A program made the translations under genes and the position numbers. This document shows, piece by piece, positions 1 through 64,000 of a stretch of DNA of 64,000 bases. The stretch lies in contig CAZVWJ010000002.1 of assembly GCA_964631325.1 (NCBI GenBank), forward strand, positions 5,848 to 69,847, read 5' to 3'. The notes under the pieces were generated by a model. It was not told where the DNA came from, ran no database searches, and saw nothing but the letters and a program-made list of their open reading frames with translations. How positions within the stretch are numbered: position 1 is the stretch's first letter; the number at the start of each line of letters is the position of its first letter. The stretch comes from an uncultured bacterium. Its GTDB lineage: Bacteria > T1Sed10-126.

Positions 1-887
1 GTTTCCAGATCTATGTCATCCTGACTTAACAGCCGCAAAACAACGCTTTCTCCAAAAACAGTCGGTAGAGTACTAACCCGAAAGTCAAGGGTCCGCCCCG
101 CAAGCTGAAGCCGGATGCGGCCGTCCTGAGGTAACCGGCGCTCGGCAATATCAAGGTCAGCCATGACTTTTATCCTGGAAATTACAGCATCCTGTAATTC
201 TTTTGGGGGGGGATTAAGTTCCTGGAGGACCCCGTCCAGCCGGATCCTGACGACAAATTTATGTTCAAACGGTTCAAGATGAATATCGCTTGCCCGGTTT
301 TTAATCGCTTCCAGCAGAATCATATTAACCAGTTTGATTACCGGCGTCTCATTGACCTGTTCTTCCAGGTCTTCCCCCATATCCGCACTCTGATCAGAAA
401 CCAGGTCCACGTCATCTTCGGTCATTTCATCAATTACCCCGGAGATTTCGTCAGCGGAACCGTAAATATCCTCGAGGGAAGACTCAATGTCTTCTTCGGC
501 CGCAATCACCGCCTCCACTTCTTTCCCCACCATCATTTTAATTTCATCCATGGAAGCAATATCCAGGGGATCTGCAACCGCAATAACAACTTGGTCCTCA
601 AGTTCTTCAATTGGAATTAGCTGTCGGGACCGGGCCACGTCTTCGGGAATAACTTCTTTTAAATCTTCAGTCAGATTATAATCGGAAAGACGAACATAAG
701 GGATGTTAAGCTGAGTAGAGAGAGCAGCAGCTAACTCAATTCCCTCGATATAACCGAGGTCTTTTAATGCTTCCCCCACCTTCTGACCGGTTTCTTCCTG
801 GTGCTCGAGAGCTTCCTCAAGTTGCTCTTCCGTAATAATATCAGCAGAAACTAAAATATCGCCCAGCTTTTGCTTTTGAATTGCCAC
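1..887 (-). CDS. Type II secretion / type IV pilus assembly ATPase (GspE/PilB family), N-terminal part; gene continues past window start
   Basis: Reverse-strand translation gives a T2SS-E N-terminal domain (VAIQKQKLGDILVSADIITEEQLEEALEHQ...) followed by the N2 domain motif ETPVIKLVNMILLEAIKNRASDIHLEPFEHKFVVRIRLDGVL. Probable GTG start at 887 with AGGAGG 10 nt upstream. The supplied plus-strand ORFs here are low-complexity antisense artefacts. Confidence 0.75.
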   Translation of the reverse strand, partial: MAIQKQKLGDILVSADIITEEQLEEALEHQEETGQKVGEALKDLGYIEGIELAAALSTQLNIPYVRLSDYNLTEDLKEVIPEDVARSRQLIPIEELEDQVVIAVADPLDIASMDEIKMMVGKEVEAVIAAEEDIESSLEDIYGSADEISGVIDEMTEDDVDLVSDQSADMGEDLEEQVNETPVIKLVNMILLEAIKNRASDIHLEPFEHKFVVRIRLDGVLQELNPPPKELQDAVISRIKVMADLDIAERRLPQDGRIRLQLAGRTLDFRVSTLPTVFGESVVLRLLSQDDIDLE

Positions 888-994
888 CAGGGAAAAACCT
901 CCTGGACCAACAATTACTATCGGAGTGGGGGTAGTTTTAATGAACTGAATTCATTGGGGATTATACTTTATCTACAGAACCAACCAGCATATTA

Positions 995-1024
995 ATTGTA
1001 GGCGATATCACCGGTAAATGTCAA
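995..1024 (-). promoter_or_regulatory. Candidate sigma-70 promoter for the pilB/gspE-like gene (TTGACA-N18-TACAAT on minus strand)
   Basis: Reverse complement of 995-1024 reads TTGACAtttaccggtgatatcgccTACAAT, about 100 nt upstream of the proposed GTG start. Confidence 0.35.
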
Positions 1025-1134
1025 TAAATACGAAAAATATATTTTTTCGCGAAAAAATTTAGTGAGTTCACTGCAAAAAACTTATTATGTCATTTCAACG
1101 AAAACCGGGAGCCAGAGGATGGCCTTAAAACAAT

Positions 1135-1195
1135 TGATTTAACGCGTACTCGTTACAGGCCTTCCCCCATCAAAGAGGAAGAGTTTCTATAGCGA
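1135..1195. repeat. Degenerate partial copy of the intergenic structured repeat family (gcgtactcgtta ... cttcccccatcaaagaggaag)
   Basis: Shares GCGTACTCGTTA and the C5-ATCA-purine hairpin tail with the copies at 8660-8830, 11210-11360 and 16535-16715, but lacks the GCTTGCCCTGCGCATGGACAGGG core. Confidence 0.35.
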
Positions 1196-1200
1196 GCTCA

Positions 1201-1244
1201 TTAATACTCTAATACTTGAAAAATTTTTCAAGTATTAGAGTATT
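1201..1244. repeat. Perfect 44-bp AT-rich palindrome (two 22-nt arms: TAATACTCTAATACTTGAAAAA / TTTTTCAAGTATTAGAGTATTA)
   Basis: Read directly in the sequence. Both arms are exact reverse complements with no spacer. It lies in the 600-bp AT-rich spacer between the GT4 genes and the pilB/gspE-like gene. Confidence 0.7.
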
Positions 1245-1513
1245 AGCCAAAATTATGCACGAAAATCTAAAATTTTGTACATACGATACAGCACTAAAGA
1301 CTGTATGAGCAAATAAATCAAATTGTAATATTGGACCGGAAAATTACAGTTGTTTTAAATATATATATTCGCTCTTGAGTGCTGGGTTAACCCAGACTAC
1401 AATCGAATATATTTATTGTGAAGCTTCACCGTTAAAGTGTCGTTAAGAACCCTTGGCCAGCGACAAACACCAAATATGGTGCCTCGATTGAAGGCTGTCG
1501 TGAAGTATCCGGA

Positions 1514-2659
1514 TTAGTAATTACAATTTTGCAAAACCCGGGCCAGTTTCTTACCTATTTTAGTCCAGCAATATTCATCTGCAACAACCGACCAGTTTTT
1601 CTCCCGTAGTTCAGCGAGAGAATCTCCGGCATCCAGAATTTCTTGAATACTCCGGTCCAATTTATCGATAGAATCCACAGCTTTAACGTCAACCCCGGTC
1701 AGACCGGAAACTGCTTTTACAGTTCCCACTACAGGGACAGCCCGTGCGGCGGCTTCAAGAATTTTCAACCGGGTGCCGGAACCTACTTTAAGGGGAACAA
1801 CCAGAAGATCAATATTAGCAAAAAATTCAGCACTACTGGGAACACGTCCAGGACAGTGAACTCCAGGTTTATCAGACCAACTCGCGGGCGGAGAATCGCC
1901 GGCTAAATAAAGCTGAAGAAAATCGTATTTTTGCTTTAAATCCGGCCAGACCAGACGTAAAAATTTATCCATCCCGGTGCGGTTGGGGCGCCATTTATAA
2001 CTACCGATAAAACCCAGGGTAGTCAGTTTATCCCCCACCTTATTCAACCTTTTTTCACCATCGTTCAGCCAATTATTCGGAACTCCATTGGGTATCACTG
2101 AAGTTTTTTTCCGCAGTTTATCCGGAAGCTTGTTGAGCTGAACTTCAGCCGGAATGCCAGTACCCCGGCTATGGGAAATAGCTTCCAGTTCGTATTTTTT
2201 AATTCGCCGGGCTTCCCAACCAAGCATAGTAGCAATTAGTCCGGGGCGAGACCGTGAATATTCTGACCAGAGGACGTATTCCAGGTTATGCTCATCCAGC
2301 CAGTAAGGACGCTTAAAAGCAGGAAAAAGATTGGCTGTCATGTGGAGGTGGTCCACGTAAAACAGGCTTGACTCAGAGCAGCCGGATAATAGATTAGGAC
2401 GGCGATAACGGCCATAACTCAACGGAAGTCCCTGAAGGCGGTTGACCAGTGTTCGCAAATAATTAAGCCAGCGGGAAGATTCGACGATTTTTACAGAATC
2501 AAAAAATTGCTCGCATTCATCCCCGTGAGAAGCGAGAAAAATTCCTTCCAGATCAAATCCCTGCCGTTTTAAATTTTTCATTAAATAATATGAGCGAAGC
2601 TCTGCTCCGGATTCACCGGGAACTGGTTTGTAGGGTCCCACCCAGGTAATTTTCATCAC
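1514..2659 (-). CDS. Glycosyltransferase family 1 (GT4-like)
   Basis: 381-aa ORF. The C-terminal half has the GT-B retaining motif region (GFIGSYKWRPNRTG... VVPLKVGSGTRLKILEAAARAVPVVGT). Its ATGA start overlaps the stop of the upstream GT gene. Confidence 0.8.
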   Translation of the reverse strand: MMKITWVGPYKPVPGESGAELRSYYLMKNLKRQGFDLEGIFLASHGDECEQFFDSVKIVESSRWLNYLRTLVNRLQGLPLSYGRYRRPNLLSGCSESSLFYVDHLHMTANLFPAFKRPYWLDEHNLEYVLWSEYSRSRPGLIATMLGWEARRIKKYELEAISHSRGTGIPAEVQLNKLPDKLRKKTSVIPNGVPNNWLNDGEKRLNKVGDKLTTLGFIGSYKWRPNRTGMDKFLRLVWPDLKQKYDFLQLYLAGDSPPASWSDKPGVHCPGRVPSSAEFFANIDLLVVPLKVGSGTRLKILEAAARAVPVVGTVKAVSGLTGVDVKAVDSIDKLDRSIQEILDAGDSLAELREKNWSVVADEYCWTKIGKKLARVLQNCNY

Positions 2660-3768
2660 ATACCACCCGTGGCGATTGAATTCAAATATTTTTTAGCCGA
2701 GCGGCTCCAGGTAAATTTTCGGGCGCGGCGCAATCCCCGGGTGATTTTAATTCTCCTTTCTCGTTCATTGTTCAGAGCGCGTTCAAAGATACCGGGCCAC
2801 TTCTCAGGTTTATATAGCGGAAGATAAAAGGCCGCACTGCCGGCTACTTCGTGAAAAACAGGAATATCGGAAGCGAGGACCGGAGTTTTCCGGGAAAACG
2901 CCTCAAGCAGGGGCATTCCAAATCCTTCTTCCCGAGAGGGGAAGACCAGCAGCCGGGCCAGCCGGTAAAGCTGTAGCAACGTCTGATCATTAACATCGGG
3001 ATACCAGTAGAGTCCTCGCCGGGGCTGATTAAAAAAATCCGGATCGACATCTCCCCAGCCATATTTACCGGCGAGGACAAAATTGTACCGATTGTTTATT
3101 TGCGGATTATCAAGATACCACTTAATTAACTTTACCACATTTTTTCGGGGGGAAATAGTTCCAACGAAGAGGAAATAAGGAGCAAGAGACTCAATGTTGG
3201 AATCAGTTCCTGTTGATTTTGGCGACCTGAAAAGTTGACGCATCCCCGGATAAAGCGGCGGACCTAATTTACCGGAGAGACCGGGAAATTTTTTAATTAA
3301 TTCATCGCGGGTATAATAACTACAGGTAAAAATACGATCCGCCTGGTGGAAAGCGCGACGGTAAAGGCCCCACCAGTAAATTTTTTGTTTAAAAGAAAGG
3401 CCGGAATAATCTCTTAAAAAACATAAATCATAGACCAGCAAGTCCACGGGAACCGGGGCAAAAGCAGGCCCCAGGTAAGCGGGAACCAGCAAACGTTTAC
3501 AATCGTCAGGAAGCTGGTAGGGAAGAGAAAACTGTTCCGTTAATACCCGGGAACCGAAAGGTTCAGCCAGAGCCAGACAGCGATTATTTTGACAGAGTTC
3601 CGGGGGCAAATTATTTTTATTTCCAGAATAAAGAAGAGTTAAGTACACATCCGAAGAACGGGAAAGAGCACAAACAAAATTAACGATATAATACTGGTAA
3701 CCCGCCCATTTTTCAGCTAAACAGGTAAGATCGACAGCAAGTTCAGAACCTCGCTTAATCGAAATCAA
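2656..3768 (-). CDS. Glycosyltransferase family 1 (GT4-like)
   Basis: 370-aa ORF with FLFVGTISPRKNV...VFPSREEGFGMPLLEAFSRKTPVLASDIPVFHEV, the EX7E-type GT4 signature. Confidence 0.8.
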   Translation of the reverse strand: MISIKRGSELAVDLTCLAEKWAGYQYYIVNFVCALSRSSDVYLTLLYSGNKNNLPPELCQNNRCLALAEPFGSRVLTEQFSLPYQLPDDCKRLLVPAYLGPAFAPVPVDLLVYDLCFLRDYSGLSFKQKIYWWGLYRRAFHQADRIFTCSYYTRDELIKKFPGLSGKLGPPLYPGMRQLFRSPKSTGTDSNIESLAPYFLFVGTISPRKNVVKLIKWYLDNPQINNRYNFVLAGKYGWGDVDPDFFNQPRRGLYWYPDVNDQTLLQLYRLARLLVFPSREEGFGMPLLEAFSRKTPVLASDIPVFHEVAGSAAFYLPLYKPEKWPGIFERALNNERERRIKITRGLRRARKFTWSRSAKKYLNSIATGGM

Positions 3769-3825
3769 CCCCGGATTGTAATTGGTTAATATATGTAAAT
3801 CACAAATGATTTTGAGTCAAGGTAC

Positions 3826-3866
3826 AAAAAAAACGCCGGCCCCGGTTTTCCGGAGCCGGCTTTTGG
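3826..3866 (-). terminator. Rho-independent (bidirectional) terminator downstream of the hydantoinase gene
   Basis: AAAAAAAA-cGCCGGCCCCGG-tttt-CCGGAGCCGGC-TTTTgg: a GC-rich 11-bp stem (one mismatch) flanked by an A-run and a T-run, about 85 nt past the stop at 3949. Confidence 0.55.
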
Positions 3867-3948
3867 TGGGGAAGGGCTTTTATTTATCAATTACTATTGT
3901 AGCGAGGCCAAAATAAGATGTCAAGAATTTTTTGAACTCAAGCTTCAA

Positions 3949-5355
3949 TCAATAGGCCGGGCGACCATTAGGTTTGCGGGGAATAAGCTCCCCGTGCCCT
4001 TCAATATCCTCTTGCACCTTCCCTTCAGCCACCAGAGATTTCCCGCGGCAGAACGTATATTCCGGAAAACCAAAAAGTTCCCAACCGGTGTAGGGGGACC
4101 AATCACAGTCAGTTACCAGTTTTTCCGGCTCAATTTTTATACTTTTATCCGGATCAACGACAATTAAATCCGCGTCCGAACCAACATTCAGAGAACCCTT
4201 ACGGGGATAGAGCCCATGAATTCGGGCCGGATTAGTGCTTACCTTTCGAACGACCTTATTGAGATTCCAGTTTCGCTTCCGGTAGCCGTAGGTATACAAC
4301 AGGGGGAACAGAGTCTCAGTCCCGGGTAATCCGCGGGGTATTTCCCTGAAATCTCCGTCCCAGAGATTTTTTTGTTTCCGGTTAAAGGTACAATTATCAG
4401 TAGCTACCACGTCAATGTTATTTTCTTCAAGATGTCGCCAGAGAGCCTCATTGTCCCGGGAAGTTTTTACCTGGGGGGAAGAAGCATACAGATGGCCCCC
4501 CCTCTCTTTTAACTTTTCCTCGGTTAAAGTCAAAAACTGTGGACAGGTTTCCACAAACACGTTCACTCCCCTTTCACGGGCCCGGGCCAGGGCAGTCGCT
4601 CCCTGCCGGGTAGTCAGATGCACCACATACAGGCGACCATCCACGTAGTCACAGATTTCAGCCGCCCGACGAACTGCACTGGCTTCCACAATATTGGGGC
4701 GGGCCCGGGCCAGGTCATAAGCTCCCTCATTAGCCCCATCCCGGGCTACTTTGTCGGTGAAATGACCGAGTAACTCGTCATTTTCACAATGAACACTTAT
4801 GGTTGCTCCAATTTCAGCCGCTTTTTTCATCCCTTCGAGAAGGGCCGGTTCCCCGGCCTGCCATCCTTCCTCAGAATAGATCATAAACATCTTAATTGTT
4901 GGAAAACCGGCTTCAACCAGTTCCTCCAGCTCTTCAAGGAGTTCAGGACGCCAGTGATAAACCGTGGCATGGAGACTGTAATCAATTGGGGAAAGGCCTT
5001 TGATCTGATTATTAATTTTTTGATTGATTCCGGCCAGTAAACTGCCCCCCTCCTCCTGTTCACCAAAATCGATAACCGTGGTTACACCACCGTGAGCGGC
5101 TGCTTTAGCCCCGGTCCGATAATCATCGCGAGAAGTGGTACCAAGGAGGGGGAGTTCCAGATTATAATGAACGTGGGCGTCAATTACAGCCGGCAAAACC
5201 TGTTTTCCCCGGGCATCAATTTCCCGGATAGCGGGGGAATCAAGATTTTTCTCTATAGCAACAATCTCTCCACCTTCAATTCCAATGTCCGCCGTGTAGA
5301 CCTCGTATCCGGTATAAACCTCTCCTCCACGAATTATTTTCTCAAAGGTCATCAA
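3949..5355 (-). CDS. Cyclic amidohydrolase, dihydropyrimidinase / D-hydantoinase family
   Basis: 468 aa. HxH metal motif (VIDAHVHY), carboxylated-lysine motif (TIKMFMIYS), SVHCENDE and the C-terminal beta-sandwich typical of DHPase/hydantoinase. Confidence 0.8.
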   Translation of the reverse strand: MMTFEKIIRGGEVYTGYEVYTADIGIEGGEIVAIEKNLDSPAIREIDARGKQVLPAVIDAHVHYNLELPLLGTTSRDDYRTGAKAAAHGGVTTVIDFGEQEEGGSLLAGINQKINNQIKGLSPIDYSLHATVYHWRPELLEELEELVEAGFPTIKMFMIYSEEGWQAGEPALLEGMKKAAEIGATISVHCENDELLGHFTDKVARDGANEGAYDLARARPNIVEASAVRRAAEICDYVDGRLYVVHLTTRQGATALARARERGVNVFVETCPQFLTLTEEKLKERGGHLYASSPQVKTSRDNEALWRHLEENNIDVVATDNCTFNRKQKNLWDGDFREIPRGLPGTETLFPLLYTYGYRKRNWNLNKVVRKVSTNPARIHGLYPRKGSLNVGSDADLIVVDPDKSIKIEPEKLVTDCDWSPYTGWELFGFPEYTFCRGKSLVAEGKVQEDIEGHGELIPRKPNGRPAY

Positions 5356-5362
5356 AGATCAC

Positions 5363-6724
5363 TCATTCTTCAATTTGATATTTATCGCGCTTGCTGCGGA
5401 GAGTTTTTCTTGTTATTCCAAGAGCTTCAGCAGATTTTGTAATATTACCGTCATATTCTCGAAGCGTTTTTTTAATCAACTTTTTTTCGGCTTTATCCAG
5501 GGACATCCCTGCATAAATGCTTTCACCTTTTCCACCATTTGACTCCCTCGTTTCCCTAAACAAATCAAAATCCCGGGGCTGTAATTCTTTATTTTCAGTT
5601 ACCACGGCCGCGCTTTCAAGAGCATTACGCAGTTCCCGAACGTTGCCGGGCCATTCATGAGCCATTAATAAATCGAGGGCAGAATTACTAACTCCTTCTA
5701 TCTCTTTTTCTACTTTCTTACTAATTTCCTTGAGAAAATAATCACAAAAAACAGGAATATCTTCTTTTCGTTTCCGCAGAGGTGGTATATTAATTTCAAA
5801 TACGTTAATCCGATAATACAGGTCCTCGCGAAATTTATCCTCTTCCACCAGGGATTTTATATCAGAGCTGGTTGCTGAAATCAATCGAAAATCCAGTTGA
5901 CGCGCCTTTTCTCCGCCTACGGGGATGACCTGTTGGTCCTGAAGAACCCGCAGAACTTTAGCCTGCATTTCAAAGGGCATAGCCCCAATTTCATCGAGAA
6001 ACAAAGTCCCCCCGTCCGCCAGTTCTATTTTCCCTTTTTTGTCCTCTTCGGCGCCAGTAAAAGCCCCTTTTTTATGGCCAAAAAGTTCGCTTTCCAATAA
6101 TTCAGAAGGAATGGCGGCGCAATTAACAGCAACAAAAGGTTGTTCACGCCGGGGTCCTTTGTAGTGGATTGTATTAGCAACGACTTCTTTTCCGGTTCCA
6201 CTTTCTCCCTGGATTAAAACCTGAGTTTTTGTATCTTCTACTTTTTTAATTCTGTCCTTCACCCGCTGCATAGCTTCACTTTCCCCGAGCAGGGGAGTAT
6301 GTCTAAAATTACCGCTCAAAAATGAATGTAGTTGTTGAACCTCCTCTTTCAATTCCCTGTTTTCCAGATTCTTCTCAATATGGACTTTAATTTCCTCGAG
6401 ATCAAAAGGTTTAACAATATAATCGTCAGCCCCCAGCTTAATTGCTTTTACAGCCGAGGAAACTTCCTGGTTAGCAGTAATCATAATAACAACAATTTCC
6501 GGAAATTGTTCCTGAACTTCCCGAAGTATTTCCATCCCTCCCTTACCTGGCAAACGGAGGTCAAGCAAGAGCACTTCGGGGGGCTTATCTTCAAGCGCTT
6601 CCATCCCTTCTTCCCCGTCCTGAAAAGTGACTACTTCATAGCTATCCCGAAGTGCTTCAGAAAGCAGTTGACAAATGCTGGGGTCGTCATCAATAACATA
6701 AACGGTAATTTCGTCACTCAACAA
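5363..6724 (-). CDS. Sigma-54-dependent response regulator (NtrC/AtoC family: REC + AAA+ + HTH)
   Basis: Receiver domain (VYVIDDDPSICQLL...LLDLRLPG), Walker A (GESGTGKEVVA), GAFTGA sigma-54 contact motif and C-terminal Fis-type HTH. Confidence 0.85.
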   Translation of the reverse strand: MLSDEITVYVIDDDPSICQLLSEALRDSYEVVTFQDGEEGMEALEDKPPEVLLLDLRLPGKGGMEILREVQEQFPEIVVIMITANQEVSSAVKAIKLGADDYIVKPFDLEEIKVHIEKNLENRELKEEVQQLHSFLSGNFRHTPLLGESEAMQRVKDRIKKVEDTKTQVLIQGESGTGKEVVANTIHYKGPRREQPFVAVNCAAIPSELLESELFGHKKGAFTGAEEDKKGKIELADGGTLFLDEIGAMPFEMQAKVLRVLQDQQVIPVGGEKARQLDFRLISATSSDIKSLVEEDKFREDLYYRINVFEINIPPLRKRKEDIPVFCDYFLKEISKKVEKEIEGVSNSALDLLMAHEWPGNVRELRNALESAAVVTENKELQPRDFDLFRETRESNGGKGESIYAGMSLDKAEKKLIKKTLREYDGNITKSAEALGITRKTLRSKRDKYQIEE

Positions 6725-6747
6725 TTTTCACCTAAAAACAGTGGAGG

Positions 6748-8616
6748 TCAGGTAACAACTTCTTCTTCTGACGGAAATGTTAAGCTTACTTCTGTTCCTG
6801 TCCCGGGAGCAGATTCAACTTCTATTTCCCCGGCATGTTCTTCTACTATTCTATGGGTTATAGCCATCCCAAGTCCAGAACCTTCTTCTTTAGTGGTGAA
6901 AAAAGGATTGAATAGCTTAGAACGGACTTCTTCCGGCATCCCGTCGCCGTCGTCGATAACTTTTATCTGCACAAAGCCATCTCCGATTTGTTCTGCATTA
7001 ATTTCTATATTACCACCCTTTTCAACGGCATCAATGGCATTCAGGAGAAGATTCAAAAAAACTTGCTTAAGTTTGGCTTCATCCCCGTAAATGACTAATT
7101 CTTCGGAATAATTCTGAGCCAGGGTGATTTCTTTTTTCTCCAGTTTCTTATCAATCAGCACTACCAGATCATCAATGATCGGCTGAAGTTTTACTACTTC
7201 TCGTGCTTCAACCTGGGGCCGGCCAAAGGAGAGTAAATTTTCTACCAGGGAATTAAGCCGTTCCGATTCTTTCTGAACCACTCCCGCCATTCGCTCTAAA
7301 AATTCTTCATCGTCAATTTTCCGGGGAACCATCTGGGCAAAACCATTAATGGAAGTAAGGGGGGTTTTAATTTCGTGAGCGAGACTTGAGGCCAGCTCCC
7401 CCAGGGCCGTCAACCGCTCAGTCCGGTTAATCTGCCGGTTAAGTAACCGCTGCTCCGTCACGTCGGTAAGAACCATTAAAGCTCCGGCGACCTCCCCCTC
7501 AACATTTCGGACCGAAGATCGAATCACAGAAATAACGGTGGGATGTGCACCTTTACTTTGATCCAATTCAACATCCGTAGGACCGGTCAAATCGCTATGT
7601 CTTGATTCCCGGACTATTTCTTCTAGCTGATCTGAGTTTAAATTATCCCGAATATGATCGTGGAATTCTGAAAGTTCAAGAGAATCTGATTGCAGAGAAA
7701 GTAATTCCCGGGCAACGGGATTCAACACTACTTCATCCGAATCAAGGCGAACATTTACAACTCCTACCGGTAGTTCTAACAACAATTCTTCTACGTATTC
7801 GGTCAAATTCGCAAAGTCCTGAGCAATAGAGTAGACACCGGCAAGGTTATCACAAAAGTTGGAAAGTTTATTTAACTGTTCCTGCGTGTAATAATCTTTT
7901 GCCTCGGAAGAGATATTAACAGTCCCAAAAACCTGTTCTTCCAGTCGAAAGGGAACGGAAATAAAGCTTCTAAACCCCCGGGCGGCCCGCTCACCCTCCC
8001 CCTCCTTGGGAAGGTCATTAATCAACACTCCCTTTCCCTCATTTAAAACCGACTGGATCAGGGGATCCTCCCCAATTTCAAGAGTAATTTTCTCCATATC
8101 GGAAGGAACAGCAGCCCGCAAGCGGAGTTCTTGCTCGTTTTCCTGCCAGAAAAGGCGGCAAGCATCGCAGTCAAAAATGTCATAAATAATTCCAACAAAG
8201 GACTGGAGAATACTATCCAGCCCGCGGGAGGTCTGAAGTTCTTCGGGGTTTAAACTAATTGACTCCTCAAGCTCGTACATTTCGTGGCGGGGAAAACTCA
8301 AGCCAAAACGTTTGCCGGAAGACTGCAACAAATCGACGTAACGATCCAGGAACCAGGAGAGAAATCCCCGGTAGGCTTCCGAAGTTTTCCCGGCTTTCCG
8401 GGCCGGTACAAACAGCCTCAATTCAATTTCCTCTTTGGACTGCGTAAAGGTCTGAAACTCCCCCTCCGGGGATATTTCCGATTCTTCTCCCGCACCCAGA
8501 TACAGATTCCAATCCGCCAGATCACTTTTTACCCTTGATAGAAACTCGTCGGGAGAATCTAAGTCACGCCATTCCGGAAGTTTTTTCCACATCTTAACTA
8601 TCTCAGGCGTTGGCAT
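6748..8616 (-). CDS. Sensor histidine kinase with PAS/GAF sensory region
   Basis: H-box (LAHEIKTPLTSINGFAQMV) and HATPase_c G-boxes (DDGDGMPEE, GSGLGMAITHRIVEEHAG). Start trimmed to the ATG at 8616 (MPTPEIVKMWKK) because it has a GGGAGGA RBS 6 nt upstream. The longer ORF start at 8697 runs into the intergenic repeat. Confidence 0.8.
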   Translation of the reverse strand: MPTPEIVKMWKKLPEWRDLDSPDEFLSRVKSDLADWNLYLGAGEESEISPEGEFQTFTQSKEEIELRLFVPARKAGKTSEAYRGFLSWFLDRYVDLLQSSGKRFGLSFPRHEMYELEESISLNPEELQTSRGLDSILQSFVGIIYDIFDCDACRLFWQENEQELRLRAAVPSDMEKITLEIGEDPLIQSVLNEGKGVLINDLPKEGEGERAARGFRSFISVPFRLEEQVFGTVNISSEAKDYYTQEQLNKLSNFCDNLAGVYSIAQDFANLTEYVEELLLELPVGVVNVRLDSDEVVLNPVARELLSLQSDSLELSEFHDHIRDNLNSDQLEEIVRESRHSDLTGPTDVELDQSKGAHPTVISVIRSSVRNVEGEVAGALMVLTDVTEQRLLNRQINRTERLTALGELASSLAHEIKTPLTSINGFAQMVPRKIDDEEFLERMAGVVQKESERLNSLVENLLSFGRPQVEAREVVKLQPIIDDLVVLIDKKLEKKEITLAQNYSEELVIYGDEAKLKQVFLNLLLNAIDAVEKGGNIEINAEQIGDGFVQIKVIDDGDGMPEEVRSKLFNPFFTTKEEGSGLGMAITHRIVEEHAGEIEVESAPGTGTEVSLTFPSEEEVVT

Positions 8617-8659
8617 TACAAATCCTCCCAAAAACGTCTCCTCTTTCCTGGCGGGCGAG

Positions 8660-8830
8660 GTCCTGACCTGTGCATAGACAGAGCTTGCTCTGCGCATGGA
8701 CAGGGGTTGTGGCGCGTACTCGTTATTAGAGTGAGGGGGATAAAACAGAAAGGACGTCGTAATTAACTTTATGACGTCATTTCACCCCCACCTTAATCCT
8801 CCCCCATCAAGGGGGAGGAGATTTTAGACC
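8660..8830. repeat. Intergenic structured repeat, copy B (core GCTTGCTCTGCGCATGGACAGGG ... GGCGCGTACTCGTTATTAGAGTGA ... CACCCCCA ... CTCCCCCATCAAGGGGGAG hairpin)
   Basis: Shares a conserved 5' core, middle box and 3' G5/C5 hairpin with the copies at 11210-11360 and 16535-16715. It sits between the ahcY stop and the histidine kinase start. Confidence 0.6.
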
Positions 8831-8849
8831 CTTTTTGGATGGAGTCTAA

Positions 8850-10115
8850 TTAAGTTCCCATCTGCCAGGACTCGAGGTATTCCTTCTGTTTATCCGTTAA
8901 TTCATCTATCTGAACGTCGCGAGCAGCAAGCTTCAGTTCAGCAATCCGCTCGTCGATTTCACGCGGGACAGTGTGAACGTCATGAGCCAGGTTTTCGCCC
9001 TCTGTGGCCAAATATTCCGCGGAAAGTGCCTGATTGGCAAAGGACATGTCCATAACCTCTGCCGGATGGCCTTCTGCTGCGGCCAGGTTAACCAGGCGGC
9101 CTTCAGCAAGGACGTAGACCGAACTTCCATCCTGAAGTTCAAATCTTTCCAGACTCTCTTTGATTTGAGTCCGTTCCACAGCCATCTCATCGAGATCCTC
9201 AAGATCAAGTTCCACGTTAAAATGGCCGGCATTAGCAACAATAGCTCCGTCTTTCATCTGTTTAAAGTGTTCTCCGCGGATTACAGAAATATCACCGGTA
9301 GAAGTTACGAATACATCACCAGTTTTTGCGGCTTCAGACATTGGCTTAACGTCATAACCGCTCATATGAGCTTCCAGGGCCCGCAGGGGATCAACTTCAC
9401 AGATAGTTACATTAGCCCCCATACCGTCGGCCCGCATGGCAATTCCCTGACTGCACCAACCAAAACCGGCTACAACTACGTTTTTGCCCGCCAACAAGAT
9501 ATTAGTCGCCCGCAGAATTCCGTCAATTGTGCTCTGACCGGTTCCATAGCGGTTATCAAACATATGCTTGGTTTTGGCATCGTTAACAGCGATTACCGGA
9601 AACTCCAGCACATCATTCTTCGCCATAGAACGGAGGCGAATGACGCCGGTGGTGGTTTCCTCAGTACTGCCAACCAACTGTTTAGCCAGCTCCGGTTCTT
9701 CCTGCAGAATAGTACTAACAAGATCAGCCCCGTCATCCATTGTTATCTGCGGTTCGTGATCAATTGCAGAATGGATGTGGGAATAGTAGGTCTCCTTATC
9801 TTCACCGTGGATAGCATAAACGGGGATATCGTGATTTTCCACCAGGGCGGCGGCAACATCGTCTTTAGTTGAAAGCGGGTTAGAAGCACAGAGAACAACG
9901 TCGGCCCCTCCAGCTTTCAGAGTAGTTGCCAGGTTAGCAGTTTCCGTAGTCACGTGGAGACAGCAGGACAAATTAAGCCCTTCCAGGGGTTTTTCTTTCT
10001 CAAATCTATTTTTCACCTGGGATAAAACCTGCATACTACGACCGGCCCAGTTTATATTTTTCTCACCCTCACCGGCTAAGGAAGGATCAGCAATATCACA
10101 GTGCACACTACTCAT
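8850..10115 (-). CDS. ahcY: Adenosylhomocysteinase (S-adenosyl-L-homocysteine hydrolase)
   Basis: 421 aa with [38 protein letters not shown] and the NAD-binding [34 protein letters not shown], both diagnostic for SAHH. Confidence 0.9.
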
Positions 10116-10221
10116 AACATTTCACTCCAATGAAAAAATATTTAGCTAACAAACTACCTTAATTATAACCATAAATTATACAAAAAATGTTGTTAAACTA
10201 CAGAATTCAGATTAAAACCTC

Positions 10222-10325
10222 AAAACGTCATTCCGGGCAAGGGAGGGAAACGACCGCGATCCGGAAATCAAAAAAATCAAAAAATGGATTGCCGGGTCAA
10301 GCCCGGCAATGACGTTCGTTTTGTT
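10222..10325. mobile_element. MITE/REP-like palindromic element, copy 1 (GTCATTCCGGG ... ATTGCCGGGTCAAGCCCGGCAAT ... GACG)
   Basis: Imperfect terminal inverted repeats plus an internal 23-nt perfect palindrome. Its reverse complement matches the element at 51430-51573. Confidence 0.5.
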
Positions 10326-10417
10326 CTGGATTACCGGGTTAGGCTCTGGGACGTTATACGTTCCCGGCAATGTCAAAAATATTTTACAGATTTAACTGCT
10401 GATTTACTGGTGAAAGG

Positions 10418-11161
10418 CTAAAGTTCGTTTTGTTGAAGGTATTGATCTGCTTTCTGAAGAGAATCCTTATCACCAATATCAAACCATAGACCTTCAAAAC
10501 GGTGGGCATAAACGCAGTCATTTTCAACCAACCAGGTAACATACCAACCCGGTTCATCGGGGTTACCACCCGATTTAATATAAGCCTCGAGCAAATCAAG
10601 TTTCTTTTTCGGGAACAAATACATACCCATAGCCACCAAGCTTGAGGGCGGCTCCTCGGGTTTTTCAAGAAAATCAGTTACCTCGTCTTGTTCATCAGTT
10701 GCCACAATACCGTATTTAGAAAGCTTACTCTCATCTTCAAAATCTAAAACACCGATCACGTTCTCACCGGTTTTTTTGAAAGTTTTCACCATGTCATTCA
10801 AGCTAAAATCAAATAAATTATCACCTGCTAATACAAGCAAATCATCATCAATTTCAGCTTCCTCCACAACAAATTTAATATCCCCGATTGCCCCCCGTCT
10901 TTTACCATCCTGTGTTGTTCCGTCGTTCAGAACGGTGACCGGCAGATCAGCCCCGGCGGAATCAGCCCAATTGCAAAACTTCTGGTAAAACTTATCGTTA
11001 CTCACCAGGACGATCTCCTCGACTTCAGGGACCTCTTTAATTTTTTCCACGATCAGATCCAGTATTGGTGTTCCGCCCACTTCCAACAAGGGCTTAGGAC
11101 GATCCCTGGTGAGAGGATAAAGCCTCGTCCCATACCCCGCAGCAAGCACAAGTGCTTTCAT
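10418..11161 (-). CDS. Sugar-1-phosphate nucleotidyltransferase (NTP_transferase family)
   Basis: MKALVLAAGYGTRLYPLTRDRPKPLLEVGGTPILD is the canonical G-x-G-T-R-L nucleotidyltransferase N-terminus. 247 aa. Confidence 0.75.
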   Translation of the reverse strand: MKALVLAAGYGTRLYPLTRDRPKPLLEVGGTPILDLIVEKIKEVPEVEEIVLVSNDKFYQKFCNWADSAGADLPVTVLNDGTTQDGKRRGAIGDIKFVVEEAEIDDDLLVLAGDNLFDFSLNDMVKTFKKTGENVIGVLDFEDESKLSKYGIVATDEQDEVTDFLEKPEEPPSSLVAMGMYLFPKKKLDLLEAYIKSGGNPDEPGWYVTWLVENDCVYAHRFEGLWFDIGDKDSLQKADQYLQQNEL

Positions 11162-11209
11162 CGTTTAAACCTCCTGTTTAAAACCTTGAATTCAACGTAA
11201 CTACTCACA

Positions 11210-11360
11210 TATCCTCTCTCCCCTGGTGGGGGAGAGCTTGCCCTGCGCATGGACAGGGCCAGAGAGAGGGGACTATCAACTTCTTAGTCGAAATTGTTGC
11301 GTCAAAAACCTCTTTTCACCCCCATTTTTTTCTCCATTAAGGGGGAAAAGATTAGTGAGT
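11210..11360. repeat. Intergenic structured repeat, copy C
   Basis: CTCTCCCCTGGTGGGGGAGAG hairpin, then GCTTGCCCTGCGCATGGACAGGG core, then CACCCCCA and a G5 tail. Sits between the GT4 gene start and the nucleotidyltransferase stop. Confidence 0.6.
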
Positions 11361-11406
11361 AGTTACAATTTTTAGATAAATAGAAAATCATAATCTCCAC
11401 GTGCTG

Positions 11407-12681
11407 TCAATTTTCTTCAGCGCCGGGAACCAGTTCCCGGATCAGCGGTATTATTTCTCGTTCAAAGATAGCCGGCCAGGTAAAATTCTTACGAACCCGA
11501 CGTTGCAGCAAAGTTGCTGCCTGTGATTCTATCTCTTCCCTGATATCATAGGCGATTATCGAAGGATGCTCATCCGGATCAAAATAATGGGGAGCTTCAC
11601 CGCCTACTTCCGGGAGAGGAGCAATGTCACTGCAGCAGATCAGAGTTCGACTTAAACCGGCCTCCAGCAGGGGCAAGCCAAATCCCTCCTGCCGGCTGGT
11701 TAATAACAGGATATCACTCAACCGGTAGAACTGGCGCATCCGGTTATAGCTTATCTTAAGGGGTTCACCGGTTTCAGGATCCTCAAGCTCATAACAGAAA
11801 ATTACTTCTTCCTCTAAATCTAACTTATTCCGCAACTGTTTTAACTCTTCAAAATACTCCATTGTTTCCGGGTTATGGGGATCCGGTGGCCCGGTGATAA
11901 TAAAGTGAAGGGAGTAACCCAACTTTTTTAAATGGTAAATAATTTCCAGGGCCAGTTCAAAATTTTTTCGGCGAACCACGCGAGCGGGATAAATGGCCAA
12001 GATGTCATCATAATACATTTTGTGATTGCGGTAAATACTTTTTATTGTTGAATCCAGCTCGTGGAATTCATCAAATTCTATTCCGTCGTGAACTACTTCC
12101 ACAGTAGCTTCCTGGTCAAAAACCCGGTTGAGTTGATCAGCTCTAAGGCCGGAAATAGTTATGTATTTTTCGACTTCAGCGGGTTTACCAAGGAGGTCCC
12201 AGGGATATTTATCGGGGGTCTCGTATTTATCATCAAGCCAGGCAATATCATGAGTCCAGGGAACAAATTTAAGCTCAGATTCTTCAGCCAGTTCAACCAG
12301 AGCAGCGGTAAGGGGCAAATTAAAGGGCATGGAAAAAATATTGTGGACAAGGATAAGATCCATGCCGGCCAGTGAATCCAATAAATCTTTTTTGTGGTTT
12401 GCCTTCTTTTTTTCAAAAGAAACGGTCTCATCGGATTTTAATTCCTCGCGGATGGACTCTTTACCAGGGTAATCAGAGCCAAGTTCTGTTTCCTTGTAAA
12501 CAGGAATAGACTCGTGGAATTGTTCGCCTTCCCCTACAAAAACGCTCACTTCAGCACCATACTTGTAAAGCCACCGGGCGTGAGCTTCCAGAATAAATTC
12601 TGTCCCTCCAATTACCGGCGGACAACTGTAATGCATCAAGGCAATCCGATAATTATCAAGGGAAAGATCAGTCATGGCCAA
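11407..12681 (-). CDS. Glycosyltransferase family 4 (possibly a glycosyl-glucosylglycerate synthase, cf. MggA)
   Basis: 424 aa with the C-terminal GT4 EX7E region (LTSRQEGFGLPLLEAGLSRTLICCSDIAPLPEV). Operonic with GpgS-like and histidine-phosphatase genes. Confidence 0.65.
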   Translation of the reverse strand: MAMTDLSLDNYRIALMHYSCPPVIGGTEFILEAHARWLYKYGAEVSVFVGEGEQFHESIPVYKETELGSDYPGKESIREELKSDETVSFEKKKANHKKDLLDSLAGMDLILVHNIFSMPFNLPLTAALVELAEESELKFVPWTHDIAWLDDKYETPDKYPWDLLGKPAEVEKYITISGLRADQLNRVFDQEATVEVVHDGIEFDEFHELDSTIKSIYRNHKMYYDDILAIYPARVVRRKNFELALEIIYHLKKLGYSLHFIITGPPDPHNPETMEYFEELKQLRNKLDLEEEVIFCYELEDPETGEPLKISYNRMRQFYRLSDILLLTSRQEGFGLPLLEAGLSRTLICCSDIAPLPEVGGEAPHYFDPDEHPSIIAYDIREEIESQAATLLQRRVRKNFTWPAIFEREIIPLIRELVPGAEEN

Positions 12682-12690
12682 AGCCTCTTT

Positions 12691-13302
12691 TTATGAAGAG
12701 ATTTGAACTTCCAGCACCGCTGCATTATCGGGCAGAGATTCAAGAACTTCATCAAATTCCCAGCGGCCGGCCAGGTGAGCGATCAAGCTATTAACCACCT
12801 TATGGGCCACCAGAATAATTCGATTTTCATGTTGGTTCAAAATAAAATCAAGGGCCTTCTTAATTCGGTCTTTCACCAGCCATAAAGACTCACCGGCCGG
12901 AGGACTATGAGAAATCGGGTCCTGTTTCCAGGCTCGATATTCTTCCGGAACCAGGTTATTCTCAAGACGGCTTCCGGAAAGACCATTCCAGAAGCCCTGG
13001 TCAAGTTCGTGCAAATTATTTAAAATCCAGAAGTTATCGATAGTAAGTTCCCGCTGCAAAATCGCCGCAGTCTGGCGGGCACGTCGAAGAGGGCTAACGG
13101 CCAGATCAAACGGCTTATCCGGAGGAAAATGGGTTGCCATTTCCTGACTCTGGCGGAGCCCCGTCTGATTCAGACCAATATCAACACACCCCTGGATCAA
13201 ATCCCGCTCATTCCAGAAGGTTTCCCCGTGACGGACCAGATATAACTCCATCGAAAACTTAACTTCCCCGGTCCCGTTTTTCTCGATACTGAGATAGCTC
13301 AA
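12691..13302 (-). CDS. Histidine phosphatase superfamily protein (phosphoglycerate-mutase-like; candidate glucosyl-3-phosphoglycerate phosphatase)
   Basis: LYLVRHGETFWN catalytic RHG motif. 203 aa. Lies between the GpgS-like and GT4 genes, as mycobacterial GpgP does. Confidence 0.65.
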   Translation of the reverse strand: MSYLSIEKNGTGEVKFSMELYLVRHGETFWNERDLIQGCVDIGLNQTGLRQSQEMATHFPPDKPFDLAVSPLRRARQTAAILQRELTIDNFWILNNLHELDQGFWNGLSGSRLENNLVPEEYRAWKQDPISHSPPAGESLWLVKDRIKKALDFILNQHENRIILVAHKVVNSLIAHLAGRWEFDEVLESLPDNAAVLEVQISS

Positions 13303-14251
13303 TCATAGGTGGCCTTTCTATTTCCTGGATCTGGGTTCCTTCCAGGTCATATTCTTCTCCTTCGGTATAAATCTGGTTGTAAACCCGATGTAATTCTTCC
13401 TGCAGTTTCAATTTATCAGCCGCATCCACCCGGTTAAAAAAGGTCTGGAGAATCCCAAACGCCATTTTCCCGAGCGATTGTAAGTCCTGGTTTTTGTGAA
13501 CCCGACGATCAAGATCAACCTGAGCTATTTTATCAATTCCAAATTTTTCACTAATATCAATCAGCAGTCCCGTCTCAACTCCATAGCCAATAAAAAACGG
13601 AAGTTGTTCGAGCAGCTCCCGCCGGCCGGCGTATTCACCGGAAAGGGGCTGCATCATTCCGGCCAGTTCAGGGAAGAAAAGGTTAAACAGAGGGCGCACG
13701 AGAATCTCCGTCACACGCCCCCCACCTCCAGTTCGTACTTCTTCTCCAAATTGCAATGGACGCTCATAAAAAGCTTTTACGTAACTCAGTTCATCCCTTT
13801 CCAACAGTGGGCCAACCAGACCGTAGACAAATTTCGGAGCAATATTTTTAATATCCGCATCAATATAAACAATTATATCCCCTTCCAACAAATACAGACT
13901 CTTCCATAAGTTTTCTCCCTTTCCCTGGTGGATACCCTCCTCCTGTAAATGCTCACTTGCTTTAAACACGTTGGCTCCATACTTTTTCGCTATCGCCCGG
14001 GTTCTATCCTGGGAACCACTGTCCACCACTGCTATTTCATCAATTAAATCGTGCTTTATCTTTAATTCCGTCTGGATTAAGATAATTTCCTTGCCAATAG
14101 TATCAGCTTCGTTAAGGGTTGGTAAACTAACAGTAATAGACAGGTTCTTTTCCTCTTTTAACTCAATTAACCGGTCAATATCCTGATAGCGAGAATGATG
14201 GTAAGTATTTTTATCCAGCCATTGATCAACTTTCAAATTGCTCACCTCCAA
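13259..14251 (-). CDS. GT-A fold glycosyltransferase resembling glucosyl-3-phosphoglycerate synthase (GpgS, GT81)
   Basis: 330 aa with ITVSLPTLNEADTIGKEI ... IAVVDSGSQDRTRAIA ... YIDADI (DxD), which resembles the GpgS/MpgS family more than generic GT2. Confidence 0.55.
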   Translation of the reverse strand: MEVSNLKVDQWLDKNTYHHSRYQDIDRLIELKEEKNLSITVSLPTLNEADTIGKEIILIQTELKIKHDLIDEIAVVDSGSQDRTRAIAKKYGANVFKASEHLQEEGIHQGKGENLWKSLYLLEGDIIVYIDADIKNIAPKFVYGLVGPLLERDELSYVKAFYERPLQFGEEVRTGGGGRVTEILVRPLFNLFFPELAGMMQPLSGEYAGRRELLEQLPFFIGYGVETGLLIDISEKFGIDKIAQVDLDRRVHKNQDLQSLGKMAFGILQTFFNRVDAADKLKLQEELHRVYNQIYTEGEEYDLEGTQIQEIERPPMIELSQYREKRDRGS

Positions 14252-14420
14252 CGAAGGATAAACTCCGGCACAATAAAAACAAATTTTAGCAGAAGCCTCT
14301 ATTGTATTGTCCGGGAAAATACCGTAATATGCAAGGAAAACAGGATGGATACAGTTTTTTTAGTTCTACTCAATAGCATGTATATTGGTCAATTTGAACT
14401 ACTAACCAAGTGCAAATATT

Positions 14421-15344
14421 TCACCGACCACGAGGATGATAATCCCGGTGAGAATTTCTTACTTCATCTCGTAAATGAACGTAAATATCTGCCGTAGTGC
14501 CGACATCACTGTGACCGAGCATCTTCTGTAAACTTCGCAAATCCGCCCCTCCCGCCAGCATATGAGTTGCAAACGAGTGACGCAGTGTATGAGGAGTGAC
14601 TTCGGTCAGGTTGGCCTGTTGAGCGTATTTTTTAACAATTTGCCAGATCTGCTGGCGAGTTATCTGTGTTCCTTTCCGGGTTAGAAAGAAATACTCGGAG
14701 CCGCCCGACGTCGTCCAGGTATTTCTTATCTCTCGTCCATATCTCTTTAACCACTTAAGAGCTTCACGACCAATTGGGACAATCCTCTGTTTATCTCCCT
14801 TCCCAATCACACTTAGTTCTCCACGCTCCCAATCAACACCGTTTGCTTCCAGTTCCACTGCTTCCGAAACCCGCAGACCAGCTCCGTACATTGCTTCCAG
14901 CAAAGCTCGATCACGAAGACCTGCTGACGAATCACAATCCGGCTCGTCCAATAATGACCGAACTTCTTGCTCACTTAAATAATTAGGGAAATTTTCTCCT
15001 TTTCCGGGCCGATCCATCTTTTCGACTGGATTTCCTGACATACAGTCAGTCGACGTTAAAAATGAAAAAAATTTGTGCAGGGTCGAAAGACGGCGAGAAA
15101 CTGTGCGAGGAGCGTATTCCCCCCGACGACAGTATTCAAGGAAATCTGTAATGACAAACATGTCTACTTCTTCCGGCTGTAACTCCTGTTCGCGAATAAA
15201 TCCAAAAAAATTTTTCAAGTCAGAGCAATATGAACTAACAGTATTTTCCGCCAGCCCTTCATCGACAATTAATCGTTCACGAAATTTTTGTAATAATTCC
15301 TCCCACCTGTCCTCCATCCGTAAAGAGTTATCTAGTTCAGCCAT
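14421..15344 (-). CDS. Tyrosine site-specific recombinase XerC/XerD family
   Basis: N-terminal SAM-like domain and catalytic RHR-Y box (LRVSEAVELE ... HTLRHSFATHMLAGGADLRSLQKMLGHSDVGTTADIYVHL). Confidence 0.85.
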   Translation of the reverse strand: MAELDNSLRMEDRWEELLQKFRERLIVDEGLAENTVSSYCSDLKNFFGFIREQELQPEEVDMFVITDFLEYCRRGEYAPRTVSRRLSTLHKFFSFLTSTDCMSGNPVEKMDRPGKGENFPNYLSEQEVRSLLDEPDCDSSAGLRDRALLEAMYGAGLRVSEAVELEANGVDWERGELSVIGKGDKQRIVPIGREALKWLKRYGREIRNTWTTSGGSEYFFLTRKGTQITRQQIWQIVKKYAQQANLTEVTPHTLRHSFATHMLAGGADLRSLQKMLGHSDVGTTADIYVHLRDEVRNSHRDYHPRGR

Positions 15345-16485
15345 AAATTGCTCTATCCAAAGCAGTCAGATACCCTAAAAAATAAACTAACAAAGCACCA
15401 AAAATTCCAAGGCAGACGATCATCGCCGAATGCAAACCAAAATATCCGCCCACTGGTAACGTCCGATACGGCCACAGGCCCCGAAGACAACCAACCATCA
15501 AGCCAACCAGGGCTGCCATGGTATAACTTTCATAATGATGAAGCATATAATTTAAGAATCGGGAAAACAGAAGTAATCCGCCCACCATGCCCAAACCGAA
15601 GAGAACCAGGTAAAAAGTCTCCCAACCGGGGATTACGCCGGCTATAAGCCGTGATTCGAACAGGTGGACAAGCCTGAGTATAAAGGTGTAACAACCGAGA
15701 ATCAGCAATAGATACGAACCGCTAATTCCCGGTAATATCATAGCGCATATAGCAATTGAGCCAGCAAGCAGAACATACCAGGCCGGAGGCCGGGGAATAT
15801 AAACTGTTGTTCCGGGCGGAAGTTTACTATTATCACCAGTCAGCGAATTGTTAATTTGAGCAGCAATCTCAGAATTTTTTGGAGAAGCAAGCACATTTTT
15901 TGACGGTGCAGCGGAATAATTCTGAAACAACAACGTTTCCAGGGATTTTCCTTGCGATTGCACCTTAACCCAGTTCCGGGCCTGGATGATCGTCCGATGG
16001 GGAGCGGTCACCCAGAAACCAAATAATATAAAAAATAAAATTACTCCGATTAGAAGCAGACGGCGATAAGAAGCTGCAAACTCAACCCGCTGAAGCGGAA
16101 TCCAGACACTGCCCACAATCAGCCCAAAGAAAAACCCCCGAACCATCGCCGGATATTCTTGCATCAGGGCGGGAATAACAGCGCTACCCACACTGATTGC
16201 CGAAAATATCCCCGCTCCAAGCACCAGAAAGAAAAAAACTTTAAGCTGTTTTGCTTTCCCGACCAGCCGCGATAAAAACGGACTACTCCAATCGAACAAA
16301 GTCTTAAAAAAACGTTTCAACCATTGCAGGTCAAGCGAACTAAGGGCCTCAATTAATTCTCGATAAATTCCCAGAACCAAGGCCATAGTTCCCCCGCTTA
16401 CCCCGGGAATAACATCGGCTGCCCCCATGCAAATCCCCTTTAAATAAAGCAAGAACCAGTCGAACAAATTTCTATCTTTGGCCAT
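15337..16485 (-). CDS. DUF368 family membrane protein (polyprenyl-phosphate translocase PopT-like)
   Basis: Two repeats of the DUF368 motif (ADVIPGVSGGTMALVLGIY and MILPGISGSYLLLILGCY) in a polytopic membrane protein. Start set at the ATG at 16485 (MAKDRNLF) because the longer ORF extends into the intergenic repeat. Confidence 0.7.
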   Translation of the reverse strand: MAKDRNLFDWFLLYLKGICMGAADVIPGVSGGTMALVLGIYRELIEALSSLDLQWLKRFFKTLFDWSSPFLSRLVGKAKQLKVFFFLVLGAGIFSAISVGSAVIPALMQEYPAMVRGFFFGLIVGSVWIPLQRVEFAASYRRLLLIGVILFFILFGFWVTAPHRTIIQARNWVKVQSQGKSLETLLFQNYSAAPSKNVLASPKNSEIAAQINNSLTGDNSKLPPGTTVYIPRPPAWYVLLAGSIAICAMILPGISGSYLLLILGCYTFILRLVHLFESRLIAGVIPGWETFYLVLFGLGMVGGLLLFSRFLNYMLHHYESYTMAALVGLMVGCLRGLWPYRTLPVGGYFGLHSAMIVCLGIFGALLVYFLGYLTALDRAIYG

Positions 16486-16534
16486 AGATTGTCTCCTTAA
16501 TTTTTTGGTAAGATTCAAAACTTCAAAATATATC

Positions 16535-16715
16535 TCCTCTCCCCCGGTGGGAGAGGGCTTGCCCTGCACATGGACAGGGCTTATGGCGCATACGCGTTAT
16601 TAAGGTGAACGGGGGAATCCTACCTGAAGCAGGAGGAAAAGGCTCTGAAAACCTTTTTTTACCCCCATCTGTGTCTTCCCCCATCAGGGGGAAGAGTTTG
16701 TAGAGGGAACTCACC
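16535..16715. repeat. Intergenic structured repeat, copy D
   Basis: CTCTCCCCCGGTGGGAGAGGG hairpin, then GCTTGCCCTGCACATGGACAGGG, GGCGCATACGCGTTATTAAGGTGA, ACCCCCA and the CTTCCCCCATCAGGGGGAAG hairpin. Lies between the pcm stop and the DUF368 start. Confidence 0.6.
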
Positions 16716-16757
16716 CCATCGAGAGGGAAAAATTATTTTGAAGTTCTGGGTAAAATT

Positions 16758-17429
16758 TTAACTATCCCAACCATGTTTACCAACCAGAGGAACGAAAACG
16801 CAGGAAATGGAACTGCGAGTTTGAAATTCACCGGGGGCGGTCTTAGTTACTACTTTCAATTGCTGGGATTGACGGCCACCCACGGGAATTACCAGCCGGC
16901 CACCGGAAACGAGCTGGCGCTTGAGAGGAGGCGGCACGGCAGGGGACGCAGCAGTAACCAGAATTCGTTCATAAGGAGCCGCATCCGACCAGCCTTCAGT
17001 ACCATCGCCTACATGAATGTCTACATTTTTCCCCAGGTTCACATTATCTAAATTAGCCCGAGCTGTTTTGGCAAGGGAGGATTTTTTTTCTATGGTGTGA
17101 ACATGGGCTTCCATTTGTGCCAAGATAGCACTCTGATATCCTGAACCGGTGCCAATTTCAAGCACTTTCATTCCTTTTTCCGGTTCCAGCAACTGGGTCA
17201 TCAAAGCCACAATATACGGTTGTGAAATTGTCTGACCTCCCCCGATCGGAAGCGCCCTGTCGGCATAAGCCACCCTCCAATTTTCCGCCGGAACAAATTG
17301 TTCCCGGGGGACTTTTCTGAACGCAGCAAGTATTTGAGAATCATGAATATCCCGGCGAGCCAAATCTTCCCGGACCATTTTCTTACGTTTTTCGACAAAA
17401 TCTCGGTCCGCGGGCTGAAAGGAGGTCAC
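16758..17429 (-). CDS. pcm: Protein-L-isoaspartate O-methyltransferase
   Basis: ALPIGGGQTISQPYIVALMTQLLEP...VLEIGTGSGYQSAILAQM SAM-binding motifs. 223 aa. Confidence 0.85.
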   Translation of the reverse strand: MTSFQPADRDFVEKRKKMVREDLARRDIHDSQILAAFRKVPREQFVPAENWRVAYADRALPIGGGQTISQPYIVALMTQLLEPEKGMKVLEIGTGSGYQSAILAQMEAHVHTIEKKSSLAKTARANLDNVNLGKNVDIHVGDGTEGWSDAAPYERILVTAASPAVPPPLKRQLVSGGRLVIPVGGRQSQQLKVVTKTAPGEFQTRSSISCVFVPLVGKHGWDS

Positions 17430-19459
17430 GGAAGAAGATAGCCACCCGAAAAACGGTAAATTACGTCAAGGTAATGAAACGAATATTCAAATTTACGCCA
17501 GGCTCCACTTTCGAGAGCATTAAGGGGACTACGGTAAACGGTGGTATAGTGGTGCTGAAGAGTTCTGTTGTAATTCTGCCAGACCTGACCGGTGGAGAGA
17601 TTACTAAAGTTCATATAGAGGGTATTACCGTGAGATAAAAGAGGAGAGGAGGATGACATTTTACTGATTGAGGGATTAATTATTGTGAGAGGAAGACCGT
17701 TGTTTCTTAACCGCCTGGCCAACCGGTTAAACTGAGAGCCTTCGTTATCTATTCGAGTAGAGACAACAATAATCCCAGTCGGTCCTCGACGCCGAAAAGC
17801 TCCGTTAACAGTTCGATGTAAATAATTTCTCAATTGGACCGGGTCAAACTTTTTTCCTTTTTTATAAGGATGCATAGAATTAAGCCGGTTCCTTAGCTTA
17901 ATCTTTGAACCGGTCATTGGAGCTACCACGAAATTATTCTCTGAATAAACTTTCCAGATGGTTCCCTCAGTATCATCCGGGGCCCGGGTAATTAACTTTT
18001 CAATAAATGGCCGTATCTCATCCCACCGTTCCCGAGATTTAAAACAGTTGTCCACAAGAATAATCCAACCCGGCGTGTAATAGGAGCGGGTTTTACGAAG
18101 GTAACTTGGCAAAGCCTCAAATCCCTCCACTTTAATTCCCAGGTTATTATCGCTTAAATGCTGAAACCGACTGCTTCTCAGGGGATCTCTGAGCAAAAGG
18201 TTCATCCGAATAACCGGATAATCTTCGAACTGAGTTCTCCGAGATTGAACTAAAATATCGGGGGCGGCCGTCTTTTGGGGCCGATAAATCAAGATGTTGC
18301 TGTCTTTGAATCGAGAAATAATCAATCTATCCCCGCTGAACAGACAATCAGAAATATCCTCACCGGGAATAATTTCTCCCCGATCCCTAAGGTAAAGTGG
18401 TTTTTCCCCGGGAGTATATTTCATGAAACCATTTTCACCCCCGGCAAAAAGCTCTCCCTGTCTCCACCAGAGTTTCCGAATCCCCAGCCCCGGATCAACC
18501 TCAATCTCTCGCAACCGTTTACCGGCAGTATTTACTATAATAATCCTATTGTTATTAAGATCCAATAGCCAGAATTTTCCTGCAGGACTCAACGCCAAGT
18601 CATCAATTCGAACCAGCGGTGGAGGTTTCCAGACCCGGCCCAGCGTATCCCCACGGCTGGTCAACTGATAAATCTCATCGGACCCGTCATTAAAAACATA
18701 AACCTGTTGGTTTTGAGTGAACAATTCGTAGGGAGCATTTACACCGGCCCTGGCAAATGGAACTACCGCTCCCGTATCAGTAATCAGCCGAATTCGATCG
18801 CCACCGAATTCGGCTACCAAAAGTCCCTTCCCGGAAAGATAAGAGAGAGCAGCCGGTTTTTCAAAATTATACCACTGGTTTAGCAACTTCCCCTCTTCAC
18901 TATAATAAAGGACTTTATTCATTCGAAAAGAAGCGGTGTAAAACCCCCCCCCGGGATTATTCGTCAGGGCAATCGGGTTCACGTTTCTATTTTTGCCCAG
19001 GACCTTCCCCTTAATTCCACTAACAAAATTCCAGTTCTTCAGATCAGAAATTTGCGGGGGATTATAACTTAATTGATGCAAGTTCAAGACCCGTGAAAAC
19101 CACTTTTGTTTAGCTCCGGTAAGCATTTTTCCGGGGCGCCAGGTTTTTACAGCAGAGTCATTATAGCCAAGGGCGTAATAAACTTTTCCCAGCCAAAAAC
19201 GAGCCCTCATATAGGAGGTATCGGACTGTAAAGCCGCTTCGAACCGCCGGCGTGCAGTCTCCAGATCTCCGTCCCGATGATAGGCATTATAACCGAATTG
19301 GAATTGGGTAGAGGTATCGCCCCCCCGGAGAGGGGGAGTGTCAGGGGCTTCAGGGGAAGTATCCGCCGTTTGAGCCCACAGCGGGGTAGAAACAGCGAAG
19401 GTAGCTATAACAACAACTATGACAACAAGAAATGAAAGCTTTAAACTTTTTGAGCCCAT
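17426..19459 (-). CDS. Secreted hypothetical protein (signal peptide, TPR-like N-terminal region, beta-propeller-like middle, possible vWA-like C-terminus)
   Basis: 677 aa. N-terminal hydrophobic leader ending at the AQ cleavage site. No catalytic motif recognised. Confidence 0.45.
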   Translation of the reverse strand: MGSKSLKLSFLVVIVVVIATFAVSTPLWAQTADTSPEAPDTPPLRGGDTSTQFQFGYNAYHRDGDLETARRRFEAALQSDTSYMRARFWLGKVYYALGYNDSAVKTWRPGKMLTGAKQKWFSRVLNLHQLSYNPPQISDLKNWNFVSGIKGKVLGKNRNVNPIALTNNPGGGFYTASFRMNKVLYYSEEGKLLNQWYNFEKPAALSYLSGKGLLVAEFGGDRIRLITDTGAVVPFARAGVNAPYELFTQNQQVYVFNDGSDEIYQLTSRGDTLGRVWKPPPLVRIDDLALSPAGKFWLLDLNNNRIIIVNTAGKRLREIEVDPGLGIRKLWWRQGELFAGGENGFMKYTPGEKPLYLRDRGEIIPGEDISDCLFSGDRLIISRFKDSNILIYRPQKTAAPDILVQSRRTQFEDYPVIRMNLLLRDPLRSSRFQHLSDNNLGIKVEGFEALPSYLRKTRSYYTPGWIILVDNCFKSRERWDEIRPFIEKLITRAPDDTEGTIWKVYSENNFVVAPMTGSKIKLRNRLNSMHPYKKGKKFDPVQLRNYLHRTVNGAFRRRGPTGIIVVSTRIDNEGSQFNRLARRLRNNGLPLTIINPSISKMSSSSPLLSHGNTLYMNFSNLSTGQVWQNYNRTLQHHYTTVYRSPLNALESGAWRKFEYSFHYLDVIYRFSGGYLLP

Positions 19460-20202
19460 TTGGAATCAGGGTATCTTTCCTTGAGAAATTTATAGAATTT
19501 TTGGGCGCGGTCCGAATCATTCAAATACTGTTTACAAATATTGCCGGCTCCATACAAAACCTCCGGAGCTCGCCGGGATTCGGGAAATTTATCAATGAAC
19601 TTCCGGGCTATTTTAAGGGCCAGGTTAAATTCATCCACTCGCTGATAAAGTACATACAACCGGTAGTTTGCTTCCGCCCGGATCGACTGGCGGCTGGTTT
19701 GATTAACTATTTGCTGGAGCCCCACCACTACCCGATCAAACTTGCCGTCATTTAGCAATTCTCGAAGGCGGGTAAAATCAGGATCATCCGGGTTAACCTG
19801 CAGGTCCGAGCCAGATTGTGAGGTGCGGAGGGAAGCATTCCCAGAAGTGAGACGGTCCTTATTAAAATAAATCCAGGCAGCAGTCCCCCCCATACCCACA
19901 AGTAGACCTACCAGGGTTAATATTAAAAAAATTTGCCAGGAAAGGGGGGAAGAAGAACTATTGGAAGAGGAGCCAACTTCTTTAACCGTTTTCTTTTCTT
20001 CTGATGAGAAAGTCTCGGAAAAGGAATCATTCCGAGGCGGCAGATGTTCCCGACAGCGTCCGTGGTCTTTACTAATTGGCCATTTCTGACAGGGCCCACC
20101 CGAACCAGTGGGAACCCCACAAATTTCTCGGTCTAACTTTGACTCTATGGCTTCGATTTTCTCAATATATTCTTCGGGCCAATCGTCCCTGATTTTAGCC
20201 AA
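19441..20202 (-). CDS. Membrane-anchored TPR-like protein with N-terminal Cys cluster
   Basis: 253 aa. Cytoplasmic CGVPTGSGGPCQKW...HGRCREH Cys/His cluster, a single TM helix (IFLILTLVGLLVGMGG) and a periplasmic TPR/YbgF-like C-terminus. Confidence 0.45.
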   Translation of the reverse strand: MAKIRDDWPEEYIEKIEAIESKLDREICGVPTGSGGPCQKWPISKDHGRCREHLPPRNDSFSETFSSEEKKTVKEVGSSSNSSSSPLSWQIFLILTLVGLLVGMGGTAAWIYFNKDRLTSGNASLRTSQSGSDLQVNPDDPDFTRLRELLNDGKFDRVVVGLQQIVNQTSRQSIRAEANYRLYVLYQRVDEFNLALKIARKFIDKFPESRRAPEVLYGAGNICKQYLNDSDRAQKFYKFLKERYPDSKWAQKV

Positions 20203-20207
20203 AAAAA

Positions 20208-21950
20208 TCAGCCCTTTACTGTATTGGGGAGATCATCACCCATTAAATCACCAAAAGTAAATTCTCCGGAACCGCTCTCATTTTCCTCCATGTATTCCTG
20301 CATCTGTTTTTTTTCTTGCATCCGCCGATATTCTTTAATGCTGAGATCAATTTTTCGTTCATCCTCGTCAATATCAATTACCTTAACTTTAACGGTCTCC
20401 CCTTCATTCACTTCTTCGTGGGGATTCACCCTTTTCCCCTCAGCCATTTCACTCACGTGAACCAACCCCTCCAGGTCCTCGTTAATTTTAACAAAGGCCC
20501 CGAACTGCAGAATATTTGTAACCTCCCCTTCCACGACTGAGCCGACTGGATACTCCCGAGCTTTTTTCACCCATGGATTAGGTAACATCTGTTTTATCCC
20601 CAGTTCCACTCGCTGATTTTCAGAATCAAGCGTAAGAACCTTACACTTGATTTTCTGGCCAATTTCAAACTGTTCAAGTAAATCAAATTCCTCGTCTTCC
20701 CAGCGAATATTTGATTTTTTAATCCGACCTTTTACATTCTGAAGGAGCTGAACGTTGATAGTATCACGGGAAATATCCACTACCGGAGCAGCTAAAACAG
20801 TCCCTACCGGAAAACGTTTTTGAAGAATCTCCCAGGGGTTACTCATTGTTTGCTTGTGGCTGAGGACTACATGGCGTCGTTCAGAATCTATCGACAGAAT
20901 TTTAATTTCAAGTTTATCCCCGGCAGAATATTGTTCATTCGGATGATCCCAGGTTGTTGTCCAGGCAAGCTCATCTTCTTCTACTTTACCTTCCACGTCC
21001 CGTTCCAGACGAACGAAGACCCCATCACTCCAGACGTCAACTATTTCACCGGTGGTTACCTGGCCTTCGGAATACTTTTCCTCAATATTCTGCCATGGAT
21101 CGGGATATTTTTGTTTAAGGCCCAGAGAGACCTTGCCCTCTTCCGGGTCCATATCCAGCACTTTTACTTTGATACTTTCCCCGGTTTCTATATAGTCATT
21201 AACATCTCGAACGGCCCCCCAGGCAACATCGCTTTTGTGCAACAGCCCGTCGACGGGCCCAAGGTCAACGAAAGCACCAAAATTAACGATATTTTTAACC
21301 TTTCCTTCCACCCATTCTCCTTTTTCCAGAGTCTGAAAGAACTCCTCCTGTTCTTCCCGACGTTTTTCCTCCAGGTGCTTACGCCGAGAAACAACTACAT
21401 TTTCATCCTCACGACTGAATTCAAGGACTTTCATTTTAAAAGACCGATCAAGATATTTATCAAAATTTTTCTTCTTGGTGGTACTAAGATGAGAAAAAGG
21501 CATAAAAGCAGTCAGGTGATCGAAAAGTTTAACCAGAAATCCCCCTTTAATTTTCTTAAATATTTTGCCTTCCAGAAGTTCATCATTTTCAAAAGCCTCT
21601 TTTATTTTTCCCCAGGTTCGGTCCGCTATTGCTTCGCGCTCACTCAACAGCGGGCAACCCGCCTCATGTTCTTGTTCAATAATTTTTATCCATTTTTCGT
21701 CACCGGCAGAAATCCCCCCCTGCTGTAATTTATCGAATGGAAGAATTCCATCAGCCGGACCTCCAAAATCAACCAGAGCATGATCATCTTCTACCTGCAA
21801 TACTTCACCTCGATATATCTTTCCTTTCTTAATTTCAGCAATACTTACTTCCTCGGAATCATTCTCCTCTTCTTCCTCCGCTTCCGAGGGAGTTTCATAA
21901 TCAAAATCTTCTTCCTCGGGATCTAACATAGTTGGCTTAGGGTCAACCAT
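20208..21950 (-). CDS. rpsA: 30S ribosomal protein S1
   Basis: 580 aa with repeated S1 domains (GEVTNILQFGAFVKINEDLEGLVHVSEMA etc.). cmk-rpsA synteny is conserved. Confidence 0.9.
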   Translation of the reverse strand: MVDPKPTMLDPEEEDFDYETPSEAEEEEENDSEEVSIAEIKKGKIYRGEVLQVEDDHALVDFGGPADGILPFDKLQQGGISAGDEKWIKIIEQEHEAGCPLLSEREAIADRTWGKIKEAFENDELLEGKIFKKIKGGFLVKLFDHLTAFMPFSHLSTTKKKNFDKYLDRSFKMKVLEFSREDENVVVSRRKHLEEKRREEQEEFFQTLEKGEWVEGKVKNIVNFGAFVDLGPVDGLLHKSDVAWGAVRDVNDYIETGESIKVKVLDMDPEEGKVSLGLKQKYPDPWQNIEEKYSEGQVTTGEIVDVWSDGVFVRLERDVEGKVEEDELAWTTTWDHPNEQYSAGDKLEIKILSIDSERRHVVLSHKQTMSNPWEILQKRFPVGTVLAAPVVDISRDTINVQLLQNVKGRIKKSNIRWEDEEFDLLEQFEIGQKIKCKVLTLDSENQRVELGIKQMLPNPWVKKAREYPVGSVVEGEVTNILQFGAFVKINEDLEGLVHVSEMAEGKRVNPHEEVNEGETVKVKVIDIDEDERKIDLSIKEYRRMQEKKQMQEYMEENESGSGEFTFGDLMGDDLPNTVKG

Positions 21951-21993
21951 CCTGTTTGAAACCTCCTGAATAAATTATAACTCGATCGAACAT

Positions 21994-22638
21994 TTAATCT
22001 TTTAGTCTTAATACTGACTCACGAATATCATTAGCAACCTGCCGGTAATCCTCCCGGGTGGGATCTTCAGAATAAAATTCCTCATACTCTTTGTATTTTC
22101 CAAAAGTAACCGAGGTTTTAAACGGTCGGGGCCACCAGCTTTCCGGCGGCCAGGCAGAAAAAGCCCCATCAATATAGCCCGGAACAACTCCGACCTGAGA
22201 ATCCAGAACAATCTTACCAACCCCCGCTCGAAATCGCTGTAGACTACCATCTCTACTGCGTGTGCCTTCAGGAAAAAGAAAAAGAAGGTTCCCTTTTTCA
22301 ACCACTTCCGCCGCTCTTCTCATCGCCCTTCGATTAAAACCACCGCGCTTAACGGGAAAAGAATTATAAGCACGGATGAGAGAACCAAATAGAGGAATGT
22401 CATGCAGGGATTGCTTGGCCATATAGAAGACGGGGCGGGGCAAATCCACACCGATAAGAGGAGGGTCCAGAACACTCGTATGATTTGTAGCTATCACAGC
22501 TCCCTTATTTTTGGGTAAATTCTGAATTCCCCGGGTTTCATGCCGAAAATAAAGGCGAAATAAAAATCCAACTATAACCTGCGACAATCGATAATACCAT
22601 GTTCGCCGGGCAGAAACCGGAATTGAAATCTCAGTCAT
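21994..22638 (-). CDS. plsC: 1-acyl-sn-glycerol-3-phosphate acyltransferase
   Basis: NHTSVLD (HX4D) and FPEGTRS acyltransferase motifs. 214 aa. Confidence 0.8.
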   Translation of the reverse strand: MTEISIPVSARRTWYYRLSQVIVGFLFRLYFRHETRGIQNLPKNKGAVIATNHTSVLDPPLIGVDLPRPVFYMAKQSLHDIPLFGSLIRAYNSFPVKRGGFNRRAMRRAAEVVEKGNLLFLFPEGTRSRDGSLQRFRAGVGKIVLDSQVGVVPGYIDGAFSAWPPESWWPRPFKTSVTFGKYKEYEEFYSEDPTREDYRQVANDIRESVLRLKD

Positions 22639-22641
22639 AAC

Positions 22642-23310
22642 CTATTGGTTAATCACACTCAACATTTTTTCTATAACTTCATTAATAGAATAATCAGAAG
22701 TATCAATTATACAGGCATCTTCAGCGGGTTTTAACGGCCCGGAAGATCGTCCGCGATCAGTAGCGTCCCTGTCTTTTATTTCCTCCACTACAGACTCAAA
22801 ACTCACATTTTCGCTACTTTCTTGCAATTCATTATAACGACGGCGAGCTCGAATTTCAAGTGTGGCATCCAGATAAAATTTATATCTAGCTTCAGGAAAA
22901 ACCACCGTCCCGATATCCCGCCCATCCATAATCACTTCACCTACTTCCCCGAGTTCTCGCTGCTTTTCCACCAGCTCTTCCCGCACAGCCGGAAAGGCGG
23001 CCACCCGGCTAACTTTTTTATTAACCTTATTCTGACGGATATCCCGGCTGACGTCTTCCCCGTCCATGTAAACCTTTAACTGCTCATTTTTAAAGCTCAT
23101 GCTCATCCTTGTCGCCTGCAAGATTCTAACCAGGTTTTCTTCATTTTCAACATCTATCCCGTTATTCAGGGCCTTTAAACAAAGACAACGATACATAGCC
23201 CCGGTATCAATATAACCCCAGTCCATACGTCGAGCCAGTCCTTTGGCAACCGTACTTTTGCCACTCCCCGCCGGTCCGTCAATTGCAATAACTTCTTTTT
23301 TCTTATTCAT
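22642..23310 (-). CDS. cmk: Cytidylate kinase
   Basis: IAIDGPAGSGKSTVAKGLARRMDWGYIDTGAMYR P-loop region diagnostic for Cmk. Confidence 0.9.
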   Translation of the reverse strand: MNKKKEVIAIDGPAGSGKSTVAKGLARRMDWGYIDTGAMYRCLCLKALNNGIDVENEENLVRILQATRMSMSFKNEQLKVYMDGEDVSRDIRQNKVNKKVSRVAAFPAVREELVEKQRELGEVGEVIMDGRDIGTVVFPEARYKFYLDATLEIRARRRYNELQESSENVSFESVVEEIKDRDATDRGRSSGPLKPAEDACIIDTSDYSINEVIEKMLSVINQ

Positions 23311-24398
23311 ATGATACTGATTCCTTCCGCGTTTTCCCGCAAAAGTTTCTGTGCTTCCTTTAATTCGTCCCGGTTTCTAAAAGCAAGCCGGATGGTTCCC
23401 TTCTCGCCTTCCCGTACCCGAACCACTTCGATATCACAGATATTGATTGAGGCTTCACCCAGGATACCGGTAATCTCAGCCAGAATTCCCGGACTATCCG
23501 GAGCCTGAATTCTCAGCTCATACAGTGTTCCTAACAATCCCTTGGCCTTCTCCGGAATTTGATTTCTCAGTTCTCGGGCTTCGGCCAGCCATTCTGTCAG
23601 TGTCGACCACTGTTTCTCTTTTAACAACTTTTCTAATTTGTCAAAAATCAACTTAAACTCTTCAATACTCGTCAAAATTTCTTCTCGATTAGTACTAACA
23701 ATATCCCGCCAGAGATCCGGTTCACTGCCCGCAATCCTGGTTGTATCCCGAAACCCCCCCGCTGCCAGGGGAAGAACGTGTTCACGATAACGAGGAACCT
23801 CTTCAACGGCATGAATCAGGCCAGCCGCAGCAAGATGAGGCAAATGGCTAATATGGGCTGCTACTTTATCGTGTTTTGCAGGACCCATCTCAATAATATG
23901 CGCTCCTAAATTCTGCCAGAGAGTCCGGACCCTGTCGAGGGATTTATTTCCGGGTTCAACCGGTGTCAACACACAGAGAGCATTTTCAAATAACAACGGA
24001 TCAGCCGCTACCAGCCCATTTTTTTCTGAACCGGCCATAGGATGGGCCCCGATAAAATCTATATCCTCCGGCAATAATTCCACAGCTTTTTTGCAGATCC
24101 AATTTTTTGTAGAACCAACATCGGTTACATAATCAAATCCAGGCCGATTAGAAACAATTTTTTTAAGTACCGAAACCATTTTCGGGACCGGAACGGCAAG
24201 CAAAACCCCATCAACCGAGGCAGGCAAATCAGTGGGGGGGAATATATCCCTGACAATTCCCGCTTCACCGGCCCGGCTTCGGGTATCGGGATCCTGGTCC
24301 CAACCAGAAACAGCTATTTCTGAATCAGCCAGACCGTGGGCAACAGAACCACCGATCAAACCCAGACCGGCAATATAAAGGTGATGATCAAAACTCAC
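23307..24398 (-). CDS. tyrA: Prephenate/arogenate dehydrogenase with C-terminal ACT domain
   Basis: N-terminal Rossmann fold (LYIAGLGLIGGSVAHGL), the PDH core and a C-terminal ACT domain. Sits in an aromatic amino-acid gene cluster. Confidence 0.8.
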   Translation of the reverse strand: MSFDHHLYIAGLGLIGGSVAHGLADSEIAVSGWDQDPDTRSRAGEAGIVRDIFPPTDLPASVDGVLLAVPVPKMVSVLKKIVSNRPGFDYVTDVGSTKNWICKKAVELLPEDIDFIGAHPMAGSEKNGLVAADPLLFENALCVLTPVEPGNKSLDRVRTLWQNLGAHIIEMGPAKHDKVAAHISHLPHLAAAGLIHAVEEVPRYREHVLPLAAGGFRDTTRIAGSEPDLWRDIVSTNREEILTSIEEFKLIFDKLEKLLKEKQWSTLTEWLAEARELRNQIPEKAKGLLGTLYELRIQAPDSPGILAEITGILGEASINICDIEVVRVREGEKGTIRLAFRNRDELKEAQKLLRENAEGISII

Positions 24399-25545
24399 AA
24401 ATTTTATCCAGTGCCTCTAAAAATAATTCATTTTCCTCCGGTTTTCCCACAGTCACCCGGACGTATTCTTCAAGCCCGTAACCGGCCATCGAACGAACAA
24501 TTACTCCTTCGGGTAAAAGACTTTTAAATAGCTGATTACCAGTATAATCGCCCGGAGCTTTCATGAGGAAGAAGTTTGCTACCGGAGGAACAAATTCTAC
24601 GTTTCTCGCCTCCAGCTCAGTAAGAAGATTTTCTCTTTCCCGCTCAATCTTTTTCCGGGAAGAGACGAGAAATTCTTCTTGTTCCAGGGCTTTAACTGCC
24701 ACTGCCTGACCGGGCCGGGTAACATTAAAGGGTGGGCGGACCTTGTGGAGTTCCTCAGCCAGTTCCGGGGACATCAAGCCGTAGCCCACCCGCAAACCGG
24801 GGATGGCATATGCCTTAGAAAAAGTCCGAAGAACTACAACGCCGGCTCCACCGGTATCCTGATTCTTAAGTAACTCCACACCAGAGGGATAATCCGAAAG
24901 ATCCATCAATTCAAAATAGGCTTCATCCAGCAACAAAAGACAATGTTCGGGCAGAGCCCTGTAAAATTCGTTCAGACTCTCCCGATCCACATATCTGGAT
25001 GTCGGGTTATTAGGGTTGGGCAAACAGACCCACCGGGTGTGCGAAGTAACCTCAGCCAACATTTCTTCCAGGTTAAATTCAAAATCAGCGGTTAGCGGGA
25101 CTGTTACCGGAGTTGCTCCCATCATCATTGCGTCAAGCTGATAGATAGCAAAAGAGGGGTCTCCCATGAGGACTTCATGTTCCTCGCCCAGGGTGGCCTT
25201 AGCCAAACAGTCGAGAACTTCGTCGCTCCCCCCCCCCAGGACAATCCCCTCGGCCGGCCAGTCATACTTCTCCGAGAGGGCCCGACTGAGGTAAAAAGAG
25301 CCCCCGTCCGGATACCGATTCAGCCGTTCAAATTCTGCCTCATAGACTGAACGTAATTCCTCCGGCGGGGAATACGGATTTTCATTGGAAGCAAGTTTGA
25401 TTGGCGGCTCGGCCAAATTATATTGTACCTGAATTTCAGGAATTGGTTTCCCTGGTTCATAGGCCTGCATTCCCGAAAGTTCTTTTCGCACCCTATAAGG
25501 ATTACTCTCTTTCACTGAATGGTTCCTCCCGTGGATAAGATCCAA
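24388..25545 (-). CDS. hisC: Histidinol-phosphate / aromatic aminotransferase (class II PLP aminotransferase)
   Basis: ENPYSPP...TFSKAYAIPGLRVGYG PLP-lysine motif. Context between pheA and tyrA suggests an aromatic role. Confidence 0.75.
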   Translation of the reverse strand: MDLIHGRNHSVKESNPYRVRKELSGMQAYEPGKPIPEIQVQYNLAEPPIKLASNENPYSPPEELRSVYEAEFERLNRYPDGGSFYLSRALSEKYDWPAEGIVLGGGSDEVLDCLAKATLGEEHEVLMGDPSFAIYQLDAMMMGATPVTVPLTADFEFNLEEMLAEVTSHTRWVCLPNPNNPTSRYVDRESLNEFYRALPEHCLLLLDEAYFELMDLSDYPSGVELLKNQDTGGAGVVVLRTFSKAYAIPGLRVGYGLMSPELAEELHKVRPPFNVTRPGQAVAVKALEQEEFLVSSRKKIERERENLLTELEARNVEFVPPVANFFLMKAPGDYTGNQLFKSLLPEGVIVRSMAGYGLEEYVRVTVGKPEENELFLEALDKICEF

Positions 25546-26590
25546 GTATTTTAAAGAATGGCGACTGAGATTTTAATATATCCAGCAGAACCTGAATATT
25601 TTCTTCTTCCTGATGGCCGAGAAAATCAACAAAAAATATGTAATCCCAGGTTTTGCTTTTGGAGGGCCGCGATTCAATTTTAGTCATATTTATTTCCAAA
25701 CGGCCAAATGGCTCCAACATTTCATAAAGGGCCCCGGCTCTATCCTGAAGGGAAAAAGCTATAGTGGTCTTATCATCTCCGGTTGGAGCAGCAATTTTTC
25801 GGCCCAGTACCAGAAAGCGGGTATAATTATCAACCTGGTCCTCAATTCGAGCGGCCACCTGATTCAGACCATAAATTTCGCCGGCCACTGAACTGGCTAC
25901 TGCTCCACTTTCCGGCTGTTGAGTAGCCAGATCCGCCGCCCGGGCGGTACTACTCACCTCTTCAATTTTAACCTCCGGCAGGTTACGATCAATCCATTGA
26001 CGAGCTTGAGAAAAAGCCTGTTGATGGGAATAAAGTACTTCAATCCGATCCGTATTTTCCTGCTGAGTCAACAGACAGAGATCAATTGCCAGGTAACATT
26101 CACTGCTAATAGAAAGATTTGATTCAAGGAACCGGTCAAGAGTATGGCGAACCGCCCCTTCCTGGCTGTTTTCAATAGGAACTACTCCAAAATCGACTTC
26201 CTCCCGTTCAACGGCATCAAACACCTGGCTGACAGCCTCGTAGGGAATAAACTTGCTGGCCCGACCAAACCGATCCAGAGCAGCCGAATGAGTAAAAGTG
26301 GCTTCCGGTCCCAGGTAGGCAACATTCAGAGACTTTTCCAGATTTAAACAGGTAGAGATAATCTCATTATAAATGTGCCGCAAAGACTCGTCGGGAAAAT
26401 CTCCGGTATTTATTTCTTCCAGCCGGTCCAACAGCTCTTTTTCACGTTCAGGAACGTAAAGCCGCATATCCTGGTTTTTTTTATGTTCCCCTACTTTGTG
26501 AGCTACTCGGGCCCGTTTGTTTAGCAGGGAAACTATCTCTGAGTCAATGCTGTCTATTTCTTTTCTAAATTGTTCAAGATCCTCGCCCAT
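25502..26590 (-). CDS. pheA: Bifunctional chorismate mutase / prephenate dehydratase
   Basis: N-terminal CM_2 helix (LEQFRKEIDSIDSEIVSLLNKRARVAHKVGEHK), PDT domain (TRF...ESRP) and C-terminal ACT. Confidence 0.85.
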   Translation of the reverse strand: MGEDLEQFRKEIDSIDSEIVSLLNKRARVAHKVGEHKKNQDMRLYVPEREKELLDRLEEINTGDFPDESLRHIYNEIISTCLNLEKSLNVAYLGPEATFTHSAALDRFGRASKFIPYEAVSQVFDAVEREEVDFGVVPIENSQEGAVRHTLDRFLESNLSISSECYLAIDLCLLTQQENTDRIEVLYSHQQAFSQARQWIDRNLPEVKIEEVSSTARAADLATQQPESGAVASSVAGEIYGLNQVAARIEDQVDNYTRFLVLGRKIAAPTGDDKTTIAFSLQDRAGALYEMLEPFGRLEINMTKIESRPSKSKTWDYIFFVDFLGHQEEENIQVLLDILKSQSPFFKILGSYPREEPFSERE

Positions 26591-26591
26591 T

Positions 26592-27143
26592 TTATCTCTC
26601 CTCGGGCAACAATGTTTCTACTTCGTCCTCATCCGGTAGATCCGATAGACTGTTTAAACCAAAATAATCCAAAAATTTTGTAGTTGTCCCATAAACCATT
26701 GGACGTCCAATTTCCTCCCGCCGCCCTTTGATTTTGATAAAATCTTTTTCCAGGAGAGTGTTTAATACTGCCTGTGAATTAACTCCTCTTACAGATTCTA
26801 CTTCCGCCCGGGTCACCGGCTGGTAATAGGCCACAATTACCAGTGTTTCCAGGGCCGAATCCGAAAGTCGGGACAGAGTCTGGCGGCCGAAAAGTTTTTC
26901 CAACAGCGAATAATGCTTCTCACGGGTAGTCATTTTAAATCCACCGGAAACCTCGAGAAGCTTCATTCCTCTGTTTTCTGAGTCGTATTCTTCTTTTAAT
27001 TTAACCATAATCCGGCGAATTTTACTACCGTCAACAGGAATAATGTCAGAAAGCCGCGCAGCCCGCATAGGTTGATCGGAAACAAAAAGAGCTGCCTCAA
27101 CCACTGCCTTTACATCGTATTCGAACTCCTCTTCAGACATCAA
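26592..27143 (-). CDS. scpB: Segregation and condensation protein B
   Basis: VVEAALFVSDQP...LETLVIVAYYQPVTRAEVESVRGV winged-helix repeats. 183 aa. Confidence 0.85.
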   Translation of the reverse strand: MMSEEEFEYDVKAVVEAALFVSDQPMRAARLSDIIPVDGSKIRRIMVKLKEEYDSENRGMKLLEVSGGFKMTTREKHYSLLEKLFGRQTLSRLSDSALETLVIVAYYQPVTRAEVESVRGVNSQAVLNTLLEKDFIKIKGRREEIGRPMVYGTTTKFLDYFGLNSLSDLPDEDEVETLLPEER

Positions 27144-27166
27144 TCCGCCTGTCCTCTCTGACTAAT

Positions 27167-27880
27167 TCAGGTGTTGTTAATCACATAAATTTTATCATTT
27201 TCTACTTGTTTAACTATTCTTAAATCACCACTTTTAACCAGTTGAAGCAAAGAAACAAAAGTAACCACTATTTCTTCCCGGGTGGGAGACTGGCTAAGTA
27301 GCTCTTCGAACGGTTTTGGAGTTTCAGGAGTAATAAGCGAAATAATTTTCTCCATTTGTTCCTCCGTATCAAATTCGTCTGAAAATTGAAAATCAGGCAA
27401 CTCAGCCCCTTTTTGCCTGGTAACAATAACATCCTGAAAAGCTTTAATTAATTCAAAAAGAGTAACCTCTTTATAAACTGTCTCTCCTTTCCGGACAAAT
27501 TCAGGTAGATCAGGGGAGGTATCATAGAGCTTGGACCTTTGTTTGGCCCGGTTTCTCAGCTCTTCTCCAACCTGAACGAAAAATTCCTTCCCTTTTTCCT
27601 CGGCAGAATTGCTTTCTTCACCAAGTTCTTCTTCCTCAAGCTCTTTCCGGGGAAGTAATTCCCGAGTTTTTATCCGCATTAATTCGGAAAATATCAACAG
27701 AACCGTGGAAGTTTCTCCGACTTCCCAATTGTTTCTGTTTTCCAGATAATTCACAAAATCGCTAATTAACTCAGCCAGATTAACCTGGCTGAGTGCCACA
27801 TCACTACTGCGGGCAACGTCAAGTAAACCTTCCAGAGGTCCCTGATAATCCTGTTCATATACCTGGTAATCAAGTTCCAT
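27167..27880 (-). CDS. scpA: Segregation and condensation protein A
   Basis: YQGPLEGLLDV kleisin N-terminal motif, 237 aa, immediately upstream of scpB. Confidence 0.8.
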   Translation of the reverse strand: MELDYQVYEQDYQGPLEGLLDVARSSDVALSQVNLAELISDFVNYLENRNNWEVGETSTVLLIFSELMRIKTRELLPRKELEEEELGEESNSAEEKGKEFFVQVGEELRNRAKQRSKLYDTSPDLPEFVRKGETVYKEVTLFELIKAFQDVIVTRQKGAELPDFQFSDEFDTEEQMEKIISLITPETPKPFEELLSQSPTREEIVVTFVSLLQLVKSGDLRIVKQVENDKIYVINNT

Positions 27881-30491
27881 TTTCAGTTCTCCCGACCTCT
27901 ATTTCTTTCTCAAAATACTCACGGAGTTTATCCTTACTCTCAATGTCCGCGTCCAATTGATAAGCGTAAATTTCTTCAATTATGTTCCCCATTTCAGGAC
28001 CGGGTTCCACGCCCCATTCTTTCAAATCAACTCCGGATACCAGGGGGGAGGCAGAACGAATACTTTGCCGGTAATGTTTGATTTTTCTACGGACTGATTC
28101 CTCTGTAGCAATTTGCAAGGCCAGTAAAACTTCTACACTGTCAATAAAATCGAGTAAATTATTTAGCTCTGAGTCTAAATTTACAGCAGCTATTTCAGAA
28201 GCCAATTCCACTCCCCGTTTAAATTGATTAATTATATCTTCTCGCCGTTGACTAAACATTAATCTTTTTGCAAAATAAGCAGACTTTTCCTGTGATAACG
28301 GGTAAGTCAACAAGCAATAATAAATGGCAACTTTATCTTCAACCGTTTTATTTTTTAATAATCGGGGAACTTCGCCAAACCATTTTCCCATGGAATCAAC
28401 TGGTTTTAATTCTTTTACAAGGGACTGAAGTACCCCGAAGTCAAACAATTTTTTTACCACCTTCCAGGGGTTTGGTTCGGCAAAAACTTGACCCAGCTCA
28501 TCCTGGAGCCGATCACCACTTACCGCTCCAAACGGATTTCCCTTCAGGGCCTGCTCCAGTTGGAATTTAGTGTTGGACTCCAGTTCAAAATCAAACCTGG
28601 TAGCAAAACGAATTGCCCTGAAAATCCGAGTGGGATCATCGAGAAAACTCATCCTGTCGTGAACCCTGATCTCCCCTTTTTCCAGGTCCTGACGGCCACT
28701 GTAAAGATCAAGCAAATCGCCAAAATTGCCGGGTGAGAGATCAATTGCCATGCTGTTTATAGTAAAATCACGGCGGCGTAAATCCTGATAGATTGACGCC
28801 TGCTCCACGTTTACCCTGGGAAGAGCTGCGGGATGGGAATAAAACTCCGAACGTGCCGTTGCCACATCTATGACCAGTCCTTCCGCCAGTTTAAAACTGG
28901 CGGTCCTGAATTTTTCGTGTTCAGTTAATTTTGCCCCCTCTCTGTCCGCAATCTCCCGAGCAAACTCAAGCGCATCCTCCCTTACAACAAAATCAAAATC
29001 CCGGGTGGATTCTTCCGTTAAAATATCTCTCACACTCCCTCCTACCAGGTAAAGCCTGTCCCCGAGTTCTTCACATATATTTCCCCATTTTCTTAACCGG
29101 TTAAGCTGTTTTTTACTCAACACCTGCCGGAGTAGAGGCTTAACATTATCAGTCTCTATGTCTCGAGAATAAGCCGGAGCAATTTCCTTTACCTGGCCGG
29201 GCCTGTATCGCTCGTGCAAAACCCTGATTAAATCGGTGCGGGTAACTATGCCGACCAGTTTAGAATCATCGGTTACGGGTAAGCGCCCAATCTGATTCTC
29301 CATCATACAATTTTGAATCTGCTGAAGTCCGGTGTCCAACGAGATTGTCACCACGTCGGGAATCATAAATCCTTTAACCGGAGCATGAGTTAAATCGTGT
29401 TCAACTGCTTTATCCACGTCGGAACGTGTGATTATTCCCTTGAGGTTATCCTCAGCGTCAGTGATAGGAAGACCATGATGACCAAGCTCCAACATTATTT
29501 TCTGGGCTTTTTTCACTGATAAATCGGACCGAATAGAGTGGACAGGGGTGCTCATTATCTGGCGGGCGGTTAATTCAGGTTTCAACTGTGAGCACAGCAG
29601 TTCCACGAGTGATTCCCGGGCTTCGGAGATAGTAACACCGGAAAGAGTAGCAGAAGCGGCCCGCTGATGGCCACCACCCCCAAATTGCCGGGCCAGAACC
29701 CCCGCATCCACGTGGCGGTAGCGATTTCGTATCACCACCTGAACTTTTTTATTCATCCGGACCAATAAACAGAGTAAGTTCGTATTTTCTGTATCCCGGA
29801 GCTTATGAGCCAGCAAAGCAACTTCCGGAATGTATTTATCCCTTTCTGCAGTTGCTATCGTAACCGGCACGTTGTTAAGAGTCAAATTTTCACTGCGTTT
29901 TAACAGTTCGTTGAATAAATCAAGCTGCTGATCGGTAAGTTGACGATGGCAAAAATTCTGGACTAAATCCAGGTCAGCACCACTTTTTAATAAAAATTTG
30001 CCGATATCGTAATCCAGAGGCGCAGTGGTCCCAAATTGCAGCCCCCCGGTTTCCTGATGTAAACCAAGCATAAATAAAGTTGCTTCAAAAGGAGTGACAT
30101 TCAACGAAGCCCCACGGAGACGATCTACCAGGAGGGTAATCAGGGCACCGGCTTCCCCGAACAACCGTTCGTCAGTCTCAATATCCCCCTGGGAAAGCGG
30201 ATGATGATCATAGAGGATAATTTCATCCGCTCGTTCAACAGCCTCCCGGTAAGGACCAAGTCGTCCAGTCTTATTAGTATCCACCACAATTACTTTTCCC
30301 AGCGACGGTTGACGGTATTCAGAGTAGCGAAAAAAAGAAAAATGATCCCGATAAAGGTTTAAGAACTCTAACACTCCCCCCTCAGCCGTGGGCTGAAGAT
30401 ATATCTTTGCTTCAGGATGAAGTTTTTTAGCAGCGACCATTGAAGCGAGACAATCAAAATCAAGATTTTGATGACCCAGGATTATATTCAT
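27870..30491 (-). CDS. Multidomain DHH-DHHA1 phosphoesterase / tandem CBS / tRNA nucleotidyltransferase (CCA-adding or poly(A) polymerase family) fusion protein
   Basis: 873 aa. DHH (HQNLDFDCLASMVAA...VVDTN), DHHA1 (GGGHQRAAS), two CBS motifs and a PolyA_pol head domain (LYLVGGSVRDILTEESTRDFDFVV...RRDFTINSMA) followed by the RNA-binding body. Confidence 0.75.
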   Translation of the reverse strand: MNIILGHQNLDFDCLASMVAAKKLHPEAKIYLQPTAEGGVLEFLNLYRDHFSFFRYSEYRQPSLGKVIVVDTNKTGRLGPYREAVERADEIILYDHHPLSQGDIETDERLFGEAGALITLLVDRLRGASLNVTPFEATLFMLGLHQETGGLQFGTTAPLDYDIGKFLLKSGADLDLVQNFCHRQLTDQQLDLFNELLKRSENLTLNNVPVTIATAERDKYIPEVALLAHKLRDTENTNLLCLLVRMNKKVQVVIRNRYRHVDAGVLARQFGGGGHQRAASATLSGVTISEARESLVELLCSQLKPELTARQIMSTPVHSIRSDLSVKKAQKIMLELGHHGLPITDAEDNLKGIITRSDVDKAVEHDLTHAPVKGFMIPDVVTISLDTGLQQIQNCMMENQIGRLPVTDDSKLVGIVTRTDLIRVLHERYRPGQVKEIAPAYSRDIETDNVKPLLRQVLSKKQLNRLRKWGNICEELGDRLYLVGGSVRDILTEESTRDFDFVVREDALEFAREIADREGAKLTEHEKFRTASFKLAEGLVIDVATARSEFYSHPAALPRVNVEQASIYQDLRRRDFTINSMAIDLSPGNFGDLLDLYSGRQDLEKGEIRVHDRMSFLDDPTRIFRAIRFATRFDFELESNTKFQLEQALKGNPFGAVSGDRLQDELGQVFAEPNPWKVVKKLFDFGVLQSLVKELKPVDSMGKWFGEVPRLLKNKTVEDKVAIYYCLLTYPLSQEKSAYFAKRLMFSQRREDIINQFKRGVELASEIAAVNLDSELNNLLDFIDSVEVLLALQIATEESVRRKIKHYRQSIRSASPLVSGVDLKEWGVEPGPEMGNIIEEIYAYQLDADIESKDKLREYFEKEIEVGRTENGT

Positions 30492-30496
30492 CGTTA

Positions 30497-31414
30497 TTAC
30501 TGATTTTCCTCGGAAAGTAACTCAAAACGGCCGTCAACCCGGTCTATTTTCTCTCGCGGAACGGGTTTTCGGGTCTCTATGACACGTTTGAACCCGCGGA
30601 GGGCATCAACCAGAGCCTGAATAAAATATATAATCTTTTTGCGTTTTTGAAGTGCTTTCCATAATTGCTTAAAGAAAAACGAAAAACTCTTCTTAAAGGC
30701 AGTCCAGAGAGCAAAATTACGCCAAAAATACCAGAAAGTATTTCGGGTTTTGAAATAAAATTTCCGGCCTAATTCTTTTTTGCGGCCCGAACCCTCGTGA
30801 ATGATTGAAATCAACGGGAAATATCTGATTTCCACTCCACTGGCCAATATCCGGGTGGCAAAATCACGTTCCTCCATGTAGGCAAAATAGGGTTCCCAAA
30901 ATCCTCCGGTCCGTTCAAACATTTCAGGACGAATAGCCGCTGCACACGCGGGAAAAGTCGGACTTAAATATCCTTCGCGTTCATTACCTATCTTCTGCCA
31001 GTGAAACCAATCTTCCTGTTCGCCCTCCTCGTCAATCAAACGAAATCCCGCCGCCCCTAAATCTGAATTATCCCGGAAGTTTTCGACAATTCGACTCAGT
31101 GTATTTGACCGGGGCAACCTGGTATCATCAGCCAGGATGATAAGTAATTCTCCTTCCGCCTTTTCAGCCCCTACATTACGCCCACCTCCACCCCTGTTCT
31201 CGGACAATCCCACGTATTTGACTTCTGAAAAATCTTCCCTGAGCATTGTGGCAGTTCCATCTATGCTATCATTGTCAACCACAACTATTTCTACCCCGGG
31301 AAAGTCCTGTACTAAAATAGAGTGAAGACACCGGCGCAACTTTTCCTGCCGGTTAAGAGTTAAAACCAAAATGGAAACAAGTTGAATCTCCTGCTCACCG
31401 ACGCCGGTAGGCAT
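30497..31414 (-). CDS. Glycosyltransferase family 2
   Basis: VSILVLTLNRQEKLRRCLHSILVQDFPGVEIVVVDNDSIDGT GT-A N-terminus with DxD. 305 aa. Confidence 0.8.
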   Translation of the reverse strand: MPTGVGEQEIQLVSILVLTLNRQEKLRRCLHSILVQDFPGVEIVVVDNDSIDGTATMLREDFSEVKYVGLSENRGGGGRNVGAEKAEGELLIILADDTRLPRSNTLSRIVENFRDNSDLGAAGFRLIDEEGEQEDWFHWQKIGNEREGYLSPTFPACAAAIRPEMFERTGGFWEPYFAYMEERDFATRILASGVEIRYFPLISIIHEGSGRKKELGRKFYFKTRNTFWYFWRNFALWTAFKKSFSFFFKQLWKALQKRKKIIYFIQALVDALRGFKRVIETRKPVPREKIDRVDGRFELLSEENQ

Positions 31415-33308
31415 AATCTACACCAGCTCTCCTGTAAAAAAGATAGTGAAATCTTCGGCGAATTTTCGGTCCGAAAAATATAAATCTGGAAAATTGCTCT
31501 CGGATTTTTCTTTTATTTTTTTCCTGGTCGAGCAGAGCATAACAAAGATACTTGCGGGCTATCAACATCCGCCGGGCTTTTCCGGTAAGAATCGGGTAAT
31601 TTTCAAGTAATTCTATCTGTTTTAAAGCCTCTCGATATCTCTTTCTTTTCAAGGACCTATCAACAAACGGTATATACCAGCGGACTGATCTCGGATGAAC
31701 TCTTAACTTCTGAAAATTAACTTTAGTTTGCAAAAAATCCGGCGAACGCAGTAAAGAATCTAAAAAATTGCCCCCCATCCGGCTATTTTGCCGCTCATCC
31801 AGGGGCAATTTTTGTAGATTTCTGGGATCACGCCGACGAGCTCTTCCATAGTAGACCCGAGCCCCCCGGGTATTACCGGATTTTTCCAGATAATAGCCAC
31901 ACAAAAAAGGATAAAATGCATCGTATTCATTTACCACTGCTGCCTTTCTAAGCAGTTTTAAACCCTTTTTTCTGTTCCCGATTTTCCAGTGGGCCATTCC
32001 CCTGTGCGCCGGAACAAAACCACTTTGCTTAAAAAAACTGCCCACCTTCCACTTTTTTTGGGCCCTTTGCCACTTTTCGTTCCGGGCCAGTTTGAGGCCA
32101 GCCTTATAATGAAGATCCAGACGGAGGGCAGCGAGACTGCCCCCGACGAGGCCAAGCGAAATCAGGACAATTAATCCACGGCCAAGGTTCTGACTGGAAA
32201 TTAACTTTACTTTCTTCCTGAACCCCCGAAGCGCCAGTGGAAGGAAAAGAACGGTTATTAATAAAATACCGGGGAGCCAGAACATTGTATCAACCATTTC
32301 ATGGACAAATAAATAGACAAGAACCGGTAAATACCTGAATGTCGCATAAGAACGGTATAAGAACCAGAAACCGATACCAACTGCCAAGAAACCAACCGTT
32401 CCAAACGATACAAAAATCCAGAGAAATAAATTGTGGGGATGTCGTTGCCACCGTTCATCCCCCGTGATTTGAGGATAAACTAACGCAAAATTCCAGGCCC
32501 CAATTCCTGTAACCGGGGCCTTTCTAAGTGCTTGAAAAGTTTCGCCAACTAACTTTATTCGCTGAAGGTTTGTAACATACGAAATATTCCCAACAAGAAC
32601 TACAAGTAACAGCAAAATCACCAACAATAAAAACAGACGCCGCCAGAAATTAGCCAGAAAAAAATAACGATGGTGAAATATAAACGCCAGAGACAGGCCC
32701 AATATAGCTCCCCGAGAACCGGTAAAACAGGCTAACAACATAAGGGTGATCCCCAGTCCTCTGAATACTGCCGGTCGACTGGTAAAATAAAAAAACAGGC
32801 CCGCCAGAGCCAGAAAACGGGAAAATACGTTGGGATTAAGAAAATTTCCGGCAGGAAAATGAAAAAATCCTGCCCAGGAAAAATAATTTACCTGCTGAAA
32901 ATATTGATAAATTATAGTAGGTAAAATAAAAATAAGACCGGCTAGAAAAAACAGGCTTAAATACTGACGCAAATCAGAACGGTTAAGCTGATTAACAATC
33001 AAAAACAAGACCCCTGAAGCAGTCAAATAAAGCGTGGCTTCAAAGCTATTCCAAAAATATCCGCTCGAAGTAGCTGAAACAAAAGAAAGACAGGAAAACA
33101 ATCCCAATAAAACTGCGAACTCAGCGTTAACTCGGTCAGCAAGCAGAGCAAACAACAAGCCAAAAATTCCAATCCCAAGCGAAAAGTAAAGATAAAATGA
33201 GGGTGACAACAGCAAAGGGGACTGAAGAAAAAGCACCAATAACCAGACTAACAGAAGAATCGCAACTATCCGGTCCCGCCGATTCATAAGACTATCCACT
33301 ATCTGCAT
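31395..33308 (-). CDS. O-antigen ligase/polymerase-like (Wzy_C) polytopic membrane protein with C-terminal TPR-like domain
   Basis: 637 aa, at least 10 TM helices, Wzy_C-type loop (FTGSRGAILGLSLAFIFHH), and a C-terminal soluble repeat region. Confidence 0.65.
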   Translation of the reverse strand: MQIVDSLMNRRDRIVAILLLVWLLVLFLQSPLLLSPSFYLYFSLGIGIFGLLFALLADRVNAEFAVLLGLFSCLSFVSATSSGYFWNSFEATLYLTASGVLFLIVNQLNRSDLRQYLSLFFLAGLIFILPTIIYQYFQQVNYFSWAGFFHFPAGNFLNPNVFSRFLALAGLFFYFTSRPAVFRGLGITLMLLACFTGSRGAILGLSLAFIFHHRYFFLANFWRRLFLLLVILLLLVVLVGNISYVTNLQRIKLVGETFQALRKAPVTGIGAWNFALVYPQITGDERWQRHPHNLFLWIFVSFGTVGFLAVGIGFWFLYRSYATFRYLPVLVYLFVHEMVDTMFWLPGILLITVLFLPLALRGFRKKVKLISSQNLGRGLIVLISLGLVGGSLAALRLDLHYKAGLKLARNEKWQRAQKKWKVGSFFKQSGFVPAHRGMAHWKIGNRKKGLKLLRKAAVVNEYDAFYPFLCGYYLEKSGNTRGARVYYGRARRRDPRNLQKLPLDERQNSRMGGNFLDSLLRSPDFLQTKVNFQKLRVHPRSVRWYIPFVDRSLKRKRYREALKQIELLENYPILTGKARRMLIARKYLCYALLDQEKNKRKIREQFSRFIFFGPKIRRRFHYLFYRRAGVDYAYRRR

Positions 33309-33769
33309 AGTAACTCTCCACTGAACAATATTACTACCAATTGAAGGACAAATATTTTAACAGTAACCGGAGGGGGAACCAACAATCCCCGGGATAATAA
33401 CACAATTTCCGGACATAACATTTCTATGACTCGCTCCGAAAAAATTCCTTTTCAATGGTATAAAGTCCGGAGAGAAGATAAGAGTACACCGTTTCTCGTC
33501 GGACCGGAGCAATCCCGGGGCTAAAGGCCTGATTTAATCCACAACCGAAAAAAACCGCTTGATATCATGAAGTAATTTTTACCCGGTTAAAATTTTTCTG
33601 CGTAATAATTACCCATTACTACCTATTTAATCTTCTTTTTTCTCAACTTTTGGTCTTATATTACTCCATTTGCTCCTTTTTGGATTTTTTCGCGACGGGA
33701 ATAAAACTTGCTCTATAATGTGGTGAGTATTTACAATCATCTTACATTACAGGAAAGGGCTTTTTAATT

Positions 33770-34000
33770 ATGGGATCCAAGGTTGAAGGAGTTCAAAAAA
33801 GAGTCCCACGGTTGGAACCGGGAGCTGTTCTCGCCAAACCGGTTTACAGTCCCAAAGGGTCACGGCTCTTTGATGAAAAAAAGGAGCTAACGGAGAGCGA
33901 TATTTCCCGGCTTAAAAAATGGGATATTCGCTATGTCTATATCTGCCCCGAAAAAGAACCGGAAACTTCTGACCAGACTGCCCACCCCCAGGCTTCATAA
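33770..34000 (+). CDS. Small hypothetical protein (76 aa), solitary plus-strand gene
   Basis: ORF with a GGAAAGGG RBS-like sequence about 10 nt upstream and a TATAAT box at 33715-33720. No recognisable domain. Confidence 0.3.
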   Translation: MGSKVEGVQKRVPRLEPGAVLAKPVYSPKGSRLFDEKKELTESDISRLKKWDIRYVYICPEKEPETSDQTAHPQAS

Positions 34001-34010
34001 ACTATTCCGC

Positions 34011-35354
34011 TTATCCTAAATTAGTAATGAGTTCAGTCTGTTTTTGAGCCTGATCTATCAATTTGGTGGCTTTCCGAGATAATTCTTCCGCAGACAATTC
34101 TCGTTCTGCTATTCCCTGTTCCATCGCCTTTTTTCCAACTGCTACAGCCGTATTTATAAACACTTCCTTTTCATCCATGGTCGGAATTAATTTATCTTCT
34201 TCAAGCCCTGCTGATTCCGCAGTTTCCGCAATTGACTGGCCGGCAGCAATCGCCATCTCATCAGTAATCGTTGAGGCACCAACGTCCAGGGCACCCCGGA
34301 AAATGCCCGGGAACCCGAGAGAATTATTAATTTGATTTGGAAAATCAGACCGCCCGGTTCCCACGATTCGGGCTCCGGCTTCTTTTGCCTCCCAGGGCCA
34401 AATTTCCGGCAGAGGATTAGCGACTGCAAAAACTACCGGATCTTCATTCATTTCCGTTATCCACTTCCCTTTTATGGTTCCCGGAACCGGGCGCGAAGCG
34501 GCAACCAGCACATCAGTTCCCCTGATTGCTTCCTCCAGCTTCCCCGTTCGATTAGCCCGATTAGTTTTCCGGGCCAGCTCCCACTTGTAGGGGTTAACTG
34601 CTCGATTTTCCCGCAAATCATTCCGTTCCCGGTGCAAAATTCCGGTACTGTCCGCCACGTAAAATTTACCGGGGTCGGCCCCGGCCACTTCCAGGATACG
34701 ACAGAGGGCAATATTAGCTGCACCTGCTCCAACAATACTGAACTTTACCTCGGAAAGTTCTTTTTCGACTATTTTAAGACTGTTTATTATCCCGGCCAGC
34801 TCCACCGCGGCAGTCCCCTGCTGGTCGTCATGCCAGACTGGAATATCAAGTTCTGAACGGAGCTGTTCAAGGATGTGAAAACACTTTGGAGTCGCAATAT
34901 CTTCCAGGTTAATACCCCCAAAAGCCGGGGCCAGCCGTTTAACAGTAGTAATAATTTCCTCCGGATCTGTGGTATCCACGGGGAGAGGAAATGCGCTGAC
35001 TCCACCGAGATGCTTGAACAACATAGCCTTCCCCTCCATCACTGGCAGACTTGCCTCCGGCCCAATATCTCCCAACCCGAGTACCCGACTGCCATCCGTA
35101 ACAATCGCCACGTTGTTCCACTTGTTGGTATATTCAAAAACTCGCCGGGGCTGGTCCGCTATTTCCCGGCAGGGAGCCGCTACGCCCGGAGTATACCAGA
35201 CACTAAAATCATCCAGCTCCCGGATGGGAGCCTTAACACTGCCCTCGTATTTCCCCCGAAACTTCTGGTGCCACTCGCAGGCCTTTTGCTCCGGCTCACG
35301 GGCTTTTTCCAGGTATTCTTCTTCACCTGGTTTATTCTCCTCTTCCATCGTCAA
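34011..35354 (-). CDS. NAD(P)-dependent malic enzyme (short form)
   Basis: 447 aa. YTPGVAAPC, the NAD-binding GAGAANIALCRIL and malic-enzyme N- and C-domains. Confidence 0.85.
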   Translation of the reverse strand: MTMEEENKPGEEEYLEKAREPEQKACEWHQKFRGKYEGSVKAPIRELDDFSVWYTPGVAAPCREIADQPRRVFEYTNKWNNVAIVTDGSRVLGLGDIGPEASLPVMEGKAMLFKHLGGVSAFPLPVDTTDPEEIITTVKRLAPAFGGINLEDIATPKCFHILEQLRSELDIPVWHDDQQGTAAVELAGIINSLKIVEKELSEVKFSIVGAGAANIALCRILEVAGADPGKFYVADSTGILHRERNDLRENRAVNPYKWELARKTNRANRTGKLEEAIRGTDVLVAASRPVPGTIKGKWITEMNEDPVVFAVANPLPEIWPWEAKEAGARIVGTGRSDFPNQINNSLGFPGIFRGALDVGASTITDEMAIAAGQSIAETAESAGLEEDKLIPTMDEKEVFINTAVAVGKKAMEQGIAERELSAEELSRKATKLIDQAQKQTELITNLG

Positions 35355-35961
35355 AATCCTCTCTATACTGGTTTAATTTGTGCCTGCTTTGTTCATATAT
35401 TTGAGCGTGAAGATTCCGGCCGTGAGAATCCATTGTTACCGTCAGGGGTCCAAACTCCTCCACTTCCAGGAGCCAGACAGCCTCGGCCATCCCCAGCTCT
35501 TCCAGCCAGATACAGTCCCTTACTTTTTCGATTTTACCGGCCGCCAGCGCAGCACAGCCCCCTGTGTACTGGGTGTAGACGGCCCCCACTTTTTCAAGCG
35601 CCTGCAGGGTAGCCCTTCCCATTCCTCCCTTGCCAATAATCACCCGGGGCTGAAACAACTGCAAAAATTCAGGTTCTACCGACTCCAGCCGTTGACTCGT
35701 TGTCGGCCCGGCCGCTAAAATCTTCCATCTTTCTTCCTGTTTTTTGGCCAGGGGACCGCAGTGAAAAAGCCCCTGTCCTTCTGGGGAAAACGGTAAGCCC
35801 CGGTGGTTTTTTGCCAGTTCAATCATTTTTTGATGAGCCGCATCCCGGGCCGTAAAAAGGTGCCCATTTAACCATATTCTATCCCCGCAGTTTAACCCCC
35901 GAACTTTCTCTTCGGTTAGCGGAGTATTCAGTATTTTTTTCTCCATTACTCCACCCGGCAC
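35332..35961 (-). CDS. Fe-S hydro-lyase beta subunit (class I fumarate hydratase / tartrate dehydratase beta)
   Basis: 209 aa, swivelling beta/beta/alpha domain, paired with the alpha subunit upstream. Confidence 0.75.
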   Translation of the reverse strand: MPGGVMEKKILNTPLTEEKVRGLNCGDRIWLNGHLFTARDAAHQKMIELAKNHRGLPFSPEGQGLFHCGPLAKKQEERWKILAAGPTTSQRLESVEPEFLQLFQPRVIIGKGGMGRATLQALEKVGAVYTQYTGGCAALAAGKIEKVRDCIWLEELGMAEAVWLLEVEEFGPLTVTMDSHGRNLHAQIYEQSRHKLNQYREDFDDGRGE

Positions 35962-36797
35962 TCTCCATTCCTGTCAATGATCACGGAAGCCCGACGGTGC
36001 GCCCAGCACTGGACTACCAAGCCTACCGGCAGGGAAGCCGGATGACGAACCGCATACTCAACATGCACACCAAGCGCAGTAGGCCGTCCCCCTACTCCCA
36101 TCGGGCCGCCACCAATTTCATTAACCTGTTCCAGGAGCTCCTCTTCTAACTCAGCCACCTCGGGGTTTGAATGCCGGTTACCCAATGGTCTCAACAAAGC
36201 TTCCTTGCCCAATTTCAGAGCGAAATCAGCCCCTCCGCCAATTCCAATCCCCAGGATCACCGGTGGACAGGGCTTCCCCCCCGCTTCAACTACCCGTTCA
36301 AGCACAAAATCCTTTACTCCGTCCAGCCCGGCCGCCGGGGGAAGCATTTTCAGACTGCACATGTTTTCAGCACCGCCCCCTTTTGGTAAAAGCCTGATCC
36401 GGCATTTTCCCCCGGGCACAATATCCCAGTGAATAAAGGGTGAATTTTCTCCCCTGTTATCACCCGGGTTAATTTCAGAAAATGGATCAACAGTATTAGG
36501 CCGCAGTGGTATCTCTTCTGTTGCTTGACCGAGAGCTGAACTAATTGCCGGTTTAATTTGATCCAGGTAAGGAAAATCTGCCCCCGCTTCCACAAAAAAC
36601 GTCTGCATACCGGTATCCTGGCAGAGTGGAATGTTGTTAGCAGACGCAACTTCAACGTTGGTGAGAATAGATTCTAGTTGAGTTTGAGCCGGTCCTTCAG
36701 CTTCCCCGGCTGCTTTTTCCAGCGCTTGAATTACTGAGCCGGGTAATCTTGTTACCGCTTTCTGCATTGCTTTGACTAAAGCTGCTTCTAATTTCAT
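35946..36797 (-). CDS. Fe-S hydro-lyase alpha subunit (class I fumarate hydratase alpha)
   Basis: LCQDTGMQTFFVEAG motif of the Fe-S type fumarase/tartrate dehydratase alpha chain. 283 aa. Confidence 0.8.
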   Translation of the reverse strand: MKLEAALVKAMQKAVTRLPGSVIQALEKAAGEAEGPAQTQLESILTNVEVASANNIPLCQDTGMQTFFVEAGADFPYLDQIKPAISSALGQATEEIPLRPNTVDPFSEINPGDNRGENSPFIHWDIVPGGKCRIRLLPKGGGAENMCSLKMLPPAAGLDGVKDFVLERVVEAGGKPCPPVILGIGIGGGADFALKLGKEALLRPLGNRHSNPEVAELEEELLEQVNEIGGGPMGVGGRPTALGVHVEYAVRHPASLPVGLVVQCWAHRRASVIIDRNGECRVE

Positions 36798-36835
36798 TTT
36801 TACAATCCATCCCTGTCAAAAAATATAAGACCTTA

Positions 36836-37804
36836 TCAAATCCTTTTTTCCTCCACCCCCTCCAGCCAGTGACTGAAATCCCGGTCCAGCAATTCTTCTA
36901 ATGTATTCACTTCAGAGCGCGTAATCTCAAGGAGCTCTTTTTGTAGTTCAAAAGACATGGGAGGACGAGAAAAATAATTAACCATTGCGGGCTCTAATTT
37001 GCGCCAGGCCTCCATACAGGACCTCACCGGCAATACTTCCCGCAACTGCTGTTTTGTCTCCCCGGGAACCCACTGCACCAGCTCCTGCAAAAGGTCACTC
37101 TTTAAACGGCAGTTAGAATTATAACGTTTAAACCGGGTAGAAGGAAACTCGTGTAAGCCTAAAAAGTTTAAAACTCGACGATAAACTGCTGAGACATCTT
37201 CTTTCATCTCTTCCAGAGGAATTATTAAGACGTTCTCCCGACCAAATTCTCGAAAATAACGCTTAATCTGCCGGGCATAACGATATACCTGAGAATATAA
37301 CAAACCGTCGGGGAAATAAGTCCCGGGAGGTAGCCTGTCCCCTTTTGCCCGCTGAGCCTCTAATTCCAGGGCTTGCTTAAAACTTTCAACGTTCTCATTG
37401 CCCGTGTATAAATACTGGCTGTGGAGTGCATACATGGCCTCCGGGATTTTTCGGAGCATAATAATAATTTTAGCTGTCGGCGAAAATTGCTTGATTTCCC
37501 GGGCAGCAGAGTGCGAATATAAATACCAGGTTGAAGCTTCTCCAACCTTTTTATGCCCCGCTGAACCGGCAAAAAAACCGAGATACTCTTTCCGGTTCCG
37601 AGTTTTTAAACGGTGGTTCTCCAAATCCGAACCAAAATACAGGGGCTCTTTTGGAACGGACATATATATATCCGGATGGTTCTGAAGGTAATAATACATG
37701 GAGGTCGTTCCACACTTGGGAGCGCCCACAATAAAAAAGTTAGGCCGTTTTATTTTTTCATTAGGCCCGGTAAAAATATCCGTCATCCGCTCGGTAACCT
37801 GCAT
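36836..37804 (-). CDS. PAPS-dependent sulfotransferase family protein
   Basis: 5'-PSB motif (FFIVGAPKCGTTSMYY) and 3'-PB region (RK...). 322 aa. Confidence 0.7.
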   Translation of the reverse strand: MQVTERMTDIFTGPNEKIKRPNFFIVGAPKCGTTSMYYYLQNHPDIYMSVPKEPLYFGSDLENHRLKTRNRKEYLGFFAGSAGHKKVGEASTWYLYSHSAAREIKQFSPTAKIIIMLRKIPEAMYALHSQYLYTGNENVESFKQALELEAQRAKGDRLPPGTYFPDGLLYSQVYRYARQIKRYFREFGRENVLIIPLEEMKEDVSAVYRRVLNFLGLHEFPSTRFKRYNSNCRLKSDLLQELVQWVPGETKQQLREVLPVRSCMEAWRKLEPAMVNYFSRPPMSFELQKELLEITRSEVNTLEELLDRDFSHWLEGVEEKRI

Positions 37805-38183
37805 TGATTAATCCCCTCTTATCATAAAGAATTACCCGGCGTAATCAGCCACATCCTTCTTTACAGTATACAAAAACAATAAATCGGCTATAATCATTCC
37901 CGGGAGGTCAGATTCACCGGGCTATCTACTATCTTTGTTTTACCTAAAATTCCTCACTTCATATTTGAATTCCTTAGAAGATGTGAGAAAAATCACCTAT
38001 ACTTTTGACTAATAAGATGGTATAAATATATAGGAATATCCCGTAAAGGAAACACTTAATATTGGCTGTGTAGAGCCCCTTAATGAAACCGGAGTTTGAG
38101 ACAGTCCTTAGAAGCAGTGTTAAAAAAATCAGATATCATTTTAACTGAGAGGAACGGAAATTTGTTTATATTTCCGGGTCAAA

Positions 38184-41100
38184 ATGGCTTCTAACTCGCT
38201 TAAACCCCAAAAAATTATTTTATTGCTCGGGGTCGTTTTCTGCTTTTCTGTTTTCCTTTCCCCGGCAATTTCAGCGGATAAAAGCTCACTTCGAAAAAAA
38301 CTATCCCTACCAGAGTTCAGGCTTGAAGCAGAAGAAGTATCGGGCCGTGTAAAGATAAAGACAGACACAGGCTGGGAGAAGTTAAAGGCGGGCCGAAAAA
38401 TCCAGGAGGGAGCCCGTATATCGACGGAGTCAGGTGGGACAGCGGCGCTTGCCGTCCCGGGTGTAAGCTACCTGCAGATGGATACGGCGACTAATTTAGA
38501 GGTGAACAAATTAAAGCAAGTAGCCAGAGAGCAGGGACTTTTGATCAGCGGGGAGAAAGTTCTGGAAAACAAGGTGAAGCTCAAGCTAAAACAGGGCGGG
38601 GTTCAAAATAGTCTTCGCAAACACAAAAAGGTCACCACTGAATTTGACCTGGAAACGCCCAACGCCGTGGCCGGAGTGCGCGGAACTTCCTACCGCTGTG
38701 AAGTGGATGAAACCGGCCGCACAACCTGTGGTGTCCTGGAAGGAGAGGTTAGATTTGCCAGCCTGCGGCAACCACAAAATACCCGCACCCTCAGAGAAAA
38801 CGAAAAATCCAGTCTGGCGGCTGAAGACACCGAGCCGGAAGAGCCCGAACAAATGTCCGAAAAAGAGACGGAAGAGCTGCAGAAATTCACGGACAAGGCT
38901 GAAAAGAAACTGCGGCTGAAACCTTTTGCTGATGAGCTCCAGCTAAACGACAGGGAATTTACCAGGACAGGAAAAGGGATATTTAAATTAACCTACGAAT
39001 ACAGGAAGCAACACGAATTAATTTTAAGCGGGATTGCGGGAGCCCGCGAGGAGAATGCTGAATTGGAGCTGGTTGAAGTTAACCTGGCCGGTTCGGATCT
39101 GCCGGTAGAAGGGACACAGAAATGGCAGGCCGCATTTACTATTGAGGCTCCAACTGAAGGCAAAAAGAAGACAATAAGCGGCCAGGTGCGAGCTCAAGAT
39201 AGCCTCGGCCAGCGGTCCCGTGCTTATCCGGTGCAAATTATTCTCGTGCATCCGGAGAAACAGGGGGCTTTACCGGCAAATCTATTGCCGGGTAAAGTGC
39301 CGATTAACGTGGAGACAATCGGCGGACGACCGGTAAGCCAGCTATCTTTTCCTTACCCTGTGTCCAGTAAAATATTCGACAACTATAGCTGGCAAAAAAC
39401 TTCTGATACCGAGGTACAGGCCTCCCGGCAGGGAATAAAGATCAGCGGAGCCGTAAATACGGATTCAACCGTGGCCGGAGTGGCCTACCGGTTAAGTCCG
39501 GCCCAGGAATGGCGGCTGGCAGCCGGAAAAAGTGAGTGGTCCTTTATTATCGGTAAAGAAGAACTCACCGCAACTCCTGAACTCAACCCGGAGGTCGTAG
39601 CCTGGACGGAGTCCGGACGGATAGGGACTGAAGTCAGCGCCGGACAATTAAATTACCGGCAAATAGAGACTGTATATCCGGGCGGTTACTCTCAGGGAAA
39701 AATAGAGCTTGAACTGGAGACTATAAACGAAGCCCCGGTGACCAGTTTTCCCGTCACGGTAAAAACCTCACAGTTGCGCACAAATCAGCTTGTTTTCCGG
39801 GGCCGGGCCCAGGCTGACTCTGAAATCCAGGGGGTCGCCTATCGCACGGAGGGAGGCCAGTGGCAGCAGGCTGAAGGAGCCTCTGACTGGCTGATCAAGC
39901 TCCCTCTTCCGACTTCTTCACAATCTTTAGAACTGGAAATAATTGCCTGGACAGCCGGGAAAAAAATCAGTGCGCCCCGCCGGTTCGGGCCGGTTGAATA
40001 TCAGTTTGAAGAGACAGTTCTCCCGGTTAATTTTACCCGGGGAGAAGTACCGGTAAATTTCGAAACCCTGGCCGGTAAACAGGTATCTGACCTTGAATTT
40101 CCATTTAACTTAAACAGCACTCAGTTGGACGGAGATGAAATCCAACTCACCGGCAGTGTCACCGCGGACTCGCCAATCAAGGGAGTGGCAGTCCGGGTTA
40201 ACGGAGGCAACTGGCAGCAGATAGCCGAAGGGAGCAAGCAGTGGGCTTTTACGCTTCCGGGCACAGAAAGCGGTGAGTTCACCGTAGAAGTCCGGGCCTG
40301 GACGTCCGGCCAGGTGCTTGGTGAAATACATTCCCTGGGACCGGTCAATTTTCAGGTGGTAGAGACAATCCCCCCCTCCACTTACGAATCCGGAAAAGTT
40401 AAAATTGAGTTTACCAGGGTGGCCGGATTAGATTATTCAAACGTTGAATTTCCCCTGCACACTTTCCAGGAGGACCTGGACGCCGGACAGTTGATTATTG
40501 AAGGAACTGCGGAGGGGGAAGCCACAATCGAGGGAGTGGCTTACAGCACTGACGGCGGAGCAAACTGGGAGCTGGCCGAAGGCGACGCGAACTGGAGCTT
40601 CAGTCTACCCGTGGAGGGATCAGCCGAATTTGATCAGCTCCGGGTGATTGCTTGGACCACCGCCGGAATTATTGGCGAAGCCGAAACTCTTGAAACTATC
40701 GACCACACCCAGGTCAGCTATTCGACTCACCTGCGCGATCTCTTTCAGCAGGAATGGGAAGCTTTCACCAGTGAAAACACCGAAGAAATGCTGGAATCTT
40801 ACGGCAGTAATTTTTCTTACCAGGACGCTCGGACAGGTGTGCAGAAAGAGCGGGCCGAGTTCAAAAATTTCCTGGAAACATTTTACAGCGACGTGCGCAA
40901 TCTTGCTGTCTCCTACAACGTCAACCAGGTGTTCTCCAGTCAGAACGGCGGAGAAATTACTTTTAATTTAGAATGGCGGGGCACAGCCGATGATCCCAAC
41001 CGGCCTTTTGTGATTTTCGGCGACGGCTGTGTTCACAACTACACCCGTAAAAACGACGGTTCCTTCCAGTTGACCACGTTTAAAAATTTCCCCCTGATAC

Positions 41101-41546
41101 TTTACCTGTTTCATAAGGAGGACGTGGAAATTCCGGACTTAGGTGGAATCGGAATTAGAAATCTTGCCGTCTTCAGCCGGACCGAGGACGCCGATATACT
41201 TGCTTACTGCAGGCCGGATATGCTTCAGGCAAACTACGCCACCCTGGAGCTGGGCGGCGATGTGAAAGACGGTGGACTGAAAAAATTGAGTTCTTCGGGT
41301 TTCTCCGGTGTCTCCAGTCTTCCCACCCTGGGCAGTGGTTACACCAGCGGGAGCAGTACAGTTATTCATCCGGGCGAACTATACGCAATTAATCTGCGCC
41401 ACCAGGGAGGCGGAGCTTCCTCGGCCCTGGCAAAAATCATCGAAATTACCGCCAGTCACGTTGAGGTTCAGATTATCTCCGCCCAGTCCCCACCCGGAAT
41501 AGAAGAAAAAATACAGCTCGACTACCGGGGGGTGGATCCCTTTTGA
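38184..41546 (+). CDS. Large secreted FecR-domain protein with five repeated beta-sandwich modules of about 150 aa and an NTF2-like C-terminal domain
   Basis: 1120 aa. Signal peptide (ILLLGVVFCFSVFLSPAISA), FecR-like segment (ISTESGGTAALAVPGVSYLQMD) and recurring GVAYR..GG.W..AEG...W.F.LP units. Its stop overlaps the start of the downstream beta-barrel gene. Confidence 0.7.
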   Translation: MASNSLKPQKIILLLGVVFCFSVFLSPAISADKSSLRKKLSLPEFRLEAEEVSGRVKIKTDTGWEKLKAGRKIQEGARISTESGGTAALAVPGVSYLQMDTATNLEVNKLKQVAREQGLLISGEKVLENKVKLKLKQGGVQNSLRKHKKVTTEFDLETPNAVAGVRGTSYRCEVDETGRTTCGVLEGEVRFASLRQPQNTRTLRENEKSSLAAEDTEPEEPEQMSEKETEELQKFTDKAEKKLRLKPFADELQLNDREFTRTGKGIFKLTYEYRKQHELILSGIAGAREENAELELVEVNLAGSDLPVEGTQKWQAAFTIEAPTEGKKKTISGQVRAQDSLGQRSRAYPVQIILVHPEKQGALPANLLPGKVPINVETIGGRPVSQLSFPYPVSSKIFDNYSWQKTSDTEVQASRQGIKISGAVNTDSTVAGVAYRLSPAQEWRLAAGKSEWSFIIGKEELTATPELNPEVVAWTESGRIGTEVSAGQLNYRQIETVYPGGYSQGKIELELETINEAPVTSFPVTVKTSQLRTNQLVFRGRAQADSEIQGVAYRTEGGQWQQAEGASDWLIKLPLPTSSQSLELEIIAWTAGKKISAPRRFGPVEYQFEETVLPVNFTRGEVPVNFETLAGKQVSDLEFPFNLNSTQLDGDEIQLTGSVTADSPIKGVAVRVNGGNWQQIAEGSKQWAFTLPGTESGEFTVEVRAWTSGQVLGEIHSLGPVNFQVVETIPPSTYESGKVKIEFTRVAGLDYSNVEFPLHTFQEDLDAGQLIIEGTAEGEATIEGVAYSTDGGANWELAEGDANWSFSLPVEGSAEFDQLRVIAWTTAGIIGEAETLETIDHTQVSYSTHLRDLFQQEWEAFTSENTEEMLESYGSNFSYQDARTGVQKERAEFKNFLETFYSDVRNLAVSYNVNQVFSSQNGGEITFNLEWRGTADDPNRPFVIFGDGCVHNYTRKNDGSFQLTTFKNFPLILYLFHKEDVEIPDLGGIGIRNLAVFSRTEDADILAYCRPDMLQANYATLELGGDVKDGGLKKLSSSGFSGVSSLPTLGSGYTSGSSTVIHPGELYAINLRHQGGGASSALAKIIEITASHVEVQIISAQSPPGIEEKIQLDYRGVDPF

Positions 41547-42109
41547 AATTAAACTTTAAACTGCTGGCCGGTCTGTTTGTTTTAATAGCGCTGGTGGGAA
41601 CTTTTCCGCCTGGCGCCAGGGCCGGGCTGGCCATATACTCCCCAAATTTTTCCTCTGACAGCAATCCCGGCGAATCAAACGGGGAACAGCAATCTACTCC
41701 TGAAGAAATTAGTTCTGTCCGCAAAAAACGATGGTTTATCGGTCTCACCTATCCCGGAATTACAGCGGGGTATCAGGGCAATAGTTTCGCCCTGGAACTA
41801 CGGGGCTACAGAAGCGGAAACACTACAATTTACGGCCCCCGTTTTACCAATTACGTCTACTCATTCCGGGGGGGCAATCTTTACTGGGGAATCGATCTTT
41901 ATTCAGTCAGTGAATTCGAAGGAGATTTAACCCGGGGGGACGGTTACATGGCCGGAGGTATTATCGGTCTACAAAAATACATCGGTTCCCGGTTCTCTTT
42001 CACTCTTGACTCGGGGCCCTACTACATCAAGCTGGAAGACGATCTCTCCGGGCTTGATAACAGCGGTGTTGAGTTTGTAATTAACACCGGCTTAAACATT
42101 CATTTTTAA
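41543..42109 (+). CDS. Small outer-membrane beta-barrel protein (OmpW/OmpA-like 8-strand class)
   Basis: 188 aa, signal peptide, alternating hydrophobic beta-strand pattern and a C-terminal ...LNIHF ending in Phe. Confidence 0.6.
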   Translation: MKLNFKLLAGLFVLIALVGTFPPGARAGLAIYSPNFSSDSNPGESNGEQQSTPEEISSVRKKRWFIGLTYPGITAGYQGNSFALELRGYRSGNTTIYGPRFTNYVYSFRGGNLYWGIDLYSVSEFEGDLTRGDGYMAGGIIGLQKYIGSRFSFTLDSGPYYIKLEDDLSGLDNSGVEFVINTGLNIHF

Positions 42110-42139
42110 GGCGAGGAAGTCAGGTTAGGTGAATGGCAC

Positions 42140-45100
42140 ATGACTGCTAAAAAACAAAATATCTGGTTCTGTCTGACCGCAGTATTTCTGCTGTTCTGGC
42201 TCGTTTTACCGGCCCGGTCTACAGATACTTTACCGGAAAAATATGTCTCTGCCGGCACCGATCAATTGAAAGAAAAACAGAAATACCAGCTTGCCGGTAT
42301 TTCTTTTGGCCCGGTGGAGGCGGTTGAAGAACAGGTCGAGGAGCTGGACAACAAAGCTAATGATTACTGGATAGCCCACTGGCAGGATAACAACTGTACC
42401 GGTGACGCCAGTGATCCAGAATGTGCCGGGGTCGTAAACTTCCCCCAGAAAGTGCTCGATTACTGGAAAAACCATCCACACGATAGACCGGATAGCTGGG
42501 CCGTATCAGTAAACTCCCCTTCAGCCAGCACCACTTCCAGTTCCCCGGACACGGTCGCTGAAACACACTCTAGCCCACTCTGGCGGGCTAAAACCAGTGG
42601 CGTTCTTACTTCCGCTCCGGCCGTTGATGAAGAAGGAACCGTTTACTTTGGCAGTTATGACAAAAAAGTTTATGCCCTGTATCCGGACGGGTCAGAAAAA
42701 TGGACTTTCACTACCGGTGGAGCTATCCACGCCGCCCCGGCTCTGGGAGCCGGCGACACGTTGTATGTGGCCAGTGAAGACAAATATCTCTATGCCCTGG
42801 ATACGGAAGCCGGGAACGTGTTGTGGAAATACAAAACCGCGGGGCGCCTGCACTCTTCGCCGGCCATCAGTTCCAATGGCATAATTTATGTCGGCTGTAC
42901 GGACAACAAACTGTATGCAATCCGTCCCGACAGCGACGGAGACGATGAGGGAGAGCTGGCCTGGACTTATACAACCGGTGGTCGGATAACCTCTTCCCCC
43001 ACTCTAAGCGCCGACTCTACAGTTTACGTCGGCTCCTGGGACAAAAATCTGTATGCGGTCCGTCCCGACAATAGCAATGACGGAGAAGGTGAATTAAATT
43101 GGAAAGTTTCCACCGGCGGCGAAATTAAATCATCCCCGGCTCTCGGAGCAGACGGAACTATTTATTTTGGCAGTCATGATAAACATCTTTATGCCCTCAA
43201 TTCTGACGGGACTGAACAATGGAGTTCCAACCTCGAAGGGGCAGTCTGGTCCTCACCGGTTATCGGAAGTGATTCCACTGTTTACGTCGGTTCCTGGAAC
43301 GGCAAGCTATATGCTCTCAACCACAAAGACGGCTCAACTGAGTGGACGTTTACCACCGGCGAAAGAATTGTTGCCTCTCCGCTGGTCGGAAGCAAACGGA
43401 TTTATGTCGGTTCTCACGACAATACTCTCTACGCACTTAATCCGGACACGCCCGGTGGGCCGGGAAGCTGGAAGTTCTCAACCGGGGAAGCAATTTTTGC
43501 CGGCACCAACCTCCGGGACACTTCCCTGTATGTGGTTTCAGGTGATAATTACCTTTACGCCCTTGAAGCCGACACTTCCGGCCTCGCCCAATCCAGTTGG
43601 CCAAAATTCGGCGGCAACCACAAAAATACCGGCCAGACGCCCGAACAACTACCGGAAGAATACAGCGGTCCGACCTGGTATGTGAACGACGATACCACAG
43701 CCGGCGACGTCTATACTTCAGCCCCGGGTTCAAATGAAAATCCCGGCAGTCCGGACGCCCCCTTCCTTACTATTTCCCGGGCTCTGGAAGCTGCCACCAC
43801 CGGCGATACTATAATGATCGATGCCGGCACCTACGGGGAAACGGTAGCCATTGACACCAACTCCCTGGCCCTGGTCGGTGCTGACTCCAGTCCGGCCGGG
43901 ACTGTCATAGATGCCGGCGACAGTTCCGCCGCCAGTAAATTGATTGTTCTTCGTTCGGATACCGTCACCAACCTTCAAATCAAAAATTTAAGGGTGGCCA
44001 ACGGATACTGGGGATTAATCCTTTACAACACAGATAACTCACTCGTAGAAAACGTTATGGCCACTTCTAACAAATCAGTGGGAATCGGTTTAGTAAACGG
44101 CTCTGAGTTTAACACCCTCAGCGAGGTCAGCACTTCCAATAACGATTCTGGTGGGCTGACGATAGATTCTGCAAACAACTTAGTTAAAAACAGTAATTTT
44201 TCAAAAAATGGGGATGACGGTTTAAGTATTGCCCTGTCGGCTACCGCCAACATAGTTTATAACAACCTGGTGAGCAATAACGATCAAGCCGGAATTAACG
44301 TCGAGGGAAGCGATAATGAAATTCGGCAAAACCAAATTATTAATAATAATCTCAGCACTACCAGTAATGATGGAGGGCTGGAATTAGGTGACGCAGAGAA
44401 CGGAGAAATCGCCGAAAACAACCTTGTGGTGCGGAATTTAATCAAGGACAACTATAATGGCATCGAGTTGAGAGGAACTAACCAAAATTTAATCCACAGC
44501 AACGAACTGGTAAATAATGCATATCATCTTTATCTTGAAGACACCGCCACTACCTTTAATGATACCTTTACCAAGAACAACCTGACCTCAGCCGGAGATT
44601 CACTGGTAATGGCTGTAGGCTTTTCAGGAACAGAGGCCAAACTGCTCAGAAACTGGTGGGGGATGACAGATGAAATCGCTATTCAGTCAAAAATCCAGGG
44701 ACCTCTGGCGGATGCAGTTGTATTTCAACCTTACCGATTAAACAAAGTGGACACAGGAACCGGAGCCGATACACTTGCTCCGGCAACACCGGTGGCTGAC
44801 ACCGTTGCTGGCAGCCACAGTGGAATAGCCCTGAGCTGGAACCAGGTTAACACTGACGAAAACAACAACCCGCTGACAGATTTTGCCGAATACAGGATCT
44901 ATAAAACTACTTCCGGGACTGAAACCGACTGGAAAAATAATGCACTCATGGTCAGCTCTATCAGCAGTGTTTCCGACACTGATTACGTAGATACTTCCGT
45001 CACCCCCGGCGAAACTTATTACTATCGAATTACTGCTGTAGACAGCGCACCGGCAGAAAACGAATCATTTTTTAGCAGTACCTTAATAGCCCAGGCCAAA

Positions 45101-48100
45101 CCCTGGTCCGGTCCCACCTGGTATGTAAACGATAACTATACGGGGGACGAAATTTACACCTCCACCGCCGGTTCAGACACTAACACCGGCGGCCCCTCGG
45201 ATCCCTTCCGAACCATTTCAGAAGCAATGAGTCATGTCGCCGCCGAAGATACTATCCTGGTCGACGCCGGCACTTACGGTGAAACTGTCGCCTTTATAAC
45301 TGACGGCCTCACTCTGGCCGGAGCCGGGTCAACCGCTACTAGCTTCGATTTCGGGGACAGCTCGACTGTCACTGCAGCCGTTGGTATTTATTCTGACACC
45401 CACAGCGGTCTGTTAATAAAAAATCTGAGCATTCGCAATTATATGATCGGTCTGTCTTTCAGCGGTGTTAGCGCTTCCCGGGTAGAAAACGTAACTGTTG
45501 AAAATTGTGGTGAAAGTGGGATGTACCTCTGGAATTCCGGCGGGGTTGTATTTAACCAGGTTGTTTCCAGGAATAATATTTTTGACGGACTTACCGTAGA
45601 TGGTTCAAAAAATATCAATGTTATTTCCAGTCGATTTACGGGCAACGACTCCAACGGACTTGTGTTTATTCAGTCGGACACAGCACTTGTTAAAGAAAAT
45701 CATCTCACCGAAAATAGCCAGGCCGGCCTTTTATTGGACAATACCTCAACTTCCCTGGCCAGCAATAACCTGATCACTGGCAATAACTCCGGTATGGAGT
45801 TAATTGGCGGATTCTTCAACGAAGTAATTCAGAACGATATCCGCAACAATACTAACTACCAGGTTTACAACACTACTTTTGACAACCTGTTTCGGAAAAA
45901 CAACCTCGTAGCCTCAACAACTAATCCGGACAGCGTAGTCAAGGATACTTCCTCGGGAATTGATTTTATCTACAACTGGTGGGGAACAACCGCCCACACA
46001 GCAATTGATACAAAGCTAACTGGTTTCGGGAGCTATGAACCCTACCGGCTTGGCCAAGTCGACACAGCCCCCGGAGCTGACACTATGGCATTCGCCTCAC
46101 CCATTGTAGACACAGCAGTGGTACTCGGTTCCGATACCGTAGAAGTTCGCTGGCAACAGATAACTACAAATGAAGAGGGCAGCGCGATGAGCGCTGATTT
46201 CAACAGTTATGTTATTTATCGTTCCACCTCCGATACCGTCACCGACTGGAAGCTGTATGAAATAGCCAGCCTTGCCGGTTCAATGAGCGACACTGATTAT
46301 ATTGATACCGATGTAACTCCCGGCCAAACTTACTACTATCGAATTACCGCCCTGGATGATCATACCCTGGACGGCGGCGACGGCACGGCTAAATTTGACA
46401 ATGAATCCTATTTCAGCAGTACAATCGCCGCCACCCCAACCCATTCCGGCCCCACCTGGTATGTGAACGATAACGATACCGCCGGAGACGTCTACACTTC
46501 AGCAGTTGGTTCCGAGACCCACACCGGCGGCCCCTCGGATCCCTTTCGAACCATTTCAGAAGCAATGAACCACGTCTCCGCCGGAGATACTATCCTGGTC
46601 GACGCCGGCACCTACGGCGAGACGGTGGCTATCGACACCAACTCCCTGGCCCTGGTCGGGGCTGATTCTCAAAGCACGATAATTGATTCACCCGGAGCTA
46701 ATGTCAATCTATACGCTTCAAACGCAGATAATATCTCCATTCGAAAATTGGGAGTCCAGAATAGTTCAGTTGGAATTGAACTTGATTCGATAACAAACTC
46801 CCTGGTTGAAAACGTTCACGTGGACACTGCAACAAATAATTCCTTGTATCTCTATCTTTCTGATTCTAATACAATTCGCTCTTCCTATTTTGGGCAGAGC
46901 GATAATGACCAGGTTATGCTCTATACTTCCAGCAATAACTTGATAGAACACAACATGGCTGAGAACGGTTGGGGACGAAGCTATTACCTGCAGGCTTCCT
47001 CTAATGACAATAAAATAATTAACAATCTGGCCCGGGCCGGACAATCCGGAATCGTTGTGCGCGGTTCCGATAATGTTCTGGTAGCGGATAATACAATCAG
47101 GGATATGTCGGGTTTCGGTATTAGCGCCCAGTTCTATCCGGTTAATTTAAGGGTCTTGAGAAATACCCTCTATAACGTGGGCAGTGTCAACCTGGAGTTA
47201 GAAGCTGACGGTTGTTACGTCGCTCAGAACACGGTGGACTCTCCCGGTAGCTGGGCTGTACAAACAAACGGTGGAGGAACAATTACAAAAAACAATATAT
47301 ACACAGGAACAATACTACCGGACAGCGGTGCTCTTAACTCAGGAGACTCTGTCGTTGACCTAACTCGCAACTGGTGGAATACCACTGACGAAAATCTGGT
47401 AGCCCGAAAAATTTACAATTCCGGCGCCGGAACCACAATATACAGCCCTTATCGGCTCGGCTTAGTAGATACCGGCGTCGGTGCCGACACTGTTGCTCCC
47501 GCCACTCCCGTTGCCGACACCGCCTTTGTGGTCGGCAGTGACACAATTGAAGTCCGCTGGCAGGAGGTCACCGCAGACGAAGACGGCAGCAGCCTCGATT
47601 TTAACCGTTACAATGTCCACCGTTCTAAATACGACACGGAAACCGATTGGTTAAGCAACACTTCTTCCAAAGGGTCGATAATGAGCGCCGGGGATACCAG
47701 TATTACAGACGATAACAATCTCATTCCCGGCCAGACCTACTATTACCGGGTCCTGGCCAAGGACGCTTCCTCGCCGGCAAACTCCTCTTTCTTCAGCGAT
47801 TCAATGAGTGTAACGCTACCTGCCTGGAACGGTCCTACCTGGTACGTAAATGATAACGACACCACCGGCGATGTTCATACCTCCGCCGTCGGTTCTGACT
47901 CCAACACCGGTGGACCAGACGATCCCTTCCGGACAATTTCCTATGCTCTTTCCCAGGTTTCAGCCGGGGACACCGTGCTCGTGGATGCCGGCACCTACGG
48001 AGCAACCGGCGAAACTATTACTCTAAGTGTTAACGATCTTGCCCTTGTCGGTGCTGACTCTGCAACCACGATACTTGATTTTGGAGATACTTCACCAGGA

Positions 48101-49201
48101 GCGGGGGCCGGTTTGTATGCATTAAACAGGCAGAATTTACAGATCCGCGATCTGGCAGTTAAAAATTCTTATCGCAATATCTACTGGGATGGAGTTACTT
48201 ATTCCAATATCGACAACGTCCGGGTTACAAATAGCGGTTACGTTGGTGTAACCCTGCTGGGCTCCGATACTAACGTAATTAAAAACAGTGACCTTTCAAA
48301 CAATTACGGCTACGGGATTTCATTCAATTCTGCCAACGATAATCAACTTAGAAATTCCAGCTTAACTTCAAATTATAATGATATTGAAATTAATTCCAGT
48401 TCTGACAATACAATAAGCGAAAATCACCTGACCGGGTCAGGGGCTGATGCTATCATTCTCTCTGTAGCCAGCCAAAACAAAATTTCAAATAATGTCATTG
48501 AAAATAGCCAGGGTGATGGAATTTATATTGCTAATTCTCAATTCAATACAATCGTCCAGAATGAAATCAAGAATAACAACGATTACCAAATTTATCAGAC
48601 CGGGACCACCGGAGAGATAAATCTCGCCACCAAAAATAACATCGCTGCTTCGGCCACCAACCCCGACTCGCTGGCTTACAACGACGTTACTTCTGATACA
48701 ACCAATTTTACTTACAATTACTGGAACAGCACCGACTCCGCCGTCATCAGCAGTGGGTTAGCCGGCGCAGGAAATACTCTCCAGGTCCCCTATCTATTGC
48801 GTAAAGTAGATACCGGCGTCGGCGCCGACACTAATCCGCCCGCAATACCGGCTAATGTCGTTGCTGACACCGTAGCCGGAGGAACAATCACCATAAGCTG
48901 GGACGAGGTTACTACTAACCAGGACGGCAGCACCATTGGTGACTTTGAAAAATACACGGTTTACCGGCTCAGAGCAGATACAGTTACCGACATAAAGAAT
49001 AACTACAATGATGTAAGTTATACCTCCGGCGGTGCCACTGATACTTCCGTTACCAACTCCCCCGGTGGACTTGCTTCGGGGGATACTTACTATTATGTCA
49101 TCACTGCTATTGACAATCCTCTCACGGACGGTGGAGATGGGACCTCCGACTTTATAAACGAGTCCTATTTCAGCACTATGATTAGTGTAGTCGCCCCGTA
49201 A
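42140..49201 (+). CDS. Giant (2353 aa) secreted surface protein: PQQ-type beta-propeller followed by four tandem [right-handed parallel beta-helix + fibronectin-III] modules
   Basis: Signal peptide, then 8 or more PQQ-like blades (YALxxDGSEKWTF.TGG.I.SSPA). Four modules follow, each opening GPTWYVNDNDT.GDVYTSA.GS...GGP.DPFRTIS.A......GDTILVDAGTYGETVA and containing NxxxxN beta-helix rungs and an FN3 segment (Y.IYR......W......DTDY.DT.V.PG.TYYYRI.A.D). Confidence 0.8.
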   Translation: MTAKKQNIWFCLTAVFLLFWLVLPARSTDTLPEKYVSAGTDQLKEKQKYQLAGISFGPVEAVEEQVEELDNKANDYWIAHWQDNNCTGDASDPECAGVVNFPQKVLDYWKNHPHDRPDSWAVSVNSPSASTTSSSPDTVAETHSSPLWRAKTSGVLTSAPAVDEEGTVYFGSYDKKVYALYPDGSEKWTFTTGGAIHAAPALGAGDTLYVASEDKYLYALDTEAGNVLWKYKTAGRLHSSPAISSNGIIYVGCTDNKLYAIRPDSDGDDEGELAWTYTTGGRITSSPTLSADSTVYVGSWDKNLYAVRPDNSNDGEGELNWKVSTGGEIKSSPALGADGTIYFGSHDKHLYALNSDGTEQWSSNLEGAVWSSPVIGSDSTVYVGSWNGKLYALNHKDGSTEWTFTTGERIVASPLVGSKRIYVGSHDNTLYALNPDTPGGPGSWKFSTGEAIFAGTNLRDTSLYVVSGDNYLYALEADTSGLAQSSWPKFGGNHKNTGQTPEQLPEEYSGPTWYVNDDTTAGDVYTSAPGSNENPGSPDAPFLTISRALEAATTGDTIMIDAGTYGETVAIDTNSLALVGADSSPAGTVIDAGDSSAASKLIVLRSDTVTNLQIKNLRVANGYWGLILYNTDNSLVENVMATSNKSVGIGLVNGSEFNTLSEVSTSNNDSGGLTIDSANNLVKNSNFSKNGDDGLSIALSATANIVYNNLVSNNDQAGINVEGSDNEIRQNQIINNNLSTTSNDGGLELGDAENGEIAENNLVVRNLIKDNYNGIELRGTNQNLIHSNELVNNAYHLYLEDTATTFNDTFTKNNLTSAGDSLVMAVGFSGTEAKLLRNWWGMTDEIAIQSKIQGPLADAVVFQPYRLNKVDTGTGADTLAPATPVADTVAGSHSGIALSWNQVNTDENNNPLTDFAEYRIYKTTSGTETDWKNNALMVSSISSVSDTDYVDTSVTPGETYYYRITAVDSAPAENESFFSSTLIAQAKPWSGPTWYVNDNYTGDEIYTSTAGSDTNTGGPSDPFRTISEAMSHVAAEDTILVDAGTYGETVAFITDGLTLAGAGSTATSFDFGDSSTVTAAVGIYSDTHSGLLIKNLSIRNYMIGLSFSGVSASRVENVTVENCGESGMYLWNSGGVVFNQVVSRNNIFDGLTVDGSKNINVISSRFTGNDSNGLVFIQSDTALVKENHLTENSQAGLLLDNTSTSLASNNLITGNNSGMELIGGFFNEVIQNDIRNNTNYQVYNTTFDNLFRKNNLVASTTNPDSVVKDTSSGIDFIYNWWGTTAHTAIDTKLTGFGSYEPYRLGQVDTAPGADTMAFASPIVDTAVVLGSDTVEVRWQQITTNEEGSAMSADFNSYVIYRSTSDTVTDWKLYEIASLAGSMSDTDYIDTDVTPGQTYYYRITALDDHTLDGGDGTAKFDNESYFSSTIAATPTHSGPTWYVNDNDTAGDVYTSAVGSETHTGGPSDPFRTISEAMNHVSAGDTILVDAGTYGETVAIDTNSLALVGADSQSTIIDSPGANVNLYASNADNISIRKLGVQNSSVGIELDSITNSLVENVHVDTATNNSLYLYLSDSNTIRSSYFGQSDNDQVMLYTSSNNLIEHNMAENGWGRSYYLQASSNDNKIINNLARAGQSGIVVRGSDNVLVADNTIRDMSGFGISAQFYPVNLRVLRNTLYNVGSVNLELEADGCYVAQNTVDSPGSWAVQTNGGGTITKNNIYTGTILPDSGALNSGDSVVDLTRNWWNTTDENLVARKIYNSGAGTTIYSPYRLGLVDTGVGADTVAPATPVADTAFVVGSDTIEVRWQEVTADEDGSSLDFNRYNVHRSKYDTETDWLSNTSSKGSIMSAGDTSITDDNNLIPGQTYYYRVLAKDASSPANSSFFSDSMSVTLPAWNGPTWYVNDNDTTGDVHTSAVGSDSNTGGPDDPFRTISYALSQVSAGDTVLVDAGTYGATGETITLSVNDLALVGADSATTILDFGDTSPGAGAGLYALNRQNLQIRDLAVKNSYRNIYWDGVTYSNIDNVRVTNSGYVGVTLLGSDTNVIKNSDLSNNYGYGISFNSANDNQLRNSSLTSNYNDIEINSSSDNTISENHLTGSGADAIILSVASQNKISNNVIENSQGDGIYIANSQFNTIVQNEIKNNNDYQIYQTGTTGEINLATKNNIAASATNPDSLAYNDVTSDTTNFTYNYWNSTDSAVISSGLAGAGNTLQVPYLLRKVDTGVGADTNPPAIPANVVADTVAGGTITISWDEVTTNQDGSTIGDFEKYTVYRLRADTVTDIKNNYNDVSYTSGGATDTSVTNSPGGLASGDTYYYVITAIDNPLTDGGDGTSDFINESYFSTMISVVAP
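43669..49198 (+). repeat. Four tandem intragenic repeats of about 1.35 kb (module starts near 43669, 45111, 46449 and 47832)
   Basis: Nucleotide-level identity between modules, for example 46449-46680 against 43669-43900 and a near-identical 45-nt run at 45182 and 46520. This indicates recent internal duplication. Confidence 0.7.
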
Positions 49202-49268
49202 ACTAAAAAAATCTTCAAAAACAATCAAACTCTAATTTCTATAAATGTGTGCAGATGTTAGATGTTTG

Positions 49269-49457
49269 TTTAACCTAAATTGAGCGATTCTATGGTGAAG
49301 AGAAGAACATATTGCTCTCCGATGGATTTTTGTATTCTTTAGGGTTCAGGATGAACCCGTATTAAAGAATACATACCTCAGAGCAGTCCGGATGGCTGCG
49401 AGAATGAATCCGGAGAGTTATGTGTTCTTCGATAATAATCGCTCAATTTAGGTTTAA
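49269..49457. repeat. Nested-palindrome structured element of about 190 nt (candidate complex terminator, ncRNA or MITE) with perfect 20-bp terminal inverted repeats
   Basis: TTAACCTAAATTGAGCGATT at 49269-49289 pairs with AATCGCTCAATTTAGGTTTAA at 49437-49457. Inner complementary pairs include gaagaacatattgctctccg / cggagagttatgtgttcttc, gtattctttag..ttaaagaatac, ggttcaggatgaacc and tccggat..atccgga. A T-rich run follows. Confidence 0.6.
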
Positions 49458-49488
49458 TTATATTTTTCTTTTGTCAGGATAAATATTT

Positions 49489-50310
49489 ATGAACATTTTC
49501 AGTGACTTGCGTAAATTTCTCTTTATTGTATTGACTTTTCTTGCCTTTACAGCCCTTCCCGCCAGAGCACAATCTCCGGGCCATTTTACTCTCGGCTACG
49601 GAATCTCCAACTTTGAATACACAGAACCCAAGATGACGGAATCCGGCACACTCCAGCACCTGCAGGCAAAATACGAAAAATTTAAAGAACATCATTATAT
49701 TGGTATGGATGGCAACCTCTGGGCCGGTAACCTGAAATACGATGGAGAAACACTCGAAGAAAATCCTCGTCCTGTTACCACGGAAACTGATGATTTTATC
49801 CTTACAACGAATTTACGGGTGGGCACACCACAGCCTCGGAAAAGCGGAGTTCTTATTCCTTACCTGGGATTAGGATACAGGTACTGGAACAATGTAATCA
49901 CTGAAAGCAATATAACCGCTCGCACTGAACGAACCACCCAGTATTTCTACTCACCACTTGGTTTTCTACTGGCAAGCAATTCTGCGAGATTCGGCAAAAC
50001 AATTCTTAAAATGGAATATCTTTACTTCTGGGCGGGAAAAGTAACCACTCAATTTGGTAACGCACCAGAGTTAAATAATGACCAAAACCAGGGAAAAGGC
50101 GGAAGGATTGCGCTAACATTTTTACTCGGAGGTCAACAGAAAATTAGTCACAGCCTGAGTATATTTTTCAACTACTGGGACATTGAGCCTTCGGAATCCG
50201 ATTCTATCCTGGTGGATATCGATAACGACTCCACAAAGGAAAACGTGGCTTTTTATGAACCGGCCAACAGCACGGCAATTATCGGAGCTCAGTTAAATAT
50301 TACGTTTTAG
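49489..50310 (+). CDS. Outer-membrane beta-barrel protein (porin-like, 273 aa)
   Basis: Signal peptide (FIVLTFLAFTALPARAQ), amphipathic beta-strand periodicity and a C-terminal ...QLNITF ending in Phe. Confidence 0.6.
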   Translation: MNIFSDLRKFLFIVLTFLAFTALPARAQSPGHFTLGYGISNFEYTEPKMTESGTLQHLQAKYEKFKEHHYIGMDGNLWAGNLKYDGETLEENPRPVTTETDDFILTTNLRVGTPQPRKSGVLIPYLGLGYRYWNNVITESNITARTERTTQYFYSPLGFLLASNSARFGKTILKMEYLYFWAGKVTTQFGNAPELNNDQNQGKGGRIALTFLLGGQQKISHSLSIFFNYWDIEPSESDSILVDIDNDSTKENVAFYEPANSTAIIGAQLNITF

Positions 50311-51284
50311 ATATCCGCCGGATCAGCCGGTTCAACCTGGGAAGGCTTAATATTACTTAAAACCCGCTGAAGTCCCCGGACGTGTGCCCCCAATTGCCGG
50401 CGGGCCTTGAGGTTTGAGTGGGGATCATCACTGGCTTGGCTGTGCCGGACTTTAAGCCGGTCATATTCACTTCTGATTTTACTTAAGCGATCCCGGGGAA
50501 TTCCTTCCTTAATTATACTCTTGAGATGAGTATACAATTTCTTTGCCGCGCCGGCAGCAGCTTTTAAATCCGAGTAATCAACCGCATAGTCATAATCATG
50601 GTATTCGCTTTCATGCGGGGATTTAAACTTAATCTCGACCAGGCCCGCAGTTAGTATTTCCCGGGCCGTAGCCTGTAGTTCCTCGGCCATTTTTGGCGGT
50701 CGGACCTGCAAATCCTTACTCCTGGGAGTGGCCAGCAGGTTTTCTAATTTTTCTCCTGACATTTTCATCCCTTTGGAAAGACCGGCCACATCCGGGTTCA
50801 AAGTTTTGCATATATTTCTATGGCCCCGCCACTTTTCTTCTTCCAGAAAATGTAAAAGAAGCAGAGCTGCATCATAAAGTAAGTTTTGAGTGCTTTTCAG
50901 ACAGGCTAAATCTTCCGTTGTGACTCGTACCCGCCGGGACAAAACCTCAAGGATCTTCCGACGGAATTTGTGACTTTTTTTCAGCAGGTTATCGAACTGT
51001 TTTTCTCCAAGTCGCAAGCAAACTGTATCTATTCTGGCTTTGACCGCGGCTGACCGGTCAGATTCCTCTCCCAGCAGGGCCATTTCTCCGACCAGTTCTC
51101 CCGGCCCAAGGGAAGTTATAAAACTAACTTCATCATCTTCCTTGAGCACTTCCACAAGTCCCTCCTGGATAATATAAAAACTGTCCCCGTGGTCCCCTTC
51201 TTTAAATAAATATTCGTCGGGTTCATAGTTTTGCCGATACTCTTCAAAACCTTCAAGAAGTGAATTTTTCACTTGTCTCACCAA
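50307..51284 (-). CDS. Cyclic-nucleotide-binding domain protein with uncharacterised C-terminal domain
   Basis: N-terminal cNMP-binding fold (YLFKEGDHGDSFYIIQEGLVEV...GPGELVGEMALL...RSAAVKA). C-terminal roughly 200 aa have no recognised motif. Confidence 0.65.
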   Translation of the reverse strand: MVRQVKNSLLEGFEEYRQNYEPDEYLFKEGDHGDSFYIIQEGLVEVLKEDDEVSFITSLGPGELVGEMALLGEESDRSAAVKARIDTVCLRLGEKQFDNLLKKSHKFRRKILEVLSRRVRVTTEDLACLKSTQNLLYDAALLLLHFLEEEKWRGHRNICKTLNPDVAGLSKGMKMSGEKLENLLATPRSKDLQVRPPKMAEELQATAREILTAGLVEIKFKSPHESEYHDYDYAVDYSDLKAAAGAAKKLYTHLKSIIKEGIPRDRLSKIRSEYDRLKVRHSQASDDPHSNLKARRQLGAHVRGLQRVLSNIKPSQVEPADPADI

Positions 51285-51429
51285 CCTGAAAATCTAAATA
51301 TAAAATTACTCAGTCCCACTCATATATCGTCACGGTAAATGTTCTAACCTGATTACCCTCAAGTCAGCCTATATCGATAAAACAGTATATTTATATCATT
51401 TTATTCTGAATAAGTATAGGTGATTTTTA

Positions 51430-51573
51430 TCACATCAAAAACTTTCTAACGCACTGTCATTGCCGGGCTTGACCCGGCAATCCATAATTCAAAGATCGAA
51501 AGATCGATGGATTCCGGGTTTCCGGCGCTTCGCGCCTTCACCCGGAATGACGTTTTAGTGTCATTAGAAAGTT
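51430..51573. mobile_element. MITE/REP-like palindromic element, copy 2 (inverted relative to copy 1)
   Basis: AACTTTCTAAcgcacTGTCATTGCCGGGCTTGACCCGGCAATCC ... CCCGGAATGACGTTTTAGTGTCATTAGAAAGTT. The 29-nt and 16-nt termini are identical to the reverse complement of 10222-10325. It has extended inverted repeats. Confidence 0.5.
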
Positions 51574-51624
51574 CTGTATCACATCCAGGAAAAGTAAAAG
51601 GGAAAAGAAGAAAACAAAAGGAAG

Positions 51625-52686
51625 CTACCGTTCAAACCGATAGTTATTAACAGCCCAGCTAAATTCCCGGACTATCACCCAGACACTGGCGGCAACCGGA
51701 ATTCCGAGGATCATCCCAACTATACCGGCAAGCTGTCCCCCCCCAATAACCACGAGGATAACAATAAGTGGGTGGAGATTCATACTCTGGGAAAAAGAAT
51801 AGGGTTTAACAAAGATGTTATCAATCACCTGGACAACAACCATTACTCCTCCAACTGTAAGAATCGCCATTACATTTTCAGTTTCCATCAACTTGACAAT
51901 AATCGCGGGTATTGCTCCGGCCGCCGGGCCAATATAGGGGACTACGTTCGCTATTCCAACAAAAATTCCAATGGTGGTAGCATAAGGTACAGAAAATATT
52001 TTCAAACCAATTACACTTAACAGAGCTATAATAGCCGCTTCTATAGCCAGCCCGCGCATATACTGCCCAATCTTACGGTCAACTTTAAAATAAATGTTAT
52101 AGACCATTTCAAAAAACATATTGGGAACAGCACCAAGAAAAAACTTTTCCATTTCCCTTTGATCCCGAACAAGGAAAAAAGCTATGAACGGAATCACCAC
52201 CATATACTGAAGGACCAGGTATAAATTAATTAAGAATCCGGTAAGCTGACTAAGAATCCACTGGTAAGCCCGATCGAGGGGCGTCTGCAGAGTCCCCCGG
52301 GGCAAAAATCCAAAGGCACCTTCCAGGTCAGCAAGAAAATCATAAATCAGCTTTCTCAGGTTCTGTTCACTGAGTATTTCTTTCAGACTGACCGCCTGGC
52401 GCCAGAACAAAGGACTATAAAACACAATTAAAACGGTAATGACTAAAATGAGCAGTAAAAAAATAATTGTCGTAGACCAACTGCGAGAAAAACCCTGCAT
52501 TTCCAAATATTCCACGGCCGGCCTGATCAGGTAGGAAAAAAGGAAAGCTAGAAACGTCATTATTACGAGATGATACAACTGAGGAATAAGGTAAAAAGCC
52601 ACCCCGATGACAAAGAGTGGAAAAAGATAATATATAGTGTTAATTACACTCCGGGGAGTTATATACTTATTCTCCGTCTTTGCCAT
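51625..52686 (-). CDS. AI-2E family transporter (PerM/YhhT/TqsA-like)
   Basis: 353 aa, 8 TM helices, conserved GIANVVPYIGPAAGAIPAIIV segment of the AI-2E family. Confidence 0.8.
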   Translation of the reverse strand: MAKTENKYITPRSVINTIYYLFPLFVIGVAFYLIPQLYHLVIMTFLAFLFSYLIRPAVEYLEMQGFSRSWSTTIIFLLLILVITVLIVFYSPLFWRQAVSLKEILSEQNLRKLIYDFLADLEGAFGFLPRGTLQTPLDRAYQWILSQLTGFLINLYLVLQYMVVIPFIAFFLVRDQREMEKFFLGAVPNMFFEMVYNIYFKVDRKIGQYMRGLAIEAAIIALLSVIGLKIFSVPYATTIGIFVGIANVVPYIGPAAGAIPAIIVKLMETENVMAILTVGGVMVVVQVIDNIFVKPYSFSQSMNLHPLIVILVVIGGGQLAGIVGMILGIPVAASVWVIVREFSWAVNNYRFER

Positions 52687-53224
52687 CTTGTTCCCTTATT
52701 TCCCGCAGTTGCTGACGTAATTCAAGATTTTTCTCATTTGTTTCGTGAAGCCAATTTCCAACCCGCCGGGAAAGGTTAAACATCACATTTAGTGCACAGC
52801 GGGGATGTCGTTCAGAAAATTTTAAGAATTCCTGCCGGAATAATACCTGAATGGTGGCCGGAGTTTGAGCCCGAGCGGTCCCCGTACGCTTGTGCTCAAA
52901 ACAGAGGGCTAACTCCCCCAGGGAACTATTAGCAGTAAGAGTATTCAACTTTCCTTCATCCGCTGTCCGTTCGGCCTTGCTTACTTTTACTTCTCCCTCC
53001 TGGATTAAAAACAGTGCACTGGCCGGATCGCCTTCAGAAAATATAACTTCGTTTTTATTATACTGTCGTTCGTGAAGGAGCGTGGAAATCAACCGGCAAT
53101 CAGAAATCTTAAGCCCCTCAAAAATTTCAAGCTTCGAGAGAAGTCGCATCATTTCATCATCAGTTTCCCGGGAAAAGGAAAAATTTTCGTTCCACCAATC
53201 TTCCATCTGTTGCCAGACTGACAT
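52667..53224 (-). CDS. Stand-alone cyclic-nucleotide-binding domain protein
   Basis: 185 aa. VIFSEGDPASALFLIQEGEVKV...LGELALCF...RTGTARA cNMP-binding signature and a C-terminal coiled coil. Its stop overlaps the transporter start by 20 nt. Confidence 0.7.
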   Translation of the reverse strand: MSVWQQMEDWWNENFSFSRETDDEMMRLLSKLEIFEGLKISDCRLISTLLHERQYNKNEVIFSEGDPASALFLIQEGEVKVSKAERTADEGKLNTLTANSSLGELALCFEHKRTGTARAQTPATIQVLFRQEFLKFSERHPRCALNVMFNLSRRVGNWLHETNEKNLELRQQLREIREQDGKDGE

Positions 53225-53403
53225 TTTATACCCCCTTTTTGAAGAAAAAAATAAAAGTTTAACGCTCTCTAATAAACTTTAATTATTTAAATTTTATCAT
53301 CAGCACGAAAAATTATTTACTAATTTTTTAATGCCAGGCCAGATTTTTTAAGATTTTCTGTTAAGATTTAATCAATAAATAAATTTTCAAAATCAGGATT
53401 TCC

Positions 53404-54345
53404 GTGATGGTTAATTATTTCACTTCCCCCTCCCGGCTGTTTAGCGTTTTGTATGAATACTCTTATTTAACCCTGGAAATGTTGCCTCTACTTCTTTTTG
53501 GGGCAGCGGTTGGGGCCTGGTTACAGGTCATTGTTTCACCAAAATGGCTGCGCAAATTTTTCGGCGGAAAGGGATTTTTCCCCTTAATTGCCGCAACAGG
53601 GGCCGGGGCACTTTTGCCCGGCTGTGGCTGCATGACCGTTCCTCTGGGTAAAGGATTAAAGGACAAAGAAGAAATTCGCATTAGCACAGTAGCAGTCTTG
53701 CTTCTTGTCTCCCCTCTGCTCTCTCCCCAGACCATCCTGATCACCTGGGGGATGCTCGGCTGGAAATACTTGCTCGCTCGAATAATTGCTACTATAAGTG
53801 GGGGCCTTCTCCTGGGAACCACACTTGAATCAATTGGAACAGAATCAAATTCCGATTTATCAGAAAATGTCAGCCCAAACAACAATTGCAGACAAAATCA
53901 GCAAATTAACTGTCCGGCTACAAAAGAATCCGATGGGACAGGTTATAAATTCTGGATTAAGCTGAAAGACATCTTCAGCCTGGTCCTCCCTTATTTTTTA
54001 ATTGGGATGGGCCTGGCCGCCGCCATTGCGCTATTTTTACCTCCGGAGAGTATTCCAACCATGCTCGGGGGGGAATCTTCCGGGCTTGCCTATCTACTCT
54101 CCGCACTTGTTGGTATTCCCCTCTACGTCTGCGAGGGCCAGGAGGTTCCTTTTACCTATACTCTAATCAACCACGGACTGGGAGCCGGACCTTCCTTCAC
54201 TTTTCTTCTCGGTTCCATTGGTACCTGCATCCCTACCCTCAGCATGCTCCCCCGGGTGATTGGTCTGCGCTCGACAGTGATTTATACTATCTTCTGGCTT
54301 TGTTTCACACTCACCGCTGGCTTTCTCTTCGGTCTCTTTATTTGA
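53404..54345 (+). CDS. Predicted permease, DUF318/YraQ family
   Basis: 313 aa membrane protein with ALLPGCGCMTVPLGKGL, the Cys-containing loop typical of DUF318 permeases, and a duplicated half. Confidence 0.6.
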   Translation: MMVNYFTSPSRLFSVLYEYSYLTLEMLPLLLFGAAVGAWLQVIVSPKWLRKFFGGKGFFPLIAATGAGALLPGCGCMTVPLGKGLKDKEEIRISTVAVLLLVSPLLSPQTILITWGMLGWKYLLARIIATISGGLLLGTTLESIGTESNSDLSENVSPNNNCRQNQQINCPATKESDGTGYKFWIKLKDIFSLVLPYFLIGMGLAAAIALFLPPESIPTMLGGESSGLAYLLSALVGIPLYVCEGQEVPFTYTLINHGLGAGPSFTFLLGSIGTCIPTLSMLPRVIGLRSTVIYTIFWLCFTLTAGFLFGLFI

Positions 54346-55869
54346 CTACTCACTGAATACCTGGGCCTGAAAAGTGTAAATTTTTGTCGCCGGATTTTTC
54401 CAGCACTTTATCTCCAAACCCGCCTTGCTGTGACAGAGGTGGGCGAGAAATTCCCGCTTGTTCCAGCCGGTCTCCTCGGCTACCTGGGGAAGGTAAACTC
54501 CCCGGTTGCCGCCCCGGATCACCATCACTCCATCCCGGCCCGGTTTAACCCGGGCCGCAGAATCCACTTGCTTCATCGGAGTTAACACGGAAATTTCAAT
54601 TTTCAGCTCGGATAGTTCTTCCGCAGTAACGGGATTACTGCGGAACCTCGGGTCCCGGGTTGCCTTGATCGCCATCTCCCGAACCGCTTTCCAGAGCGGG
54701 CGGCGGGCTCGCATCTCACCTATACAGCCCCTCAGTTGACCGTTATCTTTTCGGCGCAAAGTGACAAAAACTCCACGTTTTTCATTTAATTTTTCCTTCT
54801 GAATGGTCACCTCCGGCCGCTGGTTATGAGCCAGCCAGGCCCGAAGAGTTGAACGGGCCAGCGCCAGCATCCGCTTCTGCTCAGTTTGATTTAACCACCC
54901 CCGTCCGGCAACGGCAGATCCCCGTTTTTTCGGCTTTCCGTTTTTATCTACCAGGGCAACGGCGCCGTAGCCCACGACCTTTTTCCGTTTGCCGACAATA
55001 TCACCGGAGTTGGCATAACGGAGCGGAACTGCCTCCACAGAACCAAGCAACCGGGCAAGTCGGACCGCAGTGAGCACCCCCCGCAGACCACAGAAAATAC
55101 CCCCCCGCCCCTGGCGAAGTGTCTTTTCGGCCCACCGGTCCAGTTTCTTCACGGACAATTTCTCAAGCGTCCGGAGCGTCTTTTGATCAATTTTCTTAGC
55201 CTGCTCATAAGGTAGATAATGGGACATATCGGTAGAAATTAGGAGAAGCACATCCTCCGAACGAATGATTTCAGTCAGCACAGTAGCTAGTTTTTGCGAT
55301 AATTTTGTCCCCTGCCCGGAAACTACGGGAACAATCTTAAATTGGTCCAGCGTCTGCTGGAGAAAAGGCAACTGCACTTCCAGGCTATGCTCCCGGCTGT
55401 GAGCGGTCTTAACAAATTCAATGGCAGTGTCCGCCCGGAGAAGGCGCCGGGCCATTTCTGAATCCACCTGGACACTGCCCAGCGGCGTTTCCCACCGTCC
55501 CCGCGGCCAGACTGAGATGCCAGAAAATCGTTTCCGGTGCGAGGGGCCAAGTAAAATTACAGTTTTATAACTGCGATCTTTCAGTTGCCGATAAGCCCAG
55601 CCGCTTACCGGCCCCGAATACCGGTAACCGGCATGGGGAACGATTAACCCGATCAACCGGCCCTTCAACTGCTGATTCCTGGCCCGACCAAGATAACCGG
55701 TAATTTTTCGTTTTAATTGGTCTGGAGCCGCCGGATAAAACTTGCCCGCAAACACTGCCGGCCGGGTATATTTATCATTCTCCGGTGCGGCGCCACGGCA
55801 ACCGGCAGTTACCAGGAGAAAACTACAGCTCAGCACTAACAGCCAGAGTTCACTTTTTTGAAGCCGCAT
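54346..55869 (-). CDS. AmmeMemoRadiSam system fusion protein: Memo-like (protein B) + AMMECR1 domain, with N-terminal signal/lipoprotein-like leader
   Basis: Leader MRLQKSELWLLVLSCSFLLVTAGC. Memo motif GLIVPHAGYRYSGPVSGWAY...DMSHY. AMMECR1 core GVFVTLRRKDNGQLRGCIGEM. Confidence 0.8.
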   Translation of the reverse strand: MRLQKSELWLLVLSCSFLLVTAGCRGAAPENDKYTRPAVFAGKFYPAAPDQLKRKITGYLGRARNQQLKGRLIGLIVPHAGYRYSGPVSGWAYRQLKDRSYKTVILLGPSHRKRFSGISVWPRGRWETPLGSVQVDSEMARRLLRADTAIEFVKTAHSREHSLEVQLPFLQQTLDQFKIVPVVSGQGTKLSQKLATVLTEIIRSEDVLLLISTDMSHYLPYEQAKKIDQKTLRTLEKLSVKKLDRWAEKTLRQGRGGIFCGLRGVLTAVRLARLLGSVEAVPLRYANSGDIVGKRKKVVGYGAVALVDKNGKPKKRGSAVAGRGWLNQTEQKRMLALARSTLRAWLAHNQRPEVTIQKEKLNEKRGVFVTLRRKDNGQLRGCIGEMRARRPLWKAVREMAIKATRDPRFRSNPVTAEELSELKIEISVLTPMKQVDSAARVKPGRDGVMVIRGGNRGVYLPQVAEETGWNKREFLAHLCHSKAGLEIKCWKNPATKIYTFQAQVFSE

Positions 55870-56878
55870 TTTTCTGCAGGTCCTCCTGCCAGATTCCCGG
55901 AATTTTTTTACCGCTAAATTTACTTTTGCCGTCTTTAAGATTATTTTCCAGGAGAGTATAACCCCGGCGGCGAATCAAAAGTTTCCCCGTATAAGGAGAA
56001 TACGTGCTCTCTGCCTTATGCCCCGGCACATTGCCGACATAAACATAATTGAGGCCAACCTCGCGGGCGATCTCTCGGGCTCGCTCCAGAGACTTGATCG
56101 GAGTCGGTGGATGTTGCTTCAACTTATACTGCGGATAGAAACGGGCAAAATGAAGCGGGACATTGGGACCAAGATTCTTCTTAATCCACTCACACATCCG
56201 ACGGATAGTCTTCGGACTGTCATTTTCCGTCGGAATAATTAAATTAGTCAGCTCCAGCCACGCCCCTTCCTCCTTGATAATTTTTATCGCTTTCAAGATC
56301 GGACCCCTTCGCCCGGCGCTCATTTTGCGATAAAAACCTTTATTGAATCCTTTTAGGTCAACGTTAAACGCATCTACGTATTTCGTCAAACGACGCAAAG
56401 GTTTTGGATTGATAAATCCGCAGGAGTGAACCACATTAAGAATCCCGGCCTTTTTTGCCAGTTTTGCGGTCTCCAGCATATATTCGTAGAAGATTGTCGG
56501 CTCCGTGTAAGTATAAGCGATTGCCGGACAATCTTTTTTCTGGGCCAGCTTAACAATCTGCCGGGGAGAAAGGCGGTAAGCCCGTTTTTTGGCCGGATCG
56601 GCCTGGGAAATCTGCCAGTTCTGACAGAACTTACAGCGTAGGTTACAGCCAGCAGTCGCAATCGACAGCGCTCTTTCGCCGGGAAGAACGTGAAAAAACG
56701 GTTTCTTCTCAATCGGATCAACGTGGACGGCAACCGGCCGGCCATAAGTTAACGTATACAACGTACCTCCGATATTTTTCCGGGCCCCGCACAAACCCGT
56801 CTCTCCTTCTTTCAGGAGGCAGCGATGAGGACAGAGATTGTCCCGCACCCGGTTATTCGACAATTTCTCGTAAAACAT
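55850..56878 (-). CDS. AmmeMemoRadiSam system radical SAM enzyme
   Basis: N-terminal Cys pair (CPHRCLLKEGETGLC), the CNLRCKFC (CX3CX2C) radical-SAM cluster motif and a PflA-like architecture. Its stop overlaps the Memo-AMMECR1 start. Confidence 0.85.
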   Translation of the reverse strand: MFYEKLSNNRVRDNLCPHRCLLKEGETGLCGARKNIGGTLYTLTYGRPVAVHVDPIEKKPFFHVLPGERALSIATAGCNLRCKFCQNWQISQADPAKKRAYRLSPRQIVKLAQKKDCPAIAYTYTEPTIFYEYMLETAKLAKKAGILNVVHSCGFINPKPLRRLTKYVDAFNVDLKGFNKGFYRKMSAGRRGPILKAIKIIKEEGAWLELTNLIIPTENDSPKTIRRMCEWIKKNLGPNVPLHFARFYPQYKLKQHPPTPIKSLERAREIAREVGLNYVYVGNVPGHKAESTYSPYTGKLLIRRRGYTLLENNLKDGKSKFSGKKIPGIWQEDLQKNAASKK

Positions 56879-57003
56879 TGCCTCGCGGCGGGGGGTTATT
56901 TTCGGCGGAGCACTGCGGGAATACTGATACAGAGGATAGATTATAAAACCGGCCAGGAGAAAAATAATTACCGTGGAAATGATGATTTTAGTCCGGTCGA
57001 TAG

Positions 57004-59364
57004 TTAAAACCTCCAGACGGTAAACACGAGAATTAAACTGCCCGCTTTTATTATAGCAAGCAAAGTAAAAGTTTGCGCAAGACCCAGTAATGGCAACAAA
57101 ATTACCGGGACTAAAATTCCGGCAAACCAGCCGCCGAGTAAATCGGCACCATAAAGCAAACCTGACGTTGAGCCAACCGTCCCTCCCCCGGTTAAAATAA
57201 GCTGGTTGGCGAGGGGGAACTGGGCACCAACCAAGAATCCGCCGAGCAAAAAAAGCAAATAAAGCCAGGGACGTGGTTCGGCAAGATAAAAGGTGGAAGC
57301 ATAATTGTTTAAAAAATTAATTACCCGGGGAAAAAACAGGACAAAAAAAACAAGAGCAAGTTCCAGCAACAGATAATAACCAAAATTTTCCTGTTCACCG
57401 GGCAAAAACCCGGTTACTGTTAAGGCCCCGGCTGCCAGACCGGCCATAGAAGCGGTGAGCAATAGCCCGAGTTCGTAATAAAGTGAACCGTAAAATACCT
57501 GGAAAGCAAAGGAAAGTACGAGGGTGACCATCATGCAGATAAACCCTGAACTCAACAGCGAAAAGGAAAACACAGGACGGCGACTCCAGCCGGGCAGAAA
57601 GATTATGAAGGCCAGCAATATCAGAAATATCAACAGAAAAGTCAGGCACCCCCAGATAAAATGCTGAAAAGTAAACAAACTCAGCCGGCGGAATAGTTCA
57701 CCCAACCGTGCCCCAAACAGGCGGTCCAGGTGCTGAAAAAATTTGAACACTGCAATTGGCTTAAAATCCCGGTTCATCTGTCCATTCTTTGTTTCCAACA
57801 AGGAAGCACCGGGGGCAACAGAAGTTAACCGGTCGGCTAAGTAGCGGGAAGTTAGCACACTGGTCTGCAGTTGCCGCTTTTTCAAGCGGCGCTGAAGCTG
57901 AGAAATTGTAAGCTGTTGCAACCACTCAGCCGGCGAAGCAAGGACTAAATTTTCACTGCCGGGAATAACCCGGACTTCGGCAAAAACGGACTGTAGACTG
58001 TTGATCACCGTTCGATTCAGGGCAAGTAATTCCGGGGAGAGACGGGAAAGGGAAGCCGGCAAACGGAAAGCAAAAATACCCCGGGGAGTAAGCCGGCGCC
58101 GGACACTACGAAAGAAGCGCCAGGTAAAAAAACGGTTACTCTCCAGGTTGGCCGGAGCGGCAAGCCCGACTAAAATAACCTCGTATTTTCGTTTGGTTGA
58201 TTGAATGTACTGCCGGCTGTCCCTGGTTATTACATTAACCCGGTCGGCCCCCAGCTCTTTTTCCGGTAGTTCCCCGGGTAACTTTCGATAGGCCGTCAGC
58301 ACCAGCGGATCCAGCTCCAGGTAATCAATTCTCTTAACCGGCTGTTTGAGCAACTCATTTATCAAACCACCGGGGCCACAACCCAGCAGGGCAACCCGTT
58401 CCGGTCGGGGATGAAAAAGGAGAGGAAGATGCCCGAATTCTTCCGCTCGTACCTGGTCGGGGCCGGGTAAGCTGGTCACTGGCAAGCCGTTAAACAGAAG
58501 GGTATACTGGTCAGCCCGGCTGGTAATCATGATATTTTTATAGGGAGAATTTTTGTAATAAACAAGCTCATACCCCCGCCAGCGCCGGGCCAGGGAAAAA
58601 TCCTGCAGCCAGGCTCCCCCACCGAACAATAGAAACACCAACAGCAAAAGAGTGACCACCGTTAAACCGGTAGTCAGCCAGTTTGGAAACTGCAGATAAG
58701 TAGTCTGGACGAGAAGCAATGAAAAATCAAAAAGGGCGAGGAAAATGAGAATTTGAAATGGTCCGAAATAGGGCAGGAAAAGATAAGTTACAGCAAAACC
58801 ACCGGCAATGGCACCAACTGTTTCCCAGACATAAACCCGGCCGATACTACCTGATTTTGAATCCCGAAAATAAAAGTTAAAAACCCGGCAGGCACAACTA
58901 AAAAGACCGCCGTGAAAAAGTCTAACCAGTAATAGAATTAAAAATGAAGCGGTGAAGCTCCAGATGAAACCGACATTCTGGGCCGGAGGGACCCCGACCA
59001 GCGGCTTGGCCACCCGGGTCAGGTAAAGAACCCCGGGAAGCCCGAGAAAGAAAAGAGCATGGAGAAAAAAATAAAGGACAAATTTTGCTTTCCACTGCTC
59101 AACCAACCAGCCAAAAAGAACCGAACCGGCGGCGCCGACGAGCACCCAGTTGGCAAGGATAAATCCAACAATCAGTTCAATACTGCAGATACTGACCAGA
59201 AATTCCCGGGCCAGCAAAACTTGGACAACAATCCCACTCAAGCCGGCCCAGAAAACTGTAAAAAGAAAAAACAGGCGATTAAGCCTGTCTCTCTGCTCGG
59301 ACTTAATAAAGCAAACCAGGCTGTTTATCCTCATAGCGGGGCATGATCTCTCCGGGACCGGCAT
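57004..59364 (-). CDS. Polytopic membrane protein with embedded spermidine-synthase-like (PABS) domain (fused MFS-like/polyamine aminopropyltransferase family)
   Basis: 786 aa. N- and C-terminal TM bundles flank a PABS domain (RVALLGCGPGGLINELLKQPVKRIDYLELDP...VILVGL). The start is ambiguous (59364 or the internal Met at 59334). Confidence 0.7.
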   Translation of the reverse strand: MPVPERSCPAMRINSLVCFIKSEQRDRLNRLFFLFTVFWAGLSGIVVQVLLAREFLVSICSIELIVGFILANWVLVGAAGSVLFGWLVEQWKAKFVLYFFLHALFFLGLPGVLYLTRVAKPLVGVPPAQNVGFIWSFTASFLILLLVRLFHGGLFSCACRVFNFYFRDSKSGSIGRVYVWETVGAIAGGFAVTYLFLPYFGPFQILIFLALFDFSLLLVQTTYLQFPNWLTTGLTVVTLLLLVFLLFGGGAWLQDFSLARRWRGYELVYYKNSPYKNIMITSRADQYTLLFNGLPVTSLPGPDQVRAEEFGHLPLLFHPRPERVALLGCGPGGLINELLKQPVKRIDYLELDPLVLTAYRKLPGELPEKELGADRVNVITRDSRQYIQSTKRKYEVILVGLAAPANLESNRFFTWRFFRSVRRRLTPRGIFAFRLPASLSRLSPELLALNRTVINSLQSVFAEVRVIPGSENLVLASPAEWLQQLTISQLQRRLKKRQLQTSVLTSRYLADRLTSVAPGASLLETKNGQMNRDFKPIAVFKFFQHLDRLFGARLGELFRRLSLFTFQHFIWGCLTFLLIFLILLAFIIFLPGWSRRPVFSFSLLSSGFICMMVTLVLSFAFQVFYGSLYYELGLLLTASMAGLAAGALTVTGFLPGEQENFGYYLLLELALVFFVLFFPRVINFLNNYASTFYLAEPRPWLYLLFLLGGFLVGAQFPLANQLILTGGGTVGSTSGLLYGADLLGGWFAGILVPVILLPLLGLAQTFTLLAIIKAGSLILVFTVWRF

Positions 59365-60769
59365 TAATGTAAGTGGGGTCAGTGATTACAAAAAAACGTT
59401 TTTCTACCTGAAAATAAAAACCCGGTGGTGTCGAGGGAAACTCAACCGCAGCCGCCACATGCCCGGGAAAATCGAGACCAATCACCCGGCGATTCAGAAT
59501 TTCCCGGACCAGCCAGGTGAACATCAGTGCCCGGTCCTCGCAGTCAGAATAGGGATAATGCAGAGTTTCCACCGGAACCAGGTAGTTTTCCGAACCAAAT
59601 TGTTGAGGGTCTGTTTTATATTTAAACGCGTTCTGAACAAAATTCAGTAAAAACCTCACTGAAGTTTTGAAATTCATCCCGCGCACTTCACTCTTCAACT
59701 GCTCGACTAACCTGGTTTCAGCTCCTCCGGCTGGCAAATCTCGGAAGTAATTGCCGAGCGCCAGTTGAGGAACGGTCTTAAAATACTCAACTGCCTGCCT
59801 GTTCACCGGCACCTCAAACACGTATTTTTTACCCTGGAATTCAAAGCTAAACTGCCGGGTATCAATCCCCGCGGCTGAGACCGCAGGCTGTTTTAAACTA
59901 AATTGAAACTCCTTTTCAACCCCCCCGTAGCTATTCTGATAAGTCCGGAGAGAACCGAGTTCAGCCCGAGACTCACGGAACCGGGCAACGTAAAACCGGT
60001 GACCGTCCAGGTCAAAAAAGGGTAGCTGATAAATTCGGTCCCGGGCGGCATAAAGCAACTGTATTCGGTCTTCAGAATAGCCGACACGAACCCGGAAACC
60101 CCGTTTTAACAGAATTCCCCAGGTAACCAGCCGGGCCACGTTCTGCTTACTGTAATATTTTTCCGTCAGCCGGTTCACCAGCAGCAGCTCGCCCCAGTCA
60201 TCCAGGCCAAGCGCTGTCCGGGCCCGGGTAAGCTGATTATCCAACGACTCAAAAGGAAGCGGCGCAAAGTCCTTCCAGAAATCAGCAATCCCCTCCCGGT
60301 CAACTTCAGCCAGCGTTAATCTTGACCACCCGGACTTAAAAACAAAGGGAATTTTTTGCCCGAAGAAATTAAGCGTAACTTTTGTTTCATTCCGTTTGAT
60401 TTTATTTTTTTCCGGGGCCGTAATAACCTGCGGCTTTTTACGCTCCCTGGTTTTCTCCAATTTTTCGGAAGGCAAACTAATTTCTTCAGTTTTTATCTCC
60501 CGCGGCGCCGTGGAAGCTTTGCCCGTGGATTCCGGAATCACTTCCGGTTCCGGCACAGTATCCTCAACTTCCCCTTTCAGCAGGTTCATCTTTTTCCAAC
60601 GTTGTTTTAAAAACTTGTGAAACTTGCGGTTTCGCTCCTTTTCGAACGCCTGAATTTTTTGCCGGCGCTGGCGTTTCCAGTTCTCGAAATCAGTCTGTGC
60701 CTTCACACCCTTTACTACAAATCCACAAAAAAACAGCAACAAAATTACAAAAACAAATTTCCTGCCCAT
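59303..60769 (-). CDS. Secreted/membrane-anchored transglutaminase-like cysteine protease superfamily protein
   Basis: Start chosen at the ATG at 60769 (MGRKFVFVILLLFFC) with a GGAGGGAG RBS. Lys-rich linker. C-terminal Cys/His/Asp core (PYSDCEDRALMF...FPGHVAAAVEF...VITDPT). Confidence 0.65.
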   Translation of the reverse strand: MGRKFVFVILLLFFCGFVVKGVKAQTDFENWKRQRRQKIQAFEKERNRKFHKFLKQRWKKMNLLKGEVEDTVPEPEVIPESTGKASTAPREIKTEEISLPSEKLEKTRERKKPQVITAPEKNKIKRNETKVTLNFFGQKIPFVFKSGWSRLTLAEVDREGIADFWKDFAPLPFESLDNQLTRARTALGLDDWGELLLVNRLTEKYYSKQNVARLVTWGILLKRGFRVRVGYSEDRIQLLYAARDRIYQLPFFDLDGHRFYVARFRESRAELGSLRTYQNSYGGVEKEFQFSLKQPAVSAAGIDTRQFSFEFQGKKYVFEVPVNRQAVEYFKTVPQLALGNYFRDLPAGGAETRLVEQLKSEVRGMNFKTSVRFLLNFVQNAFKYKTDPQQFGSENYLVPVETLHYPYSDCEDRALMFTWLVREILNRRVIGLDFPGHVAAAVEFPSTPPGFYFQVEKRFFVITDPTYINAGPGEIMPRYEDKQPGLLY

Positions 60770-60864
60770 AATTACTCCCTCCGGAAGACAATTTAATTGC
60801 ACCATACAGTTTTATTTTAACTTGAACTCCACACGTTATATAATAAATAAAGGAGCTAATAAAT

Positions 60865-61764
60865 ATGGATTTTAATTTGACCGCTCAACAGACTCTCGAT
60901 CTTGTCCATCAGATTCTTACCTATCCCCTGTTTAAACTACAATCCAATCCGATTACTCTCCTGACTTTTATTATTTTAGCCCTGATTTTACTAATTTCCT
61001 ACCTTCTTTCACGCTATTTGCAGAAATTATACGAACAGCGTATTGCCAGGCGCTTTTCCCGGGGAACTGACTTTACTATCAAGCGCCTGGTTCACTACTC
61101 GGTTCTCATTCTCGGTTTTTTAATTGCCGTGGAAACAGCCGGAATTGACCTTTCCAGTCTGGCCATCATCGCCGGTTTTCTCAGTGTTGGAATTGGTTTT
61201 GGTCTGCAGAACATTACTTCCAATTTTATCAGCGGCCTGATATTGCTGTTCGAGCGCCCGATCGAGGTAGGAGATACGGTAACGGTGGGAGAACAACTGG
61301 GCACGGTGAACGCAATTAATTTACGGGCAACAGAAGTAAACACCTGGGAGAACGTGGATATAATCATTCCTAATTCAGCTTTTGTTGAACAGAACGTAAT
61401 TAACTGGTCACACGGAGAAGACAATATCCGCATTTCTTGTCCGATCGGAGTCGCTTACGGTAGTGACACTGAAAAGGTGGAAAAGCTCCTCCTGCAGGCG
61501 GCCGAGGAACAGGAAGACGTACTCGCTGATCCCGAACCGAGCGTCTTATTCAGAGAATTTGGAGATTCTTCGCTGAACTTTGAGCTACGAGCCTGGATCG
61601 CTGTGCCCCGCCTGCGACCAAAAGTAAAAAGCGAAATTAATTTCCGCATCGATGAGTTGTTCCGGGAACATGAGATCGAAATCCCCTTTCCTCAGCAGGA
61701 CGTTCACGTGCGCGACCCGGTACCAGTCGATGTTAGCCACGCTCAAAATCCTCCTCAGGAATAA
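60865..61764 (+). CDS. Small-conductance mechanosensitive channel (MscS family)
   Basis: Three TM helices, then AIIAGFLSVGIGFGLQNITSNFISGLILLFERPIEVGDTVTVG, the MscS pore-helix/beta-domain signature. Confidence 0.85.
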   Translation: MDFNLTAQQTLDLVHQILTYPLFKLQSNPITLLTFIILALILLISYLLSRYLQKLYEQRIARRFSRGTDFTIKRLVHYSVLILGFLIAVETAGIDLSSLAIIAGFLSVGIGFGLQNITSNFISGLILLFERPIEVGDTVTVGEQLGTVNAINLRATEVNTWENVDIIIPNSAFVEQNVINWSHGEDNIRISCPIGVAYGSDTEKVEKLLLQAAEEQEDVLADPEPSVLFREFGDSSLNFELRAWIAVPRLRPKVKSEINFRIDELFREHEIEIPFPQQDVHVRDPVPVDVSHAQNPPQE

Positions 61765-61784
61765 CTTTCTCCCCCCGTGGACTG

Positions 61785-62042
61785 ATGGAACAGAATGTTC
61801 ACGTATATATAATCCAGAGTAAAACAACTGAAGAATATTACTGTGACCTGACTATTGACGTTAACCACCGGCTTAAACAACATAACAGCCCGGGAGGTAT
61901 AAACTTGCCCACCGACGACAGAACCGGCCCCTGGAAGTTAATCTGGAACCGCCCCTGTAACAGCCGTGGAGCGGCAATACACCTGAAACGGATGATTGAA
62001 AATAAGGGAGTTGAAAATTTCCTTGAGAAAAGTGAAAAATAA
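61785..62042 (+). CDS. GIY-YIG nuclease superfamily small protein (UPF0213/YhbQ-like)
   Basis: HVYIIQSKTTEEYYCDLTIDVNHRLKQHN fits the GIY-YIG pattern (VYI...YY.G.T.D...RL.QHN). 85 aa. Confidence 0.55.
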   Translation: MEQNVHVYIIQSKTTEEYYCDLTIDVNHRLKQHNSPGGINLPTDDRTGPWKLIWNRPCNSRGAAIHLKRMIENKGVENFLEKSEK

Positions 62043-62112
62043 ATAAATTGTCCAAAAATTAGGCATTTCAAAGCTGAAATGTAAAACCTGCGAGGCTGGC
62101 ACCAAGGTTGGT

Positions 62113-63231
62113 TTACCGTTCGATGACGATGCGGTCGGGGGTTACTTTTTTCACAGTTCCCATGATAGAAGCGTGCTGGTAATTACTGAAGCCGGAGGAA
62201 GCCGGGCGACCAATCACTTCTCCGACGCTGACCCGTTTTCCTTCCTCTACAACGGGCACACTTTTGTTAACGGTCCCTTCAAGAGCCGGGTTGGAAATCA
62301 TCGGGATAGAAACCACATCCGGCTTAAATTCTTGCAAATAATCGGGAAATGAATCAGTTTTCCACTCCTGTGCCTCCAGGCTATTTATCCTTTGCGGCTC
62401 ATTTGGGTCCCGGTATTTTTCAACAAAGTCACGATCCGCAACCATAATCCCGTTTGTCCGCTTGGTAACTCCAAATTTCTGCGGATGAACATCTATTTCA
62501 CAGCACCAACCGGGGCCCCCGTCAAGTAAAACAAGATTCTCAGCCGGTAGAGTCCCCAGGTCCATTGCGTCAAACAGCTCAAATATCGGTGTGCCCACGG
62601 GAACTCCAAAATAACTTTGAGGTATCCGGGGACCGTAAACCACAAGCTGTTTCTGAGTTACGGGCCGGTCATTTAGAAGGGCCTGAAAAATGTTATAAAC
62701 AGTCTCCGCGTTTTGCACTAACCAGCCGTGCTCAGTGGGTAGATCATCACCGACTTGCTGGCCGGCTATCTGCCAGAGCAACACAGGTTCCTGACTAATT
62801 TCGTAACGGGGGCCGGTTAACGCGAGCACCAGGCCGTCTTCCTCCGTCACCGGTATCGGGAGATCATTAGCTTGATAAATTTTTGGTTCCAGTGTTTCTT
62901 CCAGTTTACCAAGCCATTCCCCGCGATATTTTTCCTTGGTCCCGATTGTAATCAGCCGAAAATATTTTTCCAGCAGATACTCAAAACCCTCTTTGTAAAA
63001 ATCAAGACTATTATTAACCAACCACCGATCGCCGTAGAAAACAGGTTCCCCCTCCTGCAGATTAACCAGCAAACAGTCGATAGAGTCCAACTTTTCCCAC
63101 TTAACATAAGTGGGAAAACCCGCTCCCCCTGCCCCGGTCACACCGTGTTGCTGTAATTTATTAACTATTTCTTCCGGCGTATAGTCAGGAAATTCAGGCT
63201 TTTCTCTCAATTTATAATTATCCTCCTTCAA
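62113..63231 (-). CDS. RnfC/NuoF-like protein (51K-type NAD(H)/flavin-binding fold + SLBB + C-terminal barrel-sandwich domain), no Fe-S motifs
   Basis: GVTGAGGAGFPTYVKW...LLVNLQEGEPVFYGDRWL matches the GxGGAGFPT/ECEP motifs of RnfC/NuoF/NqrA/PrdC. An SLBB-like segment (LVVYGPRIPQSYFGVPVGTPI) follows. It lacks the C-terminal ferredoxin cysteines. Confidence 0.55.
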   Translation of the reverse strand: MKEDNYKLREKPEFPDYTPEEIVNKLQQHGVTGAGGAGFPTYVKWEKLDSIDCLLVNLQEGEPVFYGDRWLVNNSLDFYKEGFEYLLEKYFRLITIGTKEKYRGEWLGKLEETLEPKIYQANDLPIPVTEEDGLVLALTGPRYEISQEPVLLWQIAGQQVGDDLPTEHGWLVQNAETVYNIFQALLNDRPVTQKQLVVYGPRIPQSYFGVPVGTPIFELFDAMDLGTLPAENLVLLDGGPGWCCEIDVHPQKFGVTKRTNGIMVADRDFVEKYRDPNEPQRINSLEAQEWKTDSFPDYLQEFKPDVVSIPMISNPALEGTVNKSVPVVEEGKRVSVGEVIGRPASSGFSNYQHASIMGTVKKVTPDRIVIER

Positions 63232-63760
63232 TACTGGAGTCTACTATCCATTCGGGTGGAACTTCAGGAGTGAGTACAACTTTCTCCGAGACCTGGTAAA
63301 ACTCACTTCCGGTTTCAGTCGGGGGAACAATCGTGAGAATTACAGGACATTTATCGTGCCTTTTTCCTACCCGTCTGGCTTCCTCCCGGGTGGTAGATAA
63401 ATGAACGTATTGCCTATTTTGAGGTTTCAAACCTTCTGTTTTAATCTGTTTCCAGGCCCCGCGAGATGTACCGTGATAAAGTTGTCCGGGATCAGAAACA
63501 GGTTGACGGTCGAGTTTTATCTCAATTGAATGTCCGTATTTAGCCCGAACCCGGCCAGCTTGAAGTTCAAATCTCTGTTGACCACTTTTTAATAACTTCT
63601 GACGCAAGTCATCGACTGTTATCTGGGACCAGCCTCGTTCACGAAGAGGTAAAATTAACTCCTCCAGGTCAACAAATCCAAATTTGTCTATTTCAAGGTT
63701 AGCTTCTCCCGGCGCGTGTCTGAGAAAATATGCCAGTGTTTTGGAAAACTTCTTTTCCAT
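63218..63760 (-). CDS. kptA: RNA 2'-phosphotransferase (Tpt1/KptA)
   Basis: LAYFLRHAPGEANLEID..GFVDLEEL and the LYHGTSRGAWKQIKTEGLKPQNRQYVHLS catalytic region. 180 aa. Its stop overlaps the RnfC-like start by 14 nt. Confidence 0.8.
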   Translation of the reverse strand: MEKKFSKTLAYFLRHAPGEANLEIDKFGFVDLEELILPLRERGWSQITVDDLRQKLLKSGQQRFELQAGRVRAKYGHSIEIKLDRQPVSDPGQLYHGTSRGAWKQIKTEGLKPQNRQYVHLSTTREEARRVGKRHDKCPVILTIVPPTETGSEFYQVSEKVVLTPEVPPEWIVDSSIEGG

Positions 63761-63775
63761 CCGGTGAGCGGAAAA

Positions 63776-64000
63776 TTACATCCAGCTTTCCAATTTTTCC
63801 TGGTTGGTTATAATTAAATTGTGCCCCTCAGTTTTTATACCATCGGATTCCTTGAATTTTTTAATATAGCGGGTGACCGTTTCCCGATTAGTTCCCACGA
63901 GTTCAGCCAGTCGTTTATGGGTCAATTTTATATCAATTTTTCTTCCTTCCGCCGTACTCGAACCAAATTTCTCAGAGAGACGCAAAAGACAGGCAGCCAA
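63776..64000 (-). CDS. Crp/Fnr-family transcriptional regulator, C-terminal HTH part (partial; continues past window end)
   Basis: C-terminal winged HTH (LTHKRLAELVGTNRETVTRYIKKFKESDGI). Confidence 0.7.
   Translation of the reverse strand: MAACLLRLSEKFGSSTAEGRKIDIKLTHKRLAELVGTNRETVTRYIKKFKESDGIKTEGHNLIITNQEKLESWM

What the first reader, a model, noticed from the sequence alone, without database searches (positions are those of the whole stretch)
43669..49198. Four recently duplicated modules of about 1.35 kb inside the 7 kb giant gene
Module starts at about 43669, 45111, 46449 and 47832 share long stretches of near-identical nucleotide sequence. Examples are ggtccgacctggtatgtgaacgacgat / ggccccacctggtatgtgaacgataacgat, and an almost exact 45-nt run accggcggcccctcggatccct(t)tccgaaccatttcagaagcaatga in modules 2 and 3. 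The FN3-like tails (cccggc[gc]aaacttattactatcgaattac...) recur as well. High DNA-level identity, not just protein-level, indicates recent intragenic duplication or gene conversion. This makes the locus prone to recombination and copy-number variation and to assembly collapse. It is also characteristic of phase- or antigen-variable adhesins.
Basis: seen in the sequence. Interest (0 to 1): 0.55.

Follow-up and report, generated by a model that had tools for sequence, protein, structure and literature searches.

The report
Old four-module beta-helix surface protein gene
The 7 kb gene does contain four repeated ~1.4 kb modules, but they are ancient, strongly diverged copies (about 40% protein identity) with only a few short patches of DNA-level similarity at the module boundaries, so this is an ordinary large modular surface protein and not a recently duplicated, unstable or phase-variable adhesin.

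Summary
The four modules are real. "Near-identical" is overstated. Whole modules are 47-53% identical in DNA and 39-45% in protein, synonymous sites are saturated, the longest exact repeat is 27 nt, and no 31-mer is shared. DNA similarity is confined to module junctions (FN3 tail plus beta-helix N-cap). Three short tracts stand out statistically. The best is 82-93 nt at 91-93% identity between modules 2 and 3, with dS 0.19 against at least 0.95 for every other pair. Each module is a right-handed beta-helix (NosD/DUF1565 type) followed by an FN3 domain, and the array sits behind a signal peptide and a PQQ-like beta-propeller. Homologues carry 2 to at least 9 modules. Module cores group across proteins, whereas junctions group within proteins. 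So this is an ancient array with occasional short-patch gene conversion at junctions, not a recent duplication. I found no simple-sequence tracts, invertible promoter or silent cassettes. In passing: the hairpin just downstream (49269-49457) is an IS1380-family MITE that is widespread in metagenomes.

The parts
42140..49201 (+). Giant gene, 2353 aa. It encodes a secreted modular protein: signal peptide, N-terminal region, PQQ-like beta-propeller, then four units of beta-helix plus FN3.
   Evidence: ORF list and translation. Pfam: Beta-prop_ACSF4 2.8e-71, Beta_helix 2.9e-61, NosD 6.4e-48, PQQ_2 5.7e-37, DUF1565 4.6e-24, fn3 2e-7. The identical protein is in the public collection as P0001, a singleton from a 126,872-bp NCBI contig.
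42140..42220 (+). Predicted Sec-type signal peptide (MTAKKQNIWFCLTAVFLLFWLVLPARS).
   Evidence: Read directly from the translation: a basic N-terminus, a hydrophobic core and an A-R-S end. This is an inference; no signal-peptide predictor was run.
42572..43579 (+). PQQ-like / BamB-like beta-propeller (aa ~145-480). Its blades show weak DNA-level repeats.
   Evidence: Pfam PF13570 and PF13360. Repeat family D2: five 44-nt copies at 61-77% identity.
43667..45109 (+). Module 1 (481 aa): beta-helix N-cap, beta-helix core, linker, FN3.
   Evidence: Motif positions, module alignment, Pfam. Its core groups with the first module of the L001 homologue at 85% bootstrap.
45110..46447 (+). Module 2 (446 aa). 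The AlphaFold model shows a right-handed beta-helix over residues 1-290, a helix at 296-302 and an FN3-like sandwich at about 333-416.
   Evidence: Model pLDDT 85.7, pTM 0.84. Foldseek PDB matches: AlgE4 A-module 2pyg (1e-8), Pel9A 1ru4, phage tailspikes, GH120 3vst, and the FN3 domain 1x4x.
46448..47830 (+). Module 3 (461 aa). Its N-cap is a mosaic: roughly the first 55 codons resemble module 2, and codons ~62-76 resemble module 1.
   Evidence: Codon alignment and exact runs, permutation test.
47831..49198 (+). Module 4 (456 aa). The protein ends directly after its FN3 domain, with no recognisable anchor or sorting domain.
45184..45265 (+). Putative gene-conversion tract, module-2 copy. Its partner is 46522-46603 in module 3.
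   Evidence: 82 nt at 93% identity, permutation p<2e-4. Over alignment codons 24-55: 85 of 93 nt identical, dS 0.19 and dN 0.06, against dS 0.95-3.75 for the other five pairs. In the first 80 alignment columns, 33 of 53 identical residues use the same codon against 18.4 expected, p=2.5e-5.
46522..46603 (+). Putative gene-conversion tract, module-3 copy. Its partner is 45184-45265.
   Evidence: Same as above.
43853..43884 (+). Short high-identity tract in module 1. Its partner is 46634-46665 in module 3.
   Evidence: 32 nt at 97% identity, including a 26-nt exact run, permutation p<2e-4.
46634..46665 (+). Short high-identity tract in module 3. Its partner is 43853-43884 in module 1.
44974..45033 (+). 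FN3-tail tract of module 1. Its partner is 46288-46347 in module 2.
   Evidence: 60 nt at 82% identity, p=0.003. Repeat family D6: 63 nt at 81%.
46288..46347 (+). FN3-tail tract of module 2. Its partner is 44974-45033 in module 1.
38184..41546 (+). Upstream gene in the same orientation, encoding a 1120-aa FecR-domain plus Big_7 protein. The neighbourhood is conserved in the homologous locus.
   Evidence: Pfam FecR 3.6e-11, Big_7 9.8e-6. In L001, FecR and Big_7 genes precede the homologous giant gene.
41543..42109 (+). Small conserved gene (188 aa) immediately upstream. The product ends in ...NIHF, which looks like an outer-membrane beta-barrel terminus.
   Evidence: 47% identity (E 2e-49) to the 183-aa ORF at the same position in L001. 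No Pfam or NCBIfam hit. The outer-membrane reading is an inference from the C-terminal Phe.

Best explanation
The gene encodes a large secreted, probably cell-surface, glycan-binding or glycan-processing protein of an uncultured, deep-branching bacterium. Behind a signal peptide and a PQQ-like beta-propeller it carries four tandem modules. Each module is a right-handed parallel beta-helix (CASH/NosD/DUF1565 type) followed by a conserved linker and an FN3 domain.

The array arose by tandem duplication long ago, before this lineage split from those carrying the homologues P0008 (locus L001) and P0020. Since then the beta-helix cores have diverged to 23-35% protein identity and probably have different ligand specificities. 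The boundary segments (FN3 tail, linker, beta-helix N-cap) stay similar for two reasons. First, they are under strong purifying selection, because they include a generic beta-helix capping motif. Second, occasional short-patch gene conversion, in tracts of about 30-100 nt, homogenises them within an array.

Shown: the architecture and fold; saturation of synonymous sites; the restriction of DNA similarity to junctions; three statistically supported tracts; conflicting trees for cores and junctions; variable module number among homologues.

Inferred: surface location, glycan binding, different specificity per module, and gene conversion as the process behind the tracts.
For: - Architecture: Pfam. 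AlphaFold model of module 2, pLDDT 85.7. Foldseek matches to polysaccharide-active beta-helices and to FN3.
- Age: module nt identity 47-53% and aa identity 39-45%. Same-codon use equals the codon-usage expectation in the cores, 150 against 151. dS above 2 or saturated.
- Core identity: 28.6% within the window protein and 28.0% within L001, against 26.9% between proteins. Core tree: W1+A1 85%, W3+B2 71%, all-window clade 0%.
- Junction homogenisation, window: N-cap identity 67.8% within the window protein against 53.7% between proteins. Same-codon observed/expected is 1.39 in the N-cap against 0.99 in the core.
- Junction homogenisation, L001: FN3 identity 65.5% within against 41.1% between. 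The all-L001 FN3 clade has 100% support. N-cap clades A6+A7 100%, A4+A8 99%, B1+B2 84%. Same-codon ratio 1.29-1.30 at junctions against 1.03 in the core.
- Tracts.
- Family-wide pattern and module counts of 2 to at least 9.
- The N-cap is a generic motif shared with the GH120 xylosidase 3vst.
- Conserved operon with FecR/Big_7 and a small outer-membrane-like protein.
Against: - The core phylogeny rests on very divergent sequences (23-36% identity), neighbour-joining only, and 85% and 71% bootstrap. Positional orthology is therefore suggestive rather than proven.
- The segments for the same-codon tests were chosen after looking at the data. The p=2.5e-5 for the M2-M3 N-cap should be discounted for about 18 implicit tests.
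- The permutation test assumes exchangeable sites, and conserved protein segments can cluster matches.
- dS at the L001 junctions is still about 1-2, so most junction similarity may be plain purifying selection.
- No functional data exist. No conserved catalytic residues are visible in the cores: the invariant positions are mostly ladder-type N/S/T/L/I. Binding versus catalysis is therefore undecided.
- No anchor or sorting signal was identified, so surface attachment is an inference.
Confidence: 0.65

Rival explanations
1. The modules are recent duplicates or are being actively homogenised. The gene is therefore a recombination-prone, copy-number-variable, possibly phase- or antigen-variable adhesin (a 'periscope'-type repeat protein), and the four-copy structure may be mis-assembled.
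For: - Four tandem modules with a regular period.
- A 46-nt run with one mismatch and an 82-nt tract at 93% between modules 2 and 3.
- Module number differs among homologues, from 2 to at least 9.
- The homologous array in L001 contains a scaffold gap.
- The best word-index hits to the module profile are proteins truncated at contig ends.
Against: - Whole-module aa identity is 39-45% and nt identity 47-53%, with dS saturated.
- No shared 31-mer; longest exact repeat 27 nt.
- TRF finds nothing.
- The gene fails the 80% repeat-identity criterion used to define periscope proteins, and it obeys the 'below 50% between adjacent domains' rule of ordinary multidomain proteins (PMC8201768).
- No simple-sequence tracts, no promoter-flanking inverted repeats and no silent copies in the window.
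- The host is an environmental, deep-branching bacterium with no known host association.
Confidence: 0.03
2. Lineage-specific amplification followed by fast core divergence. Each organism expanded its own array from one or two ancestral modules. The beta-helix cores then diverged quickly under diversifying or relaxed selection, so the modules are younger than protein identity suggests. Junction similarity within a protein would then reflect common ancestry and not gene conversion.
For: - Junction segments are more similar within proteins than between them: window N-cap 67.8% against 53.7%, L001 FN3 65.5% against 41.1%. The all-L001 FN3 clade has 100% support.
- Module numbers differ widely between homologues.
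- Core dN is very high, 0.7-1.0.
- Core identities form a nearly star-like matrix at 21-36%, where phylogenetic signal is weak.
Against: - Synonymous sites are saturated in the cores and in most junction segments too, so the copies are old whatever the selection on the protein.
- The cores show no excess of within-protein similarity (28.6% against 26.9%).
- W1+A1 (85%) and W3+B2 (71%) group across organisms, and the all-window clade has 0% support.
- The M2-M3 tract is far younger (dS 0.19) than its flanks, which needs a later exchange event.
Confidence: 0.15
3. No gene conversion at all. The DNA-level similarity at junctions is only the by-product of strong purifying selection on a conserved capping motif and the FN3 fold, combined with codon bias. 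The three tracts are chance clusters.
For: - The N-cap is a generic beta-helix motif that is conserved even in an unrelated GH120 enzyme and across the whole family.
- 36 of 75 N-cap columns are invariant among the four modules.
- For most pairs and segments the same-codon counts are near expectation.
- dS at the L001 junctions is still 1-2.
- The segments tested were chosen after looking at the data.
Against: - In the M2-M3 tract, synonymous sites match as well: dS 0.19 against 0.95-3.75 for the other five pairs over the same, equally constrained codons.
- 33 of 53 same-codon matches against 18.4 expected, p=2.5e-5.
- Permutation over polymorphic sites only gives p<2e-4 for two pairs.
- Protein trees of junctions and cores conflict with high support.
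Confidence: 0.15

Closest known systems
AlgE-type modular mannuronan C-5 epimerases of Azotobacter (A-modules plus R-modules)
   Same: These are secreted, elongated proteins built from one or two right-handed beta-helix A-modules alternating with small beta-rich accessory modules. Different A-modules have different specificities (PMC12269086). The AlgE4 A-module is among the best structural matches to module 2 (2pyg, E 1e-8).
   Different: - The window's modules lack the AlgE catalytic signature: no Y..D.H or DPH motif in any module.
- The accessory domain is FN3, not an R-module.
- There are four beta-helices here, and up to at least 9 in homologues, against one or two in AlgE.
- An N-terminal beta-propeller is present.
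- Sequence identity in the structural alignment is only 15-18%.
Periscope proteins and other variable-length repeat adhesins (SasG, Rib, Sgo_0707, Esp, CdrA)
   Same: They are large secreted bacterial proteins with tandem arrays of folded domains, and the number of repeats differs between related proteins (PMC8201768).
   Different: Periscope repeats are defined operationally as over 50 aa with at least 80% identity. They have high DNA identity that drives recombination, and their length differs between strains. Here modules are 39-45% identical in protein and 47-53% in DNA with saturated synonymous sites. Module number differs only between very distant homologues.
DUF1565 / NosD / CASH right-handed beta-helix surface proteins (for example the Leptospira LIC10774 family and archaeal 'cell surface proteins' with a PQQ propeller)
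   Same: The same Pfam families score above their cut-offs (PF13229, PF05048, PF07602). The N-terminal PQQ-like propeller is shared with many giant 'cell surface' proteins of bacteria and Methanosarcina. There is a weak match to the LIC10774 surface-protein model.
   Different: The NCBIfam family-specific models all score far below their cut-offs; only the generic para_beta_helix repeat model passes. The specific module, with a GPTWYVND N-cap, a PYRLGxVDTGxGADT linker and FN3, is found mainly in unnamed giant proteins of uncultured organisms.
Phage tailspike and depolymerase beta-helices, pectate lyase Pel9A, GH120/GH136/GH87 hydrolases
   Same: The fold of the module core (Foldseek E 1e-7 to 1e-5) and the N-cap motif (3vst). 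All of these bind or cleave polysaccharides along the helix groove.
   Different: Sequence identity is 9-18%. No conserved catalytic residues were identified. The tailspikes are trimeric and single-copy, not tandem monomeric arrays.

Membership tests
Periscope / variable-length tandem-repeat adhesins | [quoted passage not shown] | tested here: not met
   Modules are 446-481 aa, but pairwise identity is 39-45%. The criterion is quoted.
Periscope / variable-length tandem-repeat adhesins | High DNA identity between repeats, able to support intragenic homologous recombination | tested here: not met
   Nucleotide identity 47-53%. Longest exact repeat 27 nt, and no shared 31-mer.
Periscope / variable-length tandem-repeat adhesins | Repeat number varies between closely related strains | not testable with these tools
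   No close relative exists in any collection searched. Only distant homologues, at about 35% identity, differ in number: 2, 4 and at least 9.
Phase-variable or antigenically variable surface protein loci | Simple-sequence repeat tract in the promoter or the 5' coding region | tested here: not met
   No homopolymer of 7 nt or more and no 2-9-nt unit repeat inside the gene. The flanks carry only isolated 7-nt runs.
Phase-variable or antigenically variable surface protein loci | Invertible promoter flanked by inverted repeats, with a nearby site-specific recombinase | tested here: not met
   No inverted repeat brackets the upstream region. The neighbouring genes are FecR/Big_7, a small outer-membrane-like protein, an outer-membrane beta-barrel protein and a cNMP-binding protein. 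The only strong inverted repeat lies downstream and is a MITE.
Phase-variable or antigenically variable surface protein loci | Silent donor cassettes homologous to the expressed gene | tested here: not met
   tblastn and blastn of the modules against the whole 64-kb window find nothing outside 42140-49201. The rest of the genome could not be searched.
Right-handed parallel beta-helix (Pfam Beta_helix PF13229 / NosD PF05048 / DUF1565 PF07602; CASH-type) | Profile match above the curated threshold | tested here: met
   206.1 bits against a cut-off of 25.9, 163.4 against 23.6, and 85.6 against 20.3.
Right-handed parallel beta-helix (Pfam Beta_helix PF13229 / NosD PF05048 / DUF1565 PF07602; CASH-type) | Predicted fold is a right-handed beta-helix | tested here: met
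   The model has pLDDT of 90 or more over most of residues 21-250, with regular three-strand coils. The top Foldseek hits are all beta-helix proteins at probability 1.00.
Fibronectin type III domain | Profile match above threshold and a beta-sandwich fold | tested here: met
   Pfam fn3 scores 31.5 bits against a cut-off of 25, as a whole-protein score with weak individual stretches. The tail of the model matches human FN3 1x4x with target-normalised TM 0.68.
AlgE-type mannuronan C-5 epimerase | A-module beta-helix fold | tested here: met
   2pyg/2pyh E 1e-8 to 2e-7, target-normalised TM about 0.5.
AlgE-type mannuronan C-5 epimerase | Catalytic tyrosine/aspartate/histidine motif of the A-module. 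Tyr149 is the essential residue in PMC12269086; the YG(F/I)DPH(D/E) form of the motif is recalled from my own knowledge. | tested here: not met
   No DPH or Y..D.H in any of the four modules. Tyr149 is cited.
AlgE-type mannuronan C-5 epimerase | R-modules (calcium-binding repeat modules) following the A-modules | tested here: not met
   The domain after each helix is FN3. Pfam returns no RTX or calcium-binding repeat family.
PQQ-like / BamB-like beta-propeller | Profile match above threshold | tested here: met
   PF13570 241.1 bits against a cut-off of 133, and PF13360 128 against 27.6. The BamB equivalog models score far below their cut-offs, so this protein has the propeller fold but is not BamB.

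The most novel reading that the evidence does not exclude
The conserved junction segments (FN3 tail, the invariant PYRLGxVDTGxGADT linker, and the beta-helix N-cap) might be more than structural connectors. They could act as recombination 'handles' that let whole beta-helix cores be exchanged, gained or lost between modules and between paralogous giant genes. That would give this family of uncultured-bacterial surface proteins a cassette-shuffling way to diversify glycan specificity. The short conversion tracts and the 2 to at least 9 module range would then be the footprints of that process.
Probability: 0.07. Interest if true: 0.55.

Novelty: new member of a known kind. Interest (0 to 1): 0.2.

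Why it matters
It matters mainly as a correction. A regular repeat period and a few striking shared oligonucleotides do not show recent duplication. Here the conserved strings encode a generic beta-helix capping motif and FN3 core residues, and synonymous sites show that the copies are ancient. The locus can therefore be trusted as assembled, and it should not be annotated as a phase-variable or length-variable adhesin.

There are two modest positive results. First, a family of giant proteins with a propeller and multiple beta-helix/FN3 modules in uncultured bacteria shows different evolutionary histories for module cores (old, orthologous across organisms) and module junctions (homogenised within each protein). 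That is a clean small example of segmental concerted evolution. Second, the four cores are so different from each other that the protein probably presents four distinct glycan-binding or glycan-processing surfaces, which could be tested biochemically.

Tried and rejected
- Tandem Repeats Finder on 41000-50500 at minimum score 30 found nothing, because the copies are too divergent.
- The look-up of encoding contigs has no record for the window protein, for P0001 or for P0020, so the source sample and P0020's gene context could not be recovered.
- Scans for close relatives gave only 24-43% partial matches in genome contigs and nothing in metagenome contigs.
- The taxon search with fumarase gave no hit above 62% identity. 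The named neighbours are scattered (WOR-3, Caldisericota, Bipolaricaulia, Thermoplasmata), so the organism stays unplaced.
- The word-indexed profile search returned only 7 hits and wrongly suggested that the module is rare. The exhaustive HMM search found 8414 proteins at E<=1e-30. I rejected my interim 'rare family' idea.
- A full-text literature search for DUF1565 together with beta-helix returned nothing.
- A sequence search of the PDB found only the N-cap match to GH120.
- The NCBIfam family models (BamB, NosD, LIC10774, AfsK) all score far below their cut-offs, so I rejected them as memberships.
- I considered and rejected AlgE-type catalysis because the motif is absent.
- I considered an integron attC site or an invertible promoter for the downstream inverted repeat. 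I rejected both in favour of a MITE once the 5-bp target-site duplications and an IS1380 transposase-bearing full-length copy turned up. Rfam had no match for that hairpin.
- HMM-envelope counting of modules under-counts arrays with long cores, so I replaced it with motif-based splitting. That method still misses some tails, for example the window's fourth FN3, which reads YYYVIT.
Full report
1. THE OBSERVATION

The region lies inside a single ORF, 42140..49201 on the + strand, encoding 2353 aa. The motif GPTWYVND occurs four times, at aa 510, 991, 1437 and 1898, which corresponds to nt 43667, 45110, 46448 and 47831. They define modules of 1443, 1338, 1383 and 1368 nt.

The 'almost exact 45-nt run' is 46 nt with one C/T difference between modules 2 and 3. 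The repeat finder sees the same four-copy register: family D1 has 218 nt at 63-78% identity with spacings of 1443, 1338 and 1383 nt. The periodic four-module structure is therefore real.

2. HOW SIMILAR THE MODULES ARE

I aligned the four modules as protein and threaded the codons back onto the alignment.

| Measure (whole modules) | Value |
|---|---|
| Protein identity | 39-45% |
| Nucleotide identity | 47-53% |
| Third-position identity (28.6% expected from composition) | 32-39% |
| NG86 dS | above 2 or saturated |
| 60-nt windows at 80% identity or more | 0-7% |
| 60-nt windows at 90% identity or more | 0-3.6% |
| Longest exact repeat in the gene | 27 nt |
| Shared 31-mers between modules | none |

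At columns where two modules have the same amino acid, they use the same codon about as often as the gene's codon usage predicts. Summed over the six pairs, the counts are:

| Region | Same codon observed | Expected | Ratio |
|---|---|---|---|
| Beta-helix core | 150 | 151 | 0.99 |
| Linker + FN3 | 140 | 132 | 1.06 |
| First 80 columns (N-cap) | 144 | 103 | 1.39 |

Tandem Repeats Finder reports nothing. A sensitive blastn self-comparison finds similarity only at or near the module boundaries. The best hit is 73.5% over 347 nt (44974-45291 vs 46288-46629). The other hits between modules are 66-77% over about 45-250 nt, plus one 39-nt hit at 87%. The roughly 900-nt beta-helix cores give no nucleotide hit at all.

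Its result is protein-level periodicity throughout and nucleotide-level periodicity only at the boundaries. 'High DNA-level identity' is therefore not an accurate description of the modules as a whole.

3. WHAT DOES EXCEED CHANCE

I ran a GENECONV-style test: the maximal-scoring run of matches over polymorphic sites only, with 5000 permutations. It singles out three tracts.

| Pair | Coordinates | Length | Identity | p |
|---|---|---|---|---|
| M2-M3 | 45184-45265 / 46522-46603 | 82 nt | 93% | <2e-4 |
| M1-M3 | 43853-43884 / 46634-46665 | 32 nt | 97% | <2e-4 |
| M1-M2 | 44974-45033 / 46288-46347 | 60 nt | 82% | 0.003 |

Over alignment codons 24-55, M2 and M3 share 85 of 93 nt, with dS 0.19 and dN 0.06. 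The other five module pairs have dS 0.95-3.75 over the same, equally constrained codons. In the first 80 columns, M2 and M3 use the same codon at 33 of 53 identical residues, against 18.4 expected (p=2.5e-5, before allowing for roughly 18 implicit tests).

The N-cap of module 3 is a mosaic. Its first part resembles module 2 and a later part resembles module 1. The most economical reading is short-patch gene conversion. A dS of 0.19 means that even this event is not very recent.

4. WHAT THE GENE ENCODES

Pfam gives a PQQ-like beta-propeller (PF13570 2.8e-71; PF13360) at aa ~145-480. It is followed by Beta_helix (2.9e-61), NosD (6.4e-48) and DUF1565 (4.6e-24) matches in every module, and by fn3 (2e-7).

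An AlphaFold model of module 2, built on an 11-sequence module alignment, is confident (pLDDT 85.7, pTM 0.84). It shows a regular beta-helix over residues 1-290, a short helix, a low-confidence linker at 314-323, and a beta-sandwich. Foldseek against the PDB returns DHS dehydratase 8wm1 as the top hit (E 4.9e-9). The hits that follow it include:
- the AlgE4 mannuronan epimerase A-module;
- phage tailspikes and depolymerases;
- pectate lyase Pel9A;
- the GH120, GH136 and GH87 hydrolases;
- AlgG.

The tail of the model matches a human FN3 domain.

The only sequence-level PDB hit is the N-cap motif, shared with the GH120 xylosidase 3vst.

The protein starts with a Sec-type signal peptide. It is acidic, rich in S/T/N/G/D and nearly free of Cys. 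No module has the AlgE catalytic motif, and the residues invariant in the cores are mostly ladder-type N/S/T/L/I. I therefore regard it as a secreted, probably surface-exposed, multivalent glycan-binding or glycan-processing protein. Whether it binds or catalyses is undecided.

5. CONTEXT AND RELATIVES

The flanking genes are ordinary chromosomal genes: fumarase, malic enzyme, CCA-adding enzyme and transporters. Upstream there are a sulfotransferase and a Wzy-like gene.

The organism is deep-branching. Its fumarase is at most 62% identical to anything in 5.8 billion proteins, and the named neighbours are scattered across candidate phyla. The exact protein is a singleton in the database. No close relative was found in the genome or metagenome scans, so strain comparison is impossible.

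Two homologues share the whole architecture at about 35% identity. P0020 has 2 modules. P0008 sits on contig L001, where the gene is interrupted by a scaffold gap inside module 3 and continues to the contig end. That gives at least 9 modules. Synteny is conserved: FecR, Big_7, and a small ORF that is 47% identical to the window's 188-aa ORF and ends in ...NIHF, followed by the giant gene.

An exhaustive profile search shows that the module family is large, with 8414 proteins at E<=1e-30. It includes many giants of 4000-7700 aa with several full-length modules.

6. AGE AND MODE OF EVOLUTION

I compared 13 complete modules: W1-4 from the window, A1, A2 and A4-8 from L001, and B1-2 from P0020. 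Mean protein identities by region are as follows.

| Region | Within window protein | Within L001 protein | Between proteins |
|---|---|---|---|
| Beta-helix core | 28.6% | 28.0% | 26.9% |
| N-cap | 67.8% | 54.9% | 53.7% |
| Linker + FN3 | 44.3% | 65.5% | 41.1% |

Bootstrapped neighbour-joining trees disagree between regions.
- Cores pair across organisms: W1+A1 at 85% (both are the first module of their array) and W3+B2 at 71%. An all-window clade has 0% support.
- N-caps pair within proteins: A6+A7 100%, A4+A8 99%, B1+B2 84%.
- In the linker-FN3 region, all L001 modules form a 100% clade.

In L001 the same-codon excess is 1.29-1.30 at the junctions and 1.03 in the cores, although junction dS is still about 1-2.

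The pattern holds across 13 further family members that have at least two complete modules. Within a protein, N-cap identity averages 41-80% (maximum 87%) and FN3 identity 38-79% (maximum 95%), while core identity averages 28-53%.

Together this supports an old array whose cores predate the divergence of these organisms, with junction segments that are both strongly constrained and occasionally homogenised within an array. The alternative is lineage-specific amplification with very fast core divergence. It cannot be fully excluded, because the core phylogeny rests on 23-36% identity. It is disfavoured by the saturated synonymous sites and by the cross-organism core pairs.

Assembly collapse needs repeats longer than the assembler's k-mer or the reads. 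Here the longest exact repeat is 27 nt, so the four-copy structure is very unlikely to be an artefact. The L001 array has a scaffold gap, but its longest exact repeat is only 34 nt, so that gap is not clearly caused by repeats.

Efficient homologous recombination between modules is also unlikely at this level of identity. From general knowledge, the minimal efficient processing segment in E. coli is in the 20-30 bp range, so the 25-27-nt runs are at best marginal substrates.

For phase or antigenic variation I looked for three things. There are no simple-sequence tracts in the gene. No inverted repeats surround the promoter, and no recombinase lies nearby. There are no silent module copies elsewhere in the window.

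It is defined operationally by tandem repeats over 50 aa with at least 80% identity and by length variation between strains. The same paper notes that ordinary multidomain proteins keep adjacent domains below 50% identity (PMC8201768). This protein follows the ordinary rule.

8. COMPARISON WITH KNOWN SYSTEMS

By architecture, the closest characterised analogue is the AlgE family of modular epimerases. They have one or two beta-helix A-modules with different specificities, alternating with small accessory modules (PMC12269086). Membership fails on the catalytic motif and on the accessory module type.

At the fold level each module belongs to the CASH/NosD/DUF1565 beta-helix superfamily plus FN3, and both memberships were tested and met.

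I classify the finding as a new member of a known kind, with low interest. The segmental concerted evolution is a tidy observation but not a surprising one.

9. SIDE FINDING

The 287-nt spacer between this gene and the next ORF (49489) contains a 21-nt inverted repeat with arms 147 nt apart. As RNA the element would fold into a very stable nested hairpin, with dG -86.8 kcal/mol and z = -9.7. It has no Rfam match.

One arm has at least 120 exact matches in metagenome contigs from many environments. In those loci a 16-nt terminal inverted repeat (CCTAAATTGAGCGATT) brackets unrelated interiors; paired elements are 59-401 nt long, with a mode of 159 nt. The element is flanked by a directly repeated 5-mer, mostly TTTAA and occasionally TTCTA or TAATA.

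In locus L029 the arms are 1735 nt apart and enclose a 490-aa IS1380-family transposase. It matches NF033539 at E 2.2e-52 with 178.1 bits, just under the cut-off of 180, and PF13701 above its cut-off. Two other loci keep transposase remnants.

The window element is therefore a MITE of an IS1380-family insertion sequence. Its body spans 49274-49452 and the TTTAA duplications lie at 49269-49273 and 49453-49457. No transposase is present in the window, and the interior of this copy matches none of the 120 fetched loci. Whether it affects termination of the giant gene's transcript or expression of the downstream outer-membrane protein gene is unknown.

Noticed in passing
window 49269-49457 (intergenic region between the giant gene's stop at 49201 and the ORF starting at 49489): A 179-nt MITE with 16-nt terminal inverted repeats (CCTAAATTGAGCGATT / AATCGCTCAATTTAGG) and a TTTAA target-site duplication. 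It folds into a very stable hairpin (dG -86.8 kcal/mol, z -9.7). The arm has at least 120 exact matches in metagenome contigs, around interiors of several unrelated families. A 1735-nt version in L029 encodes an IS1380-family transposase. The MITE ends 31 nt upstream of the next gene's start codon and is followed by a T-rich stretch, so it might act as a terminator or an RNA-stabilising hairpin.
   Followed up: yes
L001 5741-19693 (GCA_042219765.1, contig JBDGPI010000044.1): The homologous giant gene is annotated as two ORFs (2026 aa, partial, and 2609 aa) only because of a 10-N scaffold gap at 11819-11828 inside its third module. Read through, it has at least 9 beta-helix-FN3 modules and runs off the contig end. 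Its FN3 segments are strongly homogenised (65.5% mean identity, with a 100% clade), unlike those of the window gene.
   Followed up: partly
window: the linker of each module, for example aa 311-328 of module 2 (about nt 46040-46093), and the equivalent positions in modules 1, 3 and 4: A linker motif, PYRLGxVDTGxGADTxAP, lies between the beta-helix and FN3. In the first 11-module alignment (window plus L001) L314, D318, T319, A323, D324 and T325 are invariant, and the motif recurs across the distant giant family members. AlphaFold nevertheless models it with pLDDT below 50. Such strong conservation in an apparently flexible linker suggests a metal-binding, processing or modification site. Its function is unknown.
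   Followed up: no
window 38184-42109 and 49489-50310: The giant gene appears to sit in a conserved operon with a 1120-aa FecR-domain/Big_7 protein and a 188-aa protein ending in ...NIHF. The latter is 47% identical to the ORF at the same position in L001, has no Pfam family, and looks like a small outer-membrane beta-barrel. A second putative outer-membrane beta-barrel gene follows downstream; its OMP_b-brl and Autotransporter matches are weak and below the Pfam cut-offs.
   Followed up: partly
window 42632-43314: Within the N-terminal beta-propeller, five blade segments share a 44-nt DNA repeat at 61-77% identity (...GTTTAYGTCGGC...GACAAAAA.CT.TATGC), and blastn finds 75-81% hits of 48-80 nt between blades. 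This is the same kind of motif-driven DNA similarity as at the module junctions.
   Followed up: no
window 31395-37804: Upstream on the opposite strand are a Wzy_C/O-antigen-ligase-like membrane protein (31395-33308) and a sulfotransferase (36836-37804). This hints at a cell-envelope polysaccharide neighbourhood that could be related to the glycan-binding role proposed for the giant protein.
   Followed up: no
databases (method note): The word-indexed profile search returned only 7 hits for the module profile and did not list the query's own protein. The exhaustive HMM search found 8414 proteins at E<=1e-30, including many multi-module giants. Rarity judged from the indexed search alone would have been wrong.
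   Followed up: yes

Follow-up and report, generated by a model that had tools for sequence, protein, structure and literature searches.

A palindromic element between a giant surface-protein gene and an outer-membrane protein gene is very probably a 179-bp MITE with IS1380-type ends

The stretch of DNA analyzed here, 64 kb in length and referred to in the following as the window, carries a giant gene for a beta-propeller/beta-helix protein, followed in the same direction by a gene for an outer-membrane beta-barrel-like protein (the OMP gene). A short, strongly palindromic element lies between the two (Table 1). The ATG of the OMP gene is preceded by the sequence AGGA at a distance of 9 nt. 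The 273-aa product of this gene matched the Pfam families OMP_b-brl and Autotransporter below their curated cut-offs, and a search of 5.8 billion clustered proteins at E ≤ 0.001 returned no homologue but the protein itself; elsewhere, it was found only as itself and on one 2-kb Logan contig. Direct reading revealed no other hairpin between the stop codon of the giant gene at 49201 and the element. A promoter scan called no sigma-70-like promoter in or just after the element.

Table 1. Features of the locus in window coordinates; the last row gives copies of a related subfamily in the coordinates of their own loci.
Feature	Position	Strand	Remark
Upstream gene, 2353-aa beta-propeller/beta-helix protein	42140..49201	+	Stop codon 72 nt before the element
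Left target-site duplication TTTAA	49269..49273		Same pentamer abuts both tips
Left TIR CCTAAATTGAGCGATT	49274..49289	+	16 bp, perfect
Interior, non-coding, highly self-complementary	49290..49436		MFE structures
Interior stem	49302-49320 x 49412-49430		MFE
Interior stem	49324-49329 x 49405-49410		MFE
Interior hairpin	49331-49373		MFE
Right TIR AATCGCTCAATTTAGG	49437..49452	-	Exact reverse complement of left TIR
Right target-site duplication TTTAA	49453..49457		Direct repeat of left copy
T-rich flank TTATATTTTTCTTTTG	49458..49473	+	Host sequence of AT-rich target region; possible U-tract
Downstream gene, 273-aa outer-membrane beta-barrel-like protein	49489..50310	+	Start 36 nt after the element
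159-nt subfamily copies	L021:1253-1411, L074:6929-7087, L078:2020-2178, L105:1062-1220, +12 loci

An earlier, sequence-only reading of the window had reported perfect 20-bp terminal inverted repeats (TIRs) at this place. The inverted repeat is indeed there, far beyond chance, but its perfect part is 18 nt long: a repeat search and direct reading both gave full complementarity between 49272–49289 and 49437–49454, with the sequence AACCTAAATTGAGCGATT. This 18-mer has exactly two matches in the window, one per strand, compared to a chance expectation of 0.04 matches even at three mismatches. The outer arms, 49269–49289 and 49437–49457, comprise 21 nt and are 95% complementary. The string given for the left arm in that reading had lost one T relative to the actual sequence of 49269–49289, TTTAACCTAAATTGAGCGATT. 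Its boundary, written as TTAACC...GGTTAA, is visible in the DNA, but is neither an inverted repeat nor a 4-bp TTAA target; it consists of a TTTAA duplication abutting CC...GG tips. The outer TTTAA pair, a direct repeat, seems to prolong the inverted repeat owing to the palindromic nature of TTAA, and the lone mismatch within the 21-nt arms is the point where the direct repeat ceases to look inverted. The element proper spans 49274–49452 and is 179 bp long, with perfect 16-bp TIRs.

Only ORFs of 20–22 aa overlap the 179-bp element. A tblastn search of the 64-kb window found no IS1380-type transposase, and no second terminus was present in about 71 kb of host DNA, comprising the window and 7 kb from an 8.7-kb Logan contig. 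The sole other assembly of the locus, Logan contig L001 (equivalent to window positions 49426–51469), starts inside the element; the break lies 11 nt before the right TIR and may reflect trouble with the repeat or palindrome in that assembly. With the element and one TTTAA taken out, the remaining spacer of 103 nt is AT-rich and has no hairpin, and ...GATGTTTGTTTAATTATATTTTTC... is the empty site reconstructed between the two genes. No convincing −35/−10 pair was seen by eye, either at the right end of the element or in this reconstructed site. There was no junction-spanning match to the empty site among the retrieved loci, and with the OMP gene lacking homologues, no orthologous or empty site could be obtained.

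The nested internal pairs that had been described within the element were found by both the repeat search and the MFE structures. Positions 49302–49321 and 49411–49430 form a 20-nt pairing that is 85% complementary, and two of its three exceptions become G–U pairs in RNA. Within it, 49331–49341 and 49363–49373 are fully complementary over 11 nt and enclose GGGTTCA/TGAACCC, and the MFE structure includes a small further hairpin at about 49377–49402. When folded as RNA, the + strand of the region reached −85.5 kcal/mol (z = −10.9) and the − strand −75 kcal/mol (z = −10.8); folded as DNA, the + strand gave −48 kcal/mol (z = −10.9), and the DNA fold was about equal in strength on both strands (z ≈ −11). 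The fold is far better than that of the controls (z ≈ −11), as the earlier reading had expected of an RNA-folding check. The interior alone, without the TIRs, still gave z = −10.1. The + strand, sense with respect to both neighbours, folds 8–10 kcal/mol better than the − strand, with five G–U pairs in the element compared to two on the − strand, a difference that is not significant. A T-rich run follows the element at 49458–49473, as had been noted before. The stem ahead of this U-rich tract has 18 perfect pairs, with ≈33% G+C, and closes a structured "loop" of 147 nt; with a "loop" of that length, the site was not called in the terminator scan.

The interior (49290–49436) showed no similarity to the 67 other small elements described below, to any retrieved locus or to the rest of the window. 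Proteins encoded in the window matched the retrieved loci in tblastn at no more than ≈40% identity. Scanning the metagenome with an interior 20-mer gave no matches, nor did a scan with the TIR plus six interior bases, and blastn of a 301-nt region against phage and plasmid collections found no match. The covariance-model scan proposed in the sequence-only reading produced no credible Rfam family: no Rfam 15 model matched at gathering score anywhere in the window, and on 49150–49550 at E ≤ 10 there were only chance-level matches (E 0.5–7, 12–18 bits).

The terminus, on the other hand, is widespread. The exact 18-mer was present in at least 119 genome stretches from a collection of bacteria and archaea with one genome per species. 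Judged by record title, the matches listed fall into roughly 15 phylum-level lineages. These include Desulfobacterota and other "delta" MAGs; Scalindua and Brocadiaceae (Planctomycetota); Bacteroidales and other Bacteroidota; Nitrospirota, Nitrospinota and Gemmatimonadales (Gemmatimonadota); Acidobacteriota, including the isolate Acanthopleuribacter pedis; Chlorobium, Melioribacteraceae, KSB1, Caldisericaceae and Deferribacteres; and Calditrichia, Chitinispirillaceae and Ca. Parabeggiatoa. A binning artefact is ruled out because several of the matches sit on contigs of 0.1–4 Mb. Many matches are found no more than about 100 nt from a contig end, which is to be expected of a dispersed repeat. 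The sole match in the viral collection, on IMG/VR contig L123 (7–24), is at the very end of the contig and is uninformative on carriage by phages.

When two inverted termini were required 65–266 bp apart, with few mismatches allowed, at least 68 small elements were obtained, including the one in the window. The commonest size among the matches listed was 159–161 bp. Alignment of the flanks showed that the conserved unit starts with CC and ends with GG. Perfect 5-bp duplications flank 46 of the 68 small elements among the matches listed, compared to 7.6 expected from permuted partners, and a control shifted by 5 nt gave none among the same 68. The first three bases of the duplication, which were unconstrained by the search pattern, are identical in 49 of the 68 (14.8 expected). 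The duplicated pentamer varies from copy to copy and includes TTAAA, TTTAA, TATAA, TTTTA, TTCAA, TGAAA, AACAA and others; the 18-mer used in the search contained the flanking "AA", which skews the target-site logo to T-T-x-A-A. With one exception, the 68 elements are located between ORFs of 90 aa or more.

The same 16-bp ends are shared by at least 25 unrelated interiors: the 68 elements were grouped into 25 interior clusters, one of which is common to Planctomycetota and Desulfobacterota MAGs. The interiors of the family fold with a median z of −3.85, and 72% are below −3. When 18 loci that carry family members were searched against Rfam at gathering score, only tRNAs were returned. Elsewhere the family is multi-copy, with six loci in one Bacteroidales MAG (L027, L045, L073, L092, L117) and four in Thermodesulfobacteriota MAG063. 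Copies can also be closely spaced: two are separated by 90 nt at L027:2892-3303, three lie between successive ORFs within 8 kb at L014:1627-7179, and a 4.3-kb contig (L035:33-4293) has termini at both ends and another copy inside. A full-text literature search, with partial coverage, yielded nothing linking IS1380 to MITEs or giving the terminus sequence, and we do not claim that the family is undescribed.

Longer elements with the same ends, of 1.4–1.7 kb, carry IS1380-family transposase genes. Using ORFs lying between two termini as queries, tblastn placed an IS1380-type transposase just inside a terminus at nine loci: L002, L017, L024, L042, L043, L057, L058, L077 and L087. Two elements have a terminus at both ends, L057 4826-6561 (1736 bp) and L024 1730-3173 (1444 bp). 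Both matched the Pfam family DDE_Tnp_1_4, and both are decayed, with frameshifted or truncated transposase genes and no clean duplications. An intact ORF of 471 aa was found at L058, its end ≈200 nt from an exact terminus; the protein scored 242 bits against NF033539 (IS1380 family transposase, NCBIfam), for which the cut-off is 180. The nearest transposase in the plasmid collection, with 53% identity, belongs to an IS on pDCAR1 of Solidesulfovibrio carbinolicus, a unit of 1727 bp with the ends CCTAACCTGAGCGATT and CCTAAATTGATCGTTT. In full-length elements (L058:3237-4971, L121:380-2106 and L122:412-2064), the exact CCTAAATTGAGCGATT is mostly the IRR, downstream of the transposase gene, and the opposite end is more variable. 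At L057:4826-7794, one IS is nested in another: the frameshifted element interrupts an IS1182-like transposase gene at its end, and the pentamers flanking the insertion differ (TGTTA and TTGTA).

The largest of the interior clusters is a sister subfamily of 159 nt, of which 16 copies were aligned (Table 1). It folds as one rod and had no Rfam match. Compensatory double changes were found in 14 of 61 pairs, a number reached by none of 500 shuffles, and slid controls gave 1–7. All copies fold 14–36 kcal/mol better on the strand starting CCTAAGTT, and the consensus contains ten G–U pairs, no A–C oppositions and tandem G–A oppositions. These results suggest selection on the RNA or on one DNA strand in this subfamily. 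Template switching in quasi-palindromes could be a selection-free source of compensatory changes in MITEs; it would not account for the excess of G–U pairs over A–C oppositions. The two ends of the 159-nt subfamily differ consistently at position 6 (G or A), as the IRL and IRR of ISEcp1 do at position 5.

The combined evidence identifies the element in the window, with high confidence, as a 179-bp MITE with IS1380-type ends that inserted at TTTAA, any effect on the host transcript being a by-product of the insertion. MITEs are recognized by small size, TIRs, direct repeats, the lack of a transposase and IS-like ends (PMC11578231). The element has a length of 179 bp, below the usual ≈600 bp, together with TIRs, a TTTAA duplication and ends that match those of an IS; the assignment of these ends to IS1380 is based on the partner DDE transposase, the ISEcp1-like tip and the 5-bp duplication. 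A MITE had been one option in the sequence-only reading, and it is the one borne out by the IS1380-family termini, by the 5-bp duplication and by the occurrence of the same ends on many small elements with duplications of their own. From its anatomy and its family we infer that this copy was mobile and is one of several, even though the host DNA covered (≈71 kb) holds a single element whose interior is unlike that of all retrieved elements. The element is a fresh member of an ordinary class of mobile DNA, and its interest is chiefly the breadth of the family, together with the possible selection on RNA in sister subfamilies.

We propose that an IS1380-family DDE transposase, supplied in trans, would have recognized both 16-bp ends and inserted the 179-bp unit into the ≈103 nt that then separated the giant gene from the OMP gene. 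A 5-nt staggered cut at an AT-rich pentamer, once repaired, would have given the TTTAA duplication. The perfect state of the ends and of the duplication suggests that the insertion is fairly recent or still mobilizable. The element is probably transcribed together with the giant gene, because both genes are on the + strand and there is no promoter-like site in the 36-nt gap between the element and the OMP start. In such a transcript, the RNA of the element is predicted to fold at about −83 kcal/mol into a Y-shaped hairpin, closed by an 18-pair stem and followed by UUUAAUUAUAUUUUUCUUUU. The hairpin and the U-rich tract could stop or reduce read-through to the OMP gene, and the hairpin could also block 3′ exonucleases and so protect the upstream mRNA, or serve as a substrate for RNase III.

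Could the structure have arisen for a purpose at this place? A free-standing structured ncRNA gene, or a terminator evolved in situ whose stem is IS-like by resemblance only, would fit the very strong fold (z ≈ −11) and the intergenic position, and both options had been raised in the earlier reading. However, all 16 terminal bases are those of the IS1380-type ends found in at least 119 genome stretches, a 5-bp direct repeat flanks the element, and as DNA either strand folds equally well. With regard to origin, the termini and the duplication point to mobile DNA rather than to an intrinsic terminator that evolved in place. The ncRNA option also lost ground, having no Rfam family at gathering score or credibly at E ≤ 10 and an interior without homologue in all searches made. 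We regard such an origin as highly improbable. The main alternative is that the element never moved as a small unit and is what is left of a full-length IS1380-family insertion after its interior was lost in situ. This would suit a single copy with a unique interior, and internally deleted relatives do exist, such as the 1444-bp L024 element with its truncated transposase gene. The 147-nt interior, however, is unlike either the transposase-coding or the subterminal sequence of full-length relatives, and it is almost fully self-complementary (z = −10.1), which is typical of the small elements of the family. Since a random deletion would not leave a self-complementary interior of 147 nt, we consider a remnant of this kind improbable, if less so than an origin as ncRNA or terminator.

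A MITE may nevertheless have been co-opted after it inserted, its hairpin and U-rich tract now acting as terminator or 3′ stabilizer of the 7-kb mRNA and setting the expression of the OMP gene. That co-transcribed MITE hairpins might affect transcripts is an idea already put forward (PMC11578231). At this locus, the upstream gene has no other hairpin between its stop codon and the element, and the stable closing stem of 18 pairs stands directly ahead of TTTAATTATATTTTTCTTTTG. The better-folding strand, by 8–10 kcal/mol, is the sense strand of both neighbours, as it is for 25 of 40 family members with co-directional neighbours, and for 13 of 18 where the difference is at least 10 kcal/mol; the compensatory, strand-specific structure of the 159-nt sister subfamily points the same way. 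On the other hand, the strand difference in the window depends on five versus two G–U pairs and is not significant, and the orientation bias in the family (25 of 40) is suggestive but also not significant, and the ORF calls behind it are crude. The scan called no terminator here, and the U-rich tract is simply the AT-rich target favoured by the transposase. On balance, we consider co-option unlikely, though it deserves to be kept in mind. More tentatively still, the family as a whole might consist of cross-phylum MITEs, mobilized by IS1380-type transposases, that carry selected, strand-specific RNA interiors (terminators, processing sites or small RNAs) and spread them into intergenic spacers. 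The basis for this idea is that the same 16-bp ends enclose at least 25 unrelated interiors, most of them strongly structured, along with the compensatory changes, the G–U pairs without A–C oppositions and the one-sided folding of the 159-nt subfamily; at the copy in the window, the strand signal is weak. We judge it rather doubtful.

If the element is the MITE that we take it to be, the palindrome in the window is mobile DNA and not a dedicated regulatory RNA, and the result is mainly one of annotation. It would mark a recent insertion, which may have broken a coupling between the giant surface-protein gene and the OMP gene behind it. The 16-bp terminus makes it easy to recognize an IS1380-type IS/MITE family, which extends across many phyla and often breaks metagenome assemblies. 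Should the RNA interiors prove to be selected in general, transposons would be distributing RNA structure modules between phyla.

Several classes of small intergenic repeats invite comparison. REP/BIME repeats consist of short palindromes that lack target duplications and go with an IS200/IS605-like transposase. A REP/BIME-type (RAYT-associated) repeat was considered for the element and rejected, since the 5-bp duplications and the IS1380-type DDE partner rule it out. A retron or other RT-associated ncRNA was considered as well and not adopted. The Correia/NEMIS elements of Neisseria and the ERIC elements are intergenic, ≈100–200 nt long and bounded by TIRs, and their hairpins, once transcribed, can act as terminators or undergo processing; they have no sequence relation to the element in the window.

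Target duplications in the IS1380 family are 4–5 bp long. A point of reference is ISEcp1, which produces 5-bp duplications (PMC2887853), the same length as in the element in the window. The ends of ISEcp1, read from a Klebsiella plasmid (L122), are CCTAGATTCTACGT (IRL) and CCTAAATTCCACGT (IRR), and the 8-nt tip of the IRR, CCTAAATT, is identical to the tip of the element. In contrast, the transposases of the family described here are only ≈24% identical to that of ISEcp1, and the element differs from ISEcp1 and other IS1380-family insertion sequences in having neither a transposase nor a detected outward sigma-70-like promoter. IS1380 transposases have been described as the prokaryotic outgroup of the piggyBac superfamily (PMC10813416), which the element resembles in its termini that begin with CC against a TTAA-like, AT-rich target. 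A piggyBac-type element was itself rejected, since with a 4-bp duplication the two sides would not agree (left TTAA, right TTTA), whereas the 5-bp TTTAA fits.

The closest parallel in build is MITEPye1 of Paracoccus yeei, which is related to IS1182 (PMC11578231). Both are small, have TIRs of an IS type and direct repeats, and lack a transposase gene; both are intergenic and, if co-transcribed, are predicted to fold into a long RNA stem–loop. The element in the window differs in its IS1380-type ends and in its 5-bp duplication at T-T-x-A-A-like sites, and the IS1380-type family to which it belongs is found in many phyla and has at least 25 unrelated interiors enclosed by the same 16-bp ends.

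Follow-up and report, generated by a model that had tools for sequence, protein, structure and literature searches.

Memo and AMMECR1 are protein families whose conservation extends from archaea to humans and which have links to disease; we know of no biochemical function for either, and the prokaryotic AmmeMemoRadiSam system, in which both are accompanied by a radical SAM enzyme, is to our knowledge likewise unassigned. Human MEMO1 (3BCZ/7KQ8) and archaeal AMMECR1 (1VAJ, 1ZQ7, 1WSC) are separate, soluble proteins, cytosolic or nuclear. Maturation of exported proteins by a cytoplasmic radical SAM enzyme has precedents in anSME and QhpD. A further case is the HXS system, in which an exported Tat effector is matured by a radical SAM enzyme in the cytoplasm (PMC13128918). 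The AMMECR1 domain has been described as a strong marker of anaerobes (PMC13386939).

The locus described here lies in a 64,000-nucleotide stretch of DNA from an uncultured bacterium (T1Sed10-126; contig CAZVWJ010000002.1), which is called the window. Three genes on its minus strand, to which all coordinates below refer, run from 59364 to 54346 and form a tightly coupled operon. It starts with a gene for a SpeE-like polytopic membrane protein (gene 1; 57004..59364, 786 aa, or from Met11 at 59334 according to NCBI), continues with a radical SAM core (gene 2; 55850..56878, 342 aa from ATG 56878) and ends with a Memo and AMMECR1 fusion (gene 3; 54346..55869, 507 aa). All three AmmeMemoRadiSam families (TIGR04335, TIGR04336 and TIGR04337) are matched above curated cut-offs by adjacent genes. 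The original prediction of such a locus was thereby confirmed, as were the 507-aa fusion, in its reading frame and its domains (Pfam, NCBIfam), and the overlap between the stop codon of the upstream radical SAM gene and the start of the fusion (ATG 55869), which measures 20 nt in the sequence. The window thus resembles AmmeMemoRadiSam in its families and in its adjacent, overlapping genes, but differs in that AMMECR1 (A) and Memo (B) form a single chain, in the order B-A, in that an N-terminal targeting sequence is present on the fusion and probably also on the radical SAM enzyme, and in that a fourth component is linked, namely a 14-TM SpeE-like protein. We regard the locus as a probable membrane- or envelope-targeted variant of the system, whose three proteins would act as one machine on an envelope-located substrate; all localisation was predicted in silico, from pattern rules and the positive-inside rule.

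Within the fusion, the Memo domain (residues 36-305; 54955..55764) matches TIGR04336 with 268 bits against a cut-off of 26 and Pfam Memo with 219.7 bits (residues 39-303), while the AMMECR1 domain (residues 333-505; 54355..54873) matches TIGR04335 with 171.6 bits against a cut-off of 99 and Pfam AMMECR1 with 178.2 bits (residues 336-505). They are joined by a flexible, Lys/Gly-rich linker (residues 306-332; 54874..54954), delimited from the AF2 model (mean pLDDT 92, pTM 0.62; pLDDT < 50 at residues 316-322) and from the homologue alignment, in which this stretch is gapped and variable. The predicted folds match those of the structurally characterised proteins, with TM-scores of 0.83-0.84 between the Memo domain and MEMO1 (7KQ8/3BCZ) and of 0.79 between the AMMECR1 domain and PH0010 (1VAJ), and the His/His/His/Cys/Asp metal site and the LRGCIG motif are kept as well. 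Residues H79, H111, H161, E164, D214, H217 and C260 of the Memo domain are invariant among 35 homologues, leaving the metal-site residues intact; in the AMMECR1 domain LRGCIGE occupies residues 379-385 and contains the invariant Cys382 (54724..54726); one further cysteine, Cys479, is invariant too. In contrast to MEMO1 and archaeal AMMECR1, the window protein combines both domains in a single chain with a flexible linker and starts with a lipoprotein-type leader.

This leader, MRLQKSELWLLVLSCSFLLVTAGC (residues 1-24; 55798..55869, with Cys24 at 55798..55800), conforms to a PROSITE PS51257-type lipobox rule (Cys at position 15-35, basic n-region, uncharged h-region), as does no other of the 45 window ORFs. 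By that rule it reads MRLQKSE-LWLLVLSCSFLLV-TAG-C24, with MRLQKSE as the n-region, an h-region behind it and VTAG-C as the lipobox, which suggests that the fusion is a putative bacterial lipoprotein (Sec/SPII substrate), a class assignment made by the pattern rule only. In the AF2 model residues 5-22 are helical and are followed by a low-confidence linker. The leader had been proposed to be genuine, which its conservation among homologues supports, and to be unusual, which it is not: leaders are found on 113 of the 120 nearest fused homologues (41-46% identity) and at 70 of 81 scorable related loci, the other 11 being leaderless. Far from uniformly lacking a leader, the fused homologues mostly carry one, about 12% being genuinely without. 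Their leaders are either SPI-like (..LYA/Q, ..AEA/Y) or of the lipobox type, and lipoboxes occur in 26 of the 120 homologues versus 0.88 expected by chance when the N-termini are shuffled (no more than 4 in any of 200 shuffles), an enrichment of about 30-fold.

The radical SAM enzyme matches TIGR04337 over its core with 366.5 bits (cut-off 220) and carries the CX3CX2C motif as CNLRCKFC (residues 78-85; 56624..56647, by reading of the sequence). Its nearest characterised relatives are PflA (TIGR02493), NrdG and YjjW, glycyl-radical activases of similar size that carry the same motif close to the core's N-terminus; however, the PflA model scores only 56.6 bits, far below its cut-off of 231.75, no glycyl-radical enzyme gene is found near the window locus, and the window enzyme has in addition a conserved N-terminal triad, Cys16/20/30 (conservation 0.93-0.95 in 42 homologues), and a putative targeting leader. 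A sequence search of the PDB returned no relative, the 20 NCBIfam hits include no SPASM-family model, and Radical_SAM is the only Pfam match. Relative to AmmeMemoRadiSam, the window enzyme and that of the related locus L003 have lost the C-terminal CxxC..CxxC motif.

As delimited from ATG 56878, the radical SAM gene is probably 5'-truncated. This ATG is preceded only by GAGG at a spacing of 2 nt, and 5' of it the reading frame runs on without a stop for over 60 codons. An in-frame extension of 41 codons, (M/I)DRTKIIISTVIIFLLAGFIIYPLYQYSRSAPPKITPRREA (56879..57001), would encode a hydrophobic stretch, a candidate leader or anchor; the extension begins with ATC 57001..56999, 2 nt past the stop codon of the SpeE-like gene, and a GGAGG Shine-Dalgarno sequence (57010..57014) lies within the end of that gene, 8 nt upstream of the ATC. 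The L003 homologue (71% identical) has an ATG at the identical stop+2-nt position and a 40-aa leader ending in HEA-MFYEKL, and a (K/R/H)EA motif ahead of the core is common to nearly all 120 radical SAM homologues, 113 of which carry a hydrophobic N-terminal extension. The open frame, the well-spaced GGAGG and the L003-like junction together suggest a leader on the window enzyme. The extension contains no ATG, GTG or TTG and may therefore go untranslated in this genome; the enzyme would be leaderless if started at ATG 56878 and would have a hydrophobic leader if started at ATC 57001. The NCBI-called protein has 314 aa, compared with a probable 383 aa.

No Tat motif (S/T-R-R-x-F-L-K) is present in the window extension, which reads DRTKIIIS..., has neither RR nor KR and gives no TAT_signal match. 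Among the radical SAM N-termini of related loci, 26 are of the twin-arginine (RR) type (e.g., DRRSFLKCALASGAALG), four have KR and four are hydrophobic. Six of these signal-bearing enzymes were verified as TIGR04337 members (349-393 bits, with the profile beginning at residue 38-81), and the threshold of Pfam TAT_signal (PF10518) is passed by one related-locus enzyme, with four more at E 0.01-0.1. Some genomes encode a lipobox leader, Memo and the radical SAM domain as one polypeptide, and one cluster of this kind has 58 members. A leader-bearing fusion is combined with a leaderless radical SAM enzyme at a minority of loci, five distinct ones, including L022, L026/L064 and L032.

The product of gene 1, which the original prediction had left out, comprises seven TM helices, a spermidine-synthase-fold domain and 6-7 further TM helices; the AF2 model (pLDDT 90.7, pTM 0.90) has seven helices before the domain and six after it. 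Pfam Spermine_synth matches residues 308-432, the NF002956 and NF037959 matches fall below cut-off, as does every NCBIfam SpeE-type or equivalog hit, and close homologues, from a family of 2,492 cluster representatives at 50% identity (E<=1e-30), are named spermine synthase or fused MFS/spermidine synthase in databases. The MFS profile PF07690 has no match in the window protein, some homologues have precomputed PF07690 hits, and the count of 7+7 helices and the K/R pattern are compatible with a 14-TM MFS protein; SpeE matches are the only ones among the best 50 listed by Foldseek. The central domain (residues ~265-512; 57829..58572, from fold and alignment) resembles T. thermophilus SpeE both in structure (1UIR; Foldseek E 1e-12, TM-score 0.73-0.74) and in sequence (3ANX; phmmer E 8e-16), and shares with SpeE, PRK03612 and NF037959 the fold, the glycine-rich loop, the acidic ribose-binding residue and the adenine-binding Asp. 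It differs from SpeE in the residues needed for catalysis: alignment to 1UIR/3ANX places GCGPGG (58366..58383) where SpeE has GGGEG, and the dcSAM-selecting acidic residue of GGG(D/E)G is missing both here and in 30 homologues (GGGxxG). Similarly, the catalytic Asp pair (D-x-x-D-P) is lost, D-L-T-D-P being replaced by G-L-A-A-P in the window and by variable residues in homologues. Among the SpeE-like homologues G320, G323 and D372 (P0122 numbering) are invariant and E340 is nearly so, and the family has an NRF(Y/F)T.EFF motif of its own. With the adenosyl-binding residues retained, the domain looks able to bind a putative adenosyl ligand (SAM, MTA or 5'-deoxyadenosine), while as judged from its residues it could not be an aminopropyltransferase. 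Another difference from SpeE is its position between a 7-TM and a 6-7-TM block, where it is predicted to be periplasmic: across 37 homologues K+R per loop averages 19.6 for the side to which the N-terminus and loops 2-3, 4-5, 6-7, 8-9, 10-11 and 12-13 belong, versus 4.9 on the opposite side, which holds the domain between TM7 and TM8. Together with the AF2 helix count, this pattern predicts that the domain faces the extracytoplasmic side.

Linkage in related loci connects the leaders with the SpeE-like gene, which lies inside the flanks of 30 of the 70 loci with a leader-bearing fusion, in three gene orders, versus none of the 11 with a leaderless one. The radical SAM gene is inside the flanks of 43 of the 81 scorable loci; it is leader-bearing in all 27 scorable loci that have a SpeE-like gene, and a SpeE-like gene is absent from all five distinct loci whose radical SAM enzyme is leaderless (hypergeometric p ~ 0.001). 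In sub-clades, a DUF362 protein with a Tat signal adjoins the locus (14 cases), as does a CcdA/DsbD_TM-like transmembrane reductant conduit (L006, L009, L089 and L090), which suggests that these neighbours point outward as well.

In the envelope-targeted variant that we favour, gene 1 would encode a 14-TM MFS-like protein with a periplasm-facing spermidine-synthase-fold domain between TM7 and TM8. The radical SAM enzyme would have a Tat signal in most relatives and, in the window clade, a hydrophobic N-terminal signal or anchor, here translated from a non-canonical ATC, while Memo-AMMECR1 would follow a Sec/SPII leader that would anchor both of its domains on the outer surface of the inner membrane. 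All three proteins would then meet extracytoplasmically, or at least at the membrane, and the transporter-like protein would supply or remove an adenosyl cosubstrate or by-product. To work beyond the cytoplasm, a radical SAM enzyme would have to be supplied with SAM, with a low-potential reductant and with a [4Fe-4S] cluster assembled beforehand. Tat signals suit this need, and we know of no Sec-like export route for an Fe-S enzyme. Only tentatively, and at somewhat less than even odds, do we extend the proposal to periplasmic radical SAM chemistry, in which a Tat-exported enzyme (or, in the window clade, one targeted by another route) would act with lipid-anchored Memo-AMMECR1 and a dedicated 14-TM transporter, whose SpeE-like domain, periplasmic and without catalytic activity, would deliver SAM or remove 5'-deoxyadenosine/MTA, joined in some lineages by the CcdA-like reductant conduit or the Tat-exported DUF362 protein. 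Several observations run counter to an envelope location: the radical SAM leaders of the window clade are Sec-like and without RR, the retained nucleotide-binding residues of the SpeE-like domain would be less surprising in a cytoplasmic domain, and some related loci have leaderless fusions, a leaderless radical SAM enzyme (the five above) or, in seven leader-bearing cases with flanks of at least 3.5 kb, neither partner gene nearby.

The leader-bearing branch spans thousands of clusters, chiefly from uncultured anaerobic lineages, and our results suggest that this large bacterial branch would target its Memo-AMMECR1 proteins to the membrane or periplasm, as it apparently does the radical SAM enzyme, narrowing the search for the substrate to envelope molecules. 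No Tat-targeted radical SAM enzyme was found in the searchable published literature; if confirmed, the present case would call into question the view that radical SAM reactions take place only in the cytoplasm. It would then also open a new cellular compartment to radical SAM enzymology and offer the first hint of where the native substrate of the Memo and AMMECR1 families is located.

The alternative that survives best, although we consider it unlikely, reads the leaders as uncleaved membrane anchors that hold the fusion and the radical SAM enzyme on the cytoplasmic face beside the SpeE-like protein, whose domain would be cytoplasmic too, to act on a membrane lipid or an isoprenoid with cytoplasmic SAM and reductants. 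Such a placement would make the supply of Fe-S clusters, SAM and reductant trivial, and it agrees with the ribose- and adenine-binding residues kept in the SpeE-like domain. Moreover, many radical SAM leaders of the window clade have hydrophobic cores of 18-22 residues with no clear AXA site and no RR, and several leaders, those of both window proteins included, have K/R residues at least as numerous behind the hydrophobic core as in front of it. However, anchoring leaves unexplained why 26-30 radical SAM homologues, and the DUF362 neighbour as well, have canonical Tat signals, and it accounts neither for the lipobox enrichment nor for the SPI-like c-regions; it also gives the CcdA-like neighbours no role, and the K+R contrast sets the SpeE-like domain opposite the K/R-rich loops.

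The original prediction had instead envisaged an anSME-like maturase, i.e., a cytoplasmic radical SAM enzyme that modifies Cys382 of the AMMECR1 domain, or another residue of the fusion, before Sec export. The likeness to anSME/AtsB and HXS consists in a radical SAM gene adjoining the gene for an exported protein with an invariant Cys, and besides these precedents and QhpD the model can draw on the window enzyme being leaderless as called from ATG 56878, on loci L022, L026/L064 and L032, where the fusion has a leader and the radical SAM enzyme has none, and on the protein-directed nature of the closest characterised relatives, the glycyl-radical activases. We nevertheless judge it improbable, though less so for those loci and, should the ATC not serve as a start, for the window. 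It is poorly supported because related radical SAM enzymes carry targeting signals of their own, which the original prediction had not considered (the 26 RR, four KR and four hydrophobic N-termini and the 113 extensions), some being fused downstream of a leader-bearing Memo domain. While the anSME and HXS maturases are cytoplasmic, most radical SAM homologues here bear Tat or Sec-like signals, and the window enzyme has a cryptic leader behind a good Shine-Dalgarno sequence. In contrast to anSME, it has no match to a SPASM or auxiliary-cluster domain, and the sulfatase motif C/S-x-P-x-R was not found in the fusion, where Cys382 sits in L-R-G-C-I-G-E instead. Stable enzyme-enzyme fusions would suggest a complex rather than a maturase with its substrate, and the relation between the radical SAM enzyme, A and B is independent of export, since the three families also occur together in cytoplasmic systems that lack leaders.

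The claim that the fusion has no alternative in-frame start holds for ATG but fails for GTG, which occurs in frame at codons 12 and 39; the start is nevertheless settled by the conservation of the leader in homologues. That the leader is a chance hydrophobic stretch or a mis-called start, and the protein an ordinary cytoplasmic Memo-AMMECR1 fusion translated from the GTG at codon 39, is very improbable even though database starts in this family are often wrong, as such a start would drop the conserved R-x-P of the family profile (whose match begins at residue 36), AGGAGG stands 12 nt 5' of ATG 55869, the leader recurs in 113 of 120 homologues at 41-46% identity, and the mis-calls that were found run the opposite way, i.e., leaders were overlooked. 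Gene callers often clip leaders in this family: of three 'leaderless' homologues that were checked, two proved to be mis-called starts, and in the third a leader is severed by a stop codon.

The fusion of Memo and AMMECR1 in one 507-aa protein, as well as the radical SAM gene directly upstream with overlapping stop and start codons, were both borne out by profile searches. The fusion ORF (54346..55869, minus strand) matches Memo at residues 39-303 and AMMECR1 at residues 336-505 in Pfam, and exceeds the NCBIfam cut-offs for TIGR04336 (268 bits, cut-off 26) and TIGR04335 (171.6 bits, cut-off 99). The 342-aa radical SAM enzyme (55850..56878, minus strand) reaches 366.5 bits against TIGR04337 (cut-off 220) and falls far below the cut-offs of glycyl-radical activase models, and the overlap between its stop codon and the ATG of the fusion is 20 nt. 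AGGAGG lies 12 nt upstream of this ATG, and the N-terminus that follows, MRLQKSELWLLVLSCSFLLVTAGC, fits a PROSITE-type lipobox rule with Cys24, a pattern shown by no other of the 45 window ORFs. The original prediction that there is no alternative start before the Memo domain stands for ATG, but not for GTG, which occurs in frame at codons 12 and 39.

The leader had been called unusual, yet most fused proteins of this branch carry one. Of >7,600 relatives recovered by a database search, the best 120 are all Memo-AMMECR1 fusions (the best non-self relative being only 45% identical), and 113 of these 120 have a hydrophobic segment ahead of the Memo domain. Lipoboxes are present in 26 of the 120, about a quarter, compared with 0.88 expected from shuffled N-termini (200 shuffles, maximum 4), and SPase-I-like endings (..LYA/Q, ..AEA/Y) are seen in many others. 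Two of the seven homologues without a leader look 5'-truncated, and DNA was fetched for three of the five that appeared leaderless: in two, an in-frame upstream ATG adds a lipoprotein-type leader, while the third, at the related locus L088, has a leader remnant split from the Memo domain by a stop codon. The leaderless close homologues were therefore rejected as disproof of the leader, being start-calling artefacts. Among 85 independently fetched loci, gathered by a metagenome scan with an alignment query, 70 fusions have an in-frame leader, 11 are truly without one and 4 are truncated, so that a uniform absence of the leader from homologues, which would have spoken against it, is not what was found in either set. 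Public gene calls clip the leader of close homologues such as the database proteins P0031 and P0022 (L086:5926-6000 and L087:~5905-6000 in the fetched loci). At L088:~640-725, it is a TAA codon that separates the lipobox remnant ('GCQK') from the Memo domain, which may reflect pseudogenisation of the leader or a mistake in the assembly.

An AlphaFold2 model of the fusion (mean pLDDT 92) consists of an N-terminal helix (5-22), a low-confidence tether, Memo (34-308) and AMMECR1 (328-507), with a disordered Lys/Gly-rich linker between the two domains (pLDDT <50 at 316-322); the pTM of 0.62 indicates that the predicted domains are not rigidly packed against each other. Superposition gave TM-scores of 0.83-0.84 to MEMO1 and 0.79 to PH0010, and across 35 homologues the Memo metal-site residues H79, H111, H217, C260 and D214 are invariant, as are R380, G381, C382, G384 and C479 of AMMECR1.

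The proposal of a cytoplasmic radical SAM partner acting on an exported substrate is weakened by targeting signals on the radical SAM enzymes of related loci. Twin-arginine signals were found on 26 of these genes, for example DRRSFLKCALASGAALG, SRRDFLKWVAGG and TRRQFLQQGL...LASC, KR variants on four (SKREFLR, SKRDFLR, TKRAFIK, SKREFLK), and hydrophobic Sec-like leaders on a further four. Six leader-bearing enzymes were confirmed as TIGR04337 members (349-393 bits), the profile starting at residue 38-81. The Pfam TAT_signal cut-off was passed by one of nine leaders, with four more at E 0.01-0.1; these HMMs are short and weak, hence it is chiefly the consensus seen in the sequences that underlies the Tat assignment. 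The window enzyme's 120 closest homologues (54-71% identity) belong, by homologue names, to Omnitrophota, WOR-3 and Margulisbacteria, and 113 of them carry an N-terminal extension with a hydrophobic segment, in some cases with a lipobox. In three clusters of database proteins (P0234, P0249 with 58 members, and P0279; L089:1312-3267), one 650-aa chain joins Memo to a radical SAM domain of the TIGR04337 type behind a lipobox leader, so that in those organisms the two domains must lie in one compartment. No AMMECR1 gene was found in L089 within the 9.3 kb of contig fetched. The L089 gene is followed by one for a YdjY-domain membrane protein.

The window's own radical SAM gene is probably longer than called, extending from 57001 to 55850 and putatively encoding 383 aa. 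This is argued for by the weak site at ATG 56878, which has only GAGG at 2-nt spacing; by the upstream frame, which is open for >60 codons and reads ...(I)DRTKIIISTVIIFLLAGFIIYPLYQYSRSAPPKITPRREA-MFYEKL; by the candidate ribosome-binding sequence GGAGG (57014..57010); by the (K/R/H)EA motif common ahead of the core in this family; and by L003, whose radical SAM gene (71% identical) has an ATG at the same junction, 2 nt after the stop codon of the SpeE-like gene, and a 40-aa leader ending HEA-MFYEKL. The in-frame, stop-free extension of 41 codons (56879..57001, minus strand) encodes a hydrophobic leader that contains no RR, and its only candidate start is ATC (57001..56999), situated 8 nt downstream of GGAGG and 2 nt past the stop codon of the SpeE-like gene. 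As this is no canonical start codon, the leader may be silent in this genome, or ATC may be a base error of the assembly. The public annotation (P0182) is only 314 aa long, its start being called further downstream still. At the other end of the enzyme, CxxC...CxxC is found in 40 of 42 aligned homologues and is missing only in the window and L003, where it is replaced by SPYT...SKFS (residues 291-328; 55895..56008, minus strand) and a similar sequence, respectively. Here a probable zinc-ribbon or cluster site has been lost in a lineage-specific manner.

The first gene of the operon, missed in the original prediction, encodes a 786-aa polytopic membrane protein with a central Spermine_synth domain (57004..59364, minus strand), here termed the SpeE-like protein. 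Its gene is coupled in translation to that of the radical SAM enzyme and begins with a 62-nt overlap with an upstream 500-aa ORF, the NCBI start being Met11. The SpeE-like gene also adjoins the system in L003, L004 and L005; of 70 leader-bearing loci, 30 have it in the flanking sequence available, compared with none of 11 leaderless ones, and with flanks of at least 3.5 kb, it is near 27 of 39 leader-bearing loci. At seven leader-bearing loci with such flanks, neither this gene nor that of the radical SAM enzyme is close by. The radical SAM enzyme has a leader in all 27 scorable loci with a SpeE-like gene, whereas none of five distinct loci with a leaderless enzyme has this gene (p about 0.001). 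The arrangement differs between loci, with three gene orders and orientations seen, and this speaks for a functional link. When the neighbouring ORFs were all clustered without bias, only four families recurred, namely fusion proteins at 78 loci, radical SAM enzymes at 41, SpeE-like proteins at 28 and DUF362 proteins at 14; a fifth cluster (6 loci, about 600 aa) was rejected as spurious antisense ORFs in high-GC loci.

The SpeE-like family comprises 2,492 representatives of 50%-identity clusters at E<=1e-30, the best matches aligning over their full length. The central domain has the SpeE fold, and its glycine loop is invariant or nearly so, as are the Glu that binds ribose and the Asp that binds adenine, while GGG(D/E)G of SpeE is GCGPGG in the window and GGGxxG in relatives, and the D-x-x-D-P catalytic pair is G-L-A-A-P in the window and variable in relatives. 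From these residues we infer that the domain binds an adenosyl ligand, yet is no aminopropyltransferase. The AlphaFold2 model (pLDDT 90.7, pTM 0.90) places seven helices ahead of the domain and six long ones behind it, of which the final one contains two hydrophobic cores; alignment-averaged profiles and these helices replaced single-sequence hydrophobicity calling, which was inconsistent (11-15 helices between homologues). In 37 homologues, the summed K+R per loop is 19.6 for the N-terminus, loops 2-3, 4-5, 6-7, 8-9, 10-11 and 12-13 and the C-terminus, versus 4.9 for the alternate loops, so that by the positive-inside rule the domain, between TM7 and TM8, would face outward. This pattern fits a 14-TM MFS transporter in which the domain would be inserted in an extra central hairpin. 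Some homologues have MFS_1 matches and the database name 'fused MFS/spermidine synthase'; the top 50 Foldseek hits of the model are SpeE-domain matches only, with none to the TM part.

The DUF362 neighbour (PF04015, ~340 aa) occurs at L011, L016, L017, L023, L027, L029, L034, L036, L037, L040, L041, L042, L051 and L077, with a Tat-type RR signal on most copies and two copies at some loci. At L090:9549-10223, L009:5179-5850, L089:4061-4708 and L006:~11599-12216, a gene immediately next to the system encodes a CcdA/DsbD_TM-like transmembrane thiol-reductant conduit; all four loci are in the clade with Sec-like radical SAM leaders. Both kinds of neighbour hint at the outer side of the membrane, but neither gene is found in the window.

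The best-supported reading, considered reasonably probable, is an envelope-targeted variant of the AmmeMemoRadiSam system, the localisation claims all being computational and derived from simple rules. In this reading, Memo-AMMECR1 would come together with the radical SAM enzyme and the SpeE-like domain at the inner membrane, on its outer face, and the transporter-like protein would handle an adenosyl cosubstrate or by-product. The main rival, in which the hydrophobic N-termini are anchors that hold everything on the cytoplasmic face, sidesteps the problem of supplying SAM, reductant and Fe-S clusters and suits the leaders found in the window's clade, which are long and have no RR; however, it leaves the Tat signals, the lipobox enrichment and the K/R topology unexplained and is regarded as rather doubtful. 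Modification of an exported fusion by a cytoplasmic enzyme, in the manner of anaerobic sulfatase maturases, would be limited to loci whose radical SAM enzyme genuinely lacks a leader. A leader-bearing fusion is paired with a leaderless enzyme in L022, L026/L064 and L032, and cytoplasmic maturation of exported proteins does exist elsewhere, the HXS system being a precedent (PMC13128918), but there is neither a SPASM domain nor a sulfatase-type motif, and this model appears quite improbable. That the fusion leader is an artefact of a mis-called start is very unlikely, given its recurrence in homologues.

The AmmeMemoRadiSam system and the A/B fusion were already known, the latter under the JGI name 'protein B/protein A'. 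The searchable literature returned nothing on Memo-AMMECR1 leaders, Tat-targeted radical SAM enzymes or fused MFS/spermidine synthases, and three features appear to be undescribed there: targeting signals as a systematic trait, above all Tat signals on a radical SAM enzyme; a 14-TM SpeE-like protein linked to the system; and leader-Memo-radical SAM fusions. For Memo systems, Burroughs et al. are said to have proposed, in 2019, a base or isoprenoid modification, and the leaders or the SpeE-like neighbour may already be mentioned in that work.

Around the operon, a convergent ArsP_1-type permease gene (53404..54345, plus strand), at whose adjacent base 54346 the fusion gene ends, was rejected as a system member because it is not recurrent in other loci; the similarity of the permease to SO_0444 Cu/Zn efflux and SaoE stays below cut-off. 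The overlapping 500-aa ORF directly upstream of the operon (59303..60805, minus strand) has a signal-peptide-like N-terminus, no Pfam match and no recurrence in related loci; by eye, a Cys...His pattern in its C-terminal region recalls transglutaminase-like proteases. The window also encodes a protein resembling OMP beta-barrels (49489..50310), whose score falls just short of the Pfam cut-off; this points to a diderm envelope, a setting that suits a lipoprotein. A 1,120-aa FecR-domain protein (38184..41546, plus strand) and the adjoining protein of 2,353 aa (42140..49201, plus strand), which has beta-propeller, NosD/beta-helix and fn3 domains, are probably large surface or secreted proteins. 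Scanning the window against Rfam gave no match. An AI-2E-family transporter lies between two proteins with cyclic-nucleotide-binding domains (50307..51284, 51625..52686 and 52667..53224, minus strand); of these two, the 185-aa one overlaps the transporter start by 20 nt. Many window ORFs have TTG or GTG starts.
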